In this document: positions 1-63,025 of the stretch, one piece after another
How the letters are laid out: each line of letters begins with the position of its first letter
Position numbering within the stretch: the first letter of the stretch is position 1
Source of the DNA: Verrucomicrobiota bacterium
GTDB lineage: Bacteria > Verrucomicrobiota > Verrucomicrobiia > Limisphaerales > UBA1100
Length of the DNA: 63,025 nt
Direction: 5' to 3'
Assembly (NCBI GenBank): GCA_030747505.1
Contig: JASLKQ010000005.1
Span: 1 to 63,025, forward strand
Made by a program: the position numbers and the translations under genes
Notes under the pieces: generated by a model
What the model was told of the DNA's origin: nothing
What the model saw: the letters and a program-made list of their open reading frames with translations, nothing else
The model's database searches: none

Positions 1-408
1 GGGTGCTGCTCCAGGTACTGGCGCGGGTGCAGGTGCTGCTCCAGGTACTGGCGCGGGTGCAGGTGCTGCTCCAGGTACTGGCGCGGGTGCAGGTGCTGCT
101 CCAGGCACTGGCGCGGGTGCAGGTGCTGCTCCAGGTACCGGCGCGGGTGCAGGTGCTGCTCCAGGTACCGGCGCAGGTGCGGGCGCAGGTGCTCGTTGAG
201 TTTCAGGCGCAGGAGCTGCTCCGCCCGGTGCAGGAGCCCCACCACCTTTACCAGGTAAGCTAATGCGAATGGTTTGCTTAGCATCTGGTTTTGGCGGAAG
301 CCCTATCCGCACGGTAGCTTTCTTCTGTGTAGGCGGAGCTGTAGCCGGTGCTCCGCCGGCAGGTGGAGCAGCTCCCGCAGGTGGTTGTGGTGCAGGCGGT
401 GCAGACAT
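1..408 (-). CDS. Pro/Ala-rich low-complexity protein, 3' end runs off the window
   Basis: Not in the ORF track because it has no stop in the window. ATG at 408 reads MSAPPAPQPPAGAAPPAGGAPATAPPTQKKATVRIGLPPKPDAKQTIRISLPGKGGGAPAPGG...(APAPVPGAAP)n, open to position 1. Promoter-like TTGCTC-N16-TAGATT lies upstream. Confidence 0.8.
   Translation of the reverse strand, partial: MSAPPAPQPPAGAAPPAGGAPATAPPTQKKATVRIGLPPKPDAKQTIRISLPGKGGGAPAPGGAAPAPETQRAPAPAPAPVPGAAPAPAPVPGAAPAPAPVPGAAPAPAPVPGAAPAPAPVPGAAPAPAPVPGAAP
2..181. repeat. 30-bp tandem repeat, about 6 units (ggtgctgctccaggtactggcgcgggtgca), coding APAPVPGAAP on the minus strand
   Basis: Directly visible period of 30 with a few substitutions and no unique spacers; may continue beyond the left edge. 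Confidence 0.95.
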
Positions 409-581
409 ATGTAAAACTATGAAAACGGGTGACCAAAAAGCCACCAACTCCCTAAAACCAATCTAACACAGTTCATATCCCGAGCAAGGCTAATCAATTT
501 AAGGCACCTAACAAAATAATGAAATTAGTTTGTATATTGTCGAATTCCACTCAATCGGCTAAAGTCTATTGGTTGTGTAAA

Positions 582-3248
582 ATGAGAGTTTTAGCCGCCA
601 TTTTTCTTATGAGTTGCGTGGTCGAATTGCACGGCAACCCTATCCTTTTTGAACGAGATATCCGGCCAGTGCTCAAGGCTCATTGTTTTCATTGCCACGG
701 CGAAGACGGAAGGGAGCGGGGAGACCTTGATGTTCGACTGGCAAGGCTGCTTCTCGAAGGCGGTGAACATGGACCGGCGGTGGTAAAAGGCAAGCCCGAG
801 AAGAGCCCTCTATTCAAAATGGTTAATTCCGGCAAGATGCCCAAGGAGCAAACCAAACTGCCAGCCGAAGAGATTGCGCTGATCCGTGAGTGGATTGCCC
901 AAGGCGCAAAGACTGCGCGGCCTGAGCCAGAGGACCCCGATGCAGTGCTTATCACCGAGGAGGAACGCAACTTCTGGGCATTTAAACCGATTCAAGAACC
1001 CAAAGTGCCCGAGGATGCCGAAAACCCAGTCGATGCCTTCCTGCTGCAACAACTGCGAGAGGAGGGGTTACAGTTTTCTAAGAAAGCAGATAAACGCACA
1101 TTGATTCGACGTGTCACGTTCAACCTCATCGGTTTTCCACCCACACCAAAGGAAATCAAAAACTTTGTAGAGGACAAATCACCTGACGCCTACGAGAAAC
1201 TTATTGACCGGCTGCTCGACTCACCGCACTACGGCGAACGCTGGGGACGGCACTGGCTAGATATCGCAGGATACGCCGATTCCGAAGGCTATAACGAAAA
1301 GGACACTGAGCGCGGCTGGGCCTGGCGTTATCGCGATTATGTCATCAACGCTTTCAATCAGGATATCCCGTGGAATCAATTTATCACCGAGCAACTGGCC
1401 GGTGATGAACTGGTGAAGCCACCGTACAAAGATTTGAAATCTGAGCAAATTGACCAGCTTACCGCCACGGGCTTTCTACGCATGGCTCCTGATGGCACCG
1501 GGTCAGTCAATAACGATGAGGCTCGCAATCATGTTATCGCTGAAACGTTAAAAGTGATCTCTAGTTCCCTTATGGGATTCACCGTCGGTTGTGCACAATG
1601 CCATGATCATCGGTACGACCCCATCCCACAAAGGGACTACTACAAACTGCGTGCCATCTTCGAGCCGAGCCTCAATCCCAAGCGCTGGCGCGTGCCAAAC
1701 ACCAGACGCGTAACACTCTTCACCGATACCGACCGTGCCAAGTCTGCGGAGATTGAATCTGAGGCCAAAAAGATCGATGCCGAGCGCAAAAAAAAGATCG
1801 ATTTCTTTATCGAGCGTACACTCACATGGAAACTTGAGGCAGTGCCCGAAAAGGATCGAAAAGAACTCCGTGAAGCCTACCGTGCCCCCAAACGCAACGA
1901 CATTCAGAATGCTATACTGAAAAAGTATCCGAGTGTTAGGCAGATCAGTTCAGGTTCACTTTATTTATATGACCGCGAGTACAACGCCGAGATCAGCAAG
2001 CTCAATACCGAGCGTAAGAAATTTTCCAACAAAAAGGATGATGAACAGGCTGCAGCCGAACTCAAGCGCATCGACGAGCGCATCCAATTCTTCAAGGATG
2101 CCCTTAGCAAAAAAGTGCTTGATGATATGGCTAAAAAGGCCAGCGATATCCGTGCCACCAAGCCTGAGGAGCCATTCATACGTGCGCTCACCGAACCGGT
2201 CGGCACGCCACCGGTCACTCATGTGTTTTTTAGAGGCAATTTCGACCAACCCAAGGACGCCGTCAAACCTGCTGGCCTGTCCGTGATCTCAGCTCCTACT
2301 ATTAACGAAAACAACCCCACCCTCCCCTCCACCGGCCGGCGAACAGCCTTTGCTGCTCACCTCACGAACAACAAACACCCGCTTACCGCGCGCGTTTTGG
2401 TAAACCGCTTTTGGCTACATCACTTCGGCCGCGGTATTGTCGACACCCCTGATAATTTTGGGAAGCTTGGCGAACTACCAAGTCATCCCGAATTACTTGA
2501 TTGGCTAGCAAATGATTTCATGAGAAACGGATGGAAGCTTAAACGTCTTCATAAGCTCATCATGACCAGTCAAGCTTATCAACAGGTTTCCTTCAGAAAC
2601 AAAAACCAGGACGCAATTGACCCGGACAACCGACTCCTTGGCAGGATGAACATCCGCCGCATGGAAGCTGAGACAATACGAGATGCAGTCCTTTCACTAA
2701 GTGGCAATATAAATCTGAAATTGCACGGCAAGCCTATTCCTGTAACCGAAAATGATGAAGGGCAAGTCATCATAGGAGTAAACACAACCGATAGTGCAAA
2801 TCGGCCAACCGGAAAGCAAGTTGATATGGAAGGCGAGCAATACCGAAGAAGCATTTATGTTCAAGTTCGCCGGTCTCTTCAGCTATCCTTTCTTGATGCC
2901 TTTGATGCGCCAACTATGGAACCCAACTGCGCCAAGCGCCCCGTTTCCACCGTGGCCCCACAGGCGCTGATCTTTATGAACAACGCCTTTGTCCTCGACC
3001 AATCCCGCGCCATGGCAGAAAAGCTGCAAGCATTGGCAAAAGATAATCTGGACGACCAACTCACCATGGGCTGGGAACACACCTTCGGCTACCCCGCCAC
3101 TCCTGAACAACTTTCCCAATCGCGCGAATTCATCCATCGCCAAACCGCCCTCTTCAAGGAGCGCAAAGATAAATCTCCCCAACTCACCGCTCTGGCCAAT
3201 TACTGCCAGGCTTTGATGAGCTCTAATCGTTTTGTGTATGTCTATTGA
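582..3248 (+). CDS. Planctomycete cytochrome c / DUF1549 (PSCyt2) / DUF1553 (PSD1) domain protein
   Basis: Signal-peptide-like N-terminus from ATG 582; CFHCH and CAQCH heme motifs; YGERWGRHWLD, ARVLVNRFWLHHFGRG, SHPELLDWLA and RRSIY motifs. Confidence 0.9.
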   Translation: MRVLAAIFLMSCVVELHGNPILFERDIRPVLKAHCFHCHGEDGRERGDLDVRLARLLLEGGEHGPAVVKGKPEKSPLFKMVNSGKMPKEQTKLPAEEIALIREWIAQGAKTARPEPEDPDAVLITEEERNFWAFKPIQEPKVPEDAENPVDAFLLQQLREEGLQFSKKADKRTLIRRVTFNLIGFPPTPKEIKNFVEDKSPDAYEKLIDRLLDSPHYGERWGRHWLDIAGYADSEGYNEKDTERGWAWRYRDYVINAFNQDIPWNQFITEQLAGDELVKPPYKDLKSEQIDQLTATGFLRMAPDGTGSVNNDEARNHVIAETLKVISSSLMGFTVGCAQCHDHRYDPIPQRDYYKLRAIFEPSLNPKRWRVPNTRRVTLFTDTDRAKSAEIESEAKKIDAERKKKIDFFIERTLTWKLEAVPEKDRKELREAYRAPKRNDIQNAILKKYPSVRQISSGSLYLYDREYNAEISKLNTERKKFSNKKDDEQAAAELKRIDERIQFFKDALSKKVLDDMAKKASDIRATKPEEPFIRALTEPVGTPPVTHVFFRGNFDQPKDAVKPAGLSVISAPTINENNPTLPSTGRRTAFAAHLTNNKHPLTARVLVNRFWLHHFGRGIVDTPDNFGKLGELPSHPELLDWLANDFMRNGWKLKRLHKLIMTSQAYQQVSFRNKNQDAIDPDNRLLGRMNIRRMEAETIRDAVLSLSGNINLKLHGKPIPVTENDEGQVIIGVNTTDSANRPTGKQVDMEGEQYRRSIYVQVRRSLQLSFLDAFDAPTMEPNCAKRPVSTVAPQALIFMNNAFVLDQSRAMAEKLQALAKDNLDDQLTMGWEHTFGYPATPEQLSQSREFIHRQTALFKERKDKSPQLTALANYCQALMSSNRFVYVY

Positions 3249-4677
3249 CAATTACATTTCAAGATCTACTCGAAGACATTTCCTCGCGCAGAACGCAATG
3301 GGGATAGGCAGCCTTGCCTTAACCTGGATCTTGAGGCGTGAGGGTTTGCTGGCGAGCCCCGTTAAACCGGATCTTGAGCAAGCGTCACACAGTTTGATGC
3401 CAAAAAAACCACATCACCAATCACGGGCTCAGGCAATGGTTTCATTTTTTATGCAGGGGGGACCGAGCCAAATGGATTTGTGCGACCCAAAGCCGATGCT
3501 TAACAGATGGGCTGGAAAAGATTTCCCGGAAAAGATCAAGTATGACAATGCAGCACAAGCCAGCAGCAAAGTCATGCCCAGTGCATGGGCGTTTAAGAAA
3601 CATGGCCAAAGCGGAATGGACTTTTCATCATTGCTACCGGGCTTCAGTGAAATTGCTGATGACATCTGCCTGATTCGCAGCATGCACACTGGCGTTAACA
3701 ATCACGGTCAATCCATTCATGCACTTAACAGTGGCCGAACCATTGATGGACGACCGGCTCTGGGAAGTTGGCTTAGTTATGGACTCGGAAGCGAAAACCA
3801 AAATTTGCCCGCCTATATGGTGCTCCGTGACCCGTCTAGCTTACCTGTGTTGGGAACATTTAATTGGTCAGCCGGCTGGCTGCCCAGTCTGTACCAGGGA
3901 ACCATGGTGCGTGCAAAGAAACCGCGCATTCTAAATCTAACTTCTCCATCTCATCTCCAGGGTAAGCCACAGAAAAATTATCTAAGCTTTCTGAGAGAAT
4001 TAAACAAACAAGCCGTGAATTCCGGTGAGGCAGACTTGGAAGCGCGTATCGCCAGCTTCGAACTAGCAGCTCGAATGCAAACAACCGCCGCAGATATAAT
4101 GGACGTTTCAGGCGAAAGTGAGGCGACCAAGAAACTTTATGGTCTGGATGTGGAGGAAACCAAGGAGTTTGGCACGCGCTGTCTTATAGCCAGAAGACTT
4201 ATTGAGCGGGGGGTACGTTTTGTCCAAGTCTTCACTAGAAATCAATATTGGGATCACCATGGTAATATTAAAAATTCACTGCCCACTTCCTGTAGAAAAG
4301 TCGATCGACCCATTGCCGCTTTAGTGAAGGACTTGAAAAGTCGCGGGCTACTCGAAAGCACCGTTGTTCACTGGGGAGGTGAGATGGGGCGCCTACCAGT
4401 CGTACAAAATGAAAAAAGCCCCGGCCGTGACCATAATACATATGGATTTTCCATGTGGCTGGCAGGAGGAGGCTTCAAACCAGGTCATATCCATGGGGCC
4501 ACCGACGAATGGGGTCACCGCGCAGTCGAAGGCACTGTGAATCATTATGATTATCACGCTACCCTTCTTCACCTATTTGGCCTTGATCACAAAAAATTAA
4601 CTTTTAAGCGCGCAGGGCAAGAGAAAACGTTAACCGACGGCCAAAAAGCGCATGTGGTAAAAGAGATTTTGGCATGA
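3238..4677 (+). CDS. DUF1501 family protein (Tat-exported), copy 1
   Basis: TRRHFL twin-arginine motif; GGPSQMD, ARRLIERGVRFVQ, WDHH, WGGEMGR and GRDH motifs. Start at 3232 or 3238. Confidence 0.9.
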   Translation: MSIDNYISRSTRRHFLAQNAMGIGSLALTWILRREGLLASPVKPDLEQASHSLMPKKPHHQSRAQAMVSFFMQGGPSQMDLCDPKPMLNRWAGKDFPEKIKYDNAAQASSKVMPSAWAFKKHGQSGMDFSSLLPGFSEIADDICLIRSMHTGVNNHGQSIHALNSGRTIDGRPALGSWLSYGLGSENQNLPAYMVLRDPSSLPVLGTFNWSAGWLPSLYQGTMVRAKKPRILNLTSPSHLQGKPQKNYLSFLRELNKQAVNSGEADLEARIASFELAARMQTTAADIMDVSGESEATKKLYGLDVEETKEFGTRCLIARRLIERGVRFVQVFTRNQYWDHHGNIKNSLPTSCRKVDRPIAALVKDLKSRGLLESTVVHWGGEMGRLPVVQNEKSPGRDHNTYGFSMWLAGGGFKPGHIHGATDEWGHRAVEGTVNHYDYHATLLHLFGLDHKKLTFKRAGQEKTLTDGQKAHVVKEILA

Positions 4678-6116
4678 AGGACCTTTTCGGCCTCCATAAC
4701 CGTCGCCAGTTCCTCACCCGTAACTCCATGGGTATCGGTGGTCTTGCGCTGGCTTGGATCTTGCAACGCGAAAAATTGCTAGCTACTCCAAAGGAAATTC
4801 CTCGTGGCCAGCGGCGGTTTGACTTGAAACCCAAGCAACCGCACTTCGAACCCCGCGCCAAGGCGATGATTTCCCTTTTCATGCATGGCGGCCCAAGTCA
4901 CATGGATCTCACCGATCCCAAGCCTGAGTTACAGCGCTGCAACGGCATGGACTATGGCGGCAGTGTCCAGTATAGCTTCGCCAACGAGGCCAGCCGCAAA
5001 CTCTTGGGAAGCCCTTGGGAATTTAAGAAACATGGTCAATGCGGAATGGACTTTTCAGAACTCCTGCCCCAAACCGCAAAAATTGCTGATGAACTTTGCA
5101 TGATTCGCAGCATGCACACTGGACACAACGGCCATGAAGTTTCCATCCGATACATTAATGCAGGCATCCCTGGCATAACAGGTCGACCGAGCCTCGGTGC
5201 CTGGCTAACCTACGGTCTAGGCAGCGAAAACGATGAACTGCCGGCGTACATGGTTTTGAAAGACCCTGGCGGCAGCCCAGTAGATGGTAATCATAATTGG
5301 AGCAATGGCTGGCTCCCCAGCCTTTATCAGGGAACTGTATTGCGAGCCAAAGAGCCCCGAATCTTCAATCTGGATGCCCCAGATTATCTTCGTGGAAAGC
5401 CACAGGAGAATTACTTGAACTTTTTGGGAGCCATCAATTCGTCTCTGATTAACCAACATCCGCAAGATGAAGCCCTTGAATCCCGTATTGCCAGCTTTGA
5501 GCTGGCTGCCCGTATGCAAACATCTGCCAAGGAAGTGCTCGATGTCAGCGACGAAAGTGAGGCCACCAAGAAGCTCTACGGCATCGATCAAGATGAGACC
5601 AAGGAATACGGCACCCGCTGCCTGATCGCGCGCCGGCTCGTTGAACGAGGCGTGCGTTTTGTGCAGCTCTTCCTAAACGGCCAACCGTGGGACAACCATG
5701 AGAATATTCACAACGCCCTGCCATCCATCTGCCGCCGCACTGACCAGCCGGCCGCTGCTCTGGTGACAGACTTAAAGCAACGAGGGCTCCTTGAGAGCAC
5801 CGTGGTCCATTGGGGCGGCGAGATCGGCCGATTACCGGTAGTACAATCACGCAGCAAACCCGGGCGCGACCACAATGGACAGGGCTTTAGCACTTGGATG
5901 GCCGGTGGCGGGTTCAAACGGGGAATTGTCTATGGCGAAACAGACGAGGTCGGCCACCGCGCCGCGGTCGGCAAGGTCACTGCCAGCGACTATCAGGCTA
6001 CCCTACTCCACCAGTTTGGTCTCAACCACAATGAGCTGATCTACCACCACGGCGGAAAATCCCAGAAGCTCACCAACGATCGGCCCGCCCGCGTGGTAAA
6101 GGAAATCCTGGCCTAG
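4674..6116 (+). CDS. DUF1501 family protein (Tat-exported), copy 2
   Basis: NRRQFL; GGPSHMD, ARRLVERGVRFVQ, WDNH and GRDH motifs; ATGA overlap with copy 1. Confidence 0.9.
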   Translation: MKDLFGLHNRRQFLTRNSMGIGGLALAWILQREKLLATPKEIPRGQRRFDLKPKQPHFEPRAKAMISLFMHGGPSHMDLTDPKPELQRCNGMDYGGSVQYSFANEASRKLLGSPWEFKKHGQCGMDFSELLPQTAKIADELCMIRSMHTGHNGHEVSIRYINAGIPGITGRPSLGAWLTYGLGSENDELPAYMVLKDPGGSPVDGNHNWSNGWLPSLYQGTVLRAKEPRIFNLDAPDYLRGKPQENYLNFLGAINSSLINQHPQDEALESRIASFELAARMQTSAKEVLDVSDESEATKKLYGIDQDETKEYGTRCLIARRLVERGVRFVQLFLNGQPWDNHENIHNALPSICRRTDQPAAALVTDLKQRGLLESTVVHWGGEIGRLPVVQSRSKPGRDHNGQGFSTWMAGGGFKRGIVYGETDEVGHRAAVGKVTASDYQATLLHQFGLNHNELIYHHGGKSQKLTNDRPARVVKEILA

Positions 6117-6121
6117 TTAAG

Positions 6122-6823
6122 TTACATCCGGATGCCGGAAAAAACCGTCACCTCCGAGCCTTCAGCCAACACGACCGCATCGGGTTCATCAGCCAACGCC
6201 TCGGCCCACTGGGACCCATAGAGTGACTCCACATCCAAGTCAAAGCGCGCCAATTGCGCCGGGCGCGTGCGCCAGATGGGATGGGTCACTTCGTACTCCA
6301 TGGTGTGGCCACCGGACTGCCGATTGTAGCCCCAGTAGTGCTCAATCAAAAATGTCTCACGCGATTTCTCAGCCGGCTCACGCCAATCACCCGCGGGCCG
6401 GGCGGCCATCCCCTGCCATTGACCCGCCTGTTGCAGTTCGTATTGCGTATTTTCCTCGTTCACCTCTCCCCTCATGGGCAGTGTCTTGTAGGGCTCGTTG
6501 TAGACCGTGCGCGCCACCCACTCGACAATGCGGCGCGGTGTCAGCTCACAAATAAAGACCACCCCCCGGCGAACCTCACCCTCCATCTCGCGTCGCACAT
6601 AAAAGCGCAGGTTGATCTCCGGAAAATCCCGATGCCCCACCGCCGGCAAGCCCTTCACCGCCAAATCCAAAAACCGGAATCCCACAAGGCTCACATAACA
6701 ATCCCCCTTCCACGGGTCCAGTTCGGTCCCCTCCGGCACATGCGGCTGTAACAACGACCGATCCACGCGCCAATTAAGCATCAAAAGATCGCGCCATGCA
6801 GCAGTGATAAAGGGCTTCGCCAT
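6122..6823 (-). CDS. DUF2071 / YqjF family protein
   Basis: W-x-DLLMLNW, FPEINLRFYV, RRGVVFI, FLIEHYWGY and EYEVTHP-x-W motifs. Confidence 0.85.
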   Translation of the reverse strand: MAKPFITAAWRDLLMLNWRVDRSLLQPHVPEGTELDPWKGDCYVSLVGFRFLDLAVKGLPAVGHRDFPEINLRFYVRREMEGEVRRGVVFICELTPRRIVEWVARTVYNEPYKTLPMRGEVNEENTQYELQQAGQWQGMAARPAGDWREPAEKSRETFLIEHYWGYNRQSGGHTMEYEVTHPIWRTRPAQLARFDLDVESLYGSQWAEALADEPDAVVLAEGSEVTVFSGIRM

Positions 6824-6829
6824 GACTGG

Positions 6830-6858
6830 AGTTTAGCATACGCCTCCTCCCCACCCAA
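6830..6858 (-). promoter_or_regulatory. sigma70-like promoter, probably leaderless
   Basis: TTGGGT-N17-TAAACT with an extended -10 TG, ending 6 nt before ATG 6823. Confidence 0.55.
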
Positions 6859-6880
6859 AATGTTTGGAACATTTGGTCTG

Positions 6881-7380
6881 TCACCGCGAAAAAAGAATCC
6901 CTTGTGAATCCTCCAATCGCCAGTCGCCCGGTTTTACCGTCAACCGGATGCCTCCCAACTTGCGCACACTGAAAACCTGTGCCCCGCTTGATTGCAATTG
7001 CTCGAGCCAATCAGCCGAAGCCCGTTCAGTCACAGGAAAATTACAATCGTGAACCAGAATTGCCTTGGGTTGGATTAGCCTCAATATCCCCAAGCCCAAG
7101 GTTGAACTCCGATCCGGGACTGAAACCACCAGTACATCCGCACGCAAATCTGCATTGCGTTTGATTAATGTCTGTCGCCCATCTCTACCCAAGTCCGACA
7201 TTAATATAACCCGTACTCCGTGGAATTCTCCAGCCAGCACCAAGGCATCATCTGAACTCCGTGAGAAATCCTCTCCAAGAGCAGGATGTAATACTTTCCA
7301 AGGACCACTCCAACTGCATAAAACACTGCCAGTATCAGAGCCGGCTGATTCACCCATAAAATCTATCAATAAGGATGAAG
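6881..7380 (-). pseudogene. comEC: Remnant of the ComEC/Rec2 C-terminal metallo-beta-lactamase-like domain
   Basis: WKVLHP...DDALVL...VILMSDLG...LRADVLVV...IQPKAILV...GGIRLTV resembles a ComEC C-terminus. The membrane Competence domain and HxHxDH motif are absent, and the ORF 5' end runs into the pdxJ promoter. Confidence 0.6.
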
Positions 7381-7409
7381 TTGGCAAGCTGCCTGAATTT
7401 GCATAAATT
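7381..7409 (+). promoter_or_regulatory. sigma70-like promoter for pdxJ, probably leaderless
   Basis: TTGGCA-N17-TAAATT, ending 6 nt before GTG 7416. Confidence 0.55.
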
Positions 7410-7415
7410 GTGCAG

Positions 7416-8156
7416 GTGCTCAAACTAGGTGTAAATATTGACCACGTGGCAACTTTGCGCGAAGCGCGCTATCGCGGGCAAAAATACGGGGAGCCTTGTC
7501 CTGTGGAAGCAGCATTAACCTGTGAAGCAGCCGGTGCCCATGGAATCACAGCGCACTTGCGCGAGGATCGGCGACACATCCAAGACGCGGACGTCAGGGC
7601 CTTGCGCAGGCAAATCTCCACCCGCCTGAATTTTGAAATGGCCATTGCCCCAGAGATTGTCCGGTTCGCCTTAAAAATTAAGCCAGATATCGTTTGCCTG
7701 GTCCCTGAGAAACGTCAGGAAATCACCACCGAAGGAGGACTAGAGGTAGCCAAGCAATTGACTGCCATAAAGCGAGTTTGCTCTCGAATGAGCAAGGCCA
7801 GCATAGCGGTGAGTCTATTCATCAACCCCGACGTGACCCAAATTGAAGCGGCTGCAAAAACTGGAGCGCAATTCATCGAACTACACACCGGCTCATATGC
7901 AGAACACTATAGCAATGCCCGATTACGAAAACGAGAACTCAACCGCCTAATTGTCGCCGCAACACATGCCCATTCACTGGGATTACGAGTAAATGCAGGA
8001 CACGGTTTGGATTACAATAATCTATCCACCCTGCACGTGGTGCCATACCTGGAAGAACTCAACATCGGCCACAGTATCATCAGTCGATCTACACAAATTG
8101 GCCTAACCAAAGCCGTCAAGGAGATGCTTGGACTAATGAAAGGATATCGATCCTAA
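7416..8156 (+). CDS. pdxJ: Pyridoxine 5'-phosphate synthase
   Basis: LGVNIDHVATLR, HLREDRRHIQD, TTEGGL, ELHTG, NAGHGL and ELNIGHSI motifs. Start chosen from promoter geometry (track gives 7410). Confidence 0.97.
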   Translation: MLKLGVNIDHVATLREARYRGQKYGEPCPVEAALTCEAAGAHGITAHLREDRRHIQDADVRALRRQISTRLNFEMAIAPEIVRFALKIKPDIVCLVPEKRQEITTEGGLEVAKQLTAIKRVCSRMSKASIAVSLFINPDVTQIEAAAKTGAQFIELHTGSYAEHYSNARLRKRELNRLIVAATHAHSLGLRVNAGHGLDYNNLSTLHVVPYLEELNIGHSIISRSTQIGLTKAVKEMLGLMKGYRS

Positions 8157-8534
8157 ATGATAATCGGCACAGGCATTGACATCATTGATGTTAAACGCAT
8201 TGACCAAGCACACGAGCGATGGGGCGATAAGTTTCTCCGTAAGTTTCTTTGCGCTGAAGAAATCGAATATTGCCTAAGGCAAAGCAATCCTGCTCTCAGC
8301 ATTGCCGCCCGGTTTGCCGGAAAGGAAGCCATCAGCAAGGCCTTTGGAACCGGAATTGGAGGAAAGTTAAACTGGCATGATATTGAAATCGCCCACCAGG
8401 AACATGGTCGGCCCATCGCACGATTACACGGCAAGGCTGACGGGCTTTTTTCTGAACTTGGAGGCAGAAACGTCCATATCAGCCTCAGCCATAATGGAGG
8501 ACAGGCTGCAGCCTTGGCGGTGCTCGAGGCCTGA
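8157..8534 (+). CDS. acpS: Holo-[acyl-carrier-protein] synthase
   Basis: GTGIDII, AARFAGKEAISKAFGTGIG and HISLSH motifs; follows pdxJ. Confidence 0.95.
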   Translation: MIIGTGIDIIDVKRIDQAHERWGDKFLRKFLCAEEIEYCLRQSNPALSIAARFAGKEAISKAFGTGIGGKLNWHDIEIAHQEHGRPIARLHGKADGLFSELGGRNVHISLSHNGGQAAALAVLEA

Positions 8535-8535
8535 T

Positions 8536-11301
8536 TCAGGCTTCATGGAGAGCCTCAATGACTTGCCGAATCATGGACTCAACAAACTGTTGGCGAGGCT
8601 TATCCTCAATTTTTAAGCCCTTCTCATCCACAAGATAAAAACTGTCTGATACCCCCCCTTTTGCCGTGTTAATGCGCGCAAGCTCTATGGACAAACCAAG
8701 TGTGTTAAGCGTATGGGTTACCGCATAAAGAAGCCCGATATGATCCTCCGCCTCCAAATCAAGAACCGTAAATTCATCACTGGCTCGGTTATCAAAAAAT
8801 ATACGGGTAGCAATGCGCTCACCACTTAACGAGGTATATTCCACCGCAGATTCAGGGAGTTCTGCAAAATCGAGGTCAAGATCTGTTTCTGATTTTAAGG
8901 CCTCTTCCAACCGTTCAGAAAAAATCTTTCGCAATCCCGAGTCGGGCAAACCACCCGTCCTGGCATCAGTAAGCAAAAAACGGTCAATTATAATCGAATC
9001 TTCACGAGTAAAGATCTGCGCACTCAGGATGTTAAACCCGCACTCGGCAAACACCCCCGTTACCCGACTGAACAACCCCGGGCGGTCCCAGGTGCATACA
9101 CCCACGCTCGAACAGCCTCGGTTCAAGTCCTTTTCCCAGACAATCGCCGGCTTTAGCATGCGGTCATCATATAAAATCTGTTGCTCAAAGAACTCGTGCA
9201 CCAACTCGATATCCCCCGCAATTTCATCGGCGGGCAATGCTCTAAAGTAACGCGCGGGAAGATTGTTAAAATGCGCTTCAACTTCCTCTGGGGGAACCTT
9301 TCCCCCAAGAACCTTAATGGCCTCAGATTCGATCTCATCGCGCTGCCGCTCTTCCACCCGGACTGCTTCAGGGTCCCTACGGAAAAACGCGTGACTCTTC
9401 CAATACAACGTCCACTGCGTTGTTTCCTTGAAACCGTTCCATAAATTGTCAGCTGTTCCCAGTGAATCGGCCAGAGTATGAAGCATAAGAAGGTTGAGGT
9501 TTTCTTCAGTCTCTAGAGTTTCAGAAAATTGCTTTACCACCAACGGATCCTCCAAATCACGCCTTTGTGCAACCTGCACCATCAAAAGGTGATGACGAAT
9601 CACCAATAGCAAGCTCTCTGTAGCAGCTTCATCCAATTCCAAACGATCAGCTATATGATCAGCCACCCGTTCACTCTCCCTCTCATGATGATCACTCTCA
9701 AATCCTTTACCTGCATCGTGCAGTAAAAGAGCCAAATACAGAACTGAAGGTCGAGCTATCTCTTCAAAGACTTCGCGGTATTTCTCATAAGCATCCCATT
9801 TCCCATCCCATAATCCATCAAGCTTCTCTATGCACACGAGCGTATGTTCATCAACGGTGTACTGATGGAAAAATTCGTGCTGCACCAGACAGGTGAGCCG
9901 GCCGAATTCAGGAAGGTATCTTCCCAGAATATCCAATTCATGCATCCGGCGCAAAACATGACCTACTGCCCCCGGTTGATTTATTATTTCAAGAAACGTC
10001 TCGTGCACATCTGAATCCGTGCGCAGTTTCCTGTCCATCATCCAAGCATTGTCACGGATTAGTTGCGCCAGATTTGGGTGCAAACGCACACTATGACGCT
10101 GCATAAGAAGGAATACCCGCATAAGCTTGCGAGGCTGGTCCTTAAATACCCCGCGCCTAACATAATTTATCTCACCATCAATAATCTGAAACCCATCGAT
10201 CACCTGCTCCCGACCTCCCTTCACCCAACGCCCAATCGCCTGCTGCCATCTTGGTCGAGGGATAATGGCTAGTCTCATTTCGATGGATCGCACAATCAAA
10301 TCGATATTTCTTGCGTGGCGATAATAATCTCCCATAAACGCCTCCAGCCGTTTGGCAGGGGAACGATTCGTATAACCCAGACGCCAGGCGACCTTGGGCT
10401 GCACTGCCTTAGTCAGAGCATCCACAGGTCGCCCAAGCTGGTAGTGGAGTTCATTTCGGGAACGTAAAAGAAACGAATAAGCTGCCTCCAATTTCTCCGC
10501 ATCGGCTTTACTGATCTGTTTTTCTGTCTCCAGATCCTCAACAAAATGCAGGCCACATTTGAAATGCATCATCCATCGAAGGTTTTGGTAATCACGCAGC
10601 CCACCACAACCATTCTTGATATTTGGCTCCTGCAAGGTCGCCGCCCCTCCAAATTTTCCACGACGAGCAGCCTGATCCTCAATTCGCATGGAGATATACT
10701 TTTCAACTGAAGGTTTAACGCATTTTGCATAAACCTCTTTTTCCATCTTGGAGAATAAAGCCTCATCACCAACCACCAGTCTTGCCTCGATAAGAGCTGT
10801 CTTGGACTGCATATCTTTATTCGCCTCATCCACACAATCACGGACCCGTCGCACCGAATGACCAATCTTAAGCCCCAAATCCCAGAGCATATACAGAACC
10901 GTATCGATCACACTTTGTAAGTACACATCCGGCTTGGATCCACTCAATAAGCGATCTTCACAAAGAAACTGAATATCAATATCACTGTGTGGGTTGAGTT
11001 CAGCCCGCCCATACCCACCCAGAGCAACCACTGCCATGGCTGGCTGGTTCCCATCAGTCCCTTTTACCGCAATTCGAGCCGCTGCTTCAAAGAGATTAAG
11101 AATGAGGGCATCCATGAGAGCTGCACGGGCACGACATACTTCACGCCCAAGCCCACCTTCTCGGTGTAATTTTTTAAGGAGATTCTCTTCGTTCTTGAGA
11201 TAACGCTTGAACAGCGGCAATTCATCTGAAGGCAGGACATCCTCCGGCAAAGTCAGTTGCTCGGCTGCACGCCTCTGAATCTCTTTCACTACCGATCCCA
11301 C
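8536..11301 (-). CDS. glnD: Bifunctional PII uridylyltransferase / uridylyl-removing enzyme
   Basis: GGYGRAELNPHSDID nucleotidyltransferase motif, EPNIKNGCGGLRD, HQYTVDEH, LLHDAGK (HD domain), two C-terminal ACT domains. Confidence 0.95.
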   Translation of the reverse strand: MGSVVKEIQRRAAEQLTLPEDVLPSDELPLFKRYLKNEENLLKKLHREGGLGREVCRARAALMDALILNLFEAAARIAVKGTDGNQPAMAVVALGGYGRAELNPHSDIDIQFLCEDRLLSGSKPDVYLQSVIDTVLYMLWDLGLKIGHSVRRVRDCVDEANKDMQSKTALIEARLVVGDEALFSKMEKEVYAKCVKPSVEKYISMRIEDQAARRGKFGGAATLQEPNIKNGCGGLRDYQNLRWMMHFKCGLHFVEDLETEKQISKADAEKLEAAYSFLLRSRNELHYQLGRPVDALTKAVQPKVAWRLGYTNRSPAKRLEAFMGDYYRHARNIDLIVRSIEMRLAIIPRPRWQQAIGRWVKGGREQVIDGFQIIDGEINYVRRGVFKDQPRKLMRVFLLMQRHSVRLHPNLAQLIRDNAWMMDRKLRTDSDVHETFLEIINQPGAVGHVLRRMHELDILGRYLPEFGRLTCLVQHEFFHQYTVDEHTLVCIEKLDGLWDGKWDAYEKYREVFEEIARPSVLYLALLLHDAGKGFESDHHERESERVADHIADRLELDEAATESLLLVIRHHLLMVQVAQRRDLEDPLVVKQFSETLETEENLNLLMLHTLADSLGTADNLWNGFKETTQWTLYWKSHAFFRRDPEAVRVEERQRDEIESEAIKVLGGKVPPEEVEAHFNNLPARYFRALPADEIAGDIELVHEFFEQQILYDDRMLKPAIVWEKDLNRGCSSVGVCTWDRPGLFSRVTGVFAECGFNILSAQIFTREDSIIIDRFLLTDARTGGLPDSGLRKIFSERLEEALKSETDLDLDFAELPESAVEYTSLSGERIATRIFFDNRASDEFTVLDLEAEDHIGLLYAVTHTLNTLGLSIELARINTAKGGVSDSFYLVDEKGLKIEDKPRQQFVESMIRQVIEALHEA

Positions 11302-11387
11302 ATCACGTGGTTACCGTAAAATGAGCTTGATCAAAAGCCAAATAAGCCGTGCTTGCCTGTTTCCCCCATCGAACCCTAACGTGGTGT

Positions 11388-12158
11388 GTGCATCCGGTGG
11401 CTTTTGACATCAGCGGACTCACCGTTCATTGGTACGGTATCCTTCTGGCAACAGGTTTTATGGTCGGCATGTGGACAGCCGGCAGACGAGGCATGAAGAT
11501 CGGCCTCAGCCCTGAAGATATATCCAACCTGATGTTGTGGATATTTATCGGCGGCATAGCAGGGGCCAAGTTACTTTATGTAGCCAATCACTGGAATGGA
11601 GAAGAGCCCCTCAAGGACCTCATCCTGCAACGTTCAGGCATGGTATTTCATGGAGCATTGTTTGGAACCGCTATTGCTGTGTGGCTTTTTACCCGTAAAA
11701 CCAAAATGCCACTCTGGGCCACATTGGACACACTCGCCCCTAGCTTTGCTCTGGGCCATGCCTTTGGGCGCATCGGCTGTTTCATGACCGGGTGCTGTTA
11801 TGGTCGAGTTTGTGATCTGCCGTGGGCAGTCCAATTCCCCCAGAGCCATAGCACACACCCCTCCCACGTTCACCCTACTCAGCTTTATGAGAGCCTGCTG
11901 AATCTTGCCTTGTATGGCACCTTGGCATGGCTATTTAGAAACCGTAAATTCAACGGCCAGATATTTGCCTCCTACCTCATCGGCTATGCTCTCCTGCGTT
12001 TCGGAATGGAATTTCTACGGGCTGATGGTCGGGGGCATCTATGGTTCGGCGAGCTTACCTCCGGCCAGGGAATCAGTATAATCTTAATAATCGGAGGAGT
12101 GATGATTTGGCGATTTCTATCAGATCGAGAGAAACTTTCCATGGAAGCACCTGAATGA
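11388..12158 (+). CDS. lgt: Prolipoprotein diacylglyceryl transferase
   Basis: HPVAF...HWYG, GRIGCF and HPTQLYES motifs; multi-TM. GTG 11388 lies 5 nt after a TAACGT -10 element. Confidence 0.95.
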   Translation: MHPVAFDISGLTVHWYGILLATGFMVGMWTAGRRGMKIGLSPEDISNLMLWIFIGGIAGAKLLYVANHWNGEEPLKDLILQRSGMVFHGALFGTAIAVWLFTRKTKMPLWATLDTLAPSFALGHAFGRIGCFMTGCCYGRVCDLPWAVQFPQSHSTHPSHVHPTQLYESLLNLALYGTLAWLFRNRKFNGQIFASYLIGYALLRFGMEFLRADGRGHLWFGELTSGQGISIILIIGGVMIWRFLSDREKLSMEAPE

Positions 12159-13093
12159 ACCGCCATGAAACCCTGCGGGTGGAAACTTCACAACCCAAAG
12201 TACGGTTGGATAAGTTCCTGCAAAAAAAATTTCCGGATATCTCACGTGGAGCATTTCAACGCATGATTCAGGGTGGCAATATACTCATAGATGGGAAACC
12301 CGTCAAAAGCACTCACCACCCCAAGCCTGGCGAAAAAATTGCAATCACTTGGCCAATTGCGGAACCAGCTAAAGCTCAAGCTGAGGATATCCCATTGAAA
12401 ATCCTATTCGAGGACGAGTGCCTACTGGTGATCAACAAACCTCCGGGAATCGTCGTGCACCCTGCTGCAGGACACGCACAAGGCACTCTGGTTAATGCCT
12501 TGCTCCATCATTGTGCCGGGCAACTCAGTGGTGTGGGCGGAGTGGCCCGCCCGGGCATTGTTCATCGACTGGACAAGGATACCAGCGGATGCCTGGTGGT
12601 GGCCAAAAATGACTCGGCACATTTGGAGCTTTCGACCCAGTTTACCCAACGCAAAGTCACCAAGGTTTATCAGGCTTTGGTGTGTGGACAACCGCAAAAG
12701 AATCAGACAATCGTGAAGGCCCCCATTGCACGTCATCCCATTCACCGTAAAAAAATGGCGATTGTGAAAGGCGGACGCACCTCACATACCGATTTTGACA
12801 CCCTGAAACTCCTGAATCAATCAGCCCACGTTGAAGCTAAATTGCATACCGGAAGAACCCACCAGATCCGTGTGCATCTCCAACATCTGGGAACCCCGCT
12901 GATTGGTGATAAAATCTACGGAGGAAGAGCAGCGCGGGTGTTTTCCCAATCCACTGGCTACAAAGCCACAAGACAAATGCTCCATGCTTCTGAATTAGGA
13001 TTCACCCATCCCACTTCTGGGAAACCCATCCTTGCAAAAGCCCCATTACCTGCAGATTTTATCGATGCACTGGATTATCTCCATATTCGCTGA
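12155..13093 (+). CDS. rluD: RluA-family 23S rRNA pseudouridine synthase (RluD-like)
   Basis: S4 domain (RLDKFL), NKPPGIVVHP, HRLDKDTSG, TGRTHQIRVH and QMLHA motifs. Confidence 0.9.
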   Translation: MNRHETLRVETSQPKVRLDKFLQKKFPDISRGAFQRMIQGGNILIDGKPVKSTHHPKPGEKIAITWPIAEPAKAQAEDIPLKILFEDECLLVINKPPGIVVHPAAGHAQGTLVNALLHHCAGQLSGVGGVARPGIVHRLDKDTSGCLVVAKNDSAHLELSTQFTQRKVTKVYQALVCGQPQKNQTIVKAPIARHPIHRKKMAIVKGGRTSHTDFDTLKLLNQSAHVEAKLHTGRTHQIRVHLQHLGTPLIGDKIYGGRAARVFSQSTGYKATRQMLHASELGFTHPTSGKPILAKAPLPADFIDALDYLHIR

Positions 13094-13162
13094 AAATGGG
13101 TTGATTTACCGTTTTTCTCCTTTCACAGCATAACCCCCTGCGCTATTCTCCGCGGCCCGTTT

Positions 13163-14395
13163 ATGGCGAAACTTACCGTTAACGAACTGGATTTACAGGG
13201 TAAACGCGTCCTTACCCGTGTGGACTACAATGTCCCCATGGCCGAAAGCGATGGGGTGATGGTCATCAATGATGACACACGAATACGAGCCACCCTACCA
13301 ACCCTGAGGGCCATGATTGAAAAAGGGGCCAAGGTTGTTCTCTGCGCACACCTCGGTCGCCCCAAGGGTGAACGTGTGGACTCCATGAGCCTGCGCCCGG
13401 TCGCTCAAAAGCTTTCTGAACTGATCAACCAGCCCGTAGCCTTTTGTGATCAATGTGTAGGAGACAAAGTCACCGACGCTGTTTCCCAACTCAAGGACGG
13501 AAATATCCTCCTACTGGAAAACGTCCGTTATCATGCCGAAGAAGAAGCCAACGACACTGCCTTTTCCGAGAAACTTGCGGCGAATGCAGACATATATGTG
13601 AATGACGCATTCGGAGCAGCGCACCGTTCTCATGCCTCGACTGCCGGCGCAGCTCGCGTTGTTACAGAACGAGGAGGCCAGTGCGCCGCCGGTCTGTTAA
13701 TGGAGCGTGAGCTAAAATTTTTGGGCGAGGAATTGGAGTCTCCGAAAAGTCCCTTTGTCGTGATCCTTGGGGGAGCCAAAGTTTCAGACAAGATCAAGGT
13801 GATTGATAGACTTCTGGAAAAGGCTGACACGATCATTATCGGAGGAGCGATGGCCTACACCTTCAAACTGGCAAAAGGATTGCAGGTCGGGAAATCACTG
13901 GTGGAACCGGACAAGGTTGACGTCGCTCAGGCAGCACTCGAAAAGGCAAAGGAACGAAACGTCCAGTTTCTAATTCCGACTGACAATGTTGTAGCCGAAC
14001 CGACCCAGATCGATGGCAAGTTTGCCTTTGGTGATTACCGAATAAACGATAACGAAAACATCCCCGATGACATGGAAGGGGTAGACATTGGCCCCAAGTC
14101 CGCTGAAGCCTTTGGCGTGGTCATCAAAGGAGCCAAGACAATCCTGTGGAACGGCCCTATGGGAATCTTCGAAGATTCCCGTTTTGCTGAAGGCACCTAC
14201 AACGTGGCCAAGGCGGTTTGTGAGGCAACGGCCAATGGGGCTATCAGTATCATCGGAGGGGGTGATAGTGTGAAGGCTTTAAATAATGCCGGCCTTGGAG
14301 ACCAGACCACCTTTATGAGCACCGGCGGAGGTGCCAGCCTGGAATTTCTCGAAGGCAATGAACTCCCTGGCGTAACTGCCCTTACTGACAAATAA
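13163..14395 (+). CDS. pgk: Phosphoglycerate kinase
   Basis: [31 protein letters not shown] and STGGGASLE motifs. Confidence 0.98.
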
Positions 14396-14401
14396 TTTTG
14401 C

Positions 14402-15169
14402 ATGAATAAAGAACGTAAACTGATTGTTGCCGGTAACTGGAAAATGAATAAAACCGTTACCGAAGCGACTGCACTGGTAGAATCGCTGGATCGGGATTTA
14501 GGCACACAAACTGATGTCGACGTGGTGGTTTGCCCTCCCTTTACCGCGCTGGATGCAGTATCAGCAAAACTCAGGAATAGCCTGATAAAAGTTGGAGCCC
14601 AAAACATGAGCGAAAACGATTACGGCGCTTTTACCGGCGAAATTAATGCCGGAATGCTACGGGACTTACTCGTGCACTACGTCATTTTGGGCCATTCTGA
14701 ACGCCGAGAGTACCAGCAGGAATCAGACGCCATGGTATGCAGTAAGACCAAGGCCGCTCTTGCAGCAGGATTAAAACCCATTGTCTGCGTGGGAGAATCC
14801 TTGGCTCAACGCGATGCCAACGAGACCGAGGCCGTTATCGGAGGGCAATTGCAAGGCAGTCTTGCAGGATTAGATGCCGAGCAAATGAAAGGCACTGTCA
14901 TCGCCTATGAACCGGTTTGGGCAATTGGCACGGGAAAAACCGCCACCACAGAACAGGCCCAACAGGTGCATGCCTTTATCCGTCGAGAAATCAGCAAATC
15001 CCATGGCAATGAAATCGCCCAAACGATCCGGATTCAGTATGGCGGCAGTGTAAAACCAGATAACGCACGTGAACTTCTCTCTCAACCTGATGTGGACGGG
15101 GCTCTGGTTGGTGGGGCAAGCCTTGATGCCGGCAGCTTTTCTGATATTATCAACAACACACGAAACTAA
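14402..15169 (+). CDS. tpiA: Triosephosphate isomerase
   Basis: [29 protein letters not shown] and LVGGASL motifs. Confidence 0.98.
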
Positions 15170-15178
15170 ACAAAAATT

Positions 15179-15565
15179 ATGGATCTCCTGAATAAACTTC
15201 TCACTGTGATATTGTTTCTTAACTGCCTCTTTCTCATCCTCCTGGTTCTGGTGCAACTGCCCAAGAAAGAAGCCGGGTTGGGCACCGCCTTCGGTGGAGG
15301 AGCCACCGATGCCCTCTTTGGGGCCGGCGCAGGCAATGTGCTCACCAAACTTACCAAATGGAACGCCGTAATCTTTCTATTCTTGTGTTTGTTGCTATCT
15401 CTGGACTTCATGCGCCCGAAGGATTTGAGTGAGACACTGGGGCAAAATACACCAACTGTTAATACCAAAACCCCGCCAAAAAATCCGACTGGAGTACCTG
15501 CCCTGCCCGAAACAGGACTTCCAGCCAATCCGCCCACGCCCTCGGACTCGAATCGAACGCAATAA
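15179..15565 (+). CDS. secG: Preprotein translocase subunit SecG with Pro-rich tail
   Basis: LILLVLVQ...GLGTAFGGG...LFG...LTKLT pattern; conserved tpiA-secG synteny. Confidence 0.92.
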   Translation: MDLLNKLLTVILFLNCLFLILLVLVQLPKKEAGLGTAFGGGATDALFGAGAGNVLTKLTKWNAVIFLFLCLLLSLDFMRPKDLSETLGQNTPTVNTKTPPKNPTGVPALPETGLPANPPTPSDSNRTQ

Positions 15566-15602
15566 AATCCGACAATCCCAATCTGCAAGATAGCAAAGAA
15601 GG

Positions 15603-17354
15603 CTAACGGTTTCCTGATATCCTTTCCTGAATGAACTCCACGTTGTCTCTGGGGATAGCGTCAATCAACCTGCGCGTGTAATCCTCTTTGGGTTGCGAAT
15701 AGATTTCCTCTGAATCTCCCAACTCTACAATTTTTCCACCCTCCATTACCGCCATGGAGTCGGCCATAAATTTTACCACGCTTAAATCATGGCTGATAAA
15801 AATGTAGGTCAGTCCACGTCGGCGCTGGAGCTGTTTAAGTAAGTTCAGTACCTGCGCCTGCACCGATACATCCATGGCACTGACAGCCTCATCACAAACG
15901 ATGAATTCGGGCTCTAAAGCCAAAGCGCGAGCCACACAAATACGCTGGCGTTGACCCCCTGAAAACTCATGGGGATATCGCCTCAGAAAGTGAGACTCCA
16001 ACCCCACTTCCTCCAGCAGTGAGACAACACGATCTTTCCGGTCTTTTGCCGTTCCAATCTTATGCACTGCCATTGGCTCAGAGAGCGTCTGCTCTATGGT
16101 AAGCCTTGGATTTAACGAAGAATACGGATCCTGAAAGATGATCTGCATCCGTTTTCGGTAAGGCAACATTGCTTTTGGTTCAGCCCCTGCAATTTCGTCG
16201 CCTGCAAACTTCACCCTTCCGCTGGTAGGTTTAACCAAATTCAATATCGCCCTGCCTGTGGTTGTCTTTCCACATCCTGATTCTCCCACCAGCCCCAAGG
16301 TGCTCCCACGTGGCACCGAAAAACTGATCCCATCAACCGCCTTTACCCAACCTTCAGAACCGGAGAAAAACCTTTGGCGCACCGGGAAATGAACACGGAG
16401 ATCTTTGACTTCGAGAAGCACATCCGAGTGGTCAATATTGGGCATTGTAATCTGCTGCATATCTTTGATGCACGTATCCGCATCAGGTCTCTCCTTTAAC
16501 TCCAACTGGCCGTCCTTCTCATATTCCTCCAGAAAATCAGAAACCGTAGGAAGCACTTTGAAGGTCGATTCAAGCCGAGGACGACAAGCCAAAAGCCCCT
16601 TGGTATATGGATGGTGCGGATTATCAAAAATTTGCAATACCTCCCCCTGCTCCACAATCTTTCCCCGATACATAACCGCAACCTGATTGGCTAATTCAGC
16701 TATCACCCCCAAGTCATGCGTAATAAAAATCACTGACACGCCGAGGTCATCCTGAAGTTCCTGTAACAACCGTAAAATCTGTGCCTGCACCGTCACGTCC
16801 AAAGCTGTCGTTGGCTCGTCAGCAATCAATACTTCTGGATCTGTAATCAATGCCATGGCAATCATTACCCGCTGCCGCATACCTCCGGAAAATTCATGAG
16901 GGTAGGAATGAATGCGTTTTTCTGCATCTGCGATACCTACTTTCTCCAGCATCTTGATTGCTCGATCCAACGCATTCTGGCGGGTGATATTGTCATGAAT
17001 TATGAGAGGCTCAATGATTTGCTCGGACACCCGCAGGTAGGGATTGAGTGAAGTCATCGGATCTTGAAAAATCATCGCAATCCGTTTCCCTCGTAATGCC
17101 CGCAGTAATTGCTTGTCTGCAGCCAAGAGATCGGTGTCATCAAATCTAGCAGACCCACCTTCAATCTTCCCCGGAGGCTGGGGGATCAGCCCCATTAAAG
17201 AATGTACGGTTACCGATTTACCAGATCCTGATTCCCCGACAATACCCAACACTTTCCCTTGCTCCAGACTGAAGGAAATATCATCCACCGCCTTTACCAC
17301 TCCATTTCGGGTATGGAAGTAAGTCTTTAGGTTATCGACTGTAAGATAAGACAT
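15603..17354 (-). CDS. Peptide ABC transporter ATP-binding protein, fused double NBD (OppD/OppF-like)
   Basis: Two Walker A motifs ([16 protein letters not shown]), two FSGG signatures, HPYT motif. Confidence 0.93.
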
Positions 17355-17356
17355 GG

Positions 17357-18496
17357 TTAATCCTTTGACACTCGAACGTCCAATGCGTCCCTTAATCCAT
17401 CACCCAAAAAATTCAGAGAAAACAGGGTTAAAGCCAGAACCATTCCCGGGAAAAGCATCAACCATGGAAACTCCTCCAAAACCTTGGAGCCATCTCGAAT
17501 CAATAAGCCCCAGGAACTCATCGGCGGTTGAACCCCAAGCCCAAGAAAACTAAGAAACGCCTCCAACAACATCACCACCGGAATAGTCAGTGTAGTATAT
17601 ACAATTACCGGCCCCAGACAATTCGGGATAATATGACGTAATACAATTCGCCACTGGGGAATCCCCAAAGCAATCGCTGCCTCAACAAACTCCTGTTTTC
17701 GCAACGAAAGCACCTGCCCCCGAACAATCCGAGACATGGTGAGCCATTCCACTGCCCCAATAGCCAAAAACAGATTCCAAATATTACGGTCAAAGATAAC
17801 GGTTAGAAGAATTACAAAAATGGTGAAGGGTAATGCGTAAAGAATATCAACAAACCGCATCATCAGATCATCCACCCGGCCTCCAAAAAACCCAGCCACT
17901 GCACCGAAGAGAACCCCGATGGTCAACGAGACTGCTGTCGCACAAAGGCCGACCATAAGCGAAATCCGCCCTCCATAAAGGATACGGGTGAAGAGGTCAC
18001 GGCCCAATTCATCTGTCCCGAGTAAATGCCCGCGCGATTTCAACAAAATAAAATTAGCTCTCTCTGGGATTTCCTCAAGGGGATCGAACCCTTCAGAAGT
18101 AATGACCATTGCCATTAAGTTTGTATTCCCTGGAGCAGAAGCAACCCAAAGGGTACGTCCATAATCTTGGCCCTCAATAGTCCGGTGTAACTCGGTCGAA
18201 TCAGCCGGCAAGACATCGATCTCCCCTTCATAGCCAGCTGCCAAAACCTGAGCACGTTGCTGTGTACAGGTACCATAAACCAGCTGCTGGGTATCCCATG
18301 TTAACTGTGGCCCGGTAGCCCCAAGCTCCAAATTTTGTGTTTCATACCTATAAGGCGAAATCCATGGAGCGCAGAGGGAAAGCAAACCCAAAGTCAATAA
18401 AACAGCTCCCCCAACAACTGCCATCCGGTTGCGACTCAACCGGATCCACGCATCCCTCCAGAGTGAACTGGAATTTTGGGCATTCATTTCACTCAT
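17357..18496 (-). CDS. oppC: Peptide ABC transporter permease (OppC-like) with an inserted loop domain
   Basis: SLWRDAW, HLLGTDELGRD, EFVEAA and EAFLSFLGLG motifs; ATGA overlap with oppB at 18493-18496. Confidence 0.9.
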   Translation of the reverse strand: MSEMNAQNSSSLWRDAWIRLSRNRMAVVGGAVLLTLGLLSLCAPWISPYRYETQNLELGATGPQLTWDTQQLVYGTCTQQRAQVLAAGYEGEIDVLPADSTELHRTIEGQDYGRTLWVASAPGNTNLMAMVITSEGFDPLEEIPERANFILLKSRGHLLGTDELGRDLFTRILYGGRISLMVGLCATAVSLTIGVLFGAVAGFFGGRVDDLMMRFVDILYALPFTIFVILLTVIFDRNIWNLFLAIGAVEWLTMSRIVRGQVLSLRKQEFVEAAIALGIPQWRIVLRHIIPNCLGPVIVYTTLTIPVVMLLEAFLSFLGLGVQPPMSSWGLLIRDGSKVLEEFPWLMLFPGMVLALTLFSLNFLGDGLRDALDVRVSKD

Positions 18497-19413
18497 GTGC
18501 CACGGAGTCGGGGATTGAGCCAAACCTGGATAATATCCACCAACAGATTCAGCAGGATAATTAAGGCCGCAAAGAAAAGTACTGTCCCCATCACCATCGT
18601 ATAATCACGATTGAAGGCTGCCTCGACAAAGTGCCTCCCTAATCCGGGGATTTGAAAAATTGTCTCCACCACAAAAGAACCGGATATTAGACCCGCAACC
18701 GCCGGGCCCAGAAATGCCACAACCGGCATCAGCCCCCCTCGAAGTCCGTGCTTCAGTAAAACACGTGCTTCACTGGCTCCCTTTGCCCGGGCCGTCCGGA
18801 TATAGTCCTGACTCATGACCTCCAGCATTCCTCCGCGCGTGAGACGTGCAACATAGGCGGCATAGACTCCTCCCAGAGTTAAAGCCGGCAAGACACGATC
18901 AGCCCATTGATCCCAGCCTGAGGCATTGAACCATTCCAATTTCAAAGAAAATACTAGGATCAAAATCGGCCCCATGACAAATGTTGGCACACAAATGCCG
19001 ACCATAGCCAAAGTCATTGGAGTATAATCAAGAAAACTGTTGGGCCTAATGGAGGCAATCATCCCCGCTGTGAGTCCCAAACCCAACGCTACCAAAAGCG
19101 ACCACAAACCCAATTCAGCTGAGACAGGAAAAGCTTTAACAATTACTTCATTAACAGTGCGGTTGGAGTGTTTGAAAGAGGGCCCCAAATCACCAACCAT
19201 CAGTTTCCCGAGAAATTCCAGATATTGCGCAGATAACGGTTTATCCAATCCATAGTGCGCTTCCAATTGTTTTTTTATTTCCGGATCTTTAATCGGTTTT
19301 TCACGGTCAAAAGGTCCACCCGGAGTAAGCCGAAGCATAAAGAAAGTGATTGTGGCAATCACTAAAAGAACAGGAATGGCCTTAAGGAGCCTAAAGAAAA
19401 TCAATTTCCACAT
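18493..19413 (-). CDS. oppB: Peptide ABC transporter permease (OppB-like)
   Basis: PGGPFD, GDLGPSF, DYIRTARAKG, ETIFQIPGLG and NRDY motifs. Confidence 0.93.
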   Translation of the reverse strand: MWKLIFFRLLKAIPVLLVIATITFFMLRLTPGGPFDREKPIKDPEIKKQLEAHYGLDKPLSAQYLEFLGKLMVGDLGPSFKHSNRTVNEVIVKAFPVSAELGLWSLLVALGLGLTAGMIASIRPNSFLDYTPMTLAMVGICVPTFVMGPILILVFSLKLEWFNASGWDQWADRVLPALTLGGVYAAYVARLTRGGMLEVMSQDYIRTARAKGASEARVLLKHGLRGGLMPVVAFLGPAVAGLISGSFVVETIFQIPGLGRHFVEAAFNRDYTMVMGTVLFFAALIILLNLLVDIIQVWLNPRLRGT

Positions 19414-19428
19414 TGGAATTGCCGAAGA

Positions 19429-21054
19429 TTAATCACCCGGCTTAATGGAAACATGTTTGTATGGGTGATGGTTTAAAATGGTGGGATGCCAACCCTTTAC
19501 CTTAGGGCTGGCCAAATACTTTGAAGTATAGTGATAAATCGGAATGATTGGCATTTCATCCAATAATATTTCCTCAGCCTTCCCGAATAGAGAAAAACGT
19601 TTTTGGGAATCTGACTCCTGACTGGCCGAAGCAATCAATTGATCAAATTTTTCGTTAGCAAAACCGGTGTAATTATTTCCACCGCCGGTGAGCCACATGT
19701 CCAAAAATGTATTGGGATCATTATAGTCACCAATCCAACCGGCCCGACTCACCTGATATTCCATCTTCTGTTGCGTATTCAGGTAGACCTTCCATTCCTC
19801 GTTGGTAAGCTCAATCTGGACTTTCAGATTGTTTTGCCACATTTGCTGGATCGCCTCTGCAATTCTCTGATGTGCTTCGGAAGTATTGTACAGTAATTTG
19901 AGTTTAGGAAATCCTTTCCCCTGTGGATACCCGGCTTCCGCCAATAACCGGGAAGCCCGGTCAGGATCAAAACTGATCTTCGGGCCTCCATTGTATGTAT
20001 ACCCACCGGTATCAGGCGGAGTAAAAAAAGTGGTTGGCTTATCTGCTCCGCGCAATACGTTGCGAACCAGGCTCTCACGATCTATGGCAAGCCCCAAAGC
20101 CTGCCTGACCTTCTTATTGTCCAATGGAGGCTCTGTTACGTTTAGTCGATAAAAATAAACTCCAAGGTAAGGATCAAGCCGCAAATCCTGCGGGTTCTTT
20201 TTACGGTATACATCAATCTTATTGAGTGGAATAGTGTTAGACACATGAATTTGGCCACTGCGAAAAGCCCGCTCCTCCACCTCCGCACTACTAATCGGCT
20301 TAAAGTTGATCTCTTTTAAACTAACCTTTGCTTTATCCCAATAGGTCGGACTTTTCTTCACCACAATCACGTCATTGACCTCCCATTTATCAAGAACAAA
20401 AGGCCCATTGCCGACAAAATTTCCCGGCCGGGTCCAGGGATTATTGGGTGAATCAACCGGTCCATATTTCTTTACCGTCGGAATATGAACCGGAAACCAG
20501 GAATAGTGGTTCAACAATGAAAGGAAATACGGAGTGGGCCCTGCTAGAGTAATCTTTAAAGTGTGTTCATCCACTGCCTCAAAGCCCACCCGGGAAAAAT
20601 CTTTTATCTTACCGGCATTAAATTCCTTGGCATTCTTCACCACGTGCAACATGTAGGCATATTGGGAAGCCAGCTTGGGGGAGAGCATTCTCTTATAACT
20701 CAAAACAAAATCCTGAGCCGTAACCGTGTCCCCTGTGGACCATCGTGCATTCGAGCGCAAATGGAATGTCCACACCAACCCATCCTCACTATTCTCCCAA
20801 CGCTCAGCTACCCCAGGAACCGGATGCAAGTCCTTCGGGTCCTCGCCAACCAATCCTTCAATTAAAGCAACCAGTACGTTGTGTTCGGGAACCCCGGTGA
20901 CAACATGTGGATCCAAACCTTCAGGCTCTGCTCCATTCCCCAGATTGAGTATTTGCGGGTGAACTGAAGGATTATCGGATTTCTTGCTAGTGGATGATTT
21001 ACCACACCCGAGCATAAGACAAACCAGAACAGGAACAATAAACCGGTGAAACAT
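19429..21054 (-). CDS. oppA: Peptide ABC transporter substrate-binding lipoprotein (OppA-like)
   Basis: Lipobox MLG-C after MFHRFIVPVLVCL; AEPEGLDP, GNGPF and RAGWIGDYNDP motifs. ATG 21054 lies 6 nt after a CACGAT -10 element. Confidence 0.92.
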   Translation of the reverse strand: MFHRFIVPVLVCLMLGCGKSSTSKKSDNPSVHPQILNLGNGAEPEGLDPHVVTGVPEHNVLVALIEGLVGEDPKDLHPVPGVAERWENSEDGLVWTFHLRSNARWSTGDTVTAQDFVLSYKRMLSPKLASQYAYMLHVVKNAKEFNAGKIKDFSRVGFEAVDEHTLKITLAGPTPYFLSLLNHYSWFPVHIPTVKKYGPVDSPNNPWTRPGNFVGNGPFVLDKWEVNDVIVVKKSPTYWDKAKVSLKEINFKPISSAEVEERAFRSGQIHVSNTIPLNKIDVYRKKNPQDLRLDPYLGVYFYRLNVTEPPLDNKKVRQALGLAIDRESLVRNVLRGADKPTTFFTPPDTGGYTYNGGPKISFDPDRASRLLAEAGYPQGKGFPKLKLLYNTSEAHQRIAEAIQQMWQNNLKVQIELTNEEWKVYLNTQQKMEYQVSRAGWIGDYNDPNTFLDMWLTGGGNNYTGFANEKFDQLIASASQESDSQKRFSLFGKAEEILLDEMPIIPIYHYTSKYLASPKVKGWHPTILNHHPYKHVSIKPGD

Positions 21055-21097
21055 CGCTGGATCGTGAGTCAATCCAACCCCCTCGGGCAAGCCGATT

Positions 21098-22711
21098 TTA
21101 CTGATTCGGAACACCACCCTCTGGCTGAGATAAAGGGATTTCCGGGAATTCGTCCTCCTTTAAACCGAACACCGTGCGTAGAGCTGCAACGATCGTTGGA
21201 TCTTCGTCCTTGAGGTACTCAATCAGCCTCATGATCTTTAATTCCTCAAAAGTTGCCAAAGTCACTCGGTTCTCCGCAGCCCCCTTGAAGCGTGCTGTAA
21301 ACAAACTATGCACCTCTTGGGCTTTGTCTAAATAGCCCGCAGCCTCCTCCTCTTCGCCTTTGGCCAAATGGGTGAAGTGCCTTATAAACAAGCCGGTAAT
21401 GATGGCCACGGTCTTGTCTATTCCTCCGCGACTCACACCATCTTTCAGCCTAAAAAGGACGAATTTTTCTAGGTCATATTTTTTTGTTTCTGGATCATAT
21501 CCCGTGTACCAAGTCATTCTATCGGGGTAATTTTCTAACGCCAGTTTGAGCCACTCCGTAGCTTCTTTTTCACGACCATAGTAATAATTCCATTCCACCA
21601 CACGTTTGAGAAAATTCATGTGCGCCATTTCATAGGATTGCCCTGCTTGAGCAGAACGTTCATCTTGCGCACGCGTCACCATTTCCACATAAGCTAAATG
21701 CGTCCTGCCAGCCAGCTCCATATTCGGAATCACAGAACCCTTATTGTCAAAATAATCAGACGGGCTAATTGCACGGCCCGACGGGGTATTCAGTCTACCT
21801 CTTTCAAAGCAATACATCATTGACTGGAATACAATGCGCTCAAGCTTGCGTAAATCATTCTCCTTGGAAGGATTATGACCGCATCGTTTCAGCCCTAATT
21901 TAGCCCAGTAAAGAGAATGCACCTCCGGCAGTCTCCAGTCCAATGCATACACCACCGAACCGTCATTTTTTTCCACACGCCCGTACTGTTCATTCACAGC
22001 TTTCATCTCACGCGGATCGAGCTTGTACTCTTCCCGTAAACGTTGCACCCGGGTCGCCACCTCTTCATTGGGTGGATCAATTAATTCATCAAAGTTTGGC
22101 ACACCACGCATGGCATTGGCTTGAGCTTCATCCTTCCATAACACTGCAGTCATCGCCTGCAACCACCGAAGCTTATAATAACGATGATGATCATCCATAT
22201 TATGCCCCATCTTATGCTGAAAAATCCACCCCAACTCATGATATATGAGCGGTTCCTGCGGGTTATATTTTATCCCGTGATCCCGAAGCAAACTGATTCC
22301 CTCTGAAACATACTTCCACCTTGTCTCACGGTCGGGGTAGGTCACTGAAATATTATAGGCCATGTTCCATGCCCGGTTACGCCAAACCATGGAGACATGC
22401 GGCTGAAGTTGCGCCACCCACTCTGAAAGCTGCATTTGTTCCTGATATTTTTTCTGCAACTGCATTTCATTGGCCCGCAGCCAAAGGTAGGATGAGATTA
22501 GGCCGCGAAAACCACCCAGAGACTGCGTGACTAAGGCCAACATCGGTGGAGCATCCTGCAGTGGTTCAAGATAAGTGGGACTGAGCTCGCCACGTTGATC
22601 ATTTAGACCACCTTGCAAAACAAAGAGGCCCCCTAGGCACAGAATCGCCACTACAACCAAGGTTATCTTGGGAGGCGTGTCCATCGTTGCACTGTGTTCT
22701 TCCCTGCTCAT
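21098..22711 (-). CDS. Membrane-anchored helical/TPR-like protein of the PVC 'IRE'-annotated type (PilG/XapA-like N-terminal domain)
   Basis: N-terminal TM, then LGGFRGL..YLWLRA...LQPH..VW...AWNMAYNIS...G..LL..G.KYNP...IYHELGW. Start at 22711 (ATGA overlap) or 22684. Confidence 0.7.
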   Translation of the reverse strand: MSREEHSATMDTPPKITLVVVAILCLGGLFVLQGGLNDQRGELSPTYLEPLQDAPPMLALVTQSLGGFRGLISSYLWLRANEMQLQKKYQEQMQLSEWVAQLQPHVSMVWRNRAWNMAYNISVTYPDRETRWKYVSEGISLLRDHGIKYNPQEPLIYHELGWIFQHKMGHNMDDHHRYYKLRWLQAMTAVLWKDEAQANAMRGVPNFDELIDPPNEEVATRVQRLREEYKLDPREMKAVNEQYGRVEKNDGSVVYALDWRLPEVHSLYWAKLGLKRCGHNPSKENDLRKLERIVFQSMMYCFERGRLNTPSGRAISPSDYFDNKGSVIPNMELAGRTHLAYVEMVTRAQDERSAQAGQSYEMAHMNFLKRVVEWNYYYGREKEATEWLKLALENYPDRMTWYTGYDPETKKYDLEKFVLFRLKDGVSRGGIDKTVAIITGLFIRHFTHLAKGEEEEAAGYLDKAQEVHSLFTARFKGAAENRVTLATFEELKIMRLIEYLKDEDPTIVAALRTVFGLKEDEFPEIPLSQPEGGVPNQ

Positions 22712-24657
22712 TTTGAAATATTTATCGCGTCTAAAATAAACCTACGGCGAATTCTGTACGCTATATAAGCTATTGGGACAAGGAAGTACGCAACCACGTT
22801 CATGGCCCATTCAGGCAACATAAGATGGGGCAGAAAATATGTCCTTAAAGCTAAAACTATGATTAATACCATCAAAAACCCCAATAGTTCTTTGCTTATC
22901 CAGGAATCTGACCCTCCTCCTCCCGATTCACTGGTTATCGCCAATTGGCGACTGGAAAGAATTACACTCCCCAAAACTCCCAAGACAGCTCCAGCAAGAC
23001 CCCAAATGTAAGCATAAGCATAAAATAGTTCTTTCCAAGTAACACTCCGACCTTCTGTTAGTTTTTCAATCGGCGAATACTCCTTTATCGGTTTAATCAA
23101 CCAGACTAAAATCTTGGATGCAGGCACAAGTACGGTATCAATTACGGACGTATCCCGTTTCCCATCGGTGTAAGTTTGCATAATTGTGCCTTCTTCCCCA
23201 ACTTCCTCCACCAACCCTAAAACGCCGGCAATAACCAAAATACCTAAACAGGCAAAAGCAGACATGCCAAACGACATAAAGCTACCTGCAAATAAGCCCA
23301 GCGCTGCAAAAACTCCCAGCCAGGCAAAAACAATACCTAAGGCACGAAGATAATTAACCGCAAAGCCAGCTTCCTTATACAATAATTCAACCCCCTTTCC
23401 TCCTACCCGACCGCGCGAATCCAGATAAGGAACCTTCAAGCTAGCCCTCCCCCCGTTATAGAAAAAAATCGATATCAAACTATTGGTATCAAACATATTT
23501 ATCCTCCCTCCTTCGTTCGAAGGAAGAGAAACAGGCATTGGAATCTCATGAAATGTTCTCGCATCAAACTGAACCGTATCCTGCACAACCTGCCCCTTTC
23601 CAGGGCCAAAACCAAACACAAAGGGATAAAGATCATCGTCATTGTAAGCTACTTGGGTATCTTCGAAATAAAATCTCATTGCAAATTCATCCAACTCATC
23701 AGGATTCCATCCGCGCGGTTTTTTAAACTGCAAGGAAAGCCCTTCGGCAACACCTAATATTTGCGAATACCCCAGAATTTCCTGCCGTATCTGGTTGGTG
23801 GCTGCAACTTTTTCATAACTATCAAGTTCTTGGATAATCTCACCGGGATTAACCCCCGACTCTTGCTGAGCCTCAATTTTCATCTGTAACAACTGTGCTT
23901 CACGTTTCGGCATATATCTTTTCATCATCTGTTCAACCCAAGTCTCCAAAGGGACACTTCTGGAGCTCAATGGACCATTCGTTTGTGTCTGATATAACTG
24001 CCTTCTTTCGACACTATTAATCATGGGAATACTGGCCCGCGCAATCAAGATTTTGTCTCTCAATTTCTTCTCTTCCAAACCCGCAAGTTTGTTACGCACA
24101 AGCCCTATGTCTACCAGGATTGGATTCCCCTCCTTATCCTCTTTGGGTCTCCCTGTTTTCGGATCGGATTCCACCTGAGCAATTCCTGAATTATAGGCCA
24201 ACTGACGGATCTCATTTTCAGTCAAATCCTTAATTCTGTTCAAACCGTCCCGAGTCAGTTGATTCGCACGGTATTCCACCACGCCGTAAACCACGCCTCC
24301 GGCAAAAAGCAGCAATACAAAATTCATACTCATCACGCCAACCCATTTACCCAACCATATCTGCCAGCGGGAAATGGGCTTCGTCGCGACCATCTGCAAT
24401 TGATGATTCTCAATTTCATTGGCCAGAGAACCGGCTGAAATCCACAAAGTAGCCGCCCCCATGATGGCGGTAATCATTGACAGGGTGTAAGTAATTAGAA
24501 TCTGGGTCATCCCCTCTGCAGACCCGTCATCCTTGACAATTAGCGGCAATCCCCCAACGGCAAACAGGAGTAAACACAACATCACCCAGAAGAAACGGTA
24601 GCGTATCGAAGCCTTCCACGTCAAAAAGGCTACAGCCAGTAGCGGTTTAAACCCCAT
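22708..24657 (-). CDS. ABC-2-type permease with a large extracytoplasmic domain
   Basis: EIENHQLQMVATKPISRWQIWLGKW coupling motif, multiple TMs, and two extra C-terminal TMs after a GGGGS linker. Confidence 0.8.
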   Translation of the reverse strand: MGFKPLLAVAFLTWKASIRYRFFWVMLCLLLFAVGGLPLIVKDDGSAEGMTQILITYTLSMITAIMGAATLWISAGSLANEIENHQLQMVATKPISRWQIWLGKWVGVMSMNFVLLLFAGGVVYGVVEYRANQLTRDGLNRIKDLTENEIRQLAYNSGIAQVESDPKTGRPKEDKEGNPILVDIGLVRNKLAGLEEKKLRDKILIARASIPMINSVERRQLYQTQTNGPLSSRSVPLETWVEQMMKRYMPKREAQLLQMKIEAQQESGVNPGEIIQELDSYEKVAATNQIRQEILGYSQILGVAEGLSLQFKKPRGWNPDELDEFAMRFYFEDTQVAYNDDDLYPFVFGFGPGKGQVVQDTVQFDARTFHEIPMPVSLPSNEGGRINMFDTNSLISIFFYNGGRASLKVPYLDSRGRVGGKGVELLYKEAGFAVNYLRALGIVFAWLGVFAALGLFAGSFMSFGMSAFACLGILVIAGVLGLVEEVGEEGTIMQTYTDGKRDTSVIDTVLVPASKILVWLIKPIKEYSPIEKLTEGRSVTWKELFYAYAYIWGLAGAVLGVLGSVILSSRQLAITSESGGGGSDSWISKELLGFLMVLIIVLALRTYFLPHLMLPEWAMNVVAYFLVPIAYIAYRIRRRFILDAINISK

Positions 24658-24659
24658 GA

Positions 24660-25877
24660 CTAATCCCCTCCCAGCAGGCCGGATAACTTATCATCCACCT
24701 CATCTAGATTTTTCTTCACATCGCCCTTCTTTTCTTCAGGCAATTCCTTTGGAGAAACAGAATCCGGCTTTGCCTCGGAAAGTGAATCAAGTTTGGCCTC
24801 ATCGACTTTAGACTCCGGAACACTGACTGATTGCTCATCAGCCATCTGGGCTTTGGGCTTTTCGACCTCCTTGTCAGCCAAACGGTTGAGCATCGTCTCA
24901 GCCTGAGTTGGCACAGGCTGATCAGCTCTCAAGAATTCTGCCACTTCGCTTCCTGAGGTTGCCCCGGAAGTCTCATCCGAAGCACGGGCTTTTTCCACCA
25001 CATTCAAAAACAGAGTTTCAAGATTTTGAGATGGATTATCCACGCGAATGTCGTCCTTGTCAGCATGCCTTCCCATCGCCTCGAGAACTTCCTTTTGAGC
25101 AGCTTCACTCAACGCAGGCATCGTAAATTGAACCGTATCTCGTTCAGTTAAAAGTTCATCAAGTGTCCCGTATTGCTGAACCTTACCTCCATAATAAATA
25201 ACTGCTCGATCACAGACATCTTCGACGTCGGCCAACAGATGACTGGAAAGTATCACGGTTTTCCCACGCGCCTTTAGATTCTTTATTAGATCCTTTATTT
25301 CACGACAACCAATTGGATCCATCCCGGCGGTGGGTTCGTCCAGAATGACCAAATCCGGATCGTTAATAAGTGCCTGAGCAAGGCCGATACGACGCTGCAT
25401 ACCCTTGGAAAACTCGCCAACCGTCCGCATTTGCACCCCCTTTAGGCCAACCATCTCCAATAGTTGTTCCGAACGCAGTTTCTTCTCCTCACTATCAAGT
25501 GCGAACAAACCACCAAAAAAATCGAGTGTTTCTGCAGAGTTCAAATAACGATATAAATAGGACTCTTCAGGGAGATACCCAATGCGCTGTTTTGTTTTCA
25601 CGTCCCGAGGCGAATGACCGAAGATGCGCACCATGCCTCGCGTTGGATTCAGCAGTCCCAACAAAACCTTGATGGTAGTCGATTTACCCGAACCATTCGG
25701 CCCAAGCAATCCAAACACCTCACCTTTTCGCACTTCAAAACTCACATCATTAATCGCCTTGGCCTTGGGGCGGCCCCAGAAATCGCAAAATACTTTCTCC
25801 AAGGAACGGACCACAACAATATCGTCACTATGGGTAGCGCCCTCGCTGTTGGCTTCGGTGACTTCGGGGAATTCCAT
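24660..25877 (-). CDS. ABC transporter ATP-binding protein (PilH/XapD-like) with a charged C-terminal tail
   Basis: GPNGSGKST, FSKGMQRR, LDEP, SSH and IGYLPEESYLY motifs. Confidence 0.92.
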   Translation of the reverse strand: MEFPEVTEANSEGATHSDDIVVVRSLEKVFCDFWGRPKAKAINDVSFEVRKGEVFGLLGPNGSGKSTTIKVLLGLLNPTRGMVRIFGHSPRDVKTKQRIGYLPEESYLYRYLNSAETLDFFGGLFALDSEEKKLRSEQLLEMVGLKGVQMRTVGEFSKGMQRRIGLAQALINDPDLVILDEPTAGMDPIGCREIKDLIKNLKARGKTVILSSHLLADVEDVCDRAVIYYGGKVQQYGTLDELLTERDTVQFTMPALSEAAQKEVLEAMGRHADKDDIRVDNPSQNLETLFLNVVEKARASDETSGATSGSEVAEFLRADQPVPTQAETMLNRLADKEVEKPKAQMADEQSVSVPESKVDEAKLDSLSEAKPDSVSPKELPEEKKGDVKKNLDEVDDKLSGLLGGD

Positions 25878-25895
25878 CAGATTTTTGTATTTTCC

Positions 25896-27881
25896 CTATG
25901 CGGATGCAGTTGCCGCCTCACTCGAATCTTCCGGAAAAGAATCCCCATCCTGAACCGTACCTGCATCCACCTCCATGGTGTCAAACGCCTCATATTCCTC
26001 TCCTTCACGCACCAATCGAGCACTGTTGAACACAACAATAAGTGATCCTGTAACATTCAGTATCGCGGCAGAAACCGGATCAATTTTATTGATGGCTGCC
26101 AGCACTAAACCGCCGATGACAAAGAGGATTCCAATTATAAAATTTTGATTTATTACCTGACGTGTCATCCTTGAAAGATGCATGAGAAATGGAAGTCTCC
26201 GCAAGTCGTTGTTCATTAAGGCGATCGTAGCACTTTGTATCGCAACATCACTTCCGGCTGCTCCCATGGCGATACCAATATCGCCTGCTTTGAGAGCCGG
26301 TGCATCATTTACTCCGTCTCCCACAAATGCGACCTTGTACCCTTTTGCACGCAAATTCTCGACGTATTTTACCTTCTCAGCAGGAAAACAATCGGCTTGT
26401 ACATTGTCACAACCCACTTCCGCAGCAACACGTTCAGCAACCGGGGCACGGTCTCCTGACACGATTGCGAGTCTTCTTACCCCTTCCAAAGTCAATTCAC
26501 TCAGTGATTCACTTGCCTCAGGACGAATTTCATCAGTCATCCCGACCCAACCAATAAATTCTCCGTTACGTGCTATGTGAATCAAACTGTATCCCTGTGT
26601 TTCATCCAAATCTACAGAACCGGCAATATCCCCTTTCACCTCATTCTCCTCCAACCAAATCTGGCGACCCACCAGGACAGTCTGTCCGTCCACTTGCGCC
26701 TTAACCCCTTTACCCGCAGTTTCGCCGAAATCCTTCGGCTCAACCAGATCCACCCCCGCTTCGATCGCCAACGTCATGATTGCCTTGGCTGTGGGATGAT
26801 TGCTGTACTGTTCAGCGGAGGCAGTCAGCAACAAGAGTTCGGCCGGCTTGACTCCCTCCACGGGGGCCAATCGACTGACTTTGAGTGTGCCGGTTGTGAT
26901 TGTTCCAGTCTTATCAAATATGAAGGCATTAATTCGAGCAGCCAATTCGATATCACTAACCTGTTTGATCATAATTCCCAAACGGGAAGCGGTTGCCACC
27001 GCTGCCACCATAGCCGTGGGAGTAGCCAGAATAAAGGCGACGGGACTGGAAACAATGAAAACGGAAATCACCCGATTTAGATCCTGTGTGAACGCCCAAA
27101 CCAAGGCTCCTATCACAAGGACCAGTGGGGTATAAAATCCCATATACTTATCAACAATTTTCTCGAAACGAGTCTTGGAGCGTGCAGCCTGCAGGATCAG
27201 TTCGCGTACACGGCCAAACTCCGTTTCCACCCCCACCTTGGTCACTTTTACCTCCAATACCCCGTCTATATTAATCGTACCCTGAAAGACATTATCACCT
27301 GGGCTCTTATCCACCGGCAACGATTCACCCGTAATATTAGCCTGATTAATAGATCCGCTACCTGTAAGAATATCGCCATCTGCAGGAACATTATCGCCTG
27401 GTCGGACACGGATGCGATCCCCAACCACCAAATCATTGGCAGACACTTCATCTTCGGTTCCCTCATCATTGAGTCGACGAGCCTTGGTTGGAGCTCTTTC
27501 CAGTAACCGGCGTATTGCCTCCTGAGCTCCCGAAGCAGTGCGGGATTCAATCATCTCGGCCAATAACATGAAGAAAGCTACCAAGCCAGCTGCCTTATAA
27601 TCACCGTGGGCAAAGGTGGCGAGGACGGCAATAGCCACAAGTTCATTCGTGGTAAGCAATCCCTGTTGTAAATCCTTGATGGTGGTTCGAAATATGCGAA
27701 TACCCAAAATAATTGCCCCGATCATCGCGCTAAAGTCGCCTACCCGAGATTCCTCCCCCAAAATCCAATCAGCCAGAAATCCATTAATAATAAAGAGGAT
27801 CCCAGCGAAAATATATTTCACGGTCGTGGAGGAGGTAGATCCTTCATTTAACTCTTCAGATTGGTTGGAAGCGTTTTCCAT
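25896..27881 (-). CDS. P1B-type (heavy-metal-family) P-type ATPase with a non-canonical transmembrane site
   Basis: TGES, DKTGT, SNHP, SGD and GDGVNDAPAL motifs; SPV in place of CPC; no N-terminal metal-binding domain. Confidence 0.92.
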   Translation of the reverse strand: MENASNQSEELNEGSTSSTTVKYIFAGILFIINGFLADWILGEESRVGDFSAMIGAIILGIRIFRTTIKDLQQGLLTTNELVAIAVLATFAHGDYKAAGLVAFFMLLAEMIESRTASGAQEAIRRLLERAPTKARRLNDEGTEDEVSANDLVVGDRIRVRPGDNVPADGDILTGSGSINQANITGESLPVDKSPGDNVFQGTINIDGVLEVKVTKVGVETEFGRVRELILQAARSKTRFEKIVDKYMGFYTPLVLVIGALVWAFTQDLNRVISVFIVSSPVAFILATPTAMVAAVATASRLGIMIKQVSDIELAARINAFIFDKTGTITTGTLKVSRLAPVEGVKPAELLLLTASAEQYSNHPTAKAIMTLAIEAGVDLVEPKDFGETAGKGVKAQVDGQTVLVGRQIWLEENEVKGDIAGSVDLDETQGYSLIHIARNGEFIGWVGMTDEIRPEASESLSELTLEGVRRLAIVSGDRAPVAERVAAEVGCDNVQADCFPAEKVKYVENLRAKGYKVAFVGDGVNDAPALKAGDIGIAMGAAGSDVAIQSATIALMNNDLRRLPFLMHLSRMTRQVINQNFIIGILFVIGGLVLAAINKIDPVSAAILNVTGSLIVVFNSARLVREGEEYEAFDTMEVDAGTVQDGDSFPEDSSEAATASA

Positions 27882-27886
27882 ACTGC

Positions 27887-29029
27887 TTACTTTTCTCCCC
27901 CTTCCTTCTCTTTACTGATTTCAGGGGGAGGCTGATTAATCATTAGCCTCAATTTGGAGCGGTTCAATTTCCCACCCTTTGACAATAAATATATTTTAAC
28001 ATCCTCATTATCAGCAATCCGTTCCATGGCCTCGTAGTATAACTGCTCTGTGTAACGCCTGCGGGCTACCGGATCGGGATACTTGGTGACAATATCCTGA
28101 AACCGGGAAGCCAAGGATTCTACCGATGCCCTGAGTGCTTCTGCTTCGTTTTTTGCTCTATTTCGAATTGTTGCCACGTCCCCTGAAGAAGCCCCACTTC
28201 CAGCACCATCGGATTCAATTGCCCGACGCAGACCATCTGCCTCGATTTTTGCTGAACTCAACACTTTATCAACGCTCGACCTCACCCCGGAAAACTTCTC
28301 GTAAGGTTTCTGTGTCATGAACGGAAGCTTCACATCATCTCCACCAACATTCACGCGCTCTATCTCCACTCCCAGATCATAATCACTGGCCAGCTTGACC
28401 ACGCGACTCTTGACGTTTTCGGCAAACTGGGTGGGATTCTCAAGGATCGCAGAAAGGTCAGCCCGCGAAGCAGCGAAGGTCACGCCATTATCGAGCATCA
28501 ACTGCAGCACCACCGGGGGTTTGTCCGATGGAGCTTCAAAAGCAAACTTGAACTGACTCGGATCAGACACACGGTATCTCATCTCTGCTTTAATATGAAT
28601 GATCTTGTCATCCATTGTCACAGCATACCCATCCCGCGAAGCATCAACGGGGCGTTGATTTACATCGTCACCCCTCTCGGCAAGCCCGATCGCTGCATGC
28701 CATGCAGCATTGGAATTTATCGGTCGATTTCGGATAATCTTAACCTTTTCATCGATCGGATAAGGCCAGGCAAAACGCGTGCCTGCTTTGTACACTTCTT
28801 CTGGACTAGTGGCCTGAGCCTTTCCGAAGCGCAACACGATCACCCCTTCAGCATCTTGTTTTACATTAACAAGATTGGAAAAGATCAACAGGTATATGAC
28901 CAGAACAGCGATCACGATCTTAAGAATCGTAAAACTACTCTGCAGTGCCTCCTCCATCGCACGCGCACCTGATTCGTTTTCCAGATTCTCTTCCGGAATA
29001 TCCTGAGGGTTAGTCGGCTTGGTACTCAT
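27887..29029 (-). CDS. SPFH/Band-7 protein, HflK-like
   Basis: Single TM, IVLRFGK, FAWPYPID, YRVSDP and LGVEIE motifs, coiled-coil, EQLYYEAMERI. Confidence 0.8.
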   Translation of the reverse strand: MSTKPTNPQDIPEENLENESGARAMEEALQSSFTILKIVIAVLVIYLLIFSNLVNVKQDAEGVIVLRFGKAQATSPEEVYKAGTRFAWPYPIDEKVKIIRNRPINSNAAWHAAIGLAERGDDVNQRPVDASRDGYAVTMDDKIIHIKAEMRYRVSDPSQFKFAFEAPSDKPPVVLQLMLDNGVTFAASRADLSAILENPTQFAENVKSRVVKLASDYDLGVEIERVNVGGDDVKLPFMTQKPYEKFSGVRSSVDKVLSSAKIEADGLRRAIESDGAGSGASSGDVATIRNRAKNEAEALRASVESLASRFQDIVTKYPDPVARRRYTEQLYYEAMERIADNEDVKIYLLSKGGKLNRSKLRLMINQPPPEISKEKEGGEK

Positions 29030-29068
29030 GGTCGGGAGATGAGGGTGTAATATTCGAAACAGTCTTTT

Positions 29069-30010
29069 CTACTCTTTTTTTGCCGGCTCTTGGCTCTGAG
29101 GCTTATCCAATCCACGCAGCAGTCCAAAAGGACCCATCGAGTCATCCAGAATCAGTGTCGTTTGTTTCTTTACCGATTTTTCAAGTGCCTGTAACTCCAT
29201 CAGGAAAGCCGCCAGCTTAGGATCCTGCTCCATCAACTTAAACTGCTGCAAGGCATCAGCTTGTGCCGCTGCACGAATTGATTCCGCCTCTGCCTCAGCC
29301 TTTTGTTTTGCAGTCTCCTTGTCGTTCTTAGCTTTATTAACAATAGCTAGAGCTTCCTGCTCAGCGAGATGGATGGTCGTCCCCGCCTTGTTAGTCCACT
29401 GCGTCACCATTGCATTGAGCACCACGTCCAGATTACTCTGAGGCACCCCTACTTTGCGGATTCCAACAAAACGAATTTCAACCCCTAGATTCTCAGCTTT
29501 TCCCTTTGCTGCGTCCTGAATGGCCTTCTCCAAATCATCGAAGTTCACCTTTTCGGCGGCCTTTGCACTGGCTCCCTGGACAAAACTCCCAAAACTGCTG
29601 GCCACACTGTTCACTTGATTGTTTTTTTCCGTATCCACAATCTCAAGCAGCTGCTTCTCCGCATCCTTCATTCGCGCATCCGAATCAGAGCCATTGGTGC
29701 GCTCCATGAAAATACTCGGATCAGAAATCTTCCAACCGAAGTAAAACTGCATCATCACACTCCCCCCATTCCGGGTCATTACCTGATCGTAGCGGGTGGT
29801 TTTTACGTGGATTCGCTTGTCAAACTTATACACATGTTGGATTGGCCAGGGCCATTTAAAACGAAGGCCGGGTTCCTCAATGGGAGGACTGTTCTTCCCC
29901 AGATGATTAACGAATGCTATCTCATCCTGACGCACCTGAAAGGTAAACATGTACGATCCAAAAATGAGCAACAGCAACCCGAAGATAACAATATTAACTA
30001 TTTTCTTCAT
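29069..30010 (-). CDS. SPFH/Band-7 protein, HflC-like
   Basis: TM then TFQVRQDE, EPGLRFKWPWPIQ..YKFDKR, WKISDP and GVEIRFVGI motifs, Ala/Glu coiled-coil, DPKLAAF...ALE...TTLIL...PFGLL. Confidence 0.85.
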   Translation of the reverse strand: MKKIVNIVIFGLLLLIFGSYMFTFQVRQDEIAFVNHLGKNSPPIEEPGLRFKWPWPIQHVYKFDKRIHVKTTRYDQVMTRNGGSVMMQFYFGWKISDPSIFMERTNGSDSDARMKDAEKQLLEIVDTEKNNQVNSVASSFGSFVQGASAKAAEKVNFDDLEKAIQDAAKGKAENLGVEIRFVGIRKVGVPQSNLDVVLNAMVTQWTNKAGTTIHLAEQEALAIVNKAKNDKETAKQKAEAEAESIRAAAQADALQQFKLMEQDPKLAAFLMELQALEKSVKKQTTLILDDSMGPFGLLRGLDKPQSQEPAKKE

Positions 30011-30024
30011 GATATGATTTTATT

Positions 30025-32013
30025 TTATTTTTCCGGAACTGGAATGTCCCTCATTCCGCGGCGAATCGCCTCATGTAAATCAAGATCCAGCTCAACTTCA
30101 TGATTTTGCGCAGCCACCACAAATTTTCTTGCTTGTTCCACAGCCCTTACAAAAGTGGTCAGGTAGAGCCACACCGGATAGGTGTTGGGGGCCTGGGTAA
30201 AAGGTTCCCTCGCCCCTAATTGGCTTTCTGCACTGGCCTTGGCTTGCATTCTTAATAAATCCGATGCCACCGTTGCCCCATACTGAATGAGTTCGACCTC
30301 AGTGTCCTGTTCGGCCGCCAACCTTAATTTTTTCTGTTCGGCATTGAACTTGGTAATCTCACTCACCGACCCCGCTGTGACAGGCCCCTCAAAGGCTGCG
30401 GCCACAGGCATCGGATTTAATCCAGTGTCTTCTTCTCCGGGTGCCGACGGCCCTCTTTCCACAACCATGTCTGGCGATTCTGCTGGTGGACGCAAATCCG
30501 CCACTCCAACAAACAGGATTTCCACCCCTAGTTTGTCGGAGGCCTGTTGGATATTATTCCTTAAGGTCTCTTGGGCAGATTTACGCCCCTTGATAAGCAG
30601 CTGCTCAAAATCGTGGGCGAGAAAATAATGCACAACTTCGCGGGTCGCAATATTACGAAGCAGCTGCTCCGGATCTGAAAACCGCAACCAGCCATTCTCC
30701 AATCCATTGACTCCCTTTTCTTCCCCTCCACGGATACGATATTGAACAGGAACGCTGGCCACCATCAGGTTGGCTCCAACTGTTTCATCACCACTACCGG
30801 TAAGGAAGAAGAGTTCACCGGTGTTCTTTTTTGAATCATAATCCTTACCGGTGGGCTCCAACCACAACCCAGGCCTGTCCGTCTGACCGAGTTTTTTCAA
30901 TTCATCCTCACCGAGCGGCTCTAGTCCAACATGAAATGTGTGGACCTGATCCGGATAGAACCGTTCTACCGAAGCGAAGGGCCAGGGCAATTTAAGATGA
31001 ATACCGGGTTTCAAAAGATCTGATCGCTTCTGCGCCCCATCCACCAGTTTCCCCCGCACTGACGGCTCAATCACGACTATACTCGTCGAAAGCCACAAGA
31101 GAATCACTTGCAGGCCGATAATTACCCCCAACCGTTCGCGTAAAAACTGATAACCCCATGTTTCAGAGACCCTGAAACCAAACTGATAATCCAGTATCTG
31201 TCCAGCGGTGGTAAAGAGATTTTCAGGCTTGGCTATCAAACCAATCAGACGACTTTGATACAACAGACGCGACTGCCTCCCCGTCACCCGCGGGCGATAT
31301 ATCTCAAAAATCATACTCAACAGATTTTCCACGCCGACCACCCCTAGAAGGATTGTTAATCCTGTTCCCACATATACATCAACACTCGCTTCCTTGAATG
31401 CCACTGACACCACTGCCGCCAAAACGAAGTTCAGATAAGCTCCAAACAGAACATAATCCGAAGCCGGCTGCAAAAAACGCTGCTTTTCAATTCGGGCAAG
31501 ATTAGAGGCAAACTGCCCACGCAGGAAAAAGATCAATCCCATCAGTGCCGCACCAAAAAGAGCTATATATTTGCCCTCTATCATCCAGCTATCAATTGTC
31601 TGAAACGCAGTAGGCACCCGCTTAGTCATGATGTAATAAACGCCATATGCCTGGAGGAAAAACATAAGGACAGCAACAAACGGCATGCCCAATTTTTCAA
31701 ACTGTTCGCGAGAGCGTTTTGCCGGAAGCACTTCCCCTTCATCGAACAGTGCGTCGCTGGTGGCCCCCTGTCGGATTTCGTCCAACTCGAGAGCCTCCAT
31801 CTGCTCACGTTCACGCAATTGCATGTGCAACAGGCTAACCAATGCCACCACTAGGCCCAGAATCATGAATGCTGCTATCGCATAGGCGGTAATGGAACTG
31901 GTGACCCAGGCCAAAGCAACCGAACCCCCAACCCCCACAACACCCATGAGGAGGATGTTCCATAACCCTCCCATCTTATTTATCTTATCAATTTTTTCAG
32001 CTGCCATCGCCAC
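30025..32013 (-). CDS. Multi-TM membrane protein with a C-terminal SPFH (HflK-like) domain
   Basis: About 7-8 N-terminal TMs, then PGIHLKLPWPF, VPVQYRI, LGVEILFVG and HflK-like C-terminus. Start at 32013 or 32007. Confidence 0.8.
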   Translation of the reverse strand: MAMAAEKIDKINKMGGLWNILLMGVVGVGGSVALAWVTSSITAYAIAAFMILGLVVALVSLLHMQLREREQMEALELDEIRQGATSDALFDEGEVLPAKRSREQFEKLGMPFVAVLMFFLQAYGVYYIMTKRVPTAFQTIDSWMIEGKYIALFGAALMGLIFFLRGQFASNLARIEKQRFLQPASDYVLFGAYLNFVLAAVVSVAFKEASVDVYVGTGLTILLGVVGVENLLSMIFEIYRPRVTGRQSRLLYQSRLIGLIAKPENLFTTAGQILDYQFGFRVSETWGYQFLRERLGVIIGLQVILLWLSTSIVVIEPSVRGKLVDGAQKRSDLLKPGIHLKLPWPFASVERFYPDQVHTFHVGLEPLGEDELKKLGQTDRPGLWLEPTGKDYDSKKNTGELFFLTGSGDETVGANLMVASVPVQYRIRGGEEKGVNGLENGWLRFSDPEQLLRNIATREVVHYFLAHDFEQLLIKGRKSAQETLRNNIQQASDKLGVEILFVGVADLRPPAESPDMVVERGPSAPGEEDTGLNPMPVAAAFEGPVTAGSVSEITKFNAEQKKLRLAAEQDTEVELIQYGATVASDLLRMQAKASAESQLGAREPFTQAPNTYPVWLYLTTFVRAVEQARKFVVAAQNHEVELDLDLHEAIRRGMRDIPVPEK

Positions 32014-33787
32014 TTAATTCCCGGTTCTCAAACATCCAGATTGCCACGGATAAAGCCAACACCACATAAAGCATCATATAGAGGCCGGCTGTGCCAAGAT
32101 ACTGCACTGGCACCACCCCTTGATTATATTTTGTTTTAAAACGTGTCTCACCTAACTCCTCCGATTGGGGATTCATGGAATCGGAGAGCCAGAAAAGCTG
32201 CCAGTTGGGGACCAAAACGTAAAGAATTTTTGCCCAACCCGAGCCATCAGTAATCGAAATTTCACGTTCGGTTGAAGAATCCCACTTCCTCAGGCTACCT
32301 TTGTCATGTTCCACCCAGAATGCCAGATGCCCAGGCACCACGTCGGTCCGCTCCTGATCATATAATCTGTGAAATTCCCGCAAATCACTCTTTTTGTCTT
32401 CCATACGCTCCAAATCGGCCTCCCGTTTATCGATCGCATCAGCTATCTGCGGCAGCAAAGATAATTCAACTGAATCTCCGGGAAACTCATCAGGAATCAA
32501 CCGGCGCCCCACCCGAATCATCTCCTGTTGAATCGGCACGTTCCATCGGTGCTTTAGATCTCTATCCAAAAGGCTTTTCAGCCGATCATAGTCAATCTGC
32601 ACAGCATTGGTTTGCACACTGCCAATAACAACAACTGGCATCTCGTTAACCTGTTCATGATAGTAGACAACTTGACCAATGCGATTGGTATATGATCGTT
32701 CCAGCAATCCAGCCCCCAACTGGTTCAAGTCAGGTTTTTTCCCGCCCGTATCAACCTCAACAGTGTATTGCATGTTCGACAGCCTAGGAATTCCTCGCGG
32801 CTGAATATGGAAAGCCACATGTCGATCTGATTGGTTTCCTGGAGGATTCCAAATCATATATTCGCCCGGGCGCAAAAGCCCCCCTCCCTGCGCTGATTCG
32901 CCCAGAAGATAATCGGACATTAGGCCTAGAAGAAAAACCCCCGAACAGATCATCATCGTTGGCATCCACCCCATCCGGGTGGAACACATCAAGGCAATTG
33001 CTGCCAATATGAAAAGAGCAAATAAAATTAACATTGCCAGCCGAATCAAAGACCAATCCACGTCATCAGCAAAATCTGCCTTCTCTTCGGTCGGGATTGG
33101 GTTCCCATCCGCATCAATTCCCGCTCCATCAGTAAAAACCCAAATGTCAGAAAACTCAGCGCTAATCTGAGCTCCACTATCCACCAACCACCACGCACGT
33201 TGCTTGTCCTGCGAACAGACCGTCAAAAACCCCAATGTCATTGCCACCGCCAGCATTCCCATGGCCCATGGCACAAAAGGCTTATGCAAAAAATAATTCA
33301 TCAACCCGGCCCCAAGAAATGCCAATACCACGAAGATCCCAAAAGTCACCACCCCAACAATATCAGGGTTTCCGTAGGCATCGTAAGCCTGACGACTAGC
33401 CAACAACAGTACTATTACATTGAGGTAAGTCCCGACTGTTAACCCAGCAATGATTCCAAGATATTTCCCTATGATAAAATGCATCCGCCCCACGGGCTTG
33501 GATAACACGGCTAGTGCAGTGCCGGTTGAAACTTCACGCGACAGGGATGAGGAAGCGCAAATAACTGCAGCGAAGAGACCAGAAATAAACATCACAGACA
33601 GCGCTCCATCCTTAACCATCTTGATATCGAAATTTACCGGCCCCATGTCAGTCCCCCCAAATCCGAAGTAGGGCACAGCTGCCAACACGATCATAACCAA
33701 CGGTGAAACAGTATATAGGAGAAGGAAAACCGGTTGCCGAACCAGTTCCATAAACGCGTTAAGAGCAATGATTGGGATTTGTCTCAT
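31997..33787 (-). CDS. ABC-2-type permease (PilI/XapB-like) with inserted domains
   Basis: IALNAFMELVRQP, REVSTGTALAVLSKPVGRMHFIIGKYLG, LVPNWQLF and FENREL motifs. Confidence 0.82.
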   Translation of the reverse strand: MRQIPIIALNAFMELVRQPVFLLLYTVSPLVMIVLAAVPYFGFGGTDMGPVNFDIKMVKDGALSVMFISGLFAAVICASSSLSREVSTGTALAVLSKPVGRMHFIIGKYLGIIAGLTVGTYLNVIVLLLASRQAYDAYGNPDIVGVVTFGIFVVLAFLGAGLMNYFLHKPFVPWAMGMLAVAMTLGFLTVCSQDKQRAWWLVDSGAQISAEFSDIWVFTDGAGIDADGNPIPTEEKADFADDVDWSLIRLAMLILFALFILAAIALMCSTRMGWMPTMMICSGVFLLGLMSDYLLGESAQGGGLLRPGEYMIWNPPGNQSDRHVAFHIQPRGIPRLSNMQYTVEVDTGGKKPDLNQLGAGLLERSYTNRIGQVVYYHEQVNEMPVVVIGSVQTNAVQIDYDRLKSLLDRDLKHRWNVPIQQEMIRVGRRLIPDEFPGDSVELSLLPQIADAIDKREADLERMEDKKSDLREFHRLYDQERTDVVPGHLAFWVEHDKGSLRKWDSSTEREISITDGSGWAKILYVLVPNWQLFWLSDSMNPQSEELGETRFKTKYNQGVVPVQYLGTAGLYMMLYVVLALSVAIWMFENRELSGDGS

Positions 33788-33816
33788 CGATCCTCTTCCA
33801 ACAGGGGGGGGCGCGA

Positions 33817-33844
33817 ATCATACGCGAAACCAACTTCAAGGCAA
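33817..33844 (-). promoter_or_regulatory. sigma70-like promoter of the permease-SPFH-ATPase operon
   Basis: TTGCCT-N16-TATGAT, followed by a GAGG RBS before ATG 33787. Confidence 0.5.
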
Positions 33845-33878
33845 TCCGAAATCCAACGAACACTCTATGGGTTGATTC

Positions 33879-33906
33879 TCGACATTCAACCGTCATCTCG
33901 TATAGT
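33879..33906 (+). promoter_or_regulatory. Divergent sigma70-like promoter of the kinase gene
   Basis: TCGACA-N16-TATAGT, followed by an AGGGAGG RBS before ATG 33952. Confidence 0.45.
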
Positions 33907-33951
33907 ATTCCTGTTTGTGCCGTGGGTTCTGCGGTGCATAAGGGAGGCATT

Positions 33952-36432
33952 ATGGCAGCACCGGTGGTTCAATTAATCGCCAGAAATGGTGAAAACATCC
34001 TTGCTCGTTTTGATCTGGTTCCGGGAGATTATCCCCTCGGCCGGGATTCCGCGTGTTCGATAACTATCAATAGCCCCGATGTGTCGCGCAAGCATGCACT
34101 GCTTTCCGTATCTGACGAAGACTGCACAGTGGAGGATATTGGCGGACGATACGGCACCTTCATTGAAAACCGACAGATTGCCGGCAAAGTTCGTCTTGAA
34201 CCCGGCCAATCGTTTATCCTCGGTCGCACCACTATTGAACTGTCCCCTATCACGTCAGACCCAACTGAATCAACAGCTCCAAACGATAAGCCCGAACGTT
34301 ATGAAATTTCCCGCCAACTGGCTAAAGGAGGCATGGGCGAAGTTTATCTCGCTTTGGATCGAGAGCTCCAAAGACATGTTGCCCTTAAGGTAATGACCCC
34401 GGAAGTCGCAGAAAACGTAAGCCTCGCAAACCGATTTACTCAGGAAGCCCTAGTTCTAGGGAGGCTGGACCATCCGCATATTGTCCCGATTCATGATTTA
34501 GGAACCGACAATCAAGGACGAAACTATTACGCCATGAAATTTGTTCGAGGCACCACTCTCAAAGAGGTGTTGCATGGTCTCCGACAGGGTCAATCTTCGA
34601 TTGTAGAACGATACCCATTATCTCGGTTGCTCGATATTTTTGGAAAAATTTGCGATGCAGTTGCTTATGCCCACTCCAAGGACATCATTCATCGCGATCT
34701 TAAACCGGCAAATATCATGATCGGTGAATTTGGTGAAGTTATGGTGATGGACTGGGGCATAGCCAAAATCCTCCACCAACCTGAAAATACACCAATCTCA
34801 ACTCAACTTCCGAACTCTGGAGAAGGCACCCAATACGGAACCATCATGGGGACCCCCAGTTTTATGGCCCCGGAACAAGCCAAAGGATGTTTGGACCTCA
34901 TCAATCAGAAGACTGACATATACTCACTAGGCGCAATTCTATACAACATCCTTACACTAAAACCACCTATCACTGGCAGCAGCACTGATGTAGAGGTAAT
35001 GGAACGCATTAAGTCTGGAGATATTACTCCTCCAATTACTTACAATGATAATGCAAGCAACCTCACTGTACTGCTCCATTGCCCAGACCATCAGGTGCCA
35101 GAAGCTCTTTCAGCTGTAGCAATGCAGGCTCTTTCTAAGGAACAATCCAGACGCTATTCTGATGTCCACTCCCTGCAGCGTGATATAGCCGCCTTTACTG
35201 CAGGGTATGCACCAAAAGCCGAAAAAGCCGGGTTATTCCGGCAGATGCACCTTTCAATACAAAGACACGCTGCCTTGGCCTCCGCCTGCTGCGTCATCCT
35301 TATCCTCATCCTTACCTTCGCCACCCACGCCTACTGGAGTGAATATCAACAGAGTAAAGCGATTTCTCGGTATCAGGCAGTTGCCCCCAAAAGCCATGAG
35401 ATAGCAGGACAACTAATGGCCCGCGGGCTCTTTACAGAAGCACTATCATCAGCAGAATTGGCTACTCAACTTTCCCCCAATAAAGCCCCCTACTGGCAGC
35501 GTCTTGCCCGAGTGCAACTGGCATTGCATCGCCCCTCAGCCACGCTGTCCTCTATAGAAGAGGTACATAAATTAGATGGACCCAACAAGTATACAAAGCA
35601 AGCGGGAAAAATTTCCCAGCAGCTTGTTGAACGGCATGGATCAGGGCAACTACCCTTGCATGCTTTGGGTACAATTTTCCACTGGCAGCACCGTCGAGGG
35701 ATGTCAATGGACGCACGTTTCACACTTGCCCGCATCGAATCGGAGAAGACAAACGTTTGGAACGCTGCCCAGTCAGCCATACGAAAGATGGGACTTTCTG
35801 GCCGTGTACAACGTGATCAACACGGATACTTAAAGATTAACCTGGCAAACACCAAAACCAAAAACCTCTCGGACTTTTCTCGTTTGCCGGTATATTCGCT
35901 TAATCTATGGCAAACCCAAGTTAAAGACCTTCAATCACTGAAGCAGATGCCACTTCGTCAGCTTTCCTTGGCATATACCTCAGTATCGGATTTAAGCCAT
36001 TTGAAAGGAAAACCCTTGCAATCACTGACCATCGCCTATGCCCCAGTAGAAAGCCTAACACCATTACAGGGAGCTCCATTAATGCACCTGCACCTAAGCA
36101 GCACAAAAGTTCATGATCTTTCCCCCCTAACAAAAATGCCTTTGAAGACGCTGCATTTGGACCGCACTCCGATAACCAACCTTAAACCAATAGCTAGCTT
36201 GCCAATTAGAGAGCTGAGACTCGATGGTTGCAAACAGCTTCACGACCTCTCCCCTCTCGCCCAGTGCACGAAACTGGAAGTACTCACTCTGCCCCGCAAA
36301 CACGGAAATATTAATTTTTTACGCAACCTCCCCAAACTAAAAAAACTATCGTATCGTTACGATGCGGACCCTGCTAAAATCGAAACGGTTTCACAATTCT
36401 GGCGAACGAGAAATTTAGCCTCTCGAAACTAG
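33952..36432 (+). CDS. FHA - Hanks Ser/Thr kinase - TM - TPR - LRR protein
   Basis: FHA (LGR...VSRKHA); GGMGEVY, VALK, HRDLKPAN, DWG and GTPSFMAPE kinase motifs; hydrophobic helix; about 21-22-aa LRRs (PLRQLSLAYTSVSDLSHL). RBS supports ATG 33952. Confidence 0.92.
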   Translation: MAAPVVQLIARNGENILARFDLVPGDYPLGRDSACSITINSPDVSRKHALLSVSDEDCTVEDIGGRYGTFIENRQIAGKVRLEPGQSFILGRTTIELSPITSDPTESTAPNDKPERYEISRQLAKGGMGEVYLALDRELQRHVALKVMTPEVAENVSLANRFTQEALVLGRLDHPHIVPIHDLGTDNQGRNYYAMKFVRGTTLKEVLHGLRQGQSSIVERYPLSRLLDIFGKICDAVAYAHSKDIIHRDLKPANIMIGEFGEVMVMDWGIAKILHQPENTPISTQLPNSGEGTQYGTIMGTPSFMAPEQAKGCLDLINQKTDIYSLGAILYNILTLKPPITGSSTDVEVMERIKSGDITPPITYNDNASNLTVLLHCPDHQVPEALSAVAMQALSKEQSRRYSDVHSLQRDIAAFTAGYAPKAEKAGLFRQMHLSIQRHAALASACCVILILILTFATHAYWSEYQQSKAISRYQAVAPKSHEIAGQLMARGLFTEALSSAELATQLSPNKAPYWQRLARVQLALHRPSATLSSIEEVHKLDGPNKYTKQAGKISQQLVERHGSGQLPLHALGTIFHWQHRRGMSMDARFTLARIESEKTNVWNAAQSAIRKMGLSGRVQRDQHGYLKINLANTKTKNLSDFSRLPVYSLNLWQTQVKDLQSLKQMPLRQLSLAYTSVSDLSHLKGKPLQSLTIAYAPVESLTPLQGAPLMHLHLSSTKVHDLSPLTKMPLKTLHLDRTPITNLKPIASLPIRELRLDGCKQLHDLSPLAQCTKLEVLTLPRKHGNINFLRNLPKLKKLSYRYDADPAKIETVSQFWRTRNLASRN

Positions 36433-37880
36433 GGAGCCAATGGCTTGAATTCCTTAACCCGTTTTTCCACTAGTTCAATCTGAGCTTTACTCAGTTTTGA
36501 AGCCTGTTCATCGGCTGATTTGGCGGCACCTTTTACCTTTCCTTCCTGAGCCAAACGAAACCATTTCAAAGCCTCAACGGGGTGAGTATTAACAATGAAC
36601 TGACCGTAAGCAAACTGAGACTCAGGATCCCCATATTCTGCGCCGACCAGATGAATACGTACTTTTTTCTTCTCTGGCCGTCTCCATTCTCTCGATCGTT
36701 TTAGTCCCTGCAGTATCTCGTCAGACTTGAGCCCGCTAGCAATAATTTTCTGAAGAACCAGTAGTTTTTCCTGCTGCTCTTCAGAAGTAACACCGCGCCG
36801 GGCAATAAGCATCCAATAATAGGCTTCCTGTAGGTTCTTCGCCACCCCATCGCCCTGCCTGCTCGCAACCGCAAAATCAACCTGAGCCCCACTGTGGCCC
36901 AATTCAGCCGCCAACTTCCAGTACGCAGCCCCTCGTTGAACATTCTTTTCTGTCCCATAACCCATCATAAACATCCCCCCCAAACGATGAGCTGCCGCTT
37001 CAAAACCTTGACGTGAAGCGGCATCCAACCACTTAATCGCCTCCGAAAAATCCACCTCGACCCCTTTACCAAACTCATAACGTTGAGCCAGTTCCCACTG
37101 AGCCTCCAATTCATTCTTCTTAGCTCGGTTAATTAAGGCATCAATGTTCGTTCCAATTTTAGGAGGGTTTTCCCTTAATCTTTCCAGCAAAACTTTAGCC
37201 TGTTTGGCACCTTCTGGATGACGTTGTTGCGAAGCCTTTTTCAACCAGGTCAAACCAATCTTAATATCCTGACGACATCCAGTCCCTTGAATTTTCATTA
37301 ATCCATACTGTATTTGCGCCTCTGCGTATCCGGCCTTGGCCGCTTTCTCAAACCAGAAGCCTGCAGTAGTAGGATTACGTTCCACTCCTCTCCCCATGAG
37401 ATAGGCTGCGCCTAAATCTGACTGAGCCTTAACGGAACCTGCCTTGGCGGCTTCTTCAAACAATTTGGAGGCCTGTTCCAAATCCTTTTGCACTCCTATT
37501 CCTCGCGCAAAAAGTATTCCGAGTTTACCCTTCGCATCTGGATCATTATTATTGGCCAATAGTTCCAAGCCTGCTTTTGCTTTCTGGAAAAGCTGCAAAC
37601 CCTGTGGCTGCAGTTTCTCTCCATTAAGTCCCATATACATAATGGAAGCCAATCGGTATTGTGCCTTGGCATTTCCTTGATCAGCCGCCTTACGCGCCCA
37701 CTGACTTGCCTTTGCGTAATCCTGATCTACTCCCTGAGCCTCGGCATACATTTCTGCCAGTTGGTATTGTGCGTCTGCATCCCCTTTTTCGGCCTTCTTA
37801 CGTAATGAATTAAAATCCGCCTTGGCAAAACCACCAGACAGACAGAGAAAACAAAAAAGAATGACCCCTGTTAACCTCAC
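36429..37880 (-). CDS. Secreted Sel1-like repeat protein
   Basis: Signal peptide; repeated AQYQLAEMY..G.GV..D...A..W..KAA.QG units. Confidence 0.9.
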   Translation of the reverse strand: MRLTGVILFCFLCLSGGFAKADFNSLRKKAEKGDADAQYQLAEMYAEAQGVDQDYAKASQWARKAADQGNAKAQYRLASIMYMGLNGEKLQPQGLQLFQKAKAGLELLANNNDPDAKGKLGILFARGIGVQKDLEQASKLFEEAAKAGSVKAQSDLGAAYLMGRGVERNPTTAGFWFEKAAKAGYAEAQIQYGLMKIQGTGCRQDIKIGLTWLKKASQQRHPEGAKQAKVLLERLRENPPKIGTNIDALINRAKKNELEAQWELAQRYEFGKGVEVDFSEAIKWLDAASRQGFEAAAHRLGGMFMMGYGTEKNVQRGAAYWKLAAELGHSGAQVDFAVASRQGDGVAKNLQEAYYWMLIARRGVTSEEQQEKLLVLQKIIASGLKSDEILQGLKRSREWRRPEKKKVRIHLVGAEYGDPESQFAYGQFIVNTHPVEALKWFRLAQEGKVKGAAKSADEQASKLSKAQIELVEKRVKEFKPLAP

Positions 37881-40063
37881 GGTTTTGGTTTGAATTCGCG
37901 CACCCGTTTCTTAGCTTCAACAATATCATCCAACATCATATCATGTGACTTTTTCATCTCTGAACGTTCCAAGAATGCCACCTCCAAGCCGTGATTAAAG
38001 GCCAGCGTATACCATTTATACGATTCAATCGAATCTGGCTTCACCCCTCTGCCCTGGTCAAACCTTCTGGCTAATTCTAAATAAGCCGCGCCTTTCCCCT
38101 GATTGGCTTCTCTAATCAACTCCTCTAAATTGTCACTCTTTTGAACACCTGCGTTCTTTTTCTCAGGATCATACCGACCAAAAGCCACAAACTGACCCGC
38201 CTCATTTAACGCACGCCTAATATCGCTCGGTTCCATTTCCTTTTGAAGGTCGTTCAACACCGGACCCAATCCGGGAATCCCTCCTTTTTCGGCCAGCTTC
38301 AACCATTTAAACGCCTGTCGTTTATGGTCGATTTTATTAGGCAGCTTAGAAGGCACCACTCCTTTCCCTTCATAATATAATAAGCCCAAGGTTCGCTGTG
38401 CGAGGGCATCACCCTGCATAGCCCCGCGCCGAGCCCACTCGGCCGCCTTTGAAAGGTCCGGGGTATTTTCAAGGAACGATTGTGCATACATGGTTGCCAA
38501 AGAAGCTTCCGCTTGAGCATAGCTTTGATCAGCAGCTTTATGCATCCACTCTATGCCCAGTTTAAAGTTCTGTTTCACTCCTCCATCCCCCTGCCAATAA
38601 AGCTCTCCTAGATTAGCTTGAGCAGGGGCAAACCCTTTTTCAGCAGCTTTTCTCCACCAGTCAGCCGCCTTATCAGGCTTAACCTCCGGCAACTTGCCGG
38701 AAAAAGCTAATTTACCCAGTCGAGTCATCGCAAAAACATTACCCTTGTCAGCTGCTTTTTTGTACCACTGACCGCCTTCATTTATGTCCGGCTCTCCAAA
38801 TCCTCCAGAAACATACCTATCAGCCAAAGAGACCATGGCATCAACAAACCCCTTGTTTGCAGATTCCTTCAGCCGTTGTTCAGCTTTTTGAAACTCTCCC
38901 TGATCCGAATAAAATAATCCCAGGCTATACATTGCCTCTTCGTTCCCGGAATCAGCAACCTGCACCAAATTATCGAGCCTTAATGAGTTTTGGATACTAT
39001 TGGGTGCCCCTTCCAACCCCAGTGCAGTATTTTCCGTCACCGTTGTTTCCACCAATCTATATTCATTAACCCGTTTCAGTAGAGCCAATTGGTCCAGCGG
39101 ATCAATCTCATTTCGAACCTTATTGAGATGGTTTCTGGCATCTCCTTGAGCCCGCTTATCTTCAGTCCTTTCGGCAAGAGCCAACCAGACAAATGCCTCC
39201 TTGATATCTTTCTTCACTCCCGTTTCCTCTGAACCTACTGCACACATAATTCCAAGTAGAAACTGCGACCGGGCGTTCCCTTGTTTTGCAGCCTTTTGAA
39301 ACCACTCCAGAGCAGACTGTTTATCCGCCTTTAGGCCAAGCTTCCCTTCAGCCAGGGCATTCCCATACAGGGCCTGTGCGTTGATAAGGCCCATTTCTGC
39401 GGCCTGTTTAAGGTATCTAGCTGCATCCTTTTCAGAAACCAGCTGTTTGCCCGCGATGGAGTGCAACAGCCAAACATGAAACGCCGCATCAGCAAAACCG
39501 GCATCAGCAGACCGTTTGTACAGCTCCAAGGCTTTGACATTATCTTTGGGTGTGCCGAGCCCAAGGCGCATCATCTGCCCAGCCAAATAGGCCGCCCGAA
39601 CATGACCCCTGGCAGCTGCCAGGCGAAAATTTGAGAGTGCTTTCTTACCATCGGGATTAAAGCGGTTGGAATTAATCAAACCCAACTGATAGAGCTTTCC
39701 CATTTTGTAGAGCGCGTCGGTATTCTTTTTCTCCGCCAACTTCTGCAACTCTGGGATTGCCTTGTGAAGCAACCCAAACCCTGACTTTACGTCCTGACCT
39801 ATTCCCTGCCCCAAAAGCAACTGCACTGCATGCCGATATTGAGCCAGTGGATTTCCTTTCAAAGAAGCTACCAATGCATAATTGGCTGACTGCTCCAAAT
39901 CACGCTCCACCCCATCGGCCCAGTACAGAGCCTCGGCCAGATCATATGCCGCTTGGGCATCGCCCCCATCCGCCTTCTCCTGTAACGCCGTAAGTTTATC
40001 TGCAGCCCAAACGCCACACGGGAGAAAAAGGAAGACAATAATTAAACGAAATAATCCCATCAA
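37877..40063 (-). CDS. Secreted Sel1-like repeat protein (paralog of the downstream gene)
   Basis: Signal peptide; more than 10 Sel1 units; ATGA overlap with the next gene. Confidence 0.9.
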   Translation of the reverse strand: MMGLFRLIIVFLFLPCGVWAADKLTALQEKADGGDAQAAYDLAEALYWADGVERDLEQSANYALVASLKGNPLAQYRHAVQLLLGQGIGQDVKSGFGLLHKAIPELQKLAEKKNTDALYKMGKLYQLGLINSNRFNPDGKKALSNFRLAAARGHVRAAYLAGQMMRLGLGTPKDNVKALELYKRSADAGFADAAFHVWLLHSIAGKQLVSEKDAARYLKQAAEMGLINAQALYGNALAEGKLGLKADKQSALEWFQKAAKQGNARSQFLLGIMCAVGSEETGVKKDIKEAFVWLALAERTEDKRAQGDARNHLNKVRNEIDPLDQLALLKRVNEYRLVETTVTENTALGLEGAPNSIQNSLRLDNLVQVADSGNEEAMYSLGLFYSDQGEFQKAEQRLKESANKGFVDAMVSLADRYVSGGFGEPDINEGGQWYKKAADKGNVFAMTRLGKLAFSGKLPEVKPDKAADWWRKAAEKGFAPAQANLGELYWQGDGGVKQNFKLGIEWMHKAADQSYAQAEASLATMYAQSFLENTPDLSKAAEWARRGAMQGDALAQRTLGLLYYEGKGVVPSKLPNKIDHKRQAFKWLKLAEKGGIPGLGPVLNDLQKEMEPSDIRRALNEAGQFVAFGRYDPEKKNAGVQKSDNLEELIREANQGKGAAYLELARRFDQGRGVKPDSIESYKWYTLAFNHGLEVAFLERSEMKKSHDMMLDDIVEAKKRVREFKPKP

Positions 40064-40084
40064 TCTAACTTTCCAGATTGTGTT

Positions 40085-40993
40085 CTATCGATTCCTTCTC
40101 CCCGGCTCATATACGTGAATATCACGACGCAAATTTTCGATTTTAGTTTTCATTTGGGATTCAAATAATTTACCCCTGAGCTCTTCTTCAATCACCTTGT
40201 GCACCTCAGCTATCGGGATTTCATATTTATCCCATTTTTTCTCAACATAAATTAGATAATAAGCCTGCTTGTCAAAGGCCACTCCCACCTCTTTTGCATC
40301 CAAATCAAATATTGCATCGACTACGCTTTCGTTAAATTCAACATTCTGGTCATCCTTGTGAATGAGACCATTGTGCCCACTCAGCGGCTCCTTTCGTTTA
40401 TCGGCCAACTTCTTAAAACTGGCCAATGACTTTATCTCATTTTTCAATACTTGCACCTTGGCCAAACCTATCCCTTCTTCATCACGCGGGAAACGAATGG
40501 TATATAAATCTACCGTAACCCCTTTATCGTTCATATCTGGATGTTCACGATAATATTTTTTTATAGCTGCGGGTGAAACTTGAACAGCTTGACGCACCGT
40601 ACGATAGGCTTGTCTTATCAATTCTCGATCCAATAATTCCTGTTCAAATTGCCGCAAGGTTTTACCTTCTCGCCGCAGAGCTCGAAGCATCTCGTTTCGA
40701 TCGTTTCCGAATTGTTTCTTCAATGTGTTCTCCAATAGCCATTCTACTAGACCAGCTGGCTCAATCCATTGTTTGCTTCCCTTTATATTCATGACCAAAA
40801 GGGCATCGTACTCTAACCTTTTTTGTGCCTCTTCTCTGGATATTCTATTTCTTCTCGCTGCAATCTCAACGTCTCGTTGAGTGATAACTTTTTGCCCGCC
40901 CACTACAATATAAATAGAATTATCATTTACTGGTTGTGCCGAAACTGACTGACACAACAACAAACCTCCAAAAAACAAAGCAACCCTTCTCAT
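40085..40993 (-). CDS. SurA-like periplasmic chaperone / degenerate parvulin-type PPIase
   Basis: Signal peptide MRRVALFFGGLLLCQSVSA; VVGGQKVITQRDV, VSPAAIKKYY, F..LA and IEEELR...IENLR...HVY patterns. Confidence 0.65.
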   Translation of the reverse strand: MRRVALFFGGLLLCQSVSAQPVNDNSIYIVVGGQKVITQRDVEIAARRNRISREEAQKRLEYDALLVMNIKGSKQWIEPAGLVEWLLENTLKKQFGNDRNEMLRALRREGKTLRQFEQELLDRELIRQAYRTVRQAVQVSPAAIKKYYREHPDMNDKGVTVDLYTIRFPRDEEGIGLAKVQVLKNEIKSLASFKKLADKRKEPLSGHNGLIHKDDQNVEFNESVVDAIFDLDAKEVGVAFDKQAYYLIYVEKKWDKYEIPIAEVHKVIEEELRGKLFESQMKTKIENLRRDIHVYEPGRRNR

Positions 40994-41001
40994 AAGCGGG
41001 G

Positions 41002-41029
41002 AATCTAGTTGTGATGAGACGAATGTCAA
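41002..41029 (-). promoter_or_regulatory. sigma70-like promoter for the SurA-like gene, near-leaderless
   Basis: TTGACA-N16-TAGATT, ending 8 nt before ATG 40993. Confidence 0.55.
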
Positions 41030-41036
41030 GGGCAGC

Positions 41037-41357
41037 TCATTCACTTCCGGTCGTATTCATGTCGATCCAATGCAGGTACTTCTGACTGCCTTTATCAATT
41101 GGCCAAGCGACGAATTCAGGAGTGTCGTAAGGATGATGCTCTATCACGTAGGATTCCAAATCCGACATGTTGTCCTCAGGGGTTTTTAATATGAGTAAGA
41201 CCTCTTTTCCCCGGCAAATTTCTCCTTCCCACCAATAGTGTGATTCAACCCCCGACACGAGATTAGCACAGGCAGCCAATCTTCCTTCCAAGATACCTCC
41301 AGCCAATTCACGAGCAACTTCCATGTCGGGGGCAGTAACAAAGGCAATATAGTGCAT
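41037..41357 (-). CDS. cutA: Divalent-cation tolerance protein CutA
   Basis: VTAPD...LAACAN...SHYWWEG...LKT...HPYDTPE...YLHW. Confidence 0.93.
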   Translation of the reverse strand: MHYIAFVTAPDMEVARELAGGILEGRLAACANLVSGVESHYWWEGEICRGKEVLLILKTPEDNMSDLESYVIEHHPYDTPEFVAWPIDKGSQKYLHWIDMNTTGSE

Positions 41358-41414
41358 GGGTTACTTTCTATTTTGGCATTTAAAAAATCAACTCTCGTCC
41401 CTACCCTTCTGCCC

Positions 41415-42167
41415 ATGAACCAAATTGATCTCTCAGGCCGAAATGCGGTTGTCACCGGTGGTGCCCGCGGCATTGGTTATGCCATTAGTCAACGCCTGAT
41501 GCAGTCGGGCGCCAAAGTGAGCATCTGGGATGTGGATACTGCGGCGGCAACTGAGGCAAAAACAGGTCTTAGTGAATATGGCACGGTCGATACACAAACC
41601 GTTGAACTTACCGATGAAAACGCTGTGGCTTCCGCCACGGAATCCACCATCAACACACTCGGACACATCGATATTCTCTGCAACAATGCAGGCATTGCTG
41701 GAGGCATCTACAAAACGTGGGAATATCCGGTGGAGGAATTTCGGCGGGTCATTGATGTGGACCTTAATGCCGTATTCGTCTGTTGCCGCGCCGTGGTTCC
41801 TCATATGCGCAAACGCCAATACGGACGTATCATTAACACTGCCTCCATCGCGGGCAAGGAGGGCAATCCTGGAGCCAGCGCCTATAGCGCCGCCAAAGCG
41901 GGCGTGATTGGTCTCACCAAAAGCCTTGGCAAAGAATTGGCCCAGGATGGTATCTGCGTAAACTGTTTCACTCCCGCGGTCATCAACACCGACATCCTCA
42001 AGCAGATCACCCAGCAGCATATTGATTACATGCTCAGCAAAATACCAATGGGCCGATTTGGAGAAGTGGATGAGGCCGGTGCGCTGGTTGCGTGGCTGGC
42101 AAGTGAAGACTGCTCCTTTACCACCGGCGGCGTATTCGATCTTTCCGGTGGCCGAGCAACTTATTAA
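41415..42167 (+). CDS. SDR family NAD(P)-dependent oxidoreductase
   Basis: TGGARGIG, NNAG and YSAAK motifs; C-terminal FDLSGGRATY. Confidence 0.92.
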   Translation: MNQIDLSGRNAVVTGGARGIGYAISQRLMQSGAKVSIWDVDTAAATEAKTGLSEYGTVDTQTVELTDENAVASATESTINTLGHIDILCNNAGIAGGIYKTWEYPVEEFRRVIDVDLNAVFVCCRAVVPHMRKRQYGRIINTASIAGKEGNPGASAYSAAKAGVIGLTKSLGKELAQDGICVNCFTPAVINTDILKQITQQHIDYMLSKIPMGRFGEVDEAGALVAWLASEDCSFTTGGVFDLSGGRATY

Positions 42168-42177
42168 ACTCACTCTT

Positions 42178-42405
42178 ATGAACCCGTCCGAAGCCAGTGA
42201 GAAGATCAAGGGTCACTGTAAGACCATTGCCTTAGAGATGATGGACCTTAACCCAGCCATCAGCCATCTCGATGATGAGCAAACACAGGAGGCCCTCTTT
42301 GAAGCCAGTTATGAACTGACCAAGCAGTTGGAAGTCATCAAGAAACGAGTCATCAAGCTTGAACGAAGCAATGAACCCGGGGAGGATGCATCAACTGAAA
42401 CCTAA
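42178..42405 (+). CDS. Small helical hypothetical protein (75 aa)
   Basis: ATG 10 nt after the SDR stop; coiled-coil-like sequence fills the gap. Confidence 0.7.
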   Translation: MNPSEASEKIKGHCKTIALEMMDLNPAISHLDDEQTQEALFEASYELTKQLEVIKKRVIKLERSNEPGEDASTET

Positions 42406-42411
42406 ACCAAC

Positions 42412-43461
42412 TCACCACCCCAGCACTCGGGCAAAGATGAGTGGAGCAACGATGGTAGCGTCGCTTTCAATGACGAACTTAGGCGTGGCTTCCTCCAGTT
42501 TACCCCAGGTAATTTTCTCGTTGGGTACCGCACCCGAATAGCTGCCGTAACTGGTGGTGGAATCACTGATCTGGCAAAAATACGCCCAGCAGGGACACTC
42601 CAGACGCAAATCCTGATGAAGCATTGGCACAACACAGATCGGGAAATCCCCCGCGATCCCACCACCGATCTGAAAGAAACCCACTGAACTATCCTTTGGC
42701 TCACACGGCCCTACGTTCTCAATCAGGTTATCGGTGTCAGCCAAGGATGACGCCCTCTCTAGAACATTCTGGTTCATGGTTGTTTGCAGGTACCAATCGG
42801 CGAGCGCCCCCATGTATTCGGTCCCAGAGCGCACACATCCATAATCCAAATCACCCGCCAGGCAATGAGCTACAAAGATGTTGCCGAGCGTGGAATCCTC
42901 CCATCCCGGAACAAAAACCGGGAGGTTCTTTTCCATCGCGGCAATCAACCACGAGAGTTCCGGTTCTATCTGATAATATTCCTTTACTCGCCCCTCACGT
43001 AAAAGCCGATACAGATACTCGTGAGGAAAATATTGTTCACCTTTGCGGTGCGCTTCCTCCCATAAAGCAAATACTGCATGTTCAATGCGCCGCATCGCTT
43101 CTCCTTCCGGAATACAGGTATCAGTCACCCGGTTCATATGACGGTCCAGCAGTGCCTTTTCATCAGCTGGGGTCAAATCACGGTAATGCGGAACCCGTTC
43201 ATAATGGTCGTGTGCCACCAGGTTAAATATGTCCTCCTCGAGATTTGCCCCAGTACAGGTAATGGCATGAATTTTGTCCTGCCGAATCATTTCAGCAAGC
43301 GAGAGTCCCAACTCTGCAGTACTCATGGCGCCGGCAAGGGTCACCAACATTTTGCCGTCACTCTCAAGGTGAGATTGATAAGCCTGCGCCGCGTCCACCA
43401 ACGAAACCGCGTTGAAGTGGCGATAGTGATGGTCAATAAACCGACTGATTGGACCGCTCAT
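42412..43461 (-). CDS. Deoxyhypusine synthase family protein (possible homospermidine synthase)
   Basis: LAGAMSTAELG, CTGANLEED, PGWEDSTLGN, IGGGIAGD, YSGAVPNEKITWGK and ESDATIVAPL motifs. Confidence 0.9.
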   Translation of the reverse strand: MSGPISRFIDHHYRHFNAVSLVDAAQAYQSHLESDGKMLVTLAGAMSTAELGLSLAEMIRQDKIHAITCTGANLEEDIFNLVAHDHYERVPHYRDLTPADEKALLDRHMNRVTDTCIPEGEAMRRIEHAVFALWEEAHRKGEQYFPHEYLYRLLREGRVKEYYQIEPELSWLIAAMEKNLPVFVPGWEDSTLGNIFVAHCLAGDLDYGCVRSGTEYMGALADWYLQTTMNQNVLERASSLADTDNLIENVGPCEPKDSSVGFFQIGGGIAGDFPICVVPMLHQDLRLECPCWAYFCQISDSTTSYGSYSGAVPNEKITWGKLEEATPKFVIESDATIVAPLIFARVLGW

Positions 43462-43470
43462 GGTACGGAT

Positions 43471-44697
43471 TTAGTTTTCAACAGGAAAAAAAGCATCATG
43501 CAGCTGTTGCGTAGCCGTTTTGCCTTTCTCCAATTCCACAACAACCGATATCTTGATTTCACTGGTGGAAATCATTTCAATATTAATCCTACCGGCAGCT
43601 AGTGTTTCAAAAACTTTGGCCGCAATTCCCGAATGCGTACGCATTCCCACCCCTACTACAGAAACTTTTGCAATATCCTCATCGGAGATCACCTCAGCAA
43701 ACTCAATTTCCTTTCTTAATCCCTCAATCACCTTGAGCGCCTTGAGCAAATCCGGCTTATCTGTCGTAAAGGATATGTCCGTCGCCGGAGTAGCCGAACC
43801 ATGACTGATATTCTGCACGATCATGTCCACATTAATCGCTCCGACAGCCAATGCACTGAAGATTCGCGCGGCCATCCCCGGGGTATCGGGCACTCTTACC
43901 AAAGTCACCTTCGCTTGATTCTCGTCCAACGATACGCCGCGTACAACGACGTCCTCCATGCTGTCAGTTTCTTCTTTCACAATCGTTCCGGGATTATTAT
44001 TTAGACTCGAGCGCACCTCAAACCTTACATTATATTTCTTAGCGAACTCCACCGAACGACTTTGCATCACTCGAGCCCCAAGGCTCGAAAGTTCGATCAT
44101 CTCATCATACGAGATTTCATCCAACTTTTTAGCCTTAGATACAACGCGCGGATCAGTGGTATACACTCCATCTACATCCGTATATATCTGACATAAATCA
44201 GCCTCCAAGGCTGACGCTAACGCAATCGCTGTCAGGTCCGATCCGCCACGTCCCAATGTGGTGATGCGCCCATCGGGTGACATACCCTGAAAACCTGCCA
44301 CAATAACCACATTCCCTTCATCCAGCATGTTGTACACCTGCTTTGGAGAAATATTTTTGATCTTCGCCTTGGCATGCACCTCATCAGTCATAATGCCCGC
44401 CTGCGGTCCGGTCAGTGATACCGCCTCCAGATCAAGCGAATGCAGGGCCATTGCTAGAAGCGCTATGGTTGTCTGCTCTCCGGTGGCCAACAACATGTCC
44501 ATTTCTCGTTCACTGGGCACTTGATTAATCTCACTAGCCAGTCGGATCAAGTTATCGGTTCCTCCCCCCATGGCAGAAACCACAACCACGATCTGGTCCC
44601 CTTTTTGGCGGTATTCAGCCACCCGCTTGGCCACATTCTTGATACGATCAGTATCCTTAACAGAGGACCCACCATATTTCTGGACAATCAATGCCAT
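43471..44697 (-). CDS. lysC: Aspartate kinase
   Basis: MALIVQKYGGSSV, TLGRGGSD and TDVDGVYTTDPR motifs, two ACT domains. Confidence 0.97.
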   Translation of the reverse strand: MALIVQKYGGSSVKDTDRIKNVAKRVAEYRQKGDQIVVVVSAMGGGTDNLIRLASEINQVPSEREMDMLLATGEQTTIALLAMALHSLDLEAVSLTGPQAGIMTDEVHAKAKIKNISPKQVYNMLDEGNVVIVAGFQGMSPDGRITTLGRGGSDLTAIALASALEADLCQIYTDVDGVYTTDPRVVSKAKKLDEISYDEMIELSSLGARVMQSRSVEFAKKYNVRFEVRSSLNNNPGTIVKEETDSMEDVVVRGVSLDENQAKVTLVRVPDTPGMAARIFSALAVGAINVDMIVQNISHGSATPATDISFTTDKPDLLKALKVIEGLRKEIEFAEVISDEDIAKVSVVGVGMRTHSGIAAKVFETLAAGRINIEMISTSEIKISVVVELEKGKTATQQLHDAFFPVEN

Positions 44698-44698
44698 A

Positions 44699-45781
44699 TC
44701 ACAATCCCATTGCCGTCTTGACAGCCTCCAAATCAACCGGCACCACTTTCGCTTCAGAGTTGGCGTAGGTAACCGCACTATCGGGATCCTTCAATCCGTG
44801 ACCTGTCATCGTAGCGACGACGATACTCCCTTCATCAATCCCACCCGCAGCAGAAACCTTGATAATTCCTGCAAGTGCAGCAGCACTCGCCGGCTCCACA
44901 AAAACTCCCTCACTGGAGGCGAGTTGTTTGTATGCAGAAACAATTTGTTCATCAGTAACCTTATCAATTTTGCCACCTGAAAATTGGACTGCCGCTTTGG
45001 CTCCCTGCCAACTGGCGGGGTTGCCGATACGAATAGCACTGGCAACCGTCTCTGGATTGGTCACCGGATCACCTCCCACTATGGGAGCCGCTCCCGCTGC
45101 CTGAAAACCCATCATTCGCGGCAGTGTATCGCTCTTGGCGGCCTCTTCGTATTGCTGATAACCTTTCCAGTATGCAGTAATATTACCGGCGTTCCCAACG
45201 GGTAAAAAATGGAAATCAGGTGCATCTCCCAAGGCATCACAAACCTCAAAGGCGGCAGTCTTTTGCCCTTCAATCCGAACAGGGTTAATACTGTTCACCA
45301 CTTCGACCCCTTTCGTTTCACCCAGCCCACGTACAATATCCAAAGCCTGATCAAAATTACCCTGTATCTGAAGGGTTTGAGCCCCGTACATCAAAGACTG
45401 AGCCAACTTACCCAGGGCAATATTCCCTTCTGGAATGAGCACAACACACTGCATACCCGCCCGCGCTGCATAAGCTGCTGCTGCTGCTGAAGTGTTCCCC
45501 GTACTGGCGCAAACCACCACCTGAGCACCCCGCTCCTTGGCCTTTGATACAGCCAGTGTCATACCTCGATCCTTGAAAGAACAGGTCGGGTTGACCCCCT
45601 CGTATTTGAGATAAAGGTCGAACTCACCGGCAATAGCTTTCACAAAATCTGGCACCCTCACCAACGGGGTATTGCCTTCGAGCAAAGTCACTACCGGCGT
45701 CGCATCACTTACGGGCAACTGATCGCGATACCTATCAATCACTCCACGCCAGCCGGCTGTATTTTGCACGCCCTGACTCAA
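44699..45781 (-). CDS. thrC: Threonine synthase
   Basis: NPTCSFKDRG, ASTGNTS, PVGNAGN and TGHGLKD motifs. Confidence 0.96.
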   Translation of the reverse strand: MSQGVQNTAGWRGVIDRYRDQLPVSDATPVVTLLEGNTPLVRVPDFVKAIAGEFDLYLKYEGVNPTCSFKDRGMTLAVSKAKERGAQVVVCASTGNTSAAAAAYAARAGMQCVVLIPEGNIALGKLAQSLMYGAQTLQIQGNFDQALDIVRGLGETKGVEVVNSINPVRIEGQKTAAFEVCDALGDAPDFHFLPVGNAGNITAYWKGYQQYEEAAKSDTLPRMMGFQAAGAAPIVGGDPVTNPETVASAIRIGNPASWQGAKAAVQFSGGKIDKVTDEQIVSAYKQLASSEGVFVEPASAAALAGIIKVSAAGGIDEGSIVVATMTGHGLKDPDSAVTYANSEAKVVPVDLEAVKTAMGL

Positions 45782-47079
45782 TCCAAGCTCTCCACCCGGA
45801 TCATCACCGGTTTAGTCTTCACTGAAGACAATTTCTCAATCGATTTCAACGCCTTAGTCATGGCTAAATTCTTCGCGTAATGAAGCATAAGAATGAGCGG
45901 TACACTTTTGCCCTCATGTCCTTCTGGCTGGGTAACAGAGGAAATACCAATTTTATTCTTGGCTAAAACAGCCGACACCTTCGCCAACACACCCGGTCGA
46001 TCGAGCACGGACAACCGAAGATAATAACAGCAAGTCGTTTCACCAATTTGACGGACTGCTCCATTGGACTCATGGGGAATAAATGCCTTTAAACGGTCGG
46101 TCGCCCCGTGCTTGAGGTCCAATACTGCATCTCCAATATCACTTAAAACAGCGCTGGCCGTAGCATCCGGACCCGCCCCCTGACCGTAATGCAAGGTATC
46201 ACCCACCACATCACCTCTTACAAGGATGCCATTATAAACGTCGCTTACATTGGCAAGTACATGATCATCAGGAATCAGTGCCGGATACATACTCACTTGA
46301 ATCGAGCCGGCGCGAGAGATTTTTACTATCCCCAATAGCTTGATGGCGTAACCCAACTTACCGGCAAACTCCAAATCCATCGGACAGATGTGAGTAATCC
46401 CTTCAGTAAACACTTCCCCGGGTTTCACCCAAAATCCATGTGCCAAAGAGGCCAGAATACCCACTTTATGTGCCGCATCATGGCCATCAATATCGAGACT
46501 TGGATCAGCCTCAGCATATCCCTGTTGTTGGGCAAGCTTCACCGCGGCGGAAAATTCCATCCCCTCGTTCATCTTGGTGAGGATAAAATTACAGGTCCCA
46601 TTAAGGATGCCGTATAGGTGGGTAACACGATTCCCCGCCAACGCCTCACGGATCACTTTAATGATCGGGACCCCTCCCGCTACACTGGCTTCGTAATACA
46701 GATTAGCGCCGGACTTTTCTGCTGCGGCAAACAGTTTCTCCCCATAAAAAGCCAACAGCGCCTTGTTTGCGGTCACCACAGGCTTTCCCTCACGCAGGGC
46801 CGCCAATACCACGTCTTTGGCAATCGTCGTCCCTCCGATAAGCTCCACCACCAAATCAACCTTGGGATCATTAACCACACTCTTCCAATCGGCAGTCAAA
46901 ACCCCTTTAGACACCTTAAAATCACGCTTTTTCTTTAGGCTACGAACAGCCACCCGCTCTACGCGTAGGCGCAGACCAAGCCGTGATGCCATTAATGCAC
47001 CGTTCCGGCGTAAAGCCTGCAAAACACCCCCACCAACGGTGCCGGCACCAATCAGGCCAATATTGACTGTACGCGTCAT
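45778..47079 (-). CDS. hom: Homoserine dehydrogenase (with ACT domain)
   Basis: GAGTVG, TANKA, YEASVAGGVP, GILNGT and GYAEADP motifs; start MTRTVNIG at 47079. Confidence 0.96.
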   Translation of the reverse strand: MTRTVNIGLIGAGTVGGGVLQALRRNGALMASRLGLRLRVERVAVRSLKKKRDFKVSKGVLTADWKSVVNDPKVDLVVELIGGTTIAKDVVLAALREGKPVVTANKALLAFYGEKLFAAAEKSGANLYYEASVAGGVPIIKVIREALAGNRVTHLYGILNGTCNFILTKMNEGMEFSAAVKLAQQQGYAEADPSLDIDGHDAAHKVGILASLAHGFWVKPGEVFTEGITHICPMDLEFAGKLGYAIKLLGIVKISRAGSIQVSMYPALIPDDHVLANVSDVYNGILVRGDVVGDTLHYGQGAGPDATASAVLSDIGDAVLDLKHGATDRLKAFIPHESNGAVRQIGETTCCYYLRLSVLDRPGVLAKVSAVLAKNKIGISSVTQPEGHEGKSVPLILMLHYAKNLAMTKALKSIEKLSSVKTKPVMIRVESLD

Positions 47080-47169
47080 AAAATGGGGCGGGACTATGGC
47101 CATAAAACCCCAACTACTCAAGATTTTTGCCCTTTTTAACAGGTGCATTGCCCCCCATACTCCCCGCCT

Positions 47170-48474
47170 ATGACTTGGCACAAGCAACTGCACTGGCAGA
47201 TCATTATTGGTATGGTCATGGGGGCGCTCTACGGAGTACTTGCGGCAAACCAAGGTTGGGGAGAATTCACTCAAAATTGGATTAGCCCTTTTGGTAAAAT
47301 TTTCCTGAATCTCCTCAAACTAATCGCCATGCCACTGGTGCTTACCTCGCTAATCTGCGGGGTGGCATCCTTATCAGATTTCAAAAAACTTTCACGAATG
47401 GGAAGTAAAACCATTGGCCTTTATTTGGCCACCACGGCAATCGCTGTCACGATTGGCCTGTGTGTGGTTAACACCATCAACCCCGGTGACAAACTGCCTA
47501 AGGAAACCGTCGAAAACCTCAAGGCACAATACGAAGCTGACGTCGCCAAGCGTAGCGAAGTGGCTGACAGCGCGAAAGAGCGCCGACCACTGCAGCCCTT
47601 GGTGGACATGGTTCCTGATAATTTCTTTGGATCGGCCAGTAGTAACCGCAATATGCTGCAGATTGTTTTCTTCAGCCTGCTGATGGGAATTGCCCTGATC
47701 CAGATAGAGAAAGACAAACGCAAACCGGTCTTTGATGTCATCAATGGACTGCAGGAAGTTGTTATCAAGATCGTGTTTATTATCATGATGATAGCCCCGG
47801 TAGGTGTATTTGCATTAATCGCAAACACCATCACCACGCTCGCCAAGGATGACCCTCACCAAATCGTGTCCTTGCTCGGTTCCTTGGGATGGTATTGTGC
47901 CGCCGTCATAATCGGCCTCCTCATCCATACGTTGGTTGTATACATCGGCTTACTGAAGGTGTTCACCAACATTTCTCTTAAACATTTTTTCAAGAGTATT
48001 GGGCAGGCACAACTGCTGGCATTTTCTACCAGCAGTAGTGGTGCCACCCTGCCGGTCACCATGAAGTGCGCTGAGGAAAAACTGGGCGCATCCAAGGAAG
48101 TATCCTCATTTGTTCTGCCCTTGGGAGCGACCATCAATATGGACGGCACGGCCCTCTATCAGGCAGTAGCCGCAGTCTTTATTGCTCAAGCCAGTGGAAT
48201 AGATCTCACCATGGGAGCACAGATTACAATTGTACTGACAGCCGTACTCGCCTCGGTGGGCACCGCAGCCGTGCCCGGGGCTGGGGTAGTGATGTTAATC
48301 ATTATTCTTGAGGCAATTAATGTCCCCGGTGCAGGCATTGCCCTCATTCTGGGAGTAGACCGTATTCTTGACATGTGCCGTACCGTGGTAAATGTTACTG
48401 GAGACTCGGCGGTGAATGCGATCATCGCCAATTCGGAGAACCAACTGGATCCCCCTCCAGCTCCGACAAGCTAG
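47170..48474 (+). CDS. Dicarboxylate/amino acid:cation symporter (GltP/DctA family)
   Basis: AFSTSSSGATLP, GATINMDGTA and GVDRILDMCRT motifs. Confidence 0.95.
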   Translation: MTWHKQLHWQIIIGMVMGALYGVLAANQGWGEFTQNWISPFGKIFLNLLKLIAMPLVLTSLICGVASLSDFKKLSRMGSKTIGLYLATTAIAVTIGLCVVNTINPGDKLPKETVENLKAQYEADVAKRSEVADSAKERRPLQPLVDMVPDNFFGSASSNRNMLQIVFFSLLMGIALIQIEKDKRKPVFDVINGLQEVVIKIVFIIMMIAPVGVFALIANTITTLAKDDPHQIVSLLGSLGWYCAAVIIGLLIHTLVVYIGLLKVFTNISLKHFFKSIGQAQLLAFSTSSSGATLPVTMKCAEEKLGASKEVSSFVLPLGATINMDGTALYQAVAAVFIAQASGIDLTMGAQITIVLTAVLASVGTAAVPGAGVVMLIIILEAINVPGAGIALILGVDRILDMCRTVVNVTGDSAVNAIIANSENQLDPPPAPTS

Positions 48475-48502
48475 GATTCCCCAATCCTAACCCCAACTGA
48501 AA

Positions 48503-48799
48503 ATGCCCGCCCTGCAGTCGGCAACTGGCGGAATCGGTGGCTATTACAGCTTCCGCATGATGCCTTACAGAACTTTGCGCTTTCCCGGCAGCGAAAGCGC
48601 ATCTGCTTTGCCGGCGTCCATGGATCAACGTTATGGCTACAGTCAATCACCGGCAACCATCCCTCAGTACTCCACCAACAATGCAATATTGGGTTTGCGA
48701 CCGTTTGTTGATCGAGGCAACCCCGTCCTCGTGTATGCTCAACATCAGGTAAATGCTGGAGTTGGCCCTTTCAAGCAGGGCTTAAACGTCTATATTTGA
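48503..48799 (+). CDS. Hypothetical protein (98 aa)
   Basis: ATG-initiated ORF filling the symporter-eno gap on the same strand; no recognisable motif. Confidence 0.4.
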   Translation: MPALQSATGGIGGYYSFRMMPYRTLRFPGSESASALPASMDQRYGYSQSPATIPQYSTNNAILGLRPFVDRGNPVLVYAQHQVNAGVGPFKQGLNVYI

Positions 48800-48815
48800 G
48801 GCGTTATTACCCTAA

Positions 48816-50156
<1,341 letters not shown>

Positions 50157-50175
50157 GTTTAAAGACCAACTTAAA

Positions 50176-50206
50176 GAAAAAGCCGGAGTCTTCCTCCGGT
50201 TTTTTT
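50176..50206 (+). terminator. Rho-independent terminator after eno
   Basis: A-run, gccggag-tcttc-ctccggt hairpin, then T7. Confidence 0.85.
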
Positions 50207-50219
50207 AGTGACTTCTGGT

Positions 50220-50248
50220 TTGCGGGCTGACTGCATAAGGCGTAAAGT
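50220..50248 (+). promoter_or_regulatory. sigma70-like promoter, probably leaderless
   Basis: TTGCGG-N17-TAAAGT, ending 6 nt before ATG 50255. Confidence 0.55.
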
Positions 50249-50254
50249 TATACT

Positions 50255-52522
50255 ATGAAGCGCACACTCCTAGGTCTGTTGACTTTCTGCCTGTGGTTTC
50301 CTTCGACGGGAGCGGGCAAACCGACGGCATCGGCAGTCGGCGCTTTCTTCATTGATGAAGTGTGGGCAAAGGTTGGTGAGCGAACTTGTCTCAAGTGTCA
50401 CAACACCGAGGGGGATGCCTCTGAGAGCAAGTTTCTGATGCAGGATACTTCCCGGGATCTCAATGGGCTCAGTAAAAACCTTGAGGTGTTTTTGCAGATG
50501 GCCGCCAAGCGCAAGGCGGGCAAATCACGCTTGCTCGAAAAACCCACCGGCGGCCTAAAACATGAGGGTGGCGTGGTGCTTAAACCCGACTCAAGTGGCT
50601 ACCGGATCCTGGAAGAGTTCGTTGACCGGTTAAGTGAATTTCAGGGCAGGAAAGATCTGCTCGCCGGTCATCATCAACCACCATTCTTTAATGGGCTTAC
50701 AATGATGGCGCCTGATCGGTTGCTGCGGAGGGTTACATTGTCTCTTGCCGCTCGGTTGCCCACAAAAGAGGAGCACGCGGCGCTCAATAAGCGCGGCCTG
50801 AGGGCGTTGGATTCGATTCTTGATGAGCTCATGAAGGAGGAGGCCTTCTACGAGCGGCTGCTGGAGGGCTTTAACGATGTGTTCCTCACACAAGGCTATG
50901 ATGGCAACAGCGAACGGATACTGTCCTACGATCACTTCAACAAGAGCAGGAATTGGTTCCTGAAGCATGACCTGAATCATGTGCCCGAGAAGGAACGGCA
51001 AAAGGCGCGTTACAAGCTGGCCGGTGATTACCGCCAGGCGCTCCGGCGCGAGCCTCTGGAGTTGATCAGGTACATCGTTGCCAATGACCGCCCGATTACC
51101 GAGCTGGTTACTGCCGACTACATCATGGTCTCGCCGTATTCAGCGCGTGGCTACGGGATTTATGAGCAGGTGCGCAAAAAGTTCAAGAATCCCGATGATC
51201 ACCTTGAATATATTAGGACCCAATTGCCGGCCCTCAAGGCGCGCAGCGGGAAAGTCCAGAAATCAGAAACCGGGCGTTACCCGCACTCAGGCTTGTTGAG
51301 CACATTCCAATACCTACGCCGATACCCGACGACCGATACCAACCGCAATCGGTTGCGCGCCAGAATGTACTATCAGTTTTTCCTAGGGGTAGACATTCTG
51401 GAACTGGCCTCGCGTGTCAACGACGCAGCGGCCATTAGCGCTAAATTTGACAACCCAACGATGCAGGCTCCAGACTGCGTTGTCTGCCACCGGACCCTTG
51501 ACCCGGTAGCGGGGCTTTTCCAGGACTTCAACGCCGAGGGGCACCTGGGCCCGCGGAAAGAGGGCTGGTACAAGGATGTGTTTGGGCCGGGGCTAGAGGG
51601 CGAGGGGCTCCCCCAAAAAGAGCAATGGCGCGCATTGCAGTGGCTGGGCGAGCGTACCGCAAAAGACCCGAGGTTCACCGTGGCGATGGCTGAACACGTT
51701 TATTACATCCTCATGGGCCGCCGGGTGTTGCTGCCACCTGAGGATATCGATGATCCGATGTTCGGAGCGAGACGCCGCGCGTATAAGCAGCAGCGAAGAC
51801 TGATAGAAGATGCCGCGAAGCGGTGCGCAAACGCCAACTTCAACCTGAAGGTCATTTTCAAGGACTTGATTGCATCGAAACTCTATCGTGTTGACGGCTT
51901 GGCTGCAGCATCTGGAAACCCACAGCGCCAAGAAGAGCTTGATGATGTCGGACTGGTTCGTCTGCTGACCCCTGAACAGCTTGAGCGCAAGTTGACGGCG
52001 TTATTCGGGCAGGAATGGGGGGAGCTCGTGGGGCGCGAAAGTAAATTTATGATACTCTACGGCGGCATCGACTCAAAATCCGTCACCGAACGGATAAGCG
52101 ATCCGAGTGGAGCGATGGGGGCTGTCCAGCGGATCATGGCCAATGATGTAGCCTGCAGGAATGTGGTTCTGGACTTCAGCCGCAAATCCAGGGAACGCCT
52201 TCTCTTCCCGAATATCGAACCGGATGTGGTGCCCGGTGACAAGCCCGACTCTGAGGCAAAAATTCGCCGGGCAATCGTGCATCTGCACCAGCATCTTCTG
52301 GGGCAGGAACACACCGCTTATCATCCTGAAGTTGAGCGGACTTATCAGTTGTTTGCCGGGATCATAGTTGAGGCGCGCGCAACCAAGGGGCTCGATAAGC
52401 GCGAGAGTTATCACTGCGGACGAATTGAGGGCCGCCGGATTGAAGACCCCAACTACACGCTGCGCGCTTGGCGCGGGGTGGTTACTTATCTATTGCGTCA
52501 ACACGACTTTCTCTATGAGTAG
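50255..52522 (+). CDS. Exported di-heme cytochrome c-like protein (DUF1501 partner; PSCyt/DUF1588-like)
   Basis: Signal peptide; CLKCH and CVVCH heme motifs; LLRRVTLSLAARLPT, HSGLLST and NRNRLRAR; directly upstream of DUF1501. Confidence 0.75.
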   Translation: MKRTLLGLLTFCLWFPSTGAGKPTASAVGAFFIDEVWAKVGERTCLKCHNTEGDASESKFLMQDTSRDLNGLSKNLEVFLQMAAKRKAGKSRLLEKPTGGLKHEGGVVLKPDSSGYRILEEFVDRLSEFQGRKDLLAGHHQPPFFNGLTMMAPDRLLRRVTLSLAARLPTKEEHAALNKRGLRALDSILDELMKEEAFYERLLEGFNDVFLTQGYDGNSERILSYDHFNKSRNWFLKHDLNHVPEKERQKARYKLAGDYRQALRREPLELIRYIVANDRPITELVTADYIMVSPYSARGYGIYEQVRKKFKNPDDHLEYIRTQLPALKARSGKVQKSETGRYPHSGLLSTFQYLRRYPTTDTNRNRLRARMYYQFFLGVDILELASRVNDAAAISAKFDNPTMQAPDCVVCHRTLDPVAGLFQDFNAEGHLGPRKEGWYKDVFGPGLEGEGLPQKEQWRALQWLGERTAKDPRFTVAMAEHVYYILMGRRVLLPPEDIDDPMFGARRRAYKQQRRLIEDAAKRCANANFNLKVIFKDLIASKLYRVDGLAAASGNPQRQEELDDVGLVRLLTPEQLERKLTALFGQEWGELVGRESKFMILYGGIDSKSVTERISDPSGAMGAVQRIMANDVACRNVVLDFSRKSRERLLFPNIEPDVVPGDKPDSEAKIRRAIVHLHQHLLGQEHTAYHPEVERTYQLFAGIIVEARATKGLDKRESYHCGRIEGRRIEDPNYTLRAWRGVVTYLLRQHDFLYE

Positions 52523-52549
52523 ACCAACGTTCATTACCCAGAGAACATC

Positions 52550-53842
52550 ATGAATCGCCGTGAATTACTAAAACTCTGCGGATCGGCCGGCTTGGGCTTT
52601 GCCGCGCCAATGGCATTGCCACCCCTTTGCCAAGGGGCCGAACCCAAGGGGCAACTGCCGGACTATGTTGGGCCCTACTACGCCATCTTCAACGCCTCGG
52701 GTGGCTGGGACACCACTTACCTGATGGATCCCAAGGGTGTTGATGGAATCAATCGACTGTATAAGGAAGGTGATATCCTGACCCACGGGAAGCACAAGTT
52801 TGCGCCAACTGCCAAGCAAGTCCAGAAAGGCATCAGCAATGAGGATTTCTTCAGGAAATACGGCAGTGAATTGCTGGTGATAAATGGTCTTGATTACTCG
52901 GTCAACAATCATGCCCCGGGCTCTCGTTACATGGCCACGGGCAAGCTCGACAGCCTCGCCTACCCGACCTTTGCCGCGCTCGTTGCCAGCTGTAGGGGGC
53001 CCGATGTGCCGCTCGCTTTCCTGACCTTTGGCCAATATTCAGCCACGGGAAATTTGGTACCGATGTCCCGGGTGCCGTATTTGAATTCAATGAATCTGCT
53101 GGCCAATGCCGACGGAATTCAGGGTAACAGCCGCAGCCCCTATCACGATGATTTTGTTACTGACCGGATTGAACGCGCCCTGAAGGAGCAGGCAAAAGCG
53201 CGCGCGGCCAAGGTGCGACTACCGCGGGTCGAGCGTTCCCAAAGCATGCTTTACGCCGCGCAACTTAATTCAAAGGCCCTTGAGCGCGTCACCCCCTACA
53301 TCCCCAAGGCCTCGCCCAAAGGACGGCTCTCGCTGCAGGCTGACATTGCGCTGGCCTCATTCAAGGCCGGGGTATGTGTCTCGGCCAATTTATCGATTGG
53401 CCAGTTTGATAGCCACGGCAATAATGATCCTGACCAAATGAGACTGATTTCTGAGTTTCTGGATGGGATCGACTACATGCTCACGAAAGCTGAGGAACTG
53501 AAGATCCGCGATAAACTCGTTATCGTTATCCAAAGCGAAATGGGACGCACTCCAACCTACAACAAGGGCCAAGGCAAGGATCACTGGTCCATTGGCTCGA
53601 TCATGTTCATAGGCCAAGACATCCGAGGCAACCGTGTAATCGGGGCCACTGATAACAATCAGCTGCCGACTCCCGTGAATGCAAAGTCACTGTCCAATGA
53701 CAGGGAAAAAGGAATCCGTGTGCGCCCTGAGCACATCCACAAGGCACTCAGGGAATTTGCCCGGATTGATAAACACAAGTTTAGCAGCCAATTCCCCTTA
53801 AAGGTTTCTGACAAAGACCGACTCCGGGGTTTGTTTGGTTAA
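52550..53842 (+). CDS. DUF1501 family protein (Tat-exported), different subtype
   Basis: NRRELLK; GGWD, NNH, FDSH, SEMGRTP and GKDHW motifs. Confidence 0.85.
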   Translation: MNRRELLKLCGSAGLGFAAPMALPPLCQGAEPKGQLPDYVGPYYAIFNASGGWDTTYLMDPKGVDGINRLYKEGDILTHGKHKFAPTAKQVQKGISNEDFFRKYGSELLVINGLDYSVNNHAPGSRYMATGKLDSLAYPTFAALVASCRGPDVPLAFLTFGQYSATGNLVPMSRVPYLNSMNLLANADGIQGNSRSPYHDDFVTDRIERALKEQAKARAAKVRLPRVERSQSMLYAAQLNSKALERVTPYIPKASPKGRLSLQADIALASFKAGVCVSANLSIGQFDSHGNNDPDQMRLISEFLDGIDYMLTKAEELKIRDKLVIVIQSEMGRTPTYNKGQGKDHWSIGSIMFIGQDIRGNRVIGATDNNQLPTPVNAKSLSNDREKGIRVRPEHIHKALREFARIDKHKFSSQFPLKVSDKDRLRGLFG

Positions 53843-53920
53843 TGGATAATTATATCGCTGATCGATTTAGCCATATCATTCTGTTCTACTTTCGCCTCTT
53901 CCTCAAGAAACGTTGATTCC

Positions 53921-55183
53921 ATGAAAAACCAGCCTCTATCACCTGAACTTTATGAACAGCACCTCGAGGTGACGCGCCGTTATTTCATGCAACTAGGGAC
54001 CGTGGGCCTGACTGCACTGAACACCCAAGGGCTTTGGGCCAGAGATTCAGACGAATCTCTTCTGACTGATGCAACTGAGGACCTGGAATACCTCACCCCG
54101 CCCAACGAGTTTAGGACAGTGGAACGAGGCAAGCCTTTGCCATATACACTACCACTGGAAAAACGTCTGGAATTAGGATTGGAAAGGCGGACCTGGAAAC
54201 TTGAGGTCATTCCTGATCCCAAGAGCAATGTCCAGATGGTCAATCCGCTTTCCCGTGAGAAGGGAAATGCGCTGGACTTCAAGGGACTCATGAAACTGGC
54301 CCAGAAACATGCGGTACGTTTTCTCAAGGTCATGACCTGCCTCAACATGAAAGAGCCCCTGGGAATGGGCCTTTGGGAAGGAGTCCCCTTGCGCAACGTT
54401 ATCTGGACCACCAAACCCACGGCCAACATTCGGCGCGTCTATTTTTACGGGCATCACAATGAGGACCCCAAACAACTATTCCAGAGTTCACTGTCCATTA
54501 ATCGCGTTCTGGAGGATCCTCCGGGCGACAACCCCATCATCCTTTGTTACAAGTTAAATGGCCAGTGGCTTAGTGGCAGGCGTGGCGGACCGGTGCGCAT
54601 GTTGGTTTCCGATGCCTACGGCTTTAAGTCGGTGAAGTGGCTCAAGAGCGTGGTACTCACCAATAATCATCAGGCCAATGACACCTACGCCAAGGGCAAT
54701 AACGACATTGATAGCCCGATGAAATCTATGGCCCGTTTCATCTACAAGCCCCTGAAGGAGAAGGCCGGAACCCCCATCGCGATAACCGGCCTTGCCCACG
54801 TGGGCATAAGCGGATTAAGCAGGGTACAGGTGTGGATCAATCCGCAGGATAAAAAGTGGCCCAAGGAGGATCCCTGCTTTACCAAGGCTCACTGGCAGGA
54901 TGCAAAAATCCTGCCGCCACCCACCAAGTGGGGCGGTGATTTACCCGAAGGCAAGCTACCATCCGATGTGCGATTCTTCACCAGTGAAGGCCAACCCAAG
55001 CACTGGCCCATGCGCTACACGATCGCCCACTGGGCCACGCTCCTCAAGGGTATTGCCCCCGGCAAATATGATATCTATTGCCGCACCATTGATGCCAACG
55101 GAATCGCCCAGCCCATGCCGCGCCCATTCCGAAAATCCGGCCCCAATACAATCCAGAAAACTTCGATTACAATAGAGATTTAG
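53921..55183 (+). CDS. Molybdopterin-dependent oxidoreductase, sulfite oxidase family (Tat)
   Basis: TRRYFMQ; MTC (Mo-ligand Cys), WEGVPL and NGQWL...GGPVRM...YGFKSVKWL motifs; C-terminal dimerisation-like domain. Confidence 0.88.
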   Translation: MKNQPLSPELYEQHLEVTRRYFMQLGTVGLTALNTQGLWARDSDESLLTDATEDLEYLTPPNEFRTVERGKPLPYTLPLEKRLELGLERRTWKLEVIPDPKSNVQMVNPLSREKGNALDFKGLMKLAQKHAVRFLKVMTCLNMKEPLGMGLWEGVPLRNVIWTTKPTANIRRVYFYGHHNEDPKQLFQSSLSINRVLEDPPGDNPIILCYKLNGQWLSGRRGGPVRMLVSDAYGFKSVKWLKSVVLTNNHQANDTYAKGNNDIDSPMKSMARFIYKPLKEKAGTPIAITGLAHVGISGLSRVQVWINPQDKKWPKEDPCFTKAHWQDAKILPPPTKWGGDLPEGKLPSDVRFFTSEGQPKHWPMRYTIAHWATLLKGIAPGKYDIYCRTIDANGIAQPMPRPFRKSGPNTIQKTSITIEI

Positions 55184-55186
55184 AGG

Positions 55187-55516
55187 CTATGCGCACCGCA
55201 CGCACAACACCACATCAGGTGAAACCTCAAGGCGAACCTCAGCAATGAGTTGCTTGCATTTGCCACACAAGCCATAGGTTCCCTTATCCATCCGTTTAAG
55301 AGCATTGGCAATACGCTGGAGTTGCTGCTCCTGCCGACGACGCAGTTCAAGGGCCATCTGCTGGTTTTGCATGGCATCCATACGCGAAAGACGCCCAATC
55401 GAGGTGTCCAGTTCCACCACACCCGAATCCTCTTTGCTGGATTCCATGGCGGAACGAATTTCTTCAGCCAATAACTCGAGGCGGGAACGAAAATGATCGA
55501 GGCGGTCCGTATCCAT
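55187..55516 (-). CDS. TraR/DksA C4 zinc-finger protein
   Basis: IGRLSRMDA and ALKRMDKGTYGLCGKC...RL...LCVRC motifs. Confidence 0.92.
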   Translation of the reverse strand: MDTDRLDHFRSRLELLAEEIRSAMESSKEDSGVVELDTSIGRLSRMDAMQNQQMALELRRRQEQQLQRIANALKRMDKGTYGLCGKCKQLIAEVRLEVSPDVVLCVRCA

Positions 55517-55534
55517 GAACCAAAAAAACTACTG

Positions 55535-56458
55535 TTAATCTTGCTCAACTCCCATCTTCTCAAAGAAGACAACGTGCTGCCAAGGAAGCTTCTTGTATGT
55601 TTCCACATGCTTAAGAGGAAACAAGGACGCTTCTTTAATCACCTGTTCTTCAGTCATCTTGTGCAGGCGTTTGATCGGCACTTTAGGGTCTTCAGCGCGG
55701 TATTCCACGAAGGCCACGCGACCTCCCGGAATCCATATTTTGGTTCCGGGATTAAGGGCATCCCATTGCTCATGCTCAATCTTATCGTTCAACATTTGGA
55801 TGCGGCGATATAACTTATTATAGTCCTTCCCTATTGATTCAAGGGTTTCTCCCTTCTTTACTTTATGAATGGTCGCTGGCTTGAGAGCCTTCACAATGCC
55901 ACTCATCATTTCATAGGGATGTGAAAATTCATGGTACACATCAACCATGATGACAAGATCCATGGAGTTAGCGTCAAGATTCGGATCCTTTATTGTACCG
56001 AGATGGTCCTTCACATTGGTGATAGCTGCCTCCTTCATATTTTTTTTCAGATCATCCAGCATCTTTTGCTCAATATCCACACCTAGAACAACACCTTGAA
56101 GTCCAATTTTCTTCGCCATGCGCCGTGCGATGTAACCTGTCCCCACACCAATATCGGCTACTTGGTTGCCGGGCCTAAGATTAAGGCATTTAATCATCTC
56201 TTCGGTGTTCTCCTCTTTTTCTCGCTCAGGTCGCTCCAACCAAGTCGCCCCCGCATGACCCATTACATGAGAGATCTGTCTTCCCATATAAAACTTACCG
56301 ATGCCTTCAAAATTGGATCGTAGCACCTGCTGGTACAACGCATCCGTACCCGACAGTGTAACTGGACCGAAAGGCTTAGGCTTAACCGTTTTATCCTGCG
56401 CAACCAGAAACCCCGTAGCGCAGAGGGAAAGGGAGAGTAATTTACAAATCCTCGTCAT
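55535..56458 (-). CDS. Class I SAM-dependent methyltransferase with signal peptide and an inserted LysM domain
   Basis: YMGRQISHVMG, WLERPERE, ADIGVGTG, VDVYHEF and LKP-[LysM]-GGRVAFVEYR motifs. Start at 56458 (ATG) or 56467 (GTG). Confidence 0.9.
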   Translation of the reverse strand: MTRICKLLSLSLCATGFLVAQDKTVKPKPFGPVTLSGTDALYQQVLRSNFEGIGKFYMGRQISHVMGHAGATWLERPEREKEENTEEMIKCLNLRPGNQVADIGVGTGYIARRMAKKIGLQGVVLGVDIEQKMLDDLKKNMKEAAITNVKDHLGTIKDPNLDANSMDLVIMVDVYHEFSHPYEMMSGIVKALKPATIHKVKKGETLESIGKDYNKLYRRIQMLNDKIEHEQWDALNPGTKIWIPGGRVAFVEYRAEDPKVPIKRLHKMTEEQVIKEASLFPLKHVETYKKLPWQHVVFFEKMGVEQD

Positions 56459-56741
56459 GAAATTCACCTAATTGGCGTATGAAAGTATAGTGGTAAGGGT
56501 AAAGTACTAGAGTTCGCTTCGCTGCCTCCTTGCCGTTGGCTGGAACCGTAAAGGGAAGACTTAACACGTACAGGGCACTCCCTCCAGCAAGAGCTAAAAT
56601 CCCCAACGGTCGACATATGAACACATCAGCAATAATTGCTGGAGCATCCTTCCCTGATCCAGCCGGGTTTGCGTTTACCTTTCCTGTAAATACCATGGAT
56701 ACTACCAAAAGAACCACCAAGTTTTGTTTGAGCTTTCCCAT
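56442..56741 (-). CDS. Conserved small exported/membrane hypothetical protein
   Basis: Strong AGGAGG RBS before ATG 56741; D...RPLG...G...VLSLPF...LV..P..YTF.R.LG pattern. Confidence 0.75.
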   Translation of the reverse strand: MGKLKQNLVVLLVVSMVFTGKVNANPAGSGKDAPAIIADVFICRPLGILALAGGSALYVLSLPFTVPANGKEAAKRTLVLYPYHYTFIRQLGEFHDEDL

Positions 56742-56846
56742 CCTTAACCTCCTTGCCTCATAAGAATCTATTAAGCCCGCAAAGTCAATCCACACTTGGC
56801 CACAGTAGACTTGCCATTAACGAAGCTAAGAGGCTAAATCTGCTCC

Positions 56847-57224
56847 GTGGAAAAGGCAGATCGAGCATGGGAAACTGGGTGTCATCTCTCCCCTTTGGCA
56901 CTCTTAATTGGCATTCCGGCGGCTAATATAGTGGCTCCTCTGGTGATTTGGTTTGTTCGCAAAAACAGCTCCCCATCCACCGACCGTCATGGGCGTGCGG
57001 TGTTGAATTTTCAGATTTCCATAACCCTTTACTTCGCCGGACTTTTCCTCCTGAACATTATCGCCCAAAAAACCTCCAGCCTTGGCATGCTCGAAACCCC
57101 TGTTGGTATATGCATGCGTACCTGGGCATATCTGAATATATTATTTATCCTACGGGCTGCCTACGATTCTGCCCAAGGGAAACTTTACCAATACCCATTC
57201 TCCATACGTTTCCTCCCCCAATAA
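56847..57224 (+). CDS. DUF4870 (Tic20-like) membrane protein
   Basis: CHLS...APLVIW...HGRAVLNFQIS...G..YQYPFSIRF. Confidence 0.88.
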   Translation: MEKADRAWETGCHLSPLALLIGIPAANIVAPLVIWFVRKNSSPSTDRHGRAVLNFQISITLYFAGLFLLNIIAQKTSSLGMLETPVGICMRTWAYLNILFILRAAYDSAQGKLYQYPFSIRFLPQ

Positions 57225-57280
57225 TACATAACTTAATATCGCGGACGCTCGCTTGCACGGTTTCCAATGCGGATACGGGT

Positions 57281-60200
57281 TTAATCGTTCAAAAACGTAG
57301 CATCCTTTGACTTCAAACGCATCGCTTTTGGTAAAGCCTTAGCATCGAGACGGATAACAATTCGGTGTATACCGGGTTTTAGTTCCGCGGTGAATTGATT
57401 GCCGCGCTTAAGCGGCTTCCCATCAATCCATGCCTCGGTCTGGAGCTCGTCTGGAATCTTAAAGGTGATTAAGCCAGCTTTCTGGACTTCAAATTTAGTT
57501 CCGGCAAATACATGCACCAGCCCCACATGTCGACCAACAGCCGTAACCTCGGTAATATCCTCCGCCGGCAAATCCCCGTTCACGCGCGTGGGCACCAGTT
57601 TCCAGCCAGCATTATTGCCGGCTCCCAGAACATGATTGGACCACTTTTTTTCAAAGTCTTCCTGCACAATCTTTTCGATGCCGTACTGCTCCACGCGATG
57701 GGTTCCGGGAAGCAAGCGCCAGGTTCGTGCCACACCGGTTTTGGTCGCGTCAAACGGACCTGCCTTACCCAGCTCGGCGAGGAAACGGTAAAGATCGAGC
57801 TGTTCTTTTTCGGTCAGACTCAGAATCAGTGCCGGCGGCATAAGTGACTGTCCATTAATTTTCCTTTTCACCTGATTGCGGGGAATGGAAATCAGTTTAT
57901 CAGCCGCATCACGAATCACAATTTCCGCACCAGTCTGGCTTACCTGTACGCCCACCAGCGAACGGTTGTCCTTTGTTTCCACGACCACTGAATGATAGCC
58001 TTCCTTGATCTTGCGGTTCGGATAAAGAATGGACTCGATCAAATAATCTGGCTGCGCACTGGTTCCGATGGAGGTGAAATCCGGCCCCACCTTCCCGCCT
58101 GCTCCACCAATGGCGTGACATACCGTGCAGGCCAGCGCCTTGCGACGGTAGACTTTCTCACCAGCAAAGGGATCACCCTCTTTCATGACGCGGGCGGCCA
58201 ACGCCTTGAGCTCGCCGGCATTCATCTGCTTGGTTAATAGTGAAATATTTTGCGAACGCGCCAAGGCTTCCACCAACACCTTTTCATTTCGACCGCCTTC
58301 GCGTGCCGCCCGCAGACCGGCACTGGCCACAGGCTTGGACAACTGTACGCCAGCCAGACCACCGGCGAGGAGACTCCCTGCTCCCCGGTTACTAAGCAGC
58401 CCGCGCCAAAGTTCAAGAGCGCTATTGGTGTCCTTGGTGTCCCTGAGTACAGCATAAACCTCGTTGAGTGAACCTTTGAGGTTGAATCGGCCCAAAGAAC
58501 GGGCGGCAGCCTGACGAATCTCCAAAGGCTTATCTGCAGCAGCAAGTTTCTTGAGGCCATTCAATACTTTGGACCCGCGAATCTGTACGAGGCTATCAAA
58601 GGCCACTCCACTACCCTCTGCGGCAATCACCAGCAAGGGCTCCACCAACTCAGCCCGTTTCCAAGTGCCCGCCAACTGAACAGCAAAGTTACGAGTAGCA
58701 TCATTATCTGTCTTGATAAACCTCCCCACACCGCCAAGGTCACCGACTGGGCGAACATTCCGCAGAGAAGCCGCACGTGCCAGGGCGGACAAAACACGGG
58801 GATACACATCAGGCTCAAAACCTCCTTCTCGGAGTTGTTTGTACATAAGGGCGAGCTCGCCCGCCCCACCCGCAGCACCAACCAGTTCAATTAATGGTCC
58901 CGCCCCATCAGCAGGCAACTTGCGTTGGCGCACAAGCTGACCGATAAGGGATGCCGCCTGGTTGGGCGGCATCGAGCGCAAAGCAAACTCGGCATGGGCA
59001 ATCTTATCCTTGAAATTAAGCGCACCATTCTGCATGCCACGCACAAAGGGTTCGGCCAGATCATTCATGGTAAGCCACAGGCCGTAATCGAGAAATTTGT
59101 CCATTGGCTGATCAAGGGCCTGCAGGGCATATTGGGCATACTGATGCGCAGCAGCCGAATCCTTCATTTCGGCATACACACGCATGGCCTCTAAACGGAC
59201 TCGAGGATGCTCATCACGGATACCAGCAGCGGCGTGTAATTGGGTAGTATTCAGACGGTCATGCCAATGGGCTAAAACACGCATGGCTGCCGCACGAACA
59301 CGTGCGTCATTAGCCTCAAGGGTAAGCATCAATAGCGAAGCGTTCACCACGTTAACTGCCTCGTGTAACCATAATGCCTCAAGTTGAGCCGTTTCATTTT
59401 CTCCATGGCGATCGAGCCATTTTTTTAGATCCTTCAATATCTTTGGACCACGCTCGTGCAATACTCTCCGAGCCTTGGCCTGATCGTATGCGTTTTCGGT
59501 CAACAGCGTGTCCATGAGAATCGTGTTTTTTTCCTTGGTGAAATCGCGTGGCTTTTGCAGTGAACGTCCCTTGAAGGTCACACGCCAGATACGGCCATGA
59601 ACCTTGTCGCGGCGTGGATCGCGAAAATCCACCTCACCATGCTGAATAATGGGGTTGGACCAATCGGCTATATACAGTGCCCCATCAGGGCCCTGTTTCA
59701 CATCGATTGGCCGGAAATGAGCACTACTACTGCGAATGAAATCGCCCAGATGCTCAGCAGCATAACCGGCACCATTCTCGGCAAGGTTAAACCGAACAAT
59801 ACGGTGCGCGCGAAAATCACAGGTAATGGCCTGCCCTTGAAAACCTTTGGGAAAATGTGGGCTTCTCAGAATCTCCAGTCCGGCAAATTTGGGATAATTA
59901 CCCGGGCTAATGGTATCCATTATCCGACGAGCCCCCGCATAGGTACGATACATTGCGCCAGGAATAGCGTAGCTGATCCCCTGAAAACCCGCTCCATCAG
60001 TAACAAAAGACTGCCCGTATCGATTAAAATGATGTCCCCAGGCATTTACCCAACCACGGTACTGGACACCTGCCTGCTGTGTATCAGGACGCAACCACAT
60101 CACACCGCCACTCTTGAGTCTTACCACCCCATGTGGAGTCTCCAGATGGCTGCGAATGTATATGGATTGGTTGAAGTAGAGTCGCCCATCGTGTCCCCAG

Positions 60201-61579
60201 CGAAGCGTGTGCAGCGTATGGTGGGTGTCCTCAGTACCAAAACCCGATAGCACAATGCGCTTTTCATCAGCCTTGCCATCACCATCGGTGTCCTTGAAGT
60301 GCAGCAACTCCGTGCTTTGCCCCACATAACACCCTCCATCACCAGGCTCCACCGCAGTGGGAATGAAAAGCCCTTCGGCAAACACCTTGGTCTGATCAGC
60401 CCTGCCATCACCATTGGTGTCGTGTAGAACGACAATTTTATCATTGGCAACCTGTCCCGGTTTCACCTGTGGATATACTTCGGAGGTAGCCACCCAGAGT
60501 CGACCTTGTGGGTCAAAATTCATCTGGATGGGTTTGGCCAATGAAGGATTTTCGGCAAAGAGTGTGATCTCGATCCCCTTCATGGTATCAAACTTCGGTA
60601 ATGGCTGTGGTGTGCGGATGGGTGCTTCCGGCTTGGCAATTGAGGGGGATGGCATTGGGCGAAGATCACGCCGAATGGCAATCTCCTTTTCCTTGGCAAT
60701 CACCAAGGGATCAAATCGGGGAATCTCCACGGCATTATTACCCTGCTCGCGTTTACGAAAGCCAAAAATATAGGCCATGTTTTGTGGTCGTGATCGATCG
60801 AAAAAAAGCTGATTCTTGCGCTCTATTAATGCGCGAAGCTGGGAGGCGGACGGAGTATTCACACGTAAATGCCTCTTCACACCAAGCTGGCGACATATCT
60901 CATTGGCTATTGTCCTATAACCATGATTAGTAGGGTGTATCCCATTTTCGGTAAGTGCCTTTTTTGCGGTCACCAAAGGCGGAGCATCAAAGAGCGAGAC
61001 AAATCGATCCCCTTCATTTTCAGCCATAACCCTTAACTCCTCGGTATAGGCAGCCAATTGTCGATTATGCACCGAGGGATCGGGCAACCCTTTCCCAAGA
61101 TGCTCGTGTCGAATTGGCGAAAGTACTACATACCGAATAGAAGAAGTGCCGGAGGCCTTGGCTATAGCTGCCTTGAGGGCACGTATATCTTTACCGAACT
61201 GCTCGGGCTGATTTTCATATGAGCTGGCCATCCCATAACCGAGAAAAACTACCGTTGGCTTTACCAATTCGATTTGTTTCTGCAGTTGCCTCCATCCTTC
61301 ACCAGCAGATTCGCGACCGGCTTGTAGCAGACTGAGCCCTGCACGCGACACTCCACGAGGGGTATCCCCACTCCAGCCAAGATTGCGAAAAGTAATATTC
61401 CGGTCTGGCCAAGCCGTTGTAAGATACAGTTCAAGGTGATTATATTCCTGCATACGCTCGATGAACGCATCCCCAAGGAAAGCAACCCTATCCCCGTCCT
61501 GAAGTTCGAAGGCAGCTGATTTCAAGGAACTCACACTGAAAATTTGTGCGACAATAAATACGTTAAAGAGAAGTCTCAT
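57281..61579 (-). CDS. PVC-type heme-binding CxxCH protein: SGNH-like + beta-propeller dehydrogenase-like + HEAT repeats + cytochrome c
   Basis: RNLGWSGD; LFAENP...KPIQMNFDPQGRLW; DTNGDGRAD repeats; FRPIDVKQGPDGALYIADW; HGRIWR; HEAT-like repeats; CTVCH...GPDFTSIG...MP. Confidence 0.9.
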   Translation of the reverse strand: MRLLFNVFIVAQIFSVSSLKSAAFELQDGDRVAFLGDAFIERMQEYNHLELYLTTAWPDRNITFRNLGWSGDTPRGVSRAGLSLLQAGRESAGEGWRQLQKQIELVKPTVVFLGYGMASSYENQPEQFGKDIRALKAAIAKASGTSSIRYVVLSPIRHEHLGKGLPDPSVHNRQLAAYTEELRVMAENEGDRFVSLFDAPPLVTAKKALTENGIHPTNHGYRTIANEICRQLGVKRHLRVNTPSASQLRALIERKNQLFFDRSRPQNMAYIFGFRKREQGNNAVEIPRFDPLVIAKEKEIAIRRDLRPMPSPSIAKPEAPIRTPQPLPKFDTMKGIEITLFAENPSLAKPIQMNFDPQGRLWVATSEVYPQVKPGQVANDKIVVLHDTNGDGRADQTKVFAEGLFIPTAVEPGDGGCYVGQSTELLHFKDTDGDGKADEKRIVLSGFGTEDTHHTLHTLRWGHDGRLYFNQSIYIRSHLETPHGVVRLKSGGVMWLRPDTQQAGVQYRGWVNAWGHHFNRYGQSFVTDGAGFQGISYAIPGAMYRTYAGARRIMDTISPGNYPKFAGLEILRSPHFPKGFQGQAITCDFRAHRIVRFNLAENGAGYAAEHLGDFIRSSSAHFRPIDVKQGPDGALYIADWSNPIIQHGEVDFRDPRRDKVHGRIWRVTFKGRSLQKPRDFTKEKNTILMDTLLTENAYDQAKARRVLHERGPKILKDLKKWLDRHGENETAQLEALWLHEAVNVVNASLLMLTLEANDARVRAAAMRVLAHWHDRLNTTQLHAAAGIRDEHPRVRLEAMRVYAEMKDSAAAHQYAQYALQALDQPMDKFLDYGLWLTMNDLAEPFVRGMQNGALNFKDKIAHAEFALRSMPPNQAASLIGQLVRQRKLPADGAGPLIELVGAAGGAGELALMYKQLREGGFEPDVYPRVLSALARAASLRNVRPVGDLGGVGRFIKTDNDATRNFAVQLAGTWKRAELVEPLLVIAAEGSGVAFDSLVQIRGSKVLNGLKKLAAADKPLEIRQAAARSLGRFNLKGSLNEVYAVLRDTKDTNSALELWRGLLSNRGAGSLLAGGLAGVQLSKPVASAGLRAAREGGRNEKVLVEALARSQNISLLTKQMNAGELKALAARVMKEGDPFAGEKVYRRKALACTVCHAIGGAGGKVGPDFTSIGTSAQPDYLIESILYPNRKIKEGYHSVVVETKDNRSLVGVQVSQTGAEIVIRDAADKLISIPRNQVKRKINGQSLMPPALILSLTEKEQLDLYRFLAELGKAGPFDATKTGVARTWRLLPGTHRVEQYGIEKIVQEDFEKKWSNHVLGAGNNAGWKLVPTRVNGDLPAEDITEVTAVGRHVGLVHVFAGTKFEVQKAGLITFKIPDELQTEAWIDGKPLKRGNQFTAELKPGIHRIVIRLDAKALPKAMRLKSKDATFLND

Positions 61580-61853
61580 GATCTAGTGATTCAATTTTGA
61601 TTTACCCATATCCAAAACTGGTAAGAAGTTACCTATTTATTGGTAACAGTTCGCAGCACGATCACCGATAGCGGCACCGTAAGTGATGCTGGCCCACGCA
61701 GGCAACTCGCGTGATGGATTCCGCAAAGCTAAAAAAAGTGCCAACGGAGAGAAAAATGCGCAAAAAGCCTGTTTCATAATGAAAAATGGTCACGAATCAA
61801 ACCGTTTTTGGCTTCCTCATGCAAGCAGTTTGAAAGAACGATAAACAGTTCTC

Positions 61854-62723
61854 ATGGCGATTAGGATTGAATATCCGGCCATTTATTGTACTGTTTTCCG
61901 CGTGACCTTTTTCTCCCACGCCCCGCCGGGCGTCCTAGGCGCATTGTCGTCTACTCCCGGCGAAAACACATTAGATTGGGTGGCCCTGCTGATGCTTGGT
62001 TTATTCCTGGGTATTCTTTTGGTCTCAGGTTGTTCTTTCTTTGTTACTCGAAGAAAAATTGCCCAAGCGGAGCGTGAAAAAGTAATGAGCCAACCCCCTA
62101 TACAGAAAATGATTCCCAGCAGCTTAAACTTACCTGAGCAATGGCTGGCCATCCGCAGTGGCAACGTAGCAGCGGTTCAGGAGACATTAGGACTATCCAA
62201 ACCAAGACGTTGTTCATGGGAGGACGGATTCGCTATTTCAGGGGTCGAAAGACTCTTTATTTCCCCACCGGTTAATGGCTGGATTCTCGTAGTCGGCCCA
62301 GCCCTCCCAGCGCCTGAAGAGGATGTTGATTTCTGTTTCCATTTTATCTGCCACATCAGCAAACGTTTAGGCCATGTGCAATACTTTAGCCTGAACAGTG
62401 CCTTGAGTCACCATTGCTGGGTACGCGCCCATACCGGTCGCATTGAGCGTGCTTATGCCTGGTGTGGAGAAACCCTATGGAACCAGGGAACCATTACGCC
62501 TGAGGAATCTGTATTGGGAATGGAATGTCATCAATATGGAGATTCCATTGAAAATTTGGATTTAAAACAAGTCAACCGCCTCAACAATAATACGGCTGAC
62601 ATATCGCAATTGGCCGCGCGCTGGAGCCTGAATCCCGCCGCACTCAAGTCGGATGTGTTTGCCAAAAGTGCAGGCATCACGGGCGAATTATTCCCCGCTG
62701 CCTCTGAAACCGAAACCGAGTAA
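61854..62723 (+). CDS. Membrane-anchored conserved hypothetical protein (start uncertain)
   Basis: Hydrophobic helix, then WLAIRS, FISPPVNGWILVVG and RAYAW...LWNQG motifs. Confidence 0.7.
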   Translation: MAIRIEYPAIYCTVFRVTFFSHAPPGVLGALSSTPGENTLDWVALLMLGLFLGILLVSGCSFFVTRRKIAQAEREKVMSQPPIQKMIPSSLNLPEQWLAIRSGNVAAVQETLGLSKPRRCSWEDGFAISGVERLFISPPVNGWILVVGPALPAPEEDVDFCFHFICHISKRLGHVQYFSLNSALSHHCWVRAHTGRIERAYAWCGETLWNQGTITPEESVLGMECHQYGDSIENLDLKQVNRLNNNTADISQLAARWSLNPAALKSDVFAKSAGITGELFPAASETETE

Positions 62724-62756
62724 CCGGCGTCCCCCGCGCCCAACCAGAATTTTAAT

Positions 62757-63025
62757 ATGTCATTTGAACTGGCACTCAAGGAGATTGAACCCACTTTTAC
62801 CACCGACGACGGCATCGAGGTGCAAATCCGGCCGCTGGAAGCCGGCGACGAAAAGGCCCTGCTCGGTTTTTTCAAAAACCTACCCGAACCGGAGGTCATG
62901 TTTTTCAAACGCCGCGTGCGCGATCCCGAAGTGATCAAGCAATGGTGTGAGAACATCGACCTTTATGCGCGACTGCCGCTGCTGGCCCTGCACGAAGGCA
63001 AGGTCATCGCCGTGGCCTCCCTCCT
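62757..63025 (+). CDS. GNAT N-acetyltransferase, 3' end runs off the window
   Basis: Not in the ORF track. ATG 62757 reads MSFELALKEIEPTFTTDDGIEVQIRPLEAGDEKALLGFFKNLPEPEVMFFKRRV...LPLLALHEGKVIAVASL. Confidence 0.8.
   Translation, partial: MSFELALKEIEPTFTTDDGIEVQIRPLEAGDEKALLGFFKNLPEPEVMFFKRRVRDPEVIKQWCENIDLYARLPLLALHEGKVIAVASL

Follow-up and report, generated by a model that had tools for sequence, protein, structure and literature searches.

The stretch of DNA analysed here (the window, 63,025 nucleotides from a Verrucomicrobiota bacterium) carries on its minus strand a block of genes that includes a P1B-type ATPase. The ATPase (P0001, positions 25896..27881) was identified by translation of its open reading frame, by profile search and by an AF2 model; the frame runs through 661 amino acids without a stop. 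In the direction of transcription, the block opens with an ABC-2-type permease paralog of 596 amino acids (31997..33787; Pfam and synteny). Three SPFH genes follow. The first encodes a 662-amino acid protein in which a polytopic N-terminal domain of ~300 amino acids precedes the SPFH domain (30025..32013; Pfam and synteny), the second an HflC-like protein of 313 amino acids (29069..30010; profiles and synteny), and the third an HflK-like protein of 380 amino acids (27887..29029; Pfam Band_7, TIGR01933 and synteny). The ATPase gene starts 5 bp after the stop of the HflK-like gene. Its own stop is followed after 18 bp by the start of a gene for an ABC ATPase of 405 amino acids, DrrA/GldA-like (24660..25877; profiles and synteny). 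Behind this lie a large ABC-2 permease of 649 amino acids (22708..24657; Pfam and synteny) and a conserved last gene for a 537-amino acid protein that has no family match (21098..22711; profile search and synteny).

This operon is found order-wide, with the genes arranged as ABC-2 permease, three SPFH proteins, P1B ATPase, ABC ATPase, second permease and the protein without a family. The SPFH trio lies immediately upstream of the ATPase in all 23 related loci, and the ABC ATPase lies downstream of it in 19 of these; one of the four exceptions is the end of a contig. A wide scan for further loci was dominated by the generic GDGVNDAP pattern, with three close relatives among the 80 loci listed.

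The pump of the window is thus placed directly behind a trio of long HflK-like, HflC-like and HflK-like proteins, the order that marks the cassette. A plasmid of Klebsiella aerogenes (NZ_CP142847.1) likewise carries long HflK, HflC, HflK and pump in this order, which takes the cassette beyond the PVC bacteria. A comparable core is described for Pseudomonas aeruginosa, where HmtA (PA2435, in the locus PA2434-PA2439) is a P1B ATPase beside three HflK/HflC-family SPFH genes (PaFlo5-7), and is reported to import Zn/Cu and to be induced, under the control of Zur, when zinc is scarce (PMC4542158, PMC11761036, PMC8456098, PMC13086221). The shared core of SPFH trio plus pump is, of course, a likeness to published descriptions of HmtA, not to the PA2435 sequence. 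The window differs in that its pump has neither the Cys/His ligands nor a His-rich tail, and in that its cassette also takes in an ABC-2 transporter.

The HflK/HflC-FtsH cage of E. coli offers a second likeness. There, as in the window, the genes for SPFH paralogs of the HflK/HflC type accompany a gene for a membrane ATPase as client. In the window, however, the presumed client is a P-type pump together with an ABC transporter rather than the FtsH protease. Further, the window has three SPFH paralogs, one of them with a polytopic N-terminal domain. A complex prediction for the ATPase with the N-terminal 320 residues of that 662-amino acid protein gave a score of 0.01 (mark, 0.32), which speaks neither for nor against an assembly.

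Fold, catalytic motifs and ligand positions

The ATPase matches TIGR01494 with 246.8 bits (cut-off 62.3), TIGR01525 with 526.2 bits (cut-off 346.25) and TIGR01512 with 452.6 bits (cut-off 313.5). The first of these places it in the P-type superfamily (HAD-IC), and the other two place the whole protein among the P1B ATPases. Membership in P1A (KdpB) was considered and rejected, with a TIGR01497 score of 145.7 bits that lies far under the cut-off of 527.9. The AF2 model (pLDDT 74.8) has eight long helices in the membrane region, in the expected order MA, MB and M1-M6, and the top structures retrieved for it by Foldseek are P1B pumps (TM-score 0.74-0.76 against CopA in the E1 state, 7r0g). Within the P1B family, the window's ATPase belongs to the HmtA-like branch linked with SPFH proteins, and is a derived form there.

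The catalytic apparatus is complete, as the sequence-only reading had said. Located by script on the translated protein, the motifs are TGES in the dephosphorylation loop of the A domain (residues 184-187; 27321..27332), DKTGT with the phosphorylated Asp323 (residues 323-327; 26901..26915), the HP dipeptide that is a hallmark of P1B pumps, in the N domain (residues 362-363; 26793..26798), and GDGVND at the hinge of the P domain (residues 521-526; 26304..26321). Each of these, as well as an SGD motif, is invariant in 21 of 21 orthologs.

The residues that hold metals are another matter. What defines the P1B ATPases, and sorts them into subclasses, is the Cys, His, Met or acidic ligands in their transmembrane helices. 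The same premise in the sequence-only reading agrees with the parts of the review literature consulted, where subclasses are set by Cys-containing motifs in M4 together with ligands in M5 and M6. In the window's pump, the M4 triplet is Ser279-Pro280-Val281, encoded by exactly the codons (27039..27047) that had been singled out. An HMMER alignment to Archaeoglobus fulgidus CopA (3j09) sets ‘ivsspvafilatpta’ opposite ‘vvacpcafglatpta’, and because it pairs the two triplets, SPV must occupy the position of CPC in relatives. SPV is none of the Cys-containing M4 tripeptides (CPC, CPH, SPC, PCP, SCA, CSC). The model breaks the M4 helix at residues 278-280, like the CPC site of solved pumps.

The final transmembrane helix reads ILNVTGSLIVVFNS. 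It holds no His, Met, Asp or Glu ligand, in line with the earlier claim, and Asn609 (codon 26055..26057) stands where relatives have His. Throughout the SPV clade, no Asp, Glu, His, Cys or Met reaches at least 80% conservation in the membrane spans of M5 (575-596) or M6; the conserved Met572 is at the cytoplasmic start of M5. At the beginning of M2, Ala97 (codon 27591..27593, calculated from the gene start at 27881) replaces a Glu or Thr of the CPC and CPV relatives. Nor is there a metal-binding tail at either terminus. The 77 residues ahead of M1 contain no His and no Cys, which bears out the reported absence of an N-terminal CxxC or His-rich domain, and the C-terminal tail is acidic and free of both. 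The entire protein has two Cys (491, 498) and four His (92, 362, 435, 568), none at a canonical transmembrane ligand position. Thus, the CPC of M4, the His(-Asn) of M6 and the His-rich N-terminus, all seen in the cassette relatives, are missing together.

The solved pump sCoaT (P1B-4, PDB 7qbz/7qc0) gives these positions a structural reference. It is the best solved match for the CPC ortholog P0111 (326.7 bits), and residues 34-624 of the window's ATPase can be aligned to it with HMMER. Like the window's family, sCoaT has eight transmembrane helices and lacks a metal-binding domain of the ferredoxin-like kind. The M6 His657 of sCoaT, within HEGxT, aligns with the M6 His of the family (7qbz); its Glu120 aligns with Glu120 of P0111, the position of Ala97; and the Ser ahead of its M4 Pro is also present in SPV. 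However, where sCoaT has SPC and HEGxT, the window's pump has Val in place of the Cys, Asn in place of the His and Val in place of the Glu. Membership in the P1B-4 (CoaT/CzcP) type was accordingly rejected, with SPV against SPC in M4 and NVTGS against HEGxT in M6.

The sequence-only reading had concluded that no recognisable metal-binding residue was left. This holds for the canonical ligands. It overlooks Glu80, Glu109, Glu112, Asn578 and Asn580, in or near the membrane, which do not vary in any of the 53 SPV sequences and are common to the CPC and CPV clades.

Distribution and descent of the SPV state

Among 121 sequences (the query and 120 homologs), the M4 triplet is SPV in 57, CPV in 23 and CPC in 41. 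The SPV sequences form a single clade that holds all 54 of the SPV rows taken into the tree (three rows shorter than 600 amino acids were left out), with an SH-aLRT value of 100 and a stem length of 0.62. The SPV/Asn state marks two marine genera, and is present at 17 of 17 loci of genera g1 and g5. Residues 279 and 281 are Ser and Val in 53 of 53 sequences of the SPV clade, and both are Cys in 41 of 41 of the CPC clade. Residue 609 is Asn in 52 of 53 SPV sequences, against His in 41 of 41 CPC and 22 of 23 CPV sequences. Residue 97 is Ala in 52 of 53 SPV sequences; it is Thr in 25 and Glu in 16 of the 41 CPC sequences, and Glu in 23 of 23 CPV sequences. In all, 31 differences between the SPV and CPC clades are fixed, C279S, C281V and H609N among them, with E/T97A besides.

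A tree that included Lentisphaeria, the Klebsiella plasmid and other outgroups agrees with taxonomy and places the SPV clade within the CPC/His forms. Outside the family, the N-termini of CPC relatives hold 2-13 His and, in most cases, a CxxC. The Klebsiella plasmid pump and the CPC relatives of the window's pump alike have a His-rich N-terminus, CPC, and ‘LLHN’ in M6. Judged from these trees and alignments, the SPV/Asn state is derived from CPC/His/His-rich ancestors in the same operon. The ancestral pump had a His-rich N-terminus with CxxC, and its M4 and M6 carried CPC and His, respectively. The His-rich tail disappeared within the family before the ligands changed; then, on the stem of the two marine genera, CPC became SPV, the M6 His Asn, and the M2 Glu or Thr Ala. 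As a separate matter, some HflK-like proteins have His-rich N-termini of their own, at three CPC-type loci (L124, L126, L129) and at none of six SPV loci among the 23. These are too sporadic to be counted as co-evolution.

Could the unusual triplet be an artefact, whether from sequencing or assembly error or from the private decay of an incipient pseudogene? This was the outcome under which the sequence-only reading would have had to be abandoned, with orthologs keeping CPC. The alignment that it proposed gives the opposite answer, with SPV conserved across the clade under purifying selection. Sequencing error is excluded, because 57 of 121 sequences carry SPV and because other DNA runs cover the gene: two runs not flagged as the source span it, with no change at 27039-27047 among the better-supported differences listed (162 with less support lie outside that list). 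The intact frame, the tree, the loci in two genera and the strength of purifying selection leave the whole class of artefacts, pseudogene included, with a negligible probability.

Within the SPV clade, dN/dS is 0.021-0.071 for nine pairs with unsaturated dS; 12 of the 14 pairs that include the window's gene are saturated in dS. Of the 17 positions in the M4 core, 14 are invariant, and entropy in M1-M4 is 0.05-0.19 bits, compared with 0.43 bits for the whole protein. M6 is less uniform, with one invariant position of 24 in the SPV clade against 12 of 24 in the CPC clade at similar mean entropy, and this counts against the reading of a working pump set out below.

These values bear on the view that the ATPase is a catalytically silent relic, retained as a structural client or subunit of an SPFH/ABC assembly. 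A site without ligands could block the phosphorylation that an ion triggers, and retention in the operon could mean a structural role. Against this, the catalytic motifs are invariant in the orthologs, the low dN/dS extends over the whole gene, including the cytoplasmic domains, and entropy in the P and N domains (0.47 bits) is not above that of the CPC clade (0.53 bits). A silent relic is therefore a quite improbable account.

The genomes themselves give no hint of a cargo. The window's genome, 90.7% complete, has one match each to TIGR01494 and TIGR01525, which makes this the sole P-type ATPase found in it; exactly one P1B match is present in 22 of 31 family genomes. Of these 31, 30 have ZnuA-type binding proteins irrespective of pump type and three have CDF exporters, and neither pattern separates SPV from CPC genomes. 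With only seven non-SPV genomes and one evolutionary event, gene content permits no inference about cargo. Metatranscriptomes yielded four short contigs (157-213 nt) from two libraries, one of 157 nt at 99% identity and three at 91-96%, where carry-over of DNA is possible; this is too little for a claim of expression or co-transcription. In a word search of the open-access literature, neither a P1B clade of the SPV/Asn kind nor an operon joining SPFH proteins, pump and ABC transporter came up.

Candidate roles for the pump

Because the metal-holding residues are replaced throughout the clade in a gene that is nonetheless strongly conserved in its operon, the pump probably has, on this comparative evidence, a role other than the pumping of zinc or copper. 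The sequence-only reading had proposed that the pump moves a non-thiophilic ion, that it moves a non-metal substrate (a lipid, for instance), or that it serves the SPFH/ABC complex as a motor. These are three different mechanisms, and the data fit each without setting them apart.

The reading preferred here is that a working, ATP-driven E1/E2 pump gave up thiophilic metals for another cargo and would still be the pump of an SPFH-trio/ABC-2 module. We put its probability at roughly 0.5. Retained are the motifs for ATP binding, phosphorylation and dephosphorylation, the helix-breaking Pro of M4, the tightly conserved M1-M4 and the place in the operon. Zn, Cu, Co and Cd would have been given up, and the new cargo would pass a neutral site whose lining is Ser, Asn and Thr. 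Candidates for this cargo would be a hard cation or a proton, or a polar substrate that is not a metal. What we infer in this reading is catalytic activity, the change of cargo and physical coupling to the SPFH/ABC proteins.

The two kinds of cargo do not fare equally. M4-M6 of the window's pump contain no carboxylate. To our knowledge, every characterised cation pump has at least one there. Without it, the chemistry sits badly with a hard divalent cation, which leaves the proposal weak where it concerns cations. A bolder proposal is that a P1B pump has turned to non-metal work, either as a transporter of a polar substrate, lipid-like or other, along the neutral path of Ser, Asn and Thr, or as a KdpB-style engine for an SPFH-scaffolded ABC-2 machine. 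We offer this tentatively, as a possibility that would sooner prove wrong than right.

The engine can also be taken further, as the main rival to the preferred reading. Here, the E1/E2 cycle would power or gate the SPFH trio or the ABC-2 transporter, and the canonical site of the ATPase would no longer bind a cargo of its own. KdpB, which energises the entry of K+ through KdpA, provides the analogy: it is a small ‘type I’ P-type ATPase (KdpFABC, P1A) that depends on partner subunits, and KdpB structures are the next fold class behind the P1B pumps in the Foldseek search. All four positions that bind or guide metals in relatives (the two Cys of M4, the His of M6 and the M2 Glu that corresponds to sCoaT Glu120) are now non-ligands. 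The operon is unbroken after ligand loss in six of six SPV loci compared. No gene of the block is better conserved than the ATPase, with 58-89% identity where the SPFH genes have 23-79%. Of the 31 clade-fixed changes, four (295, 296, 297, 299) fall between M4 and the phosphorylation site. However, no P-type ATPase is known to us that runs through its cycle with the canonical site empty of ligand. The genes for KdpA, KdpC and KdpF are absent from the window's block, contact with a partner is a presumption from gene neighbourhood, and tight conservation of M1-M4 suits a transport pathway equally well. KdpB itself is reported to bind K+ at its canonical site (PMC10654040). A partner-coupled engine is, on balance, unlikely.

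A third account would leave the job unchanged. The protein might still pump a transition metal (Zn, Mn, Fe or Co), perhaps with lower affinity, through ligands of a non-canonical kind; candidates would be Ser279, Asn609, Asn578/Asn580, Glu80, Glu109, Glu112 and backbone carbonyls. The invariance of the Glu and Asn residues noted above, in SPV, CPC and CPV clades alike, is consistent with this, and the ancestral and sister pumps resemble metal pumps. The M4 triplet is plastic, with CPG, CPI, CPT, APS, GPS, YPD and FPD present among 150 family representatives. Yet none of these 150, outside the SPV clade, lacks the M4 Cys and the M6 His at once, and the joint loss of both Cys, the His, the equivalent of Glu97 and the His-rich tail fits poorly with an unchanged job. 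The equivalent His of sCoaT is described as crucial for function and as an internal counter-ion (PMC8880997). We regard continued metal pumping as improbable.

The joint encoding of a P1B pump and membrane scaffolds has a parallel. Mycobacterium tuberculosis CtpC and CtpG are reported to need co-encoded PacL membrane scaffolds for stability and clustering in ‘effluxosomes’ (PMC13460109). As in the window, a P1B pump is there encoded with membrane scaffold proteins, and CtpC, by the same account, has CPC and an H-N-x-(S/T) motif in M6 that resembles the CPC relatives of the window's pump. The PacL proteins, however, are small DUF1490 proteins and not SPFH proteins, and CtpC and CtpG, as described there, are exporters of Zn or Cd whose metal ligands are still in place.

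Meaning for P1B pumps and SPFH scaffolds

Here, then, a clade has shed all of the ligands that define its class, yet keeps the gene under strong purifying selection, as the sole P-type ATPase found. Nature has also supplied the experiment. Versions with CPC/His, CPV/His and SPV/Asn exist in sister genera within an operon that is otherwise identical, and exchanges of three or four residues between these orthologs could, for that reason, reveal what purpose the ligands serve.

The finding bears on which clients are served by bacterial SPFH scaffolds beyond HflK/C-FtsH, and on the role of the poorly understood HmtA-type cassette. Should the pump prove to be a non-metal transporter or an engine, it would be the first bacterial P1B scaffold in non-metal work, and would come with its natural ‘before’ (CPC/His) and ‘after’ (SPV/Asn) forms in sister genera. 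Should it instead turn out that the pump moves cations in the ordinary way and that only its ligands are odd, the known chemistry of the P1B site would still be widened.

A P1B ATPase without the ligands of its class

The ORF at 25896..27881 (-) encodes, free of internal stops, a protein of 661 residues, on which the numbering used here is based. Pfam places E1-E2_ATPase and HAD hydrolase domains in it, and its scores exceed the NCBIfam cut-offs for the heavy-metal P1B model TIGR01525 (526.2 bits; cut-off 346.25) and for TIGR01512 (452.6 bits; cut-off 313.5). Scores against the equivalog models fall far under their cut-offs (ZntA 307/1240, CopA 308/1316, KdpB 145.7/527.9). An AF2 model (pLDDT 74.8) has eight helices in the TM region, with the M4 helix broken at residues 278-280, and the top Foldseek matches of that model are P1B structures (TM-score 0.74-0.76 to the E1-state CopA, 7r0g). 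The catalytic motifs that the sequence-only reading called intact were all located by script on the (-) strand: TGES at residues 184-187, DKTGT at 323-327, HP at 362-363, and GDGVND at 521-526.

A classification of the P1B ATPases is reportedly due to Smith and colleagues (2014). The M4 triplets of the P1B subclasses, as excerpted from PMC13460109 and from Table 4 of PMC7558416, are CPC, SPC, PCP, SCA, and CSC. Here, the triplet is S279-P280-V281, located by script at 27039-27047 (-), exactly where that reading had put it, and a HMMER alignment sets it on the CPC of A. fulgidus CopA. The last TM helix, which had been described as ligand-free, indeed carries Asn609 in the column where relatives have His (M6 segment ILNVTGSLIVVFNS). 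The N-terminus, said to lack a CxxC or a His-rich domain, contains neither His nor Cys in its first 77 residues. The ATPase is P1B by profile, topology, and catalytic motifs, and it lacks the ligand features that define P1B; it is therefore not a plain member of the class.

Distribution, polarity, and constraint of the SPV clade

The query and its best 120 homologs (62-94% identity; Verrucomicrobia wherever a source was named) divide by M4 triplet into 57 SPV, 23 CPV, and 41 CPC sequences. In a maximum-likelihood tree of 118 of these 121 sequences (three rows shorter than 600 aa were dropped), one branch (SH-aLRT 100, length 0.62) separates all 54 SPV rows, and the 23 CPV rows group together as another clade, nested inside the CPC rows. 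When the 117 sequences that reach 630 aa are aligned, the M6 column is Asn in 52/53 of the SPV set, and His in 41/41 of the CPC set and 22/23 of the CPV set. The notion that SPV is a private decay, which had been put forward as a refutation, is itself refuted by this sharing.

An ortholog (E <= 1e-100) is present in 55 of 61 whole genomes of relatives, and in 33 of the 34 that are of high quality. Within the window's family, f1, all 17 loci from its own genus, g1, and from g5 are SPV/Asn, so that SPV proves clade-conserved, the point on which a check had been proposed. CPC/His without a His-rich tail is found in genera g2 and g3, and CPV/His in g4. Of the 14 loci from the order's other families, 13 are CPC/His; there, the N-terminus opens with 'MQVTSLLS...', after which come 2-13 His and, in most cases, a CxxC. 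One ortholog from another family (L131, on G039:C3) is independently CPV/Gln, partly ligand-depleted, and without the His-rich tail; it still comes after an SPFH trio, and its genome holds a second ATPase copy on contig C7.

A FastTree gene tree, in which the long branches to the outgroups were flagged, was rooted with an ortholog from Lentisphaeria, the pump of a Klebsiella plasmid, and representatives further removed. In it, the SPV clade lies deep within the CPC/His forms, and branching follows taxonomy. The ancestral pump therefore had CPC/His and a His-rich tail, and the ligand-less state is a derived one that the whole clade shares. The His-rich tail was lost first, within the family; both M4 Cys and the M6 His were replaced later, on the stem of g1 and g5.

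Fixed differences between the SPV and CPC clades number 31. They include C279S, C281V, and H609N, as well as P62R (MB region), T113S and E117S after M2, and changes clustered at 295-299, in the stretch that links M4 to the phosphorylation site. At position 97, Ala is present in 52/53 SPV sequences, Glu in 23/23 CPV sequences, and either Thr (25/41) or Glu (16/41) in CPC sequences. In P0111, a CPC ortholog, this Glu aligns with E120 of sCoaT, a solved P1B-4 ATPase (7qbz); the sCoaT account, as excerpted, puts E120 on the exit pathway and has H657 as essential, likely an internal counter-ion (eLife 2021).

When the 150 closest cluster representatives (clustering at 50% identity) are compared, CPC+His is seen in 107 and CPC+Asp in nine, the remainder being diverse (CPG, CPI+Gln, CPV+Gln, CPT, APS, GPS, YPD, FPD, SPI, and others). 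None of these 150, all outside the SPV clade, lacks both the M4-triplet Cys and the M6 His. Thus, the SPV/Asn clade lies at the far end of a family in which changes at this site are tolerated.

The SPV pump is under strong constraint, and its catalytic core is intact. Its dN/dS within the clade is 0.021-0.071 (Nei-Gojobori), a range that comes from the nine pairs with usable dS, dS being saturated in 12/14 pairs that involve the window's gene. The catalytic motifs are invariant in 21/21 orthologs. Within the clade, 14 of 17 M4 core positions are invariant, and M1-M4 entropy is 0.05-0.19 bits, more conserved than the protein average of 0.43. M6 is more variable, with 1/24 positions invariant, though its mean entropy is on a par with that of the CPC clade. 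Residues E80, E109, E112, N578, N580, T287, and T289 are invariant across the SPV, CPC, and CPV clades. That a pump with these values is a silent relic, its ligands gone, is very improbable.

The operon and its neighbors

The ATPase is the fifth gene of an eight-gene, same-strand block, with flanking gaps of 5 and 18 bp. It is preceded by an ABC-2 permease (596 aa, 31997-33787 (-)), a polytopic SPFH protein (662 aa), an HflC-like protein (313 aa), and an HflK-like protein (380 aa). It is followed by an ABC ATPase (405 aa), a second ABC-2 permease (649 aa), and a 537-aa protein with no family match. Across 23 loci (20 around orthologs and three from public contigs, including a Lentisphaeria genome at 51% identity), the SPFH trio is immediately upstream of the ATPase in all 23 and the ABC ATPase downstream in 19, one miss being a contig end. 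No other gene of the block is as well conserved as the ATPase (58-89% identity vs 23-79% for the SPFH genes). The operon is unchanged after ligand loss.

A Klebsiella aerogenes plasmid has the same order of SPFH trio and pump: HflK (568 aa), HflC (334 aa), HflK (359 aa), and P-type ATPase. In its pump, the M4 triplet is CPC, M6 reads 'LLHNMST', and the N-terminus is of a His/Cys type. In P. aeruginosa, zinc depletion induces PA2435 (HmtA) and PA2437-2439 (HflC/HflK family) 5.6- to 14.4-fold, according to Table 2 in the excerpt of PMC4542158, and extracts of PMC11761036 report these proteins as more abundant when zinc is depleted. A portion of PMC8456098 has HmtA importing Zn/Cu. The excerpted account of PaFlo5-7 in PMC13086221 ascribes no more than subtle phenotypes to the mutants and does not contain the words "P-type" or "ATPase".

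The 662-aa SPFH protein has, at 31144-31329 (-) (residues ~229-290), just before the membrane anchor of its SPFH domain, a very strongly conserved stretch, 'EIYRPR...SRL.GL...LDYQFGFKVSETWGYQF', which has no family match. Here, Y239, R240, P241, R242, and D275-Y276-Q277-F278-G279-F280 are invariant in 21/21 orthologs, against a mean column identity of 44%; such a pattern could mark a docking or catalytic motif. The HflK-like protein of three CPC-type loci (L124, L126, L129) has a His/Asp-rich start, with 4-5 His in its first 50 residues, a feature found in 0/6 SPV-clade loci. In L124, ORFs of 101 and 114 aa at 10921-11504 (+), between ATPase and ABC ATPase, look like a small mobile gene pair.

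The first permease, compared over loci L112-L131, is 575-635 aa long in most of the family, 463 aa in g3, and cut by a contig end at one family locus. In the order's other families it is ~320-380 aa, and tblastn covers the first ~300 residues only; an insert or extension of ~250 aa has therefore arisen in the window's family. A divergently transcribed Ser/Thr kinase-like ORF of 886 aa (33772-36432 (+)) adjoins the operon start, a position kept in 10 of 11 loci with a tblastn match (all within the family, plus L123); its product may regulate the block. Directly downstream of the block lies a complete Opp-type peptide ABC importer (15603-21117 (-); binding protein, two permeases, fused double ATPase), whose binding-protein gene holds the same position within the family.

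Cargo of the pump and metal handling in the family

We infer that the SPV pump still cycles and no longer handles thiophilic metals. M4-M6 contain no carboxylate, which disfavors a classical hard divalent cation; this, in turn, brings a non-metal cargo or an engine coupled to partner proteins seriously into play. A changed cargo is favored, at a probability of roughly one half. The partner-coupled engine is a possible but distinctly weaker candidate. Continued metal transport through odd ligands is unlikely, and both it and the relic are ranked as less likely than a changed cargo or an engine.

The gene, or part of it, occurs in 20 runs from 13 studies, all marine or seawater metagenomes, two of which are possibly the source. 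In two non-source DNA runs, each of the 30 bins of 21000-34000 is covered, and RNA libraries give no more than four short contigs. With the gene covered by such runs and SPV in 57 of the 121 sequences, an artefact is excluded.

The window's assembly (3.46 Mb, 90.7% complete) yields, with the P1B model as with the general P-type model, a single match, in each case the SPV pump. P1B matches number exactly one in 22 of the 31 family genomes, none in four, and two or more in five (in two of those five, split fragments of one gene). Therefore, SPV-clade organisms appear to be without any canonical P1B metal pump. ZnuA-type binding proteins occur in 30/31 family genomes and CDF exporters in 3/31. 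Because CDF exporters are rare and there is usually one P1B gene, the classical metal efflux capacity of this marine family (f1, genomes G000-G030) looks minimal.

What the first reader, a model, noticed from the sequence alone, without database searches (positions are those of the whole stretch)
55727..55876. LysM domain inserted precisely inside the LKPGG motif of a secreted-type SAM methyltransferase
Seen: the canonical class I MTase strand ALKP|GGRVAFVEYR is split by 50 in-frame residues, ATIHKVKKGETLESIGKDYNKLYRRIQMLNDKIEHEQWDALNPGTKIWIP. This matches the LysM pattern (H-x-V-x-x-G-E-T-L-x-x-I...N...L-x-P-G-x-x-I-x-I-P). The protein also has a signal-peptide-like N-terminus. Established: LysM binds GlcNAc polymers such as peptidoglycan and chitin, and SAM is cytoplasmic. 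Inference: a cell-wall-tethered methyltransferase-fold protein, acting on glycan or repurposed, created by a clean domain insertion.
Basis: partly seen in the sequence, partly recalled or inferred. Interest (0 to 1): 0.75.

Follow-up and report, generated by a model that had tools for sequence, protein, structure and literature searches.

The report
LysM domain nested inside exported methyltransferase
A marine verrucomicrobial gene encodes an exported methyltransferase-type enzyme with a complete cell-wall-binding LysM module spliced into one of its surface loops, a recent, genus-restricted domain insertion that is real but whose biochemical role is still untested.

Summary
The minus-strand gene at 55535-56458 encodes a 307-aa class I SAM-methyltransferase-fold protein. 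Fifty in-frame residues (55727-55876) split the family's conserved ALKPGG turn. This insert scores as a full-length LysM above Pfam's cut-off and is modelled as a beta-alpha-alpha-beta unit. The methyltransferase fold around it is intact: all 190 residues of PDB 3dh0 align at Z 26.9.

It is not an assembly artefact. Fourteen other protein clusters carry the insert, and contigs from marine runs bridge both junctions.

The insertion is young. It occurs in 3 of the 10 same-genus species whose gene could be read across the site, and in none of the other 18 matching genomes. Alleles with and without it are nearly identical outside the insert. The insert is under purifying selection.

The host family is large, uncharacterised and appears to be exported. 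Its members have signal-peptide-like N-termini, and some are fused to a cytochrome c domain or to sugar-processing modules.

Best reading: the LysM tethers an exported enzyme to peptidoglycan or another GlcNAc glycan. Glycan binding, SAM binding and export are all inferred, and how SAM could reach the periplasm is unexplained. I rate this a new variant of a known kind, of moderate interest.

The parts
55535..56458 (-). Whole gene (307 codons from the ATG at 56458, plus the stop at 55535-55537): exported class I SAM-methyltransferase-fold protein with a nested LysM
   Evidence: ORF. Start chosen from homolog starts and the Shine-Dalgarno-like site. Pfam Methyltransf_25/31/11/12 and LysM all above their cut-offs.
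56464..56469 (-). Shine-Dalgarno-like AGGTGA, 5 nt upstream of the ATG; it contains the GTG that the ORF listing took as the start
   Evidence: Sequence read.
56399..56458 (-). Signal-peptide-like N-terminus MTRICKLLSLSLCATGFLVA. It has an n-region with R and K and a 14-15-residue uncharged h-region. Its LVA|QD end fits an SPase I cleavage site.
   Evidence: No SignalP-type predictor was available, so the cleavage site is inferred.
55877..56398 (-). Mature N-terminal part (P0001 residues 24-197): Pro/Lys-rich linker, family-specific N-terminal cap (GIGKFYMGRQISHVMGH...), then beta1 to alphaD of the methyltransferase fold, including motif I VADIGVGTG and D176
   Evidence: (D105, G107, G109, G111 and D176 invariant in 127 sequences).
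55727..55876 (-). The inserted LysM module (residues 198-247), between helix alphaD and strand beta5
   Evidence: Pfam LysM 32.8 bits alone, model positions 1-43 of 43. AlphaFold2 gives E198-202, H209-215, H220-226, H232-235, E243-247, with 10-residue block means of pLDDT 86-92 across residues 201-250. Absent from insert-less orthologs.
55538..55726 (-). C-terminal part of the methyltransferase fold (residues 248-310): GG, then beta5 RVAFVEYR, alphaE, beta6, beta7
56442..56795 (-). Upstream small conserved ORF (about 100 aa from its internal Met, signal-peptide-like, no Pfam family). Its end overlaps the methyltransferase start by 17 nt, and it is syntenic in relatives.
55187..55516 (-). Downstream co-directional DksA/TraR C4 zinc-finger gene, 18 nt after the methyltransferase stop; syntenic in relatives

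Best explanation
The gene encodes a class I SAM-methyltransferase-fold enzyme that is sent out of the cytoplasm by a Sec-type signal peptide. It belongs to a large, uncharacterised and mostly exported family found in Verrucomicrobiota, Poribacteria, Planctomycetota and Acidobacteriota. Within one marine genus, a single complete LysM (CBM50) module was inserted in frame into the tight turn between helix alphaD and strand beta5 (ALK-P|GG).

The first and last strands of a LysM pair with each other, so its two ends lie side by side. It can therefore sit in a surface turn as an excursion. From the textbook topology of class I methyltransferases, this turn is at the N-terminal end of beta5, away from the SAM pocket, which lies at the C-terminal ends of beta1-beta4.

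The catalytic core is left intact. The LysM most likely holds the exported enzyme non-covalently on GlcNAc-containing glycan, most plausibly the cell's own peptidoglycan. That would retain the enzyme in the envelope or position it near its still unknown substrate.

Shown here: the insertion, its LysM identity, the preserved fold, the young age and polymorphism of the insert, and purifying selection on it. Inferred: export, glycan binding, SAM binding and activity.
For: LysM identity
- 32.8 bits alone and 27.9 bits in context, against a cut-off of 20.9, over the full model length.
- All 15 insert bearers among the 27 aligned proteins hit LysM.
- The model shows a beta-alpha-alpha-(short helix)-beta unit at pLDDT 86-92, joined by linkers of only 3 and 2 residues.

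Fold intact
- The second AlphaFold2 model has mean pLDDT 89.6 and pTM 0.84.
- Foldseek finds 3dh0_A at E 1.7e-15 with TM 0.92 normalised to the target.
- VIA finds 3dh0_B at Z 26.9, rmsd 1.7, with 190 of 190 target residues aligned across model residues 66..305.
- The SAM motif residues D105, G107, G109, G111 and D176 are invariant in 127 family members.

In-situ insertion
- The same gene order (small ORF, methyltransferase, DksA/TraR, Mo-oxidoreductase) occurs in the window, L001 (with insert) and L002 (without); L003 and L007 (without) keep part of it. L002 and L003 were read at the site; L007 lacks the insert by ORF length only.
- In the DNA alignment the insert is a clean 150-nt block.

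Real and widespread
- Fourteen other 90%-identity clusters from ENA, NCBI, JGI and Logan carry the insert.
- 20 of 24 listed marine or seawater runs, from 12 studies, hold the stretch or part of it.
- Contigs of X1 and X2 bridge both junctions with no differences.

Young and selected
- Among 29 of 41 related genomes with a match, only G000, G001 and G011 (all one genus) match through the insert. Seven other species of that genus split at residues 197/247.
- In the tree built without the insert columns, all 15 bearers lie in one starred clade of 19.
- dN/dS in the insert is 0.15-0.34.

Extracytoplasmic location of the family
- 107 of 113 homologs have a hydrophobic N-terminal segment.
- The n-region charge exceeds the charge after the hydrophobic stretch in 98 of 107, and an AXA-like site is present in 95 of 107.
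- 22 of 57 long family members are fused to other modules, including a cytochrome c domain with CXXCH, fucosidase + F5/8, SASA esterase, 3-keto-disaccharide hydrolase and ThuA. About 16 of 21 inspected fusions start with a signal-peptide-like N-terminus, judged by eye.

The genome uses LysM on envelope proteins
- An Amidase_2 with a LysM and four other LysM-hit ORFs are present; in the four where Pfam confirmed a LysM, it is near a terminus.

General role of LysM
- LysM binds GlcNAc in peptidoglycan or chitin and raises the local enzyme concentration (passages of PMC4004799).
Against: - No binding, activity or localisation was measured.
- SAM is not known to occur in the periplasm. A Sec signal (there is no twin-arginine motif in MTRICK) would export the protein unfolded, without cofactor.
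- The LysM score is modest, and this version is diverged. It has IG instead of the usual IA, an extra short helix and a length-variable alpha2-beta2 loop, so insert lengths range from 49 to 62 residues. Its glycan groove may be altered.
- The insert is dispensable in nature. P0016 lacks it yet is identical at 250 of 256 other positions to P0004, which has it. Four insert-less sequences nest inside the bearer clade.
- The first 12 residues after the hydrophobic stretch carry net charge +2 in this protein, which is not ideal for Sec export.
- No signal-peptide predictor was available.
- From recall, not from a call: at least one LysM protein (E. coli Kbp/YgaU) is cytoplasmic, so a LysM does not by itself prove an extracytoplasmic location.
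The single-sequence PDB search gave only a weak LysM hit (LytE, E 0.0054).
Confidence: 0.55

Rival explanations
1. The LysM is a substrate-targeting module (a CBM50 in the carbohydrate-binding sense) rather than an anchor. It brings the exported enzyme onto environmental or prey GlcNAc polymers (chitin, chito-oligosaccharides, foreign peptidoglycan) that the cell is processing. The methyltransferase-fold domain then modifies those glycans or something bound to them.
For: - Family members are fused to carbohydrate-processing modules: fucosidase + F5/8, SASA, GH43_C2, 3-keto-disaccharide hydrolase, ThuA and SGL.
- In Poribacteria the gene sits next to a GFO/IDH/MocA oxidoreductase and a PSCyt/PSD1 cytochrome protein.
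- The organism is marine, and chitin is abundant there (general knowledge).
- LysM binds chitin as well as peptidoglycan (PMC4004799 passages).
Against: - There are no chitinase or glycan-uptake genes next to this gene. Its neighbours are a small ORF, DksA/TraR, a Mo-oxidoreductase and DUF4870.
- A single LysM has low affinity (recalled).
- No glycan methylation outside the cytoplasm is known to me, and none was found in the literature searches.
Confidence: 0.2
2. The insert is a tolerated passenger. A LysM-coding fragment landed in a permissive surface loop and persists as a nearly neutral presence/absence polymorphism that is shuffled by homologous recombination, without a function of its own.
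For: - Near-identical alleles exist with and without it.
- Four insert-less rows nest in the bearer clade. The tree needs at least 5 changes, or 2 if only starred branches are counted.
- Insert dS between L091 and L092 is 0.26 against 1.11 for the rest of the gene, as expected if the segment moves by recombination.
- dN/dS is higher in the insert than in the rest of the gene in all three pairs.
Against: - dN/dS of 0.15-0.34 is well below 1.
- All 15 versions keep a full-length LysM match, including the G[DE]T[LI] and N positions.
- Two sequence types (TIHxVxxGxTLExIGKDYN... and TxSYTVEDGDTIGSIAKD[HY]N...) both remain LysM-like.
- No frameshifted or decayed copy was seen among the 15.
Confidence: 0.12
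3. The N-terminal hydrophobic segment does not lead to export. The enzyme works in the cytoplasm or on the inner face of the membrane, where SAM is available, and the LysM-like insert has a non-glycan role.
For: - SAM is cytoplasmic (general knowledge).
- This protein's post-hydrophobic region is net +2.
- A cytoplasmic LysM protein exists (Kbp, recalled).
Against: - The uncharged stretch is only 15 residues, too short for a typical membrane span.
- The charge bias points N-in/C-out in 98 of 107 homologs, and 95 of 107 have an AXA-like site.
- One family member carries a CXXCH cytochrome c domain. Such domains are matured outside the cytoplasm (general knowledge). Other members carry domains typical of secreted proteins behind signal peptides.
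Confidence: 0.08
4. Assembly or binning artefact: a chimeric contig joined a LysM fragment into a methyltransferase gene.
For: - The window comes from a 254-contig draft genome of 90.7% estimated completeness.
- X1 and X2 gave identical contig sets, so they may be one data set, or the window's own source.
Against: - The same in-frame insert, with sequence variation, occurs in 14 other protein clusters from four sources and in two other species' genomes (G001, G011).
- Contigs bridge both junctions with no differences.
- The junctions are in frame and the insert evolves under selection.
Confidence: 0.01

Closest known systems
PDB 3dh0, SAM-dependent methyltransferase from Aquifex aeolicus (structural-genomics entry, no assigned substrate)
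   Same: Closest solved relative by sequence (E 1.5e-10) and by fold (Foldseek E 1.7e-15; VIA Z 26.9 with 190 of 190 residues aligned). Same seven-stranded class I fold.
   Different: In the alignment 3dh0 corresponds only to model residues 66-305 minus the 50-residue insert. It therefore has no counterpart of the insert or of the window protein's first 65 residues, which include the signal-peptide-like segment. Only 15-19% identity over the structural alignment. Its function is also unknown, so it gives no substrate.
LysM-anchored cell-wall enzymes (for example L. lactis AcmA, B. subtilis LytE; E. coli MltD and NlpD from recall)
   Same: A LysM module attached to an exported enzyme to hold it on GlcNAc-containing glycan (PMC4004799 passages). 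The insert's best solved LysM match is LytE. This genome's own Amidase_2 protein carries a LysM.
   Different: In those proteins the LysM units sit at the N- or C-terminus, often in repeats with linkers, and the catalytic domain is a peptidoglycan hydrolase. Here a single LysM is nested inside the catalytic fold, with 2-3-residue linkers, and the host domain is a methyltransferase fold. [quoted passage not shown] The passages I read describe no case inside another domain.
The exported methyltransferase family itself, in its insert-less and fused forms (Verrucomicrobiota, Poribacteria, Planctomycetota, Acidobacteriota)
   Same: Orthologous core: insert-less homologs of the window's clade are 85-98% identical to insert-bearing members outside the insert, and identity falls to about 40% across the family. 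Same N-terminal cap motif, SAM motifs and signal-peptide-like N-terminus. Extra modules are common in the family.
   Different: In the 22 fused forms found among 57 long representatives, the partner module lies before or after the methyltransferase domain. Only this clade has a module inside the fold. Of the 150 best representatives among 1.84 billion proteins, only one (P0014) matches through the insert.
Secreted methyltransferase METTL9 (bioRxiv 10.64898/2025.12.23.696137; search listing and start of abstract only)
   Same: A methyltransferase proposed to act outside the cell, which raises the same question of where the methyl donor comes from.
   Different: It is a mammalian protein of an unrelated family with no LysM. 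It is cited only to show that extracellular methylation is regarded as unusual.

Membership tests
LysM domain (Pfam PF01476 / CBM50) | Sequence profile match above the curated cut-off over the whole domain | tested here: met
   32.8 bits alone and 27.9 bits in context against a cut-off of 20.9, model positions 1-43 of 43. 15 of 15 insert bearers match at E <= 0.01.
LysM domain (Pfam PF01476 / CBM50) | Beta-alpha-alpha-beta fold with paired terminal strands | tested here: inconclusive
   The AlphaFold2 model gives E198-202, H209-215, H220-226, an extra short H232-235 and E243-247 at pLDDT 86-92. This is a prediction.
LysM domain (Pfam PF01476 / CBM50) | Binds GlcNAc-containing glycan (peptidoglycan, chitin) | not testable with these tools
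   Needs a pull-down or ITC experiment. The G[DE]T[LI] and conserved Asn positions are kept in all 15 versions.
Class I SAM-dependent methyltransferase (Methyltransf_25/11/31/12) | Profile match above the curated cut-offs | tested here: met
   Methyltransf_25 54.7 bits (cut-off 27), Methyltransf_31 51.3 (27), Methyltransf_11 46.8 (21.2), Methyltransf_12 42.3 (30).
Class I SAM-dependent methyltransferase (Methyltransf_25/11/31/12) | Seven-stranded Rossmann-like fold | tested here: met
   Predicted model compared with solved structures: 3dh0 at Z 26.9, rmsd 1.7, 190 of 190 residues aligned, and TM 0.92 normalised to the target.
Class I SAM-dependent methyltransferase (Methyltransf_25/11/31/12) | Motif I (D/E-x-G-x-G-x-G) and the acidic residue after beta4 | tested here: met
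   D105, G107, G109, G111 and D176 are invariant in 127 sequences. D131 is nearly invariant among the 27 close homologs. The assignment of motif roles is from recall.
Class I SAM-dependent methyltransferase (Methyltransf_25/11/31/12) | Binds SAM and transfers a methyl group | not testable with these tools
   Needs a SAM/SAH binding assay and an activity assay. The substrate is unknown.
Named methyltransferase equivalogs (ArsM, UbiE/MenG, PCMT, UbiG and others; NCBIfam) | Whole-protein score above the model's curated cut-off | tested here: not met
   Best is PRK11873 (arsenite methyltransferase) at 49.1 bits against a cut-off of 263. UbiE scores 36.4 against 378, and PCMT 31.4-31.6 against 282-359. 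All matches cover only the generic SAM-binding part. The protein is not filed under any of them.
Sec-exported protein with cleavable signal peptide | Positive n-region, 7-15-residue hydrophobic core, small residues at -1/-3 | tested here: inconclusive
   The n-region is MTRICK, the uncharged stretch is 15 residues, and the end is LVA|QD. Across the family, 107 of 113 have the hydrophobic segment, 98 of 107 have the charge bias and 95 of 107 have an AXA-like site. These are crude measures of my own. No trained predictor and no experiment were available.

The most novel reading that the evidence does not exclude
The LysM aims the enzyme's active site at GlcNAc-containing glycan, so the protein is an extracytoplasmic glycan methyltransferase acting on peptidoglycan or chitin. 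That would be a cell-wall or polysaccharide modification not described so far. It would also imply that these bacteria supply SAM, or another methyl donor, to the periplasm for a whole family of hundreds of exported methyltransferases. The natural alleles with and without the LysM would then be a ready-made experiment on targeting.
Probability: 0.1. Interest if true: 0.85.

Novelty: new variant of a known kind. Interest (0 to 1): 0.55.

Why it matters
Tethering enzymes to the wall with LysM is a familiar idea, but here the module is nested inside a catalytic Rossmann fold and attached to a methyltransferase, not to a wall hydrolase. It is a clean, datable natural example of domain insertion: it is restricted to one genus, still polymorphic, moves by recombination and is under selection.

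It also gives independent support, from a domain that is normally extracytoplasmic, to the view that a large uncharacterised methyltransferase family of Verrucomicrobiota, Planctomycetota, Poribacteria and Acidobacteriota works outside the cytoplasm. No supply of SAM is known there. That wider puzzle is the more important open question, and this protein offers a handle on it through paired natural alleles and a predicted binding partner to pull down.

Tried and rejected
- Donor of the insert: no close LysM paralogue in the window's own genome; the next best match is 39% identical at E 0.087. A word-based search of 5.8 billion proteins with the insert alone, set to longer proteins, returned 9 hits, all of them the methyltransferase-LysM proteins themselves. 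The origin remains unknown.
- Composition: insert GC is 41% against 47% for the rest of the gene, within the gene's own 150-nt range. There is no foreign signature.
- Junctions: only a CC(N)G microhomology, too short to mean anything.
- Promoter and terminator scan: counts no higher than in shuffles.
- First AlphaFold2 model from 27 sequences: mean pLDDT 68.9, too poor for the methyltransferase part. It was replaced by the 127-sequence model.
- Single-sequence PDB search with the insert: one weak LysM hit (LytE, E 0.0054) and many chance hits to an influenza HA2 helix at E 0.016-0.08. The HA2 hits were judged to reflect composition and were not followed.
- VIA wide search: its list is filled by methyltransferases, so it says nothing about the LysM part.
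- Protein Atlas: only generic methyltransferase clusters at 0.87, which count as leads only.
- NCBIfam: no equivalog.
- Neighbourhood: no consistent functional partner across clades.
- Reads: X8 pieces do not have 31 letters on both sides of either junction. RNA run X19 gave one 152-nt contig at 56120-56271, which shows neither transcription of the insert nor a transcript. No contig showed an insert-less joint.
- Literature: five full-text searches found no paper on a LysM inside a methyltransferase or on bacterial periplasmic SAM-dependent methyltransferases. 'Periplasmic sam' matched only 'periplasmic samples'.
- Earlier scan notes by place and by sequence: nothing.
Full report
**What is there.** The minus strand carries an ORF at 55535..56467. 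The start listed by the ORF tool is a GTG that lies inside an AGGTGA Shine-Dalgarno-like site. The ATG at 56458, 5 nt downstream of that site, matches the start of the homologs (M[TM]RICKL...). I therefore take the gene as 55535-56458, 307 codons. Residue numbers below follow the 310-residue translation P0001.

**Is the insert a LysM?** Yes, by the sequence test.
- Alone it scores 32.8 bits (E 6.5e-8) against Pfam LysM. Within the protein it scores 27.9 bits against a gathering cut-off of 20.9. Both matches cover model positions 1-43 of 43.
- The methyltransferase profiles (Methyltransf_25, 31, 11, 12; all above their cut-offs) stop at about residue 197.
- Of 27 aligned homologs, 15 carry the segment and all 15 hit LysM at E <= 0.01. 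The 12 without it do not.
- A single-sequence search of solved structures gave only a weak LysM match (B. subtilis LytE, E 0.0054), plus chance hits to a haemagglutinin helix.

**Is the methyltransferase fold preserved?** A first model from 27 sequences was poor (mean pLDDT 68.9). A second, from 127 family members, has mean pLDDT 89.6 and pTM 0.84. Its order of elements is:
- helix alphaD, 184-194;
- the LysM: strand 198-202, helices 209-215 and 220-226, a short extra helix 232-235, and strand 243-247;
- strand beta5, 250-257.

The 10-residue block means of pLDDT across residues 201-250 are 86-92. The linkers are three and two residues long, and the two LysM strands pair with each other, so the domain's ends are adjacent and it fits into a turn. 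Foldseek's best solved match is the Aquifex aeolicus methyltransferase 3dh0 (E 1.7e-15, TM 0.92 normalised to the target). VIA aligns all 190 residues of 3dh0_B at Z 26.9 and rmsd 1.7 across model residues 66..305, which is everything except the 50 inserted residues. D105, G107, G109, G111 (motif I) and D176 are invariant in the 127 sequences. From the textbook topology of class I methyltransferases (recalled, not computed on coordinates), the alphaD-beta5 turn lies on the side of the sheet away from the SAM pocket.

**Is it an artefact?** No.
- The same in-frame insert, with sequence variation, is present in 14 other 90%-identity clusters from ENA, NCBI, JGI and Logan.
- It is also present in two other species' genomes.
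- The stretch, or part of it, is held by 20 of 24 listed seawater or marine runs from 12 studies.
- Contigs of X1 and X2 cover 55400-55854 and 55825-56407 without a difference, bridging both junctions. X1 and X2 gave identical contig sets, so they may be one data set or the window's source.
- X8's short pieces do not reach 31 letters on both sides of a junction.

**How old and how widespread is it?**
- The host family is large. By match length only L001, an uncultured Pedosphaera MAG, has the insert.
- In a scan of 1.84 billion representatives, 7781 proteins match at E <= 1e-3 and 278 at E <= 1e-30. Of the 150 best, only P0014 matches through the insert.
- Among 41 related genomes, 29 have the gene. 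Only G000 (own), G001 and G011, all of one genus, match through residues 198-247. Seven other species of that genus split at 197/247, one has only a C-terminal fragment, and four incomplete genomes (50-86% complete) gave no match. No genome of another genus matches through the insert.
- The locus is syntenic with and without the insert: small ORF, methyltransferase, DksA/TraR, then a Mo-oxidoreductase on the other strand. At the DNA level the insert is a clean 150-nt block with only CC(N)G shared at the junctions.
- A tree built without the insert columns puts all 15 bearers in one well-supported clade of 19 (100/99), with four insert-less sequences nested. It needs at least 5 changes, or 2 if only starred branches are counted.
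- P0004 (with insert) and P0016 (without) are identical at 250 of 256 other positions, and five of the six differences lie just downstream of the site.
- Between two species, synonymous divergence in the insert is 0.26 against 1.11 in the rest of the gene.

Together these results point to one gain within the genus, followed by shuffling of insert-bearing and insert-less alleles through homologous recombination, rather than repeated precise excision. That last step is inference.

**Is the insert functional?**
- dN/dS in the insert is 0.20, 0.15 and 0.34 in the three species pairs, against 0.17, 0.06 and 0.10 for the rest of the gene (about 30 synonymous sites, so the figures are rough). This is purifying selection, somewhat relaxed.
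- Two sequence types exist, and the alpha2-beta2 loop varies in length, so inserts range from 49 to 62 residues. All keep the G[DE]T[LI] and Asn positions.
- No donor was found: nothing close in the window's own genome, and nothing but the same proteins in a 5.8-billion-protein word search. Composition is unremarkable.

**Where does the protein work?**
- The N-terminus is MTRICK + LLSLSLCATGFLVAQ + DKTVKPKP: a positive n-region, a 15-residue uncharged stretch and an LVA|Q end.
- Across the 113 homologs that carry the GIGKFY anchor motif (of 121 examined; 8 lacked it and were dropped), 107 have such a hydrophobic segment. The six exceptions look truncated or mis-started.
- In 98 of those 107 the n-region is more positive than the 12 residues after the stretch, and 95 of 107 have an AXA-like site. 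These are my own crude measures, because no trained predictor was available.
- Independent support comes from fusions. Of 57 long family representatives, 22 carry another Pfam domain: ThuA in 7 (4 above its cut-off), 3-keto-disaccharide hydrolase in 3, glutathione peroxidase in 2 (one of these also carries 3-keto-disaccharide hydrolase), and single cases of DUF6807, peptidase M19, fucosidase + F5/8, cytochrome c, cyclophilin, SGL, SASA, GH43_C2, S41, DUF3429 and TPR.
- The cytochrome c fusion has a CXXCH motif, and about 16 of 21 inspected fusions begin with a signal-peptide-like N-terminus, judged by eye. c-type cytochromes are matured outside the cytoplasm (general knowledge).
- Three earlier AI notes of this scan describe exported methyltransferase families, one of them with 3dh0 as the closest structure. 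They agree with this reading but are not independent evidence.

**What does it do?** No named methyltransferase family fits. The best NCBIfam scores are far below their cut-offs: arsenite methyltransferase 49.1 against 263, and UbiE 36.4 against 378. Neighbourhoods differ between clades. The genome has five other ORFs with LysM hits; Pfam confirmed a LysM, near a terminus, in four of them: an Amidase_2 protein, a TPR protein, a two-LysM protein and one more. [quoted passage not shown]

My best reading is that the LysM tethers or positions an exported methyltransferase-fold enzyme on peptidoglycan. A substrate-targeting role on chitin-like glycans is the main rival. The chief objection to any periplasmic activity is that no periplasmic SAM supply is known and the signal is Sec-type, not Tat. 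This objection applies to the whole family.

**Comparison with what is known.** LysM-tethered enzymes are well known, but as terminal modules on wall hydrolases. Five full-text searches found nothing on a LysM nested in a methyltransferase or on bacterial periplasmic SAM methyltransferases. One preprint calls mammalian METTL9 the first secreted methyltransferase (listing and abstract only). I rate this a new variant of a known kind: a real, recent nested-domain architecture within an unstudied exported enzyme family.

**Limits.** There was no experiment, no trained signal-peptide predictor, no access to model coordinates and no fold search of the isolated insert. Only contigs, not raw reads, were laid. 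The RNA evidence is one 152-nt contig outside the insert.

Noticed in passing
window 56442-56795 (-): Small conserved ORF with a signal-peptide-like start (MGKLKQNLVVLLVVSMVFTGKVNA...) and no Pfam family. Its stop overlaps the methyltransferase start by 17 nt. The same small ORF precedes the methyltransferase in L001, L002, L003 and L007, so the two are probably co-translated partners.
   Followed up: partly
A1 alignment columns 320-332 (between strands beta6 and beta7; absent from the window protein, which has ...VETY|KKLPWQ at about 55577-55588): A second in-frame indel in the same clade: 10-13 extra residues (GPPTEDSKGKR-like) in 10 of the 27 aligned proteins. It is distributed independently of the LysM: P0019 has it without LysM, and P0004-P0007 have LysM without it. 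This is another sign of mosaic alleles.
   Followed up: no
LysM alpha2-beta2 loop; window about 55754-55783 and homologs P0006, P0007, P0010, P0011, P0013, P0015: The loop before the last LysM strand varies in length through repeated E-[EQ]-W-like units (for example ...PEQWGEPNKPKEWKAL), so inserts range from 49 to 62 residues. The model places a short extra helix here.
   Followed up: no
window 57281-61579 (-): A 1432-aa protein with GDSL-like lipase (below its cut-off), DUF7133 and HEAT repeats, and a C-terminal CTVCH haem-binding-type motif. It is a large, signal-peptide-bearing multidomain protein of the kind I recall as common in this group of phyla, and it is syntenic with the methyltransferase locus in several relatives (cluster c8).
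   Followed up: no
window 53921-55183 (+): A 420-aa molybdopterin oxidoreductase (Oxidored_molyb), a family that includes sulfite oxidases (recalled), with a twin-arginine-type N-terminus (TRRYFMQLG). It converges on the DksA/TraR gene and is syntenic in L001 and L002.
   Followed up: no
P0002 (window 55727-55876) against PDB: The central helix region of the insert (GETLESIGKDYNKLYRRIQMLNDKIE) gives many weak hits (E 0.016-0.08) to an influenza haemagglutinin HA2 helix, and a Pfam Hemagglutinin hit at E 0.03. I judged this to be compositional chance.
   Followed up: no
L008 (Poribacteria) 1893-8526 and similar loci: In Poribacteria the family's gene sits directly after a GFO/IDH/MocA oxidoreductase, overlapping it. 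It lies next to PhyH-type dioxygenases and a 1244-aa PSCyt1/PSCyt2/PSD1 cytochrome protein. This echoes the ThuA, 3-keto-disaccharide hydrolase and cytochrome c fusions and hints at a link to periplasmic sugar oxidation.
   Followed up: partly
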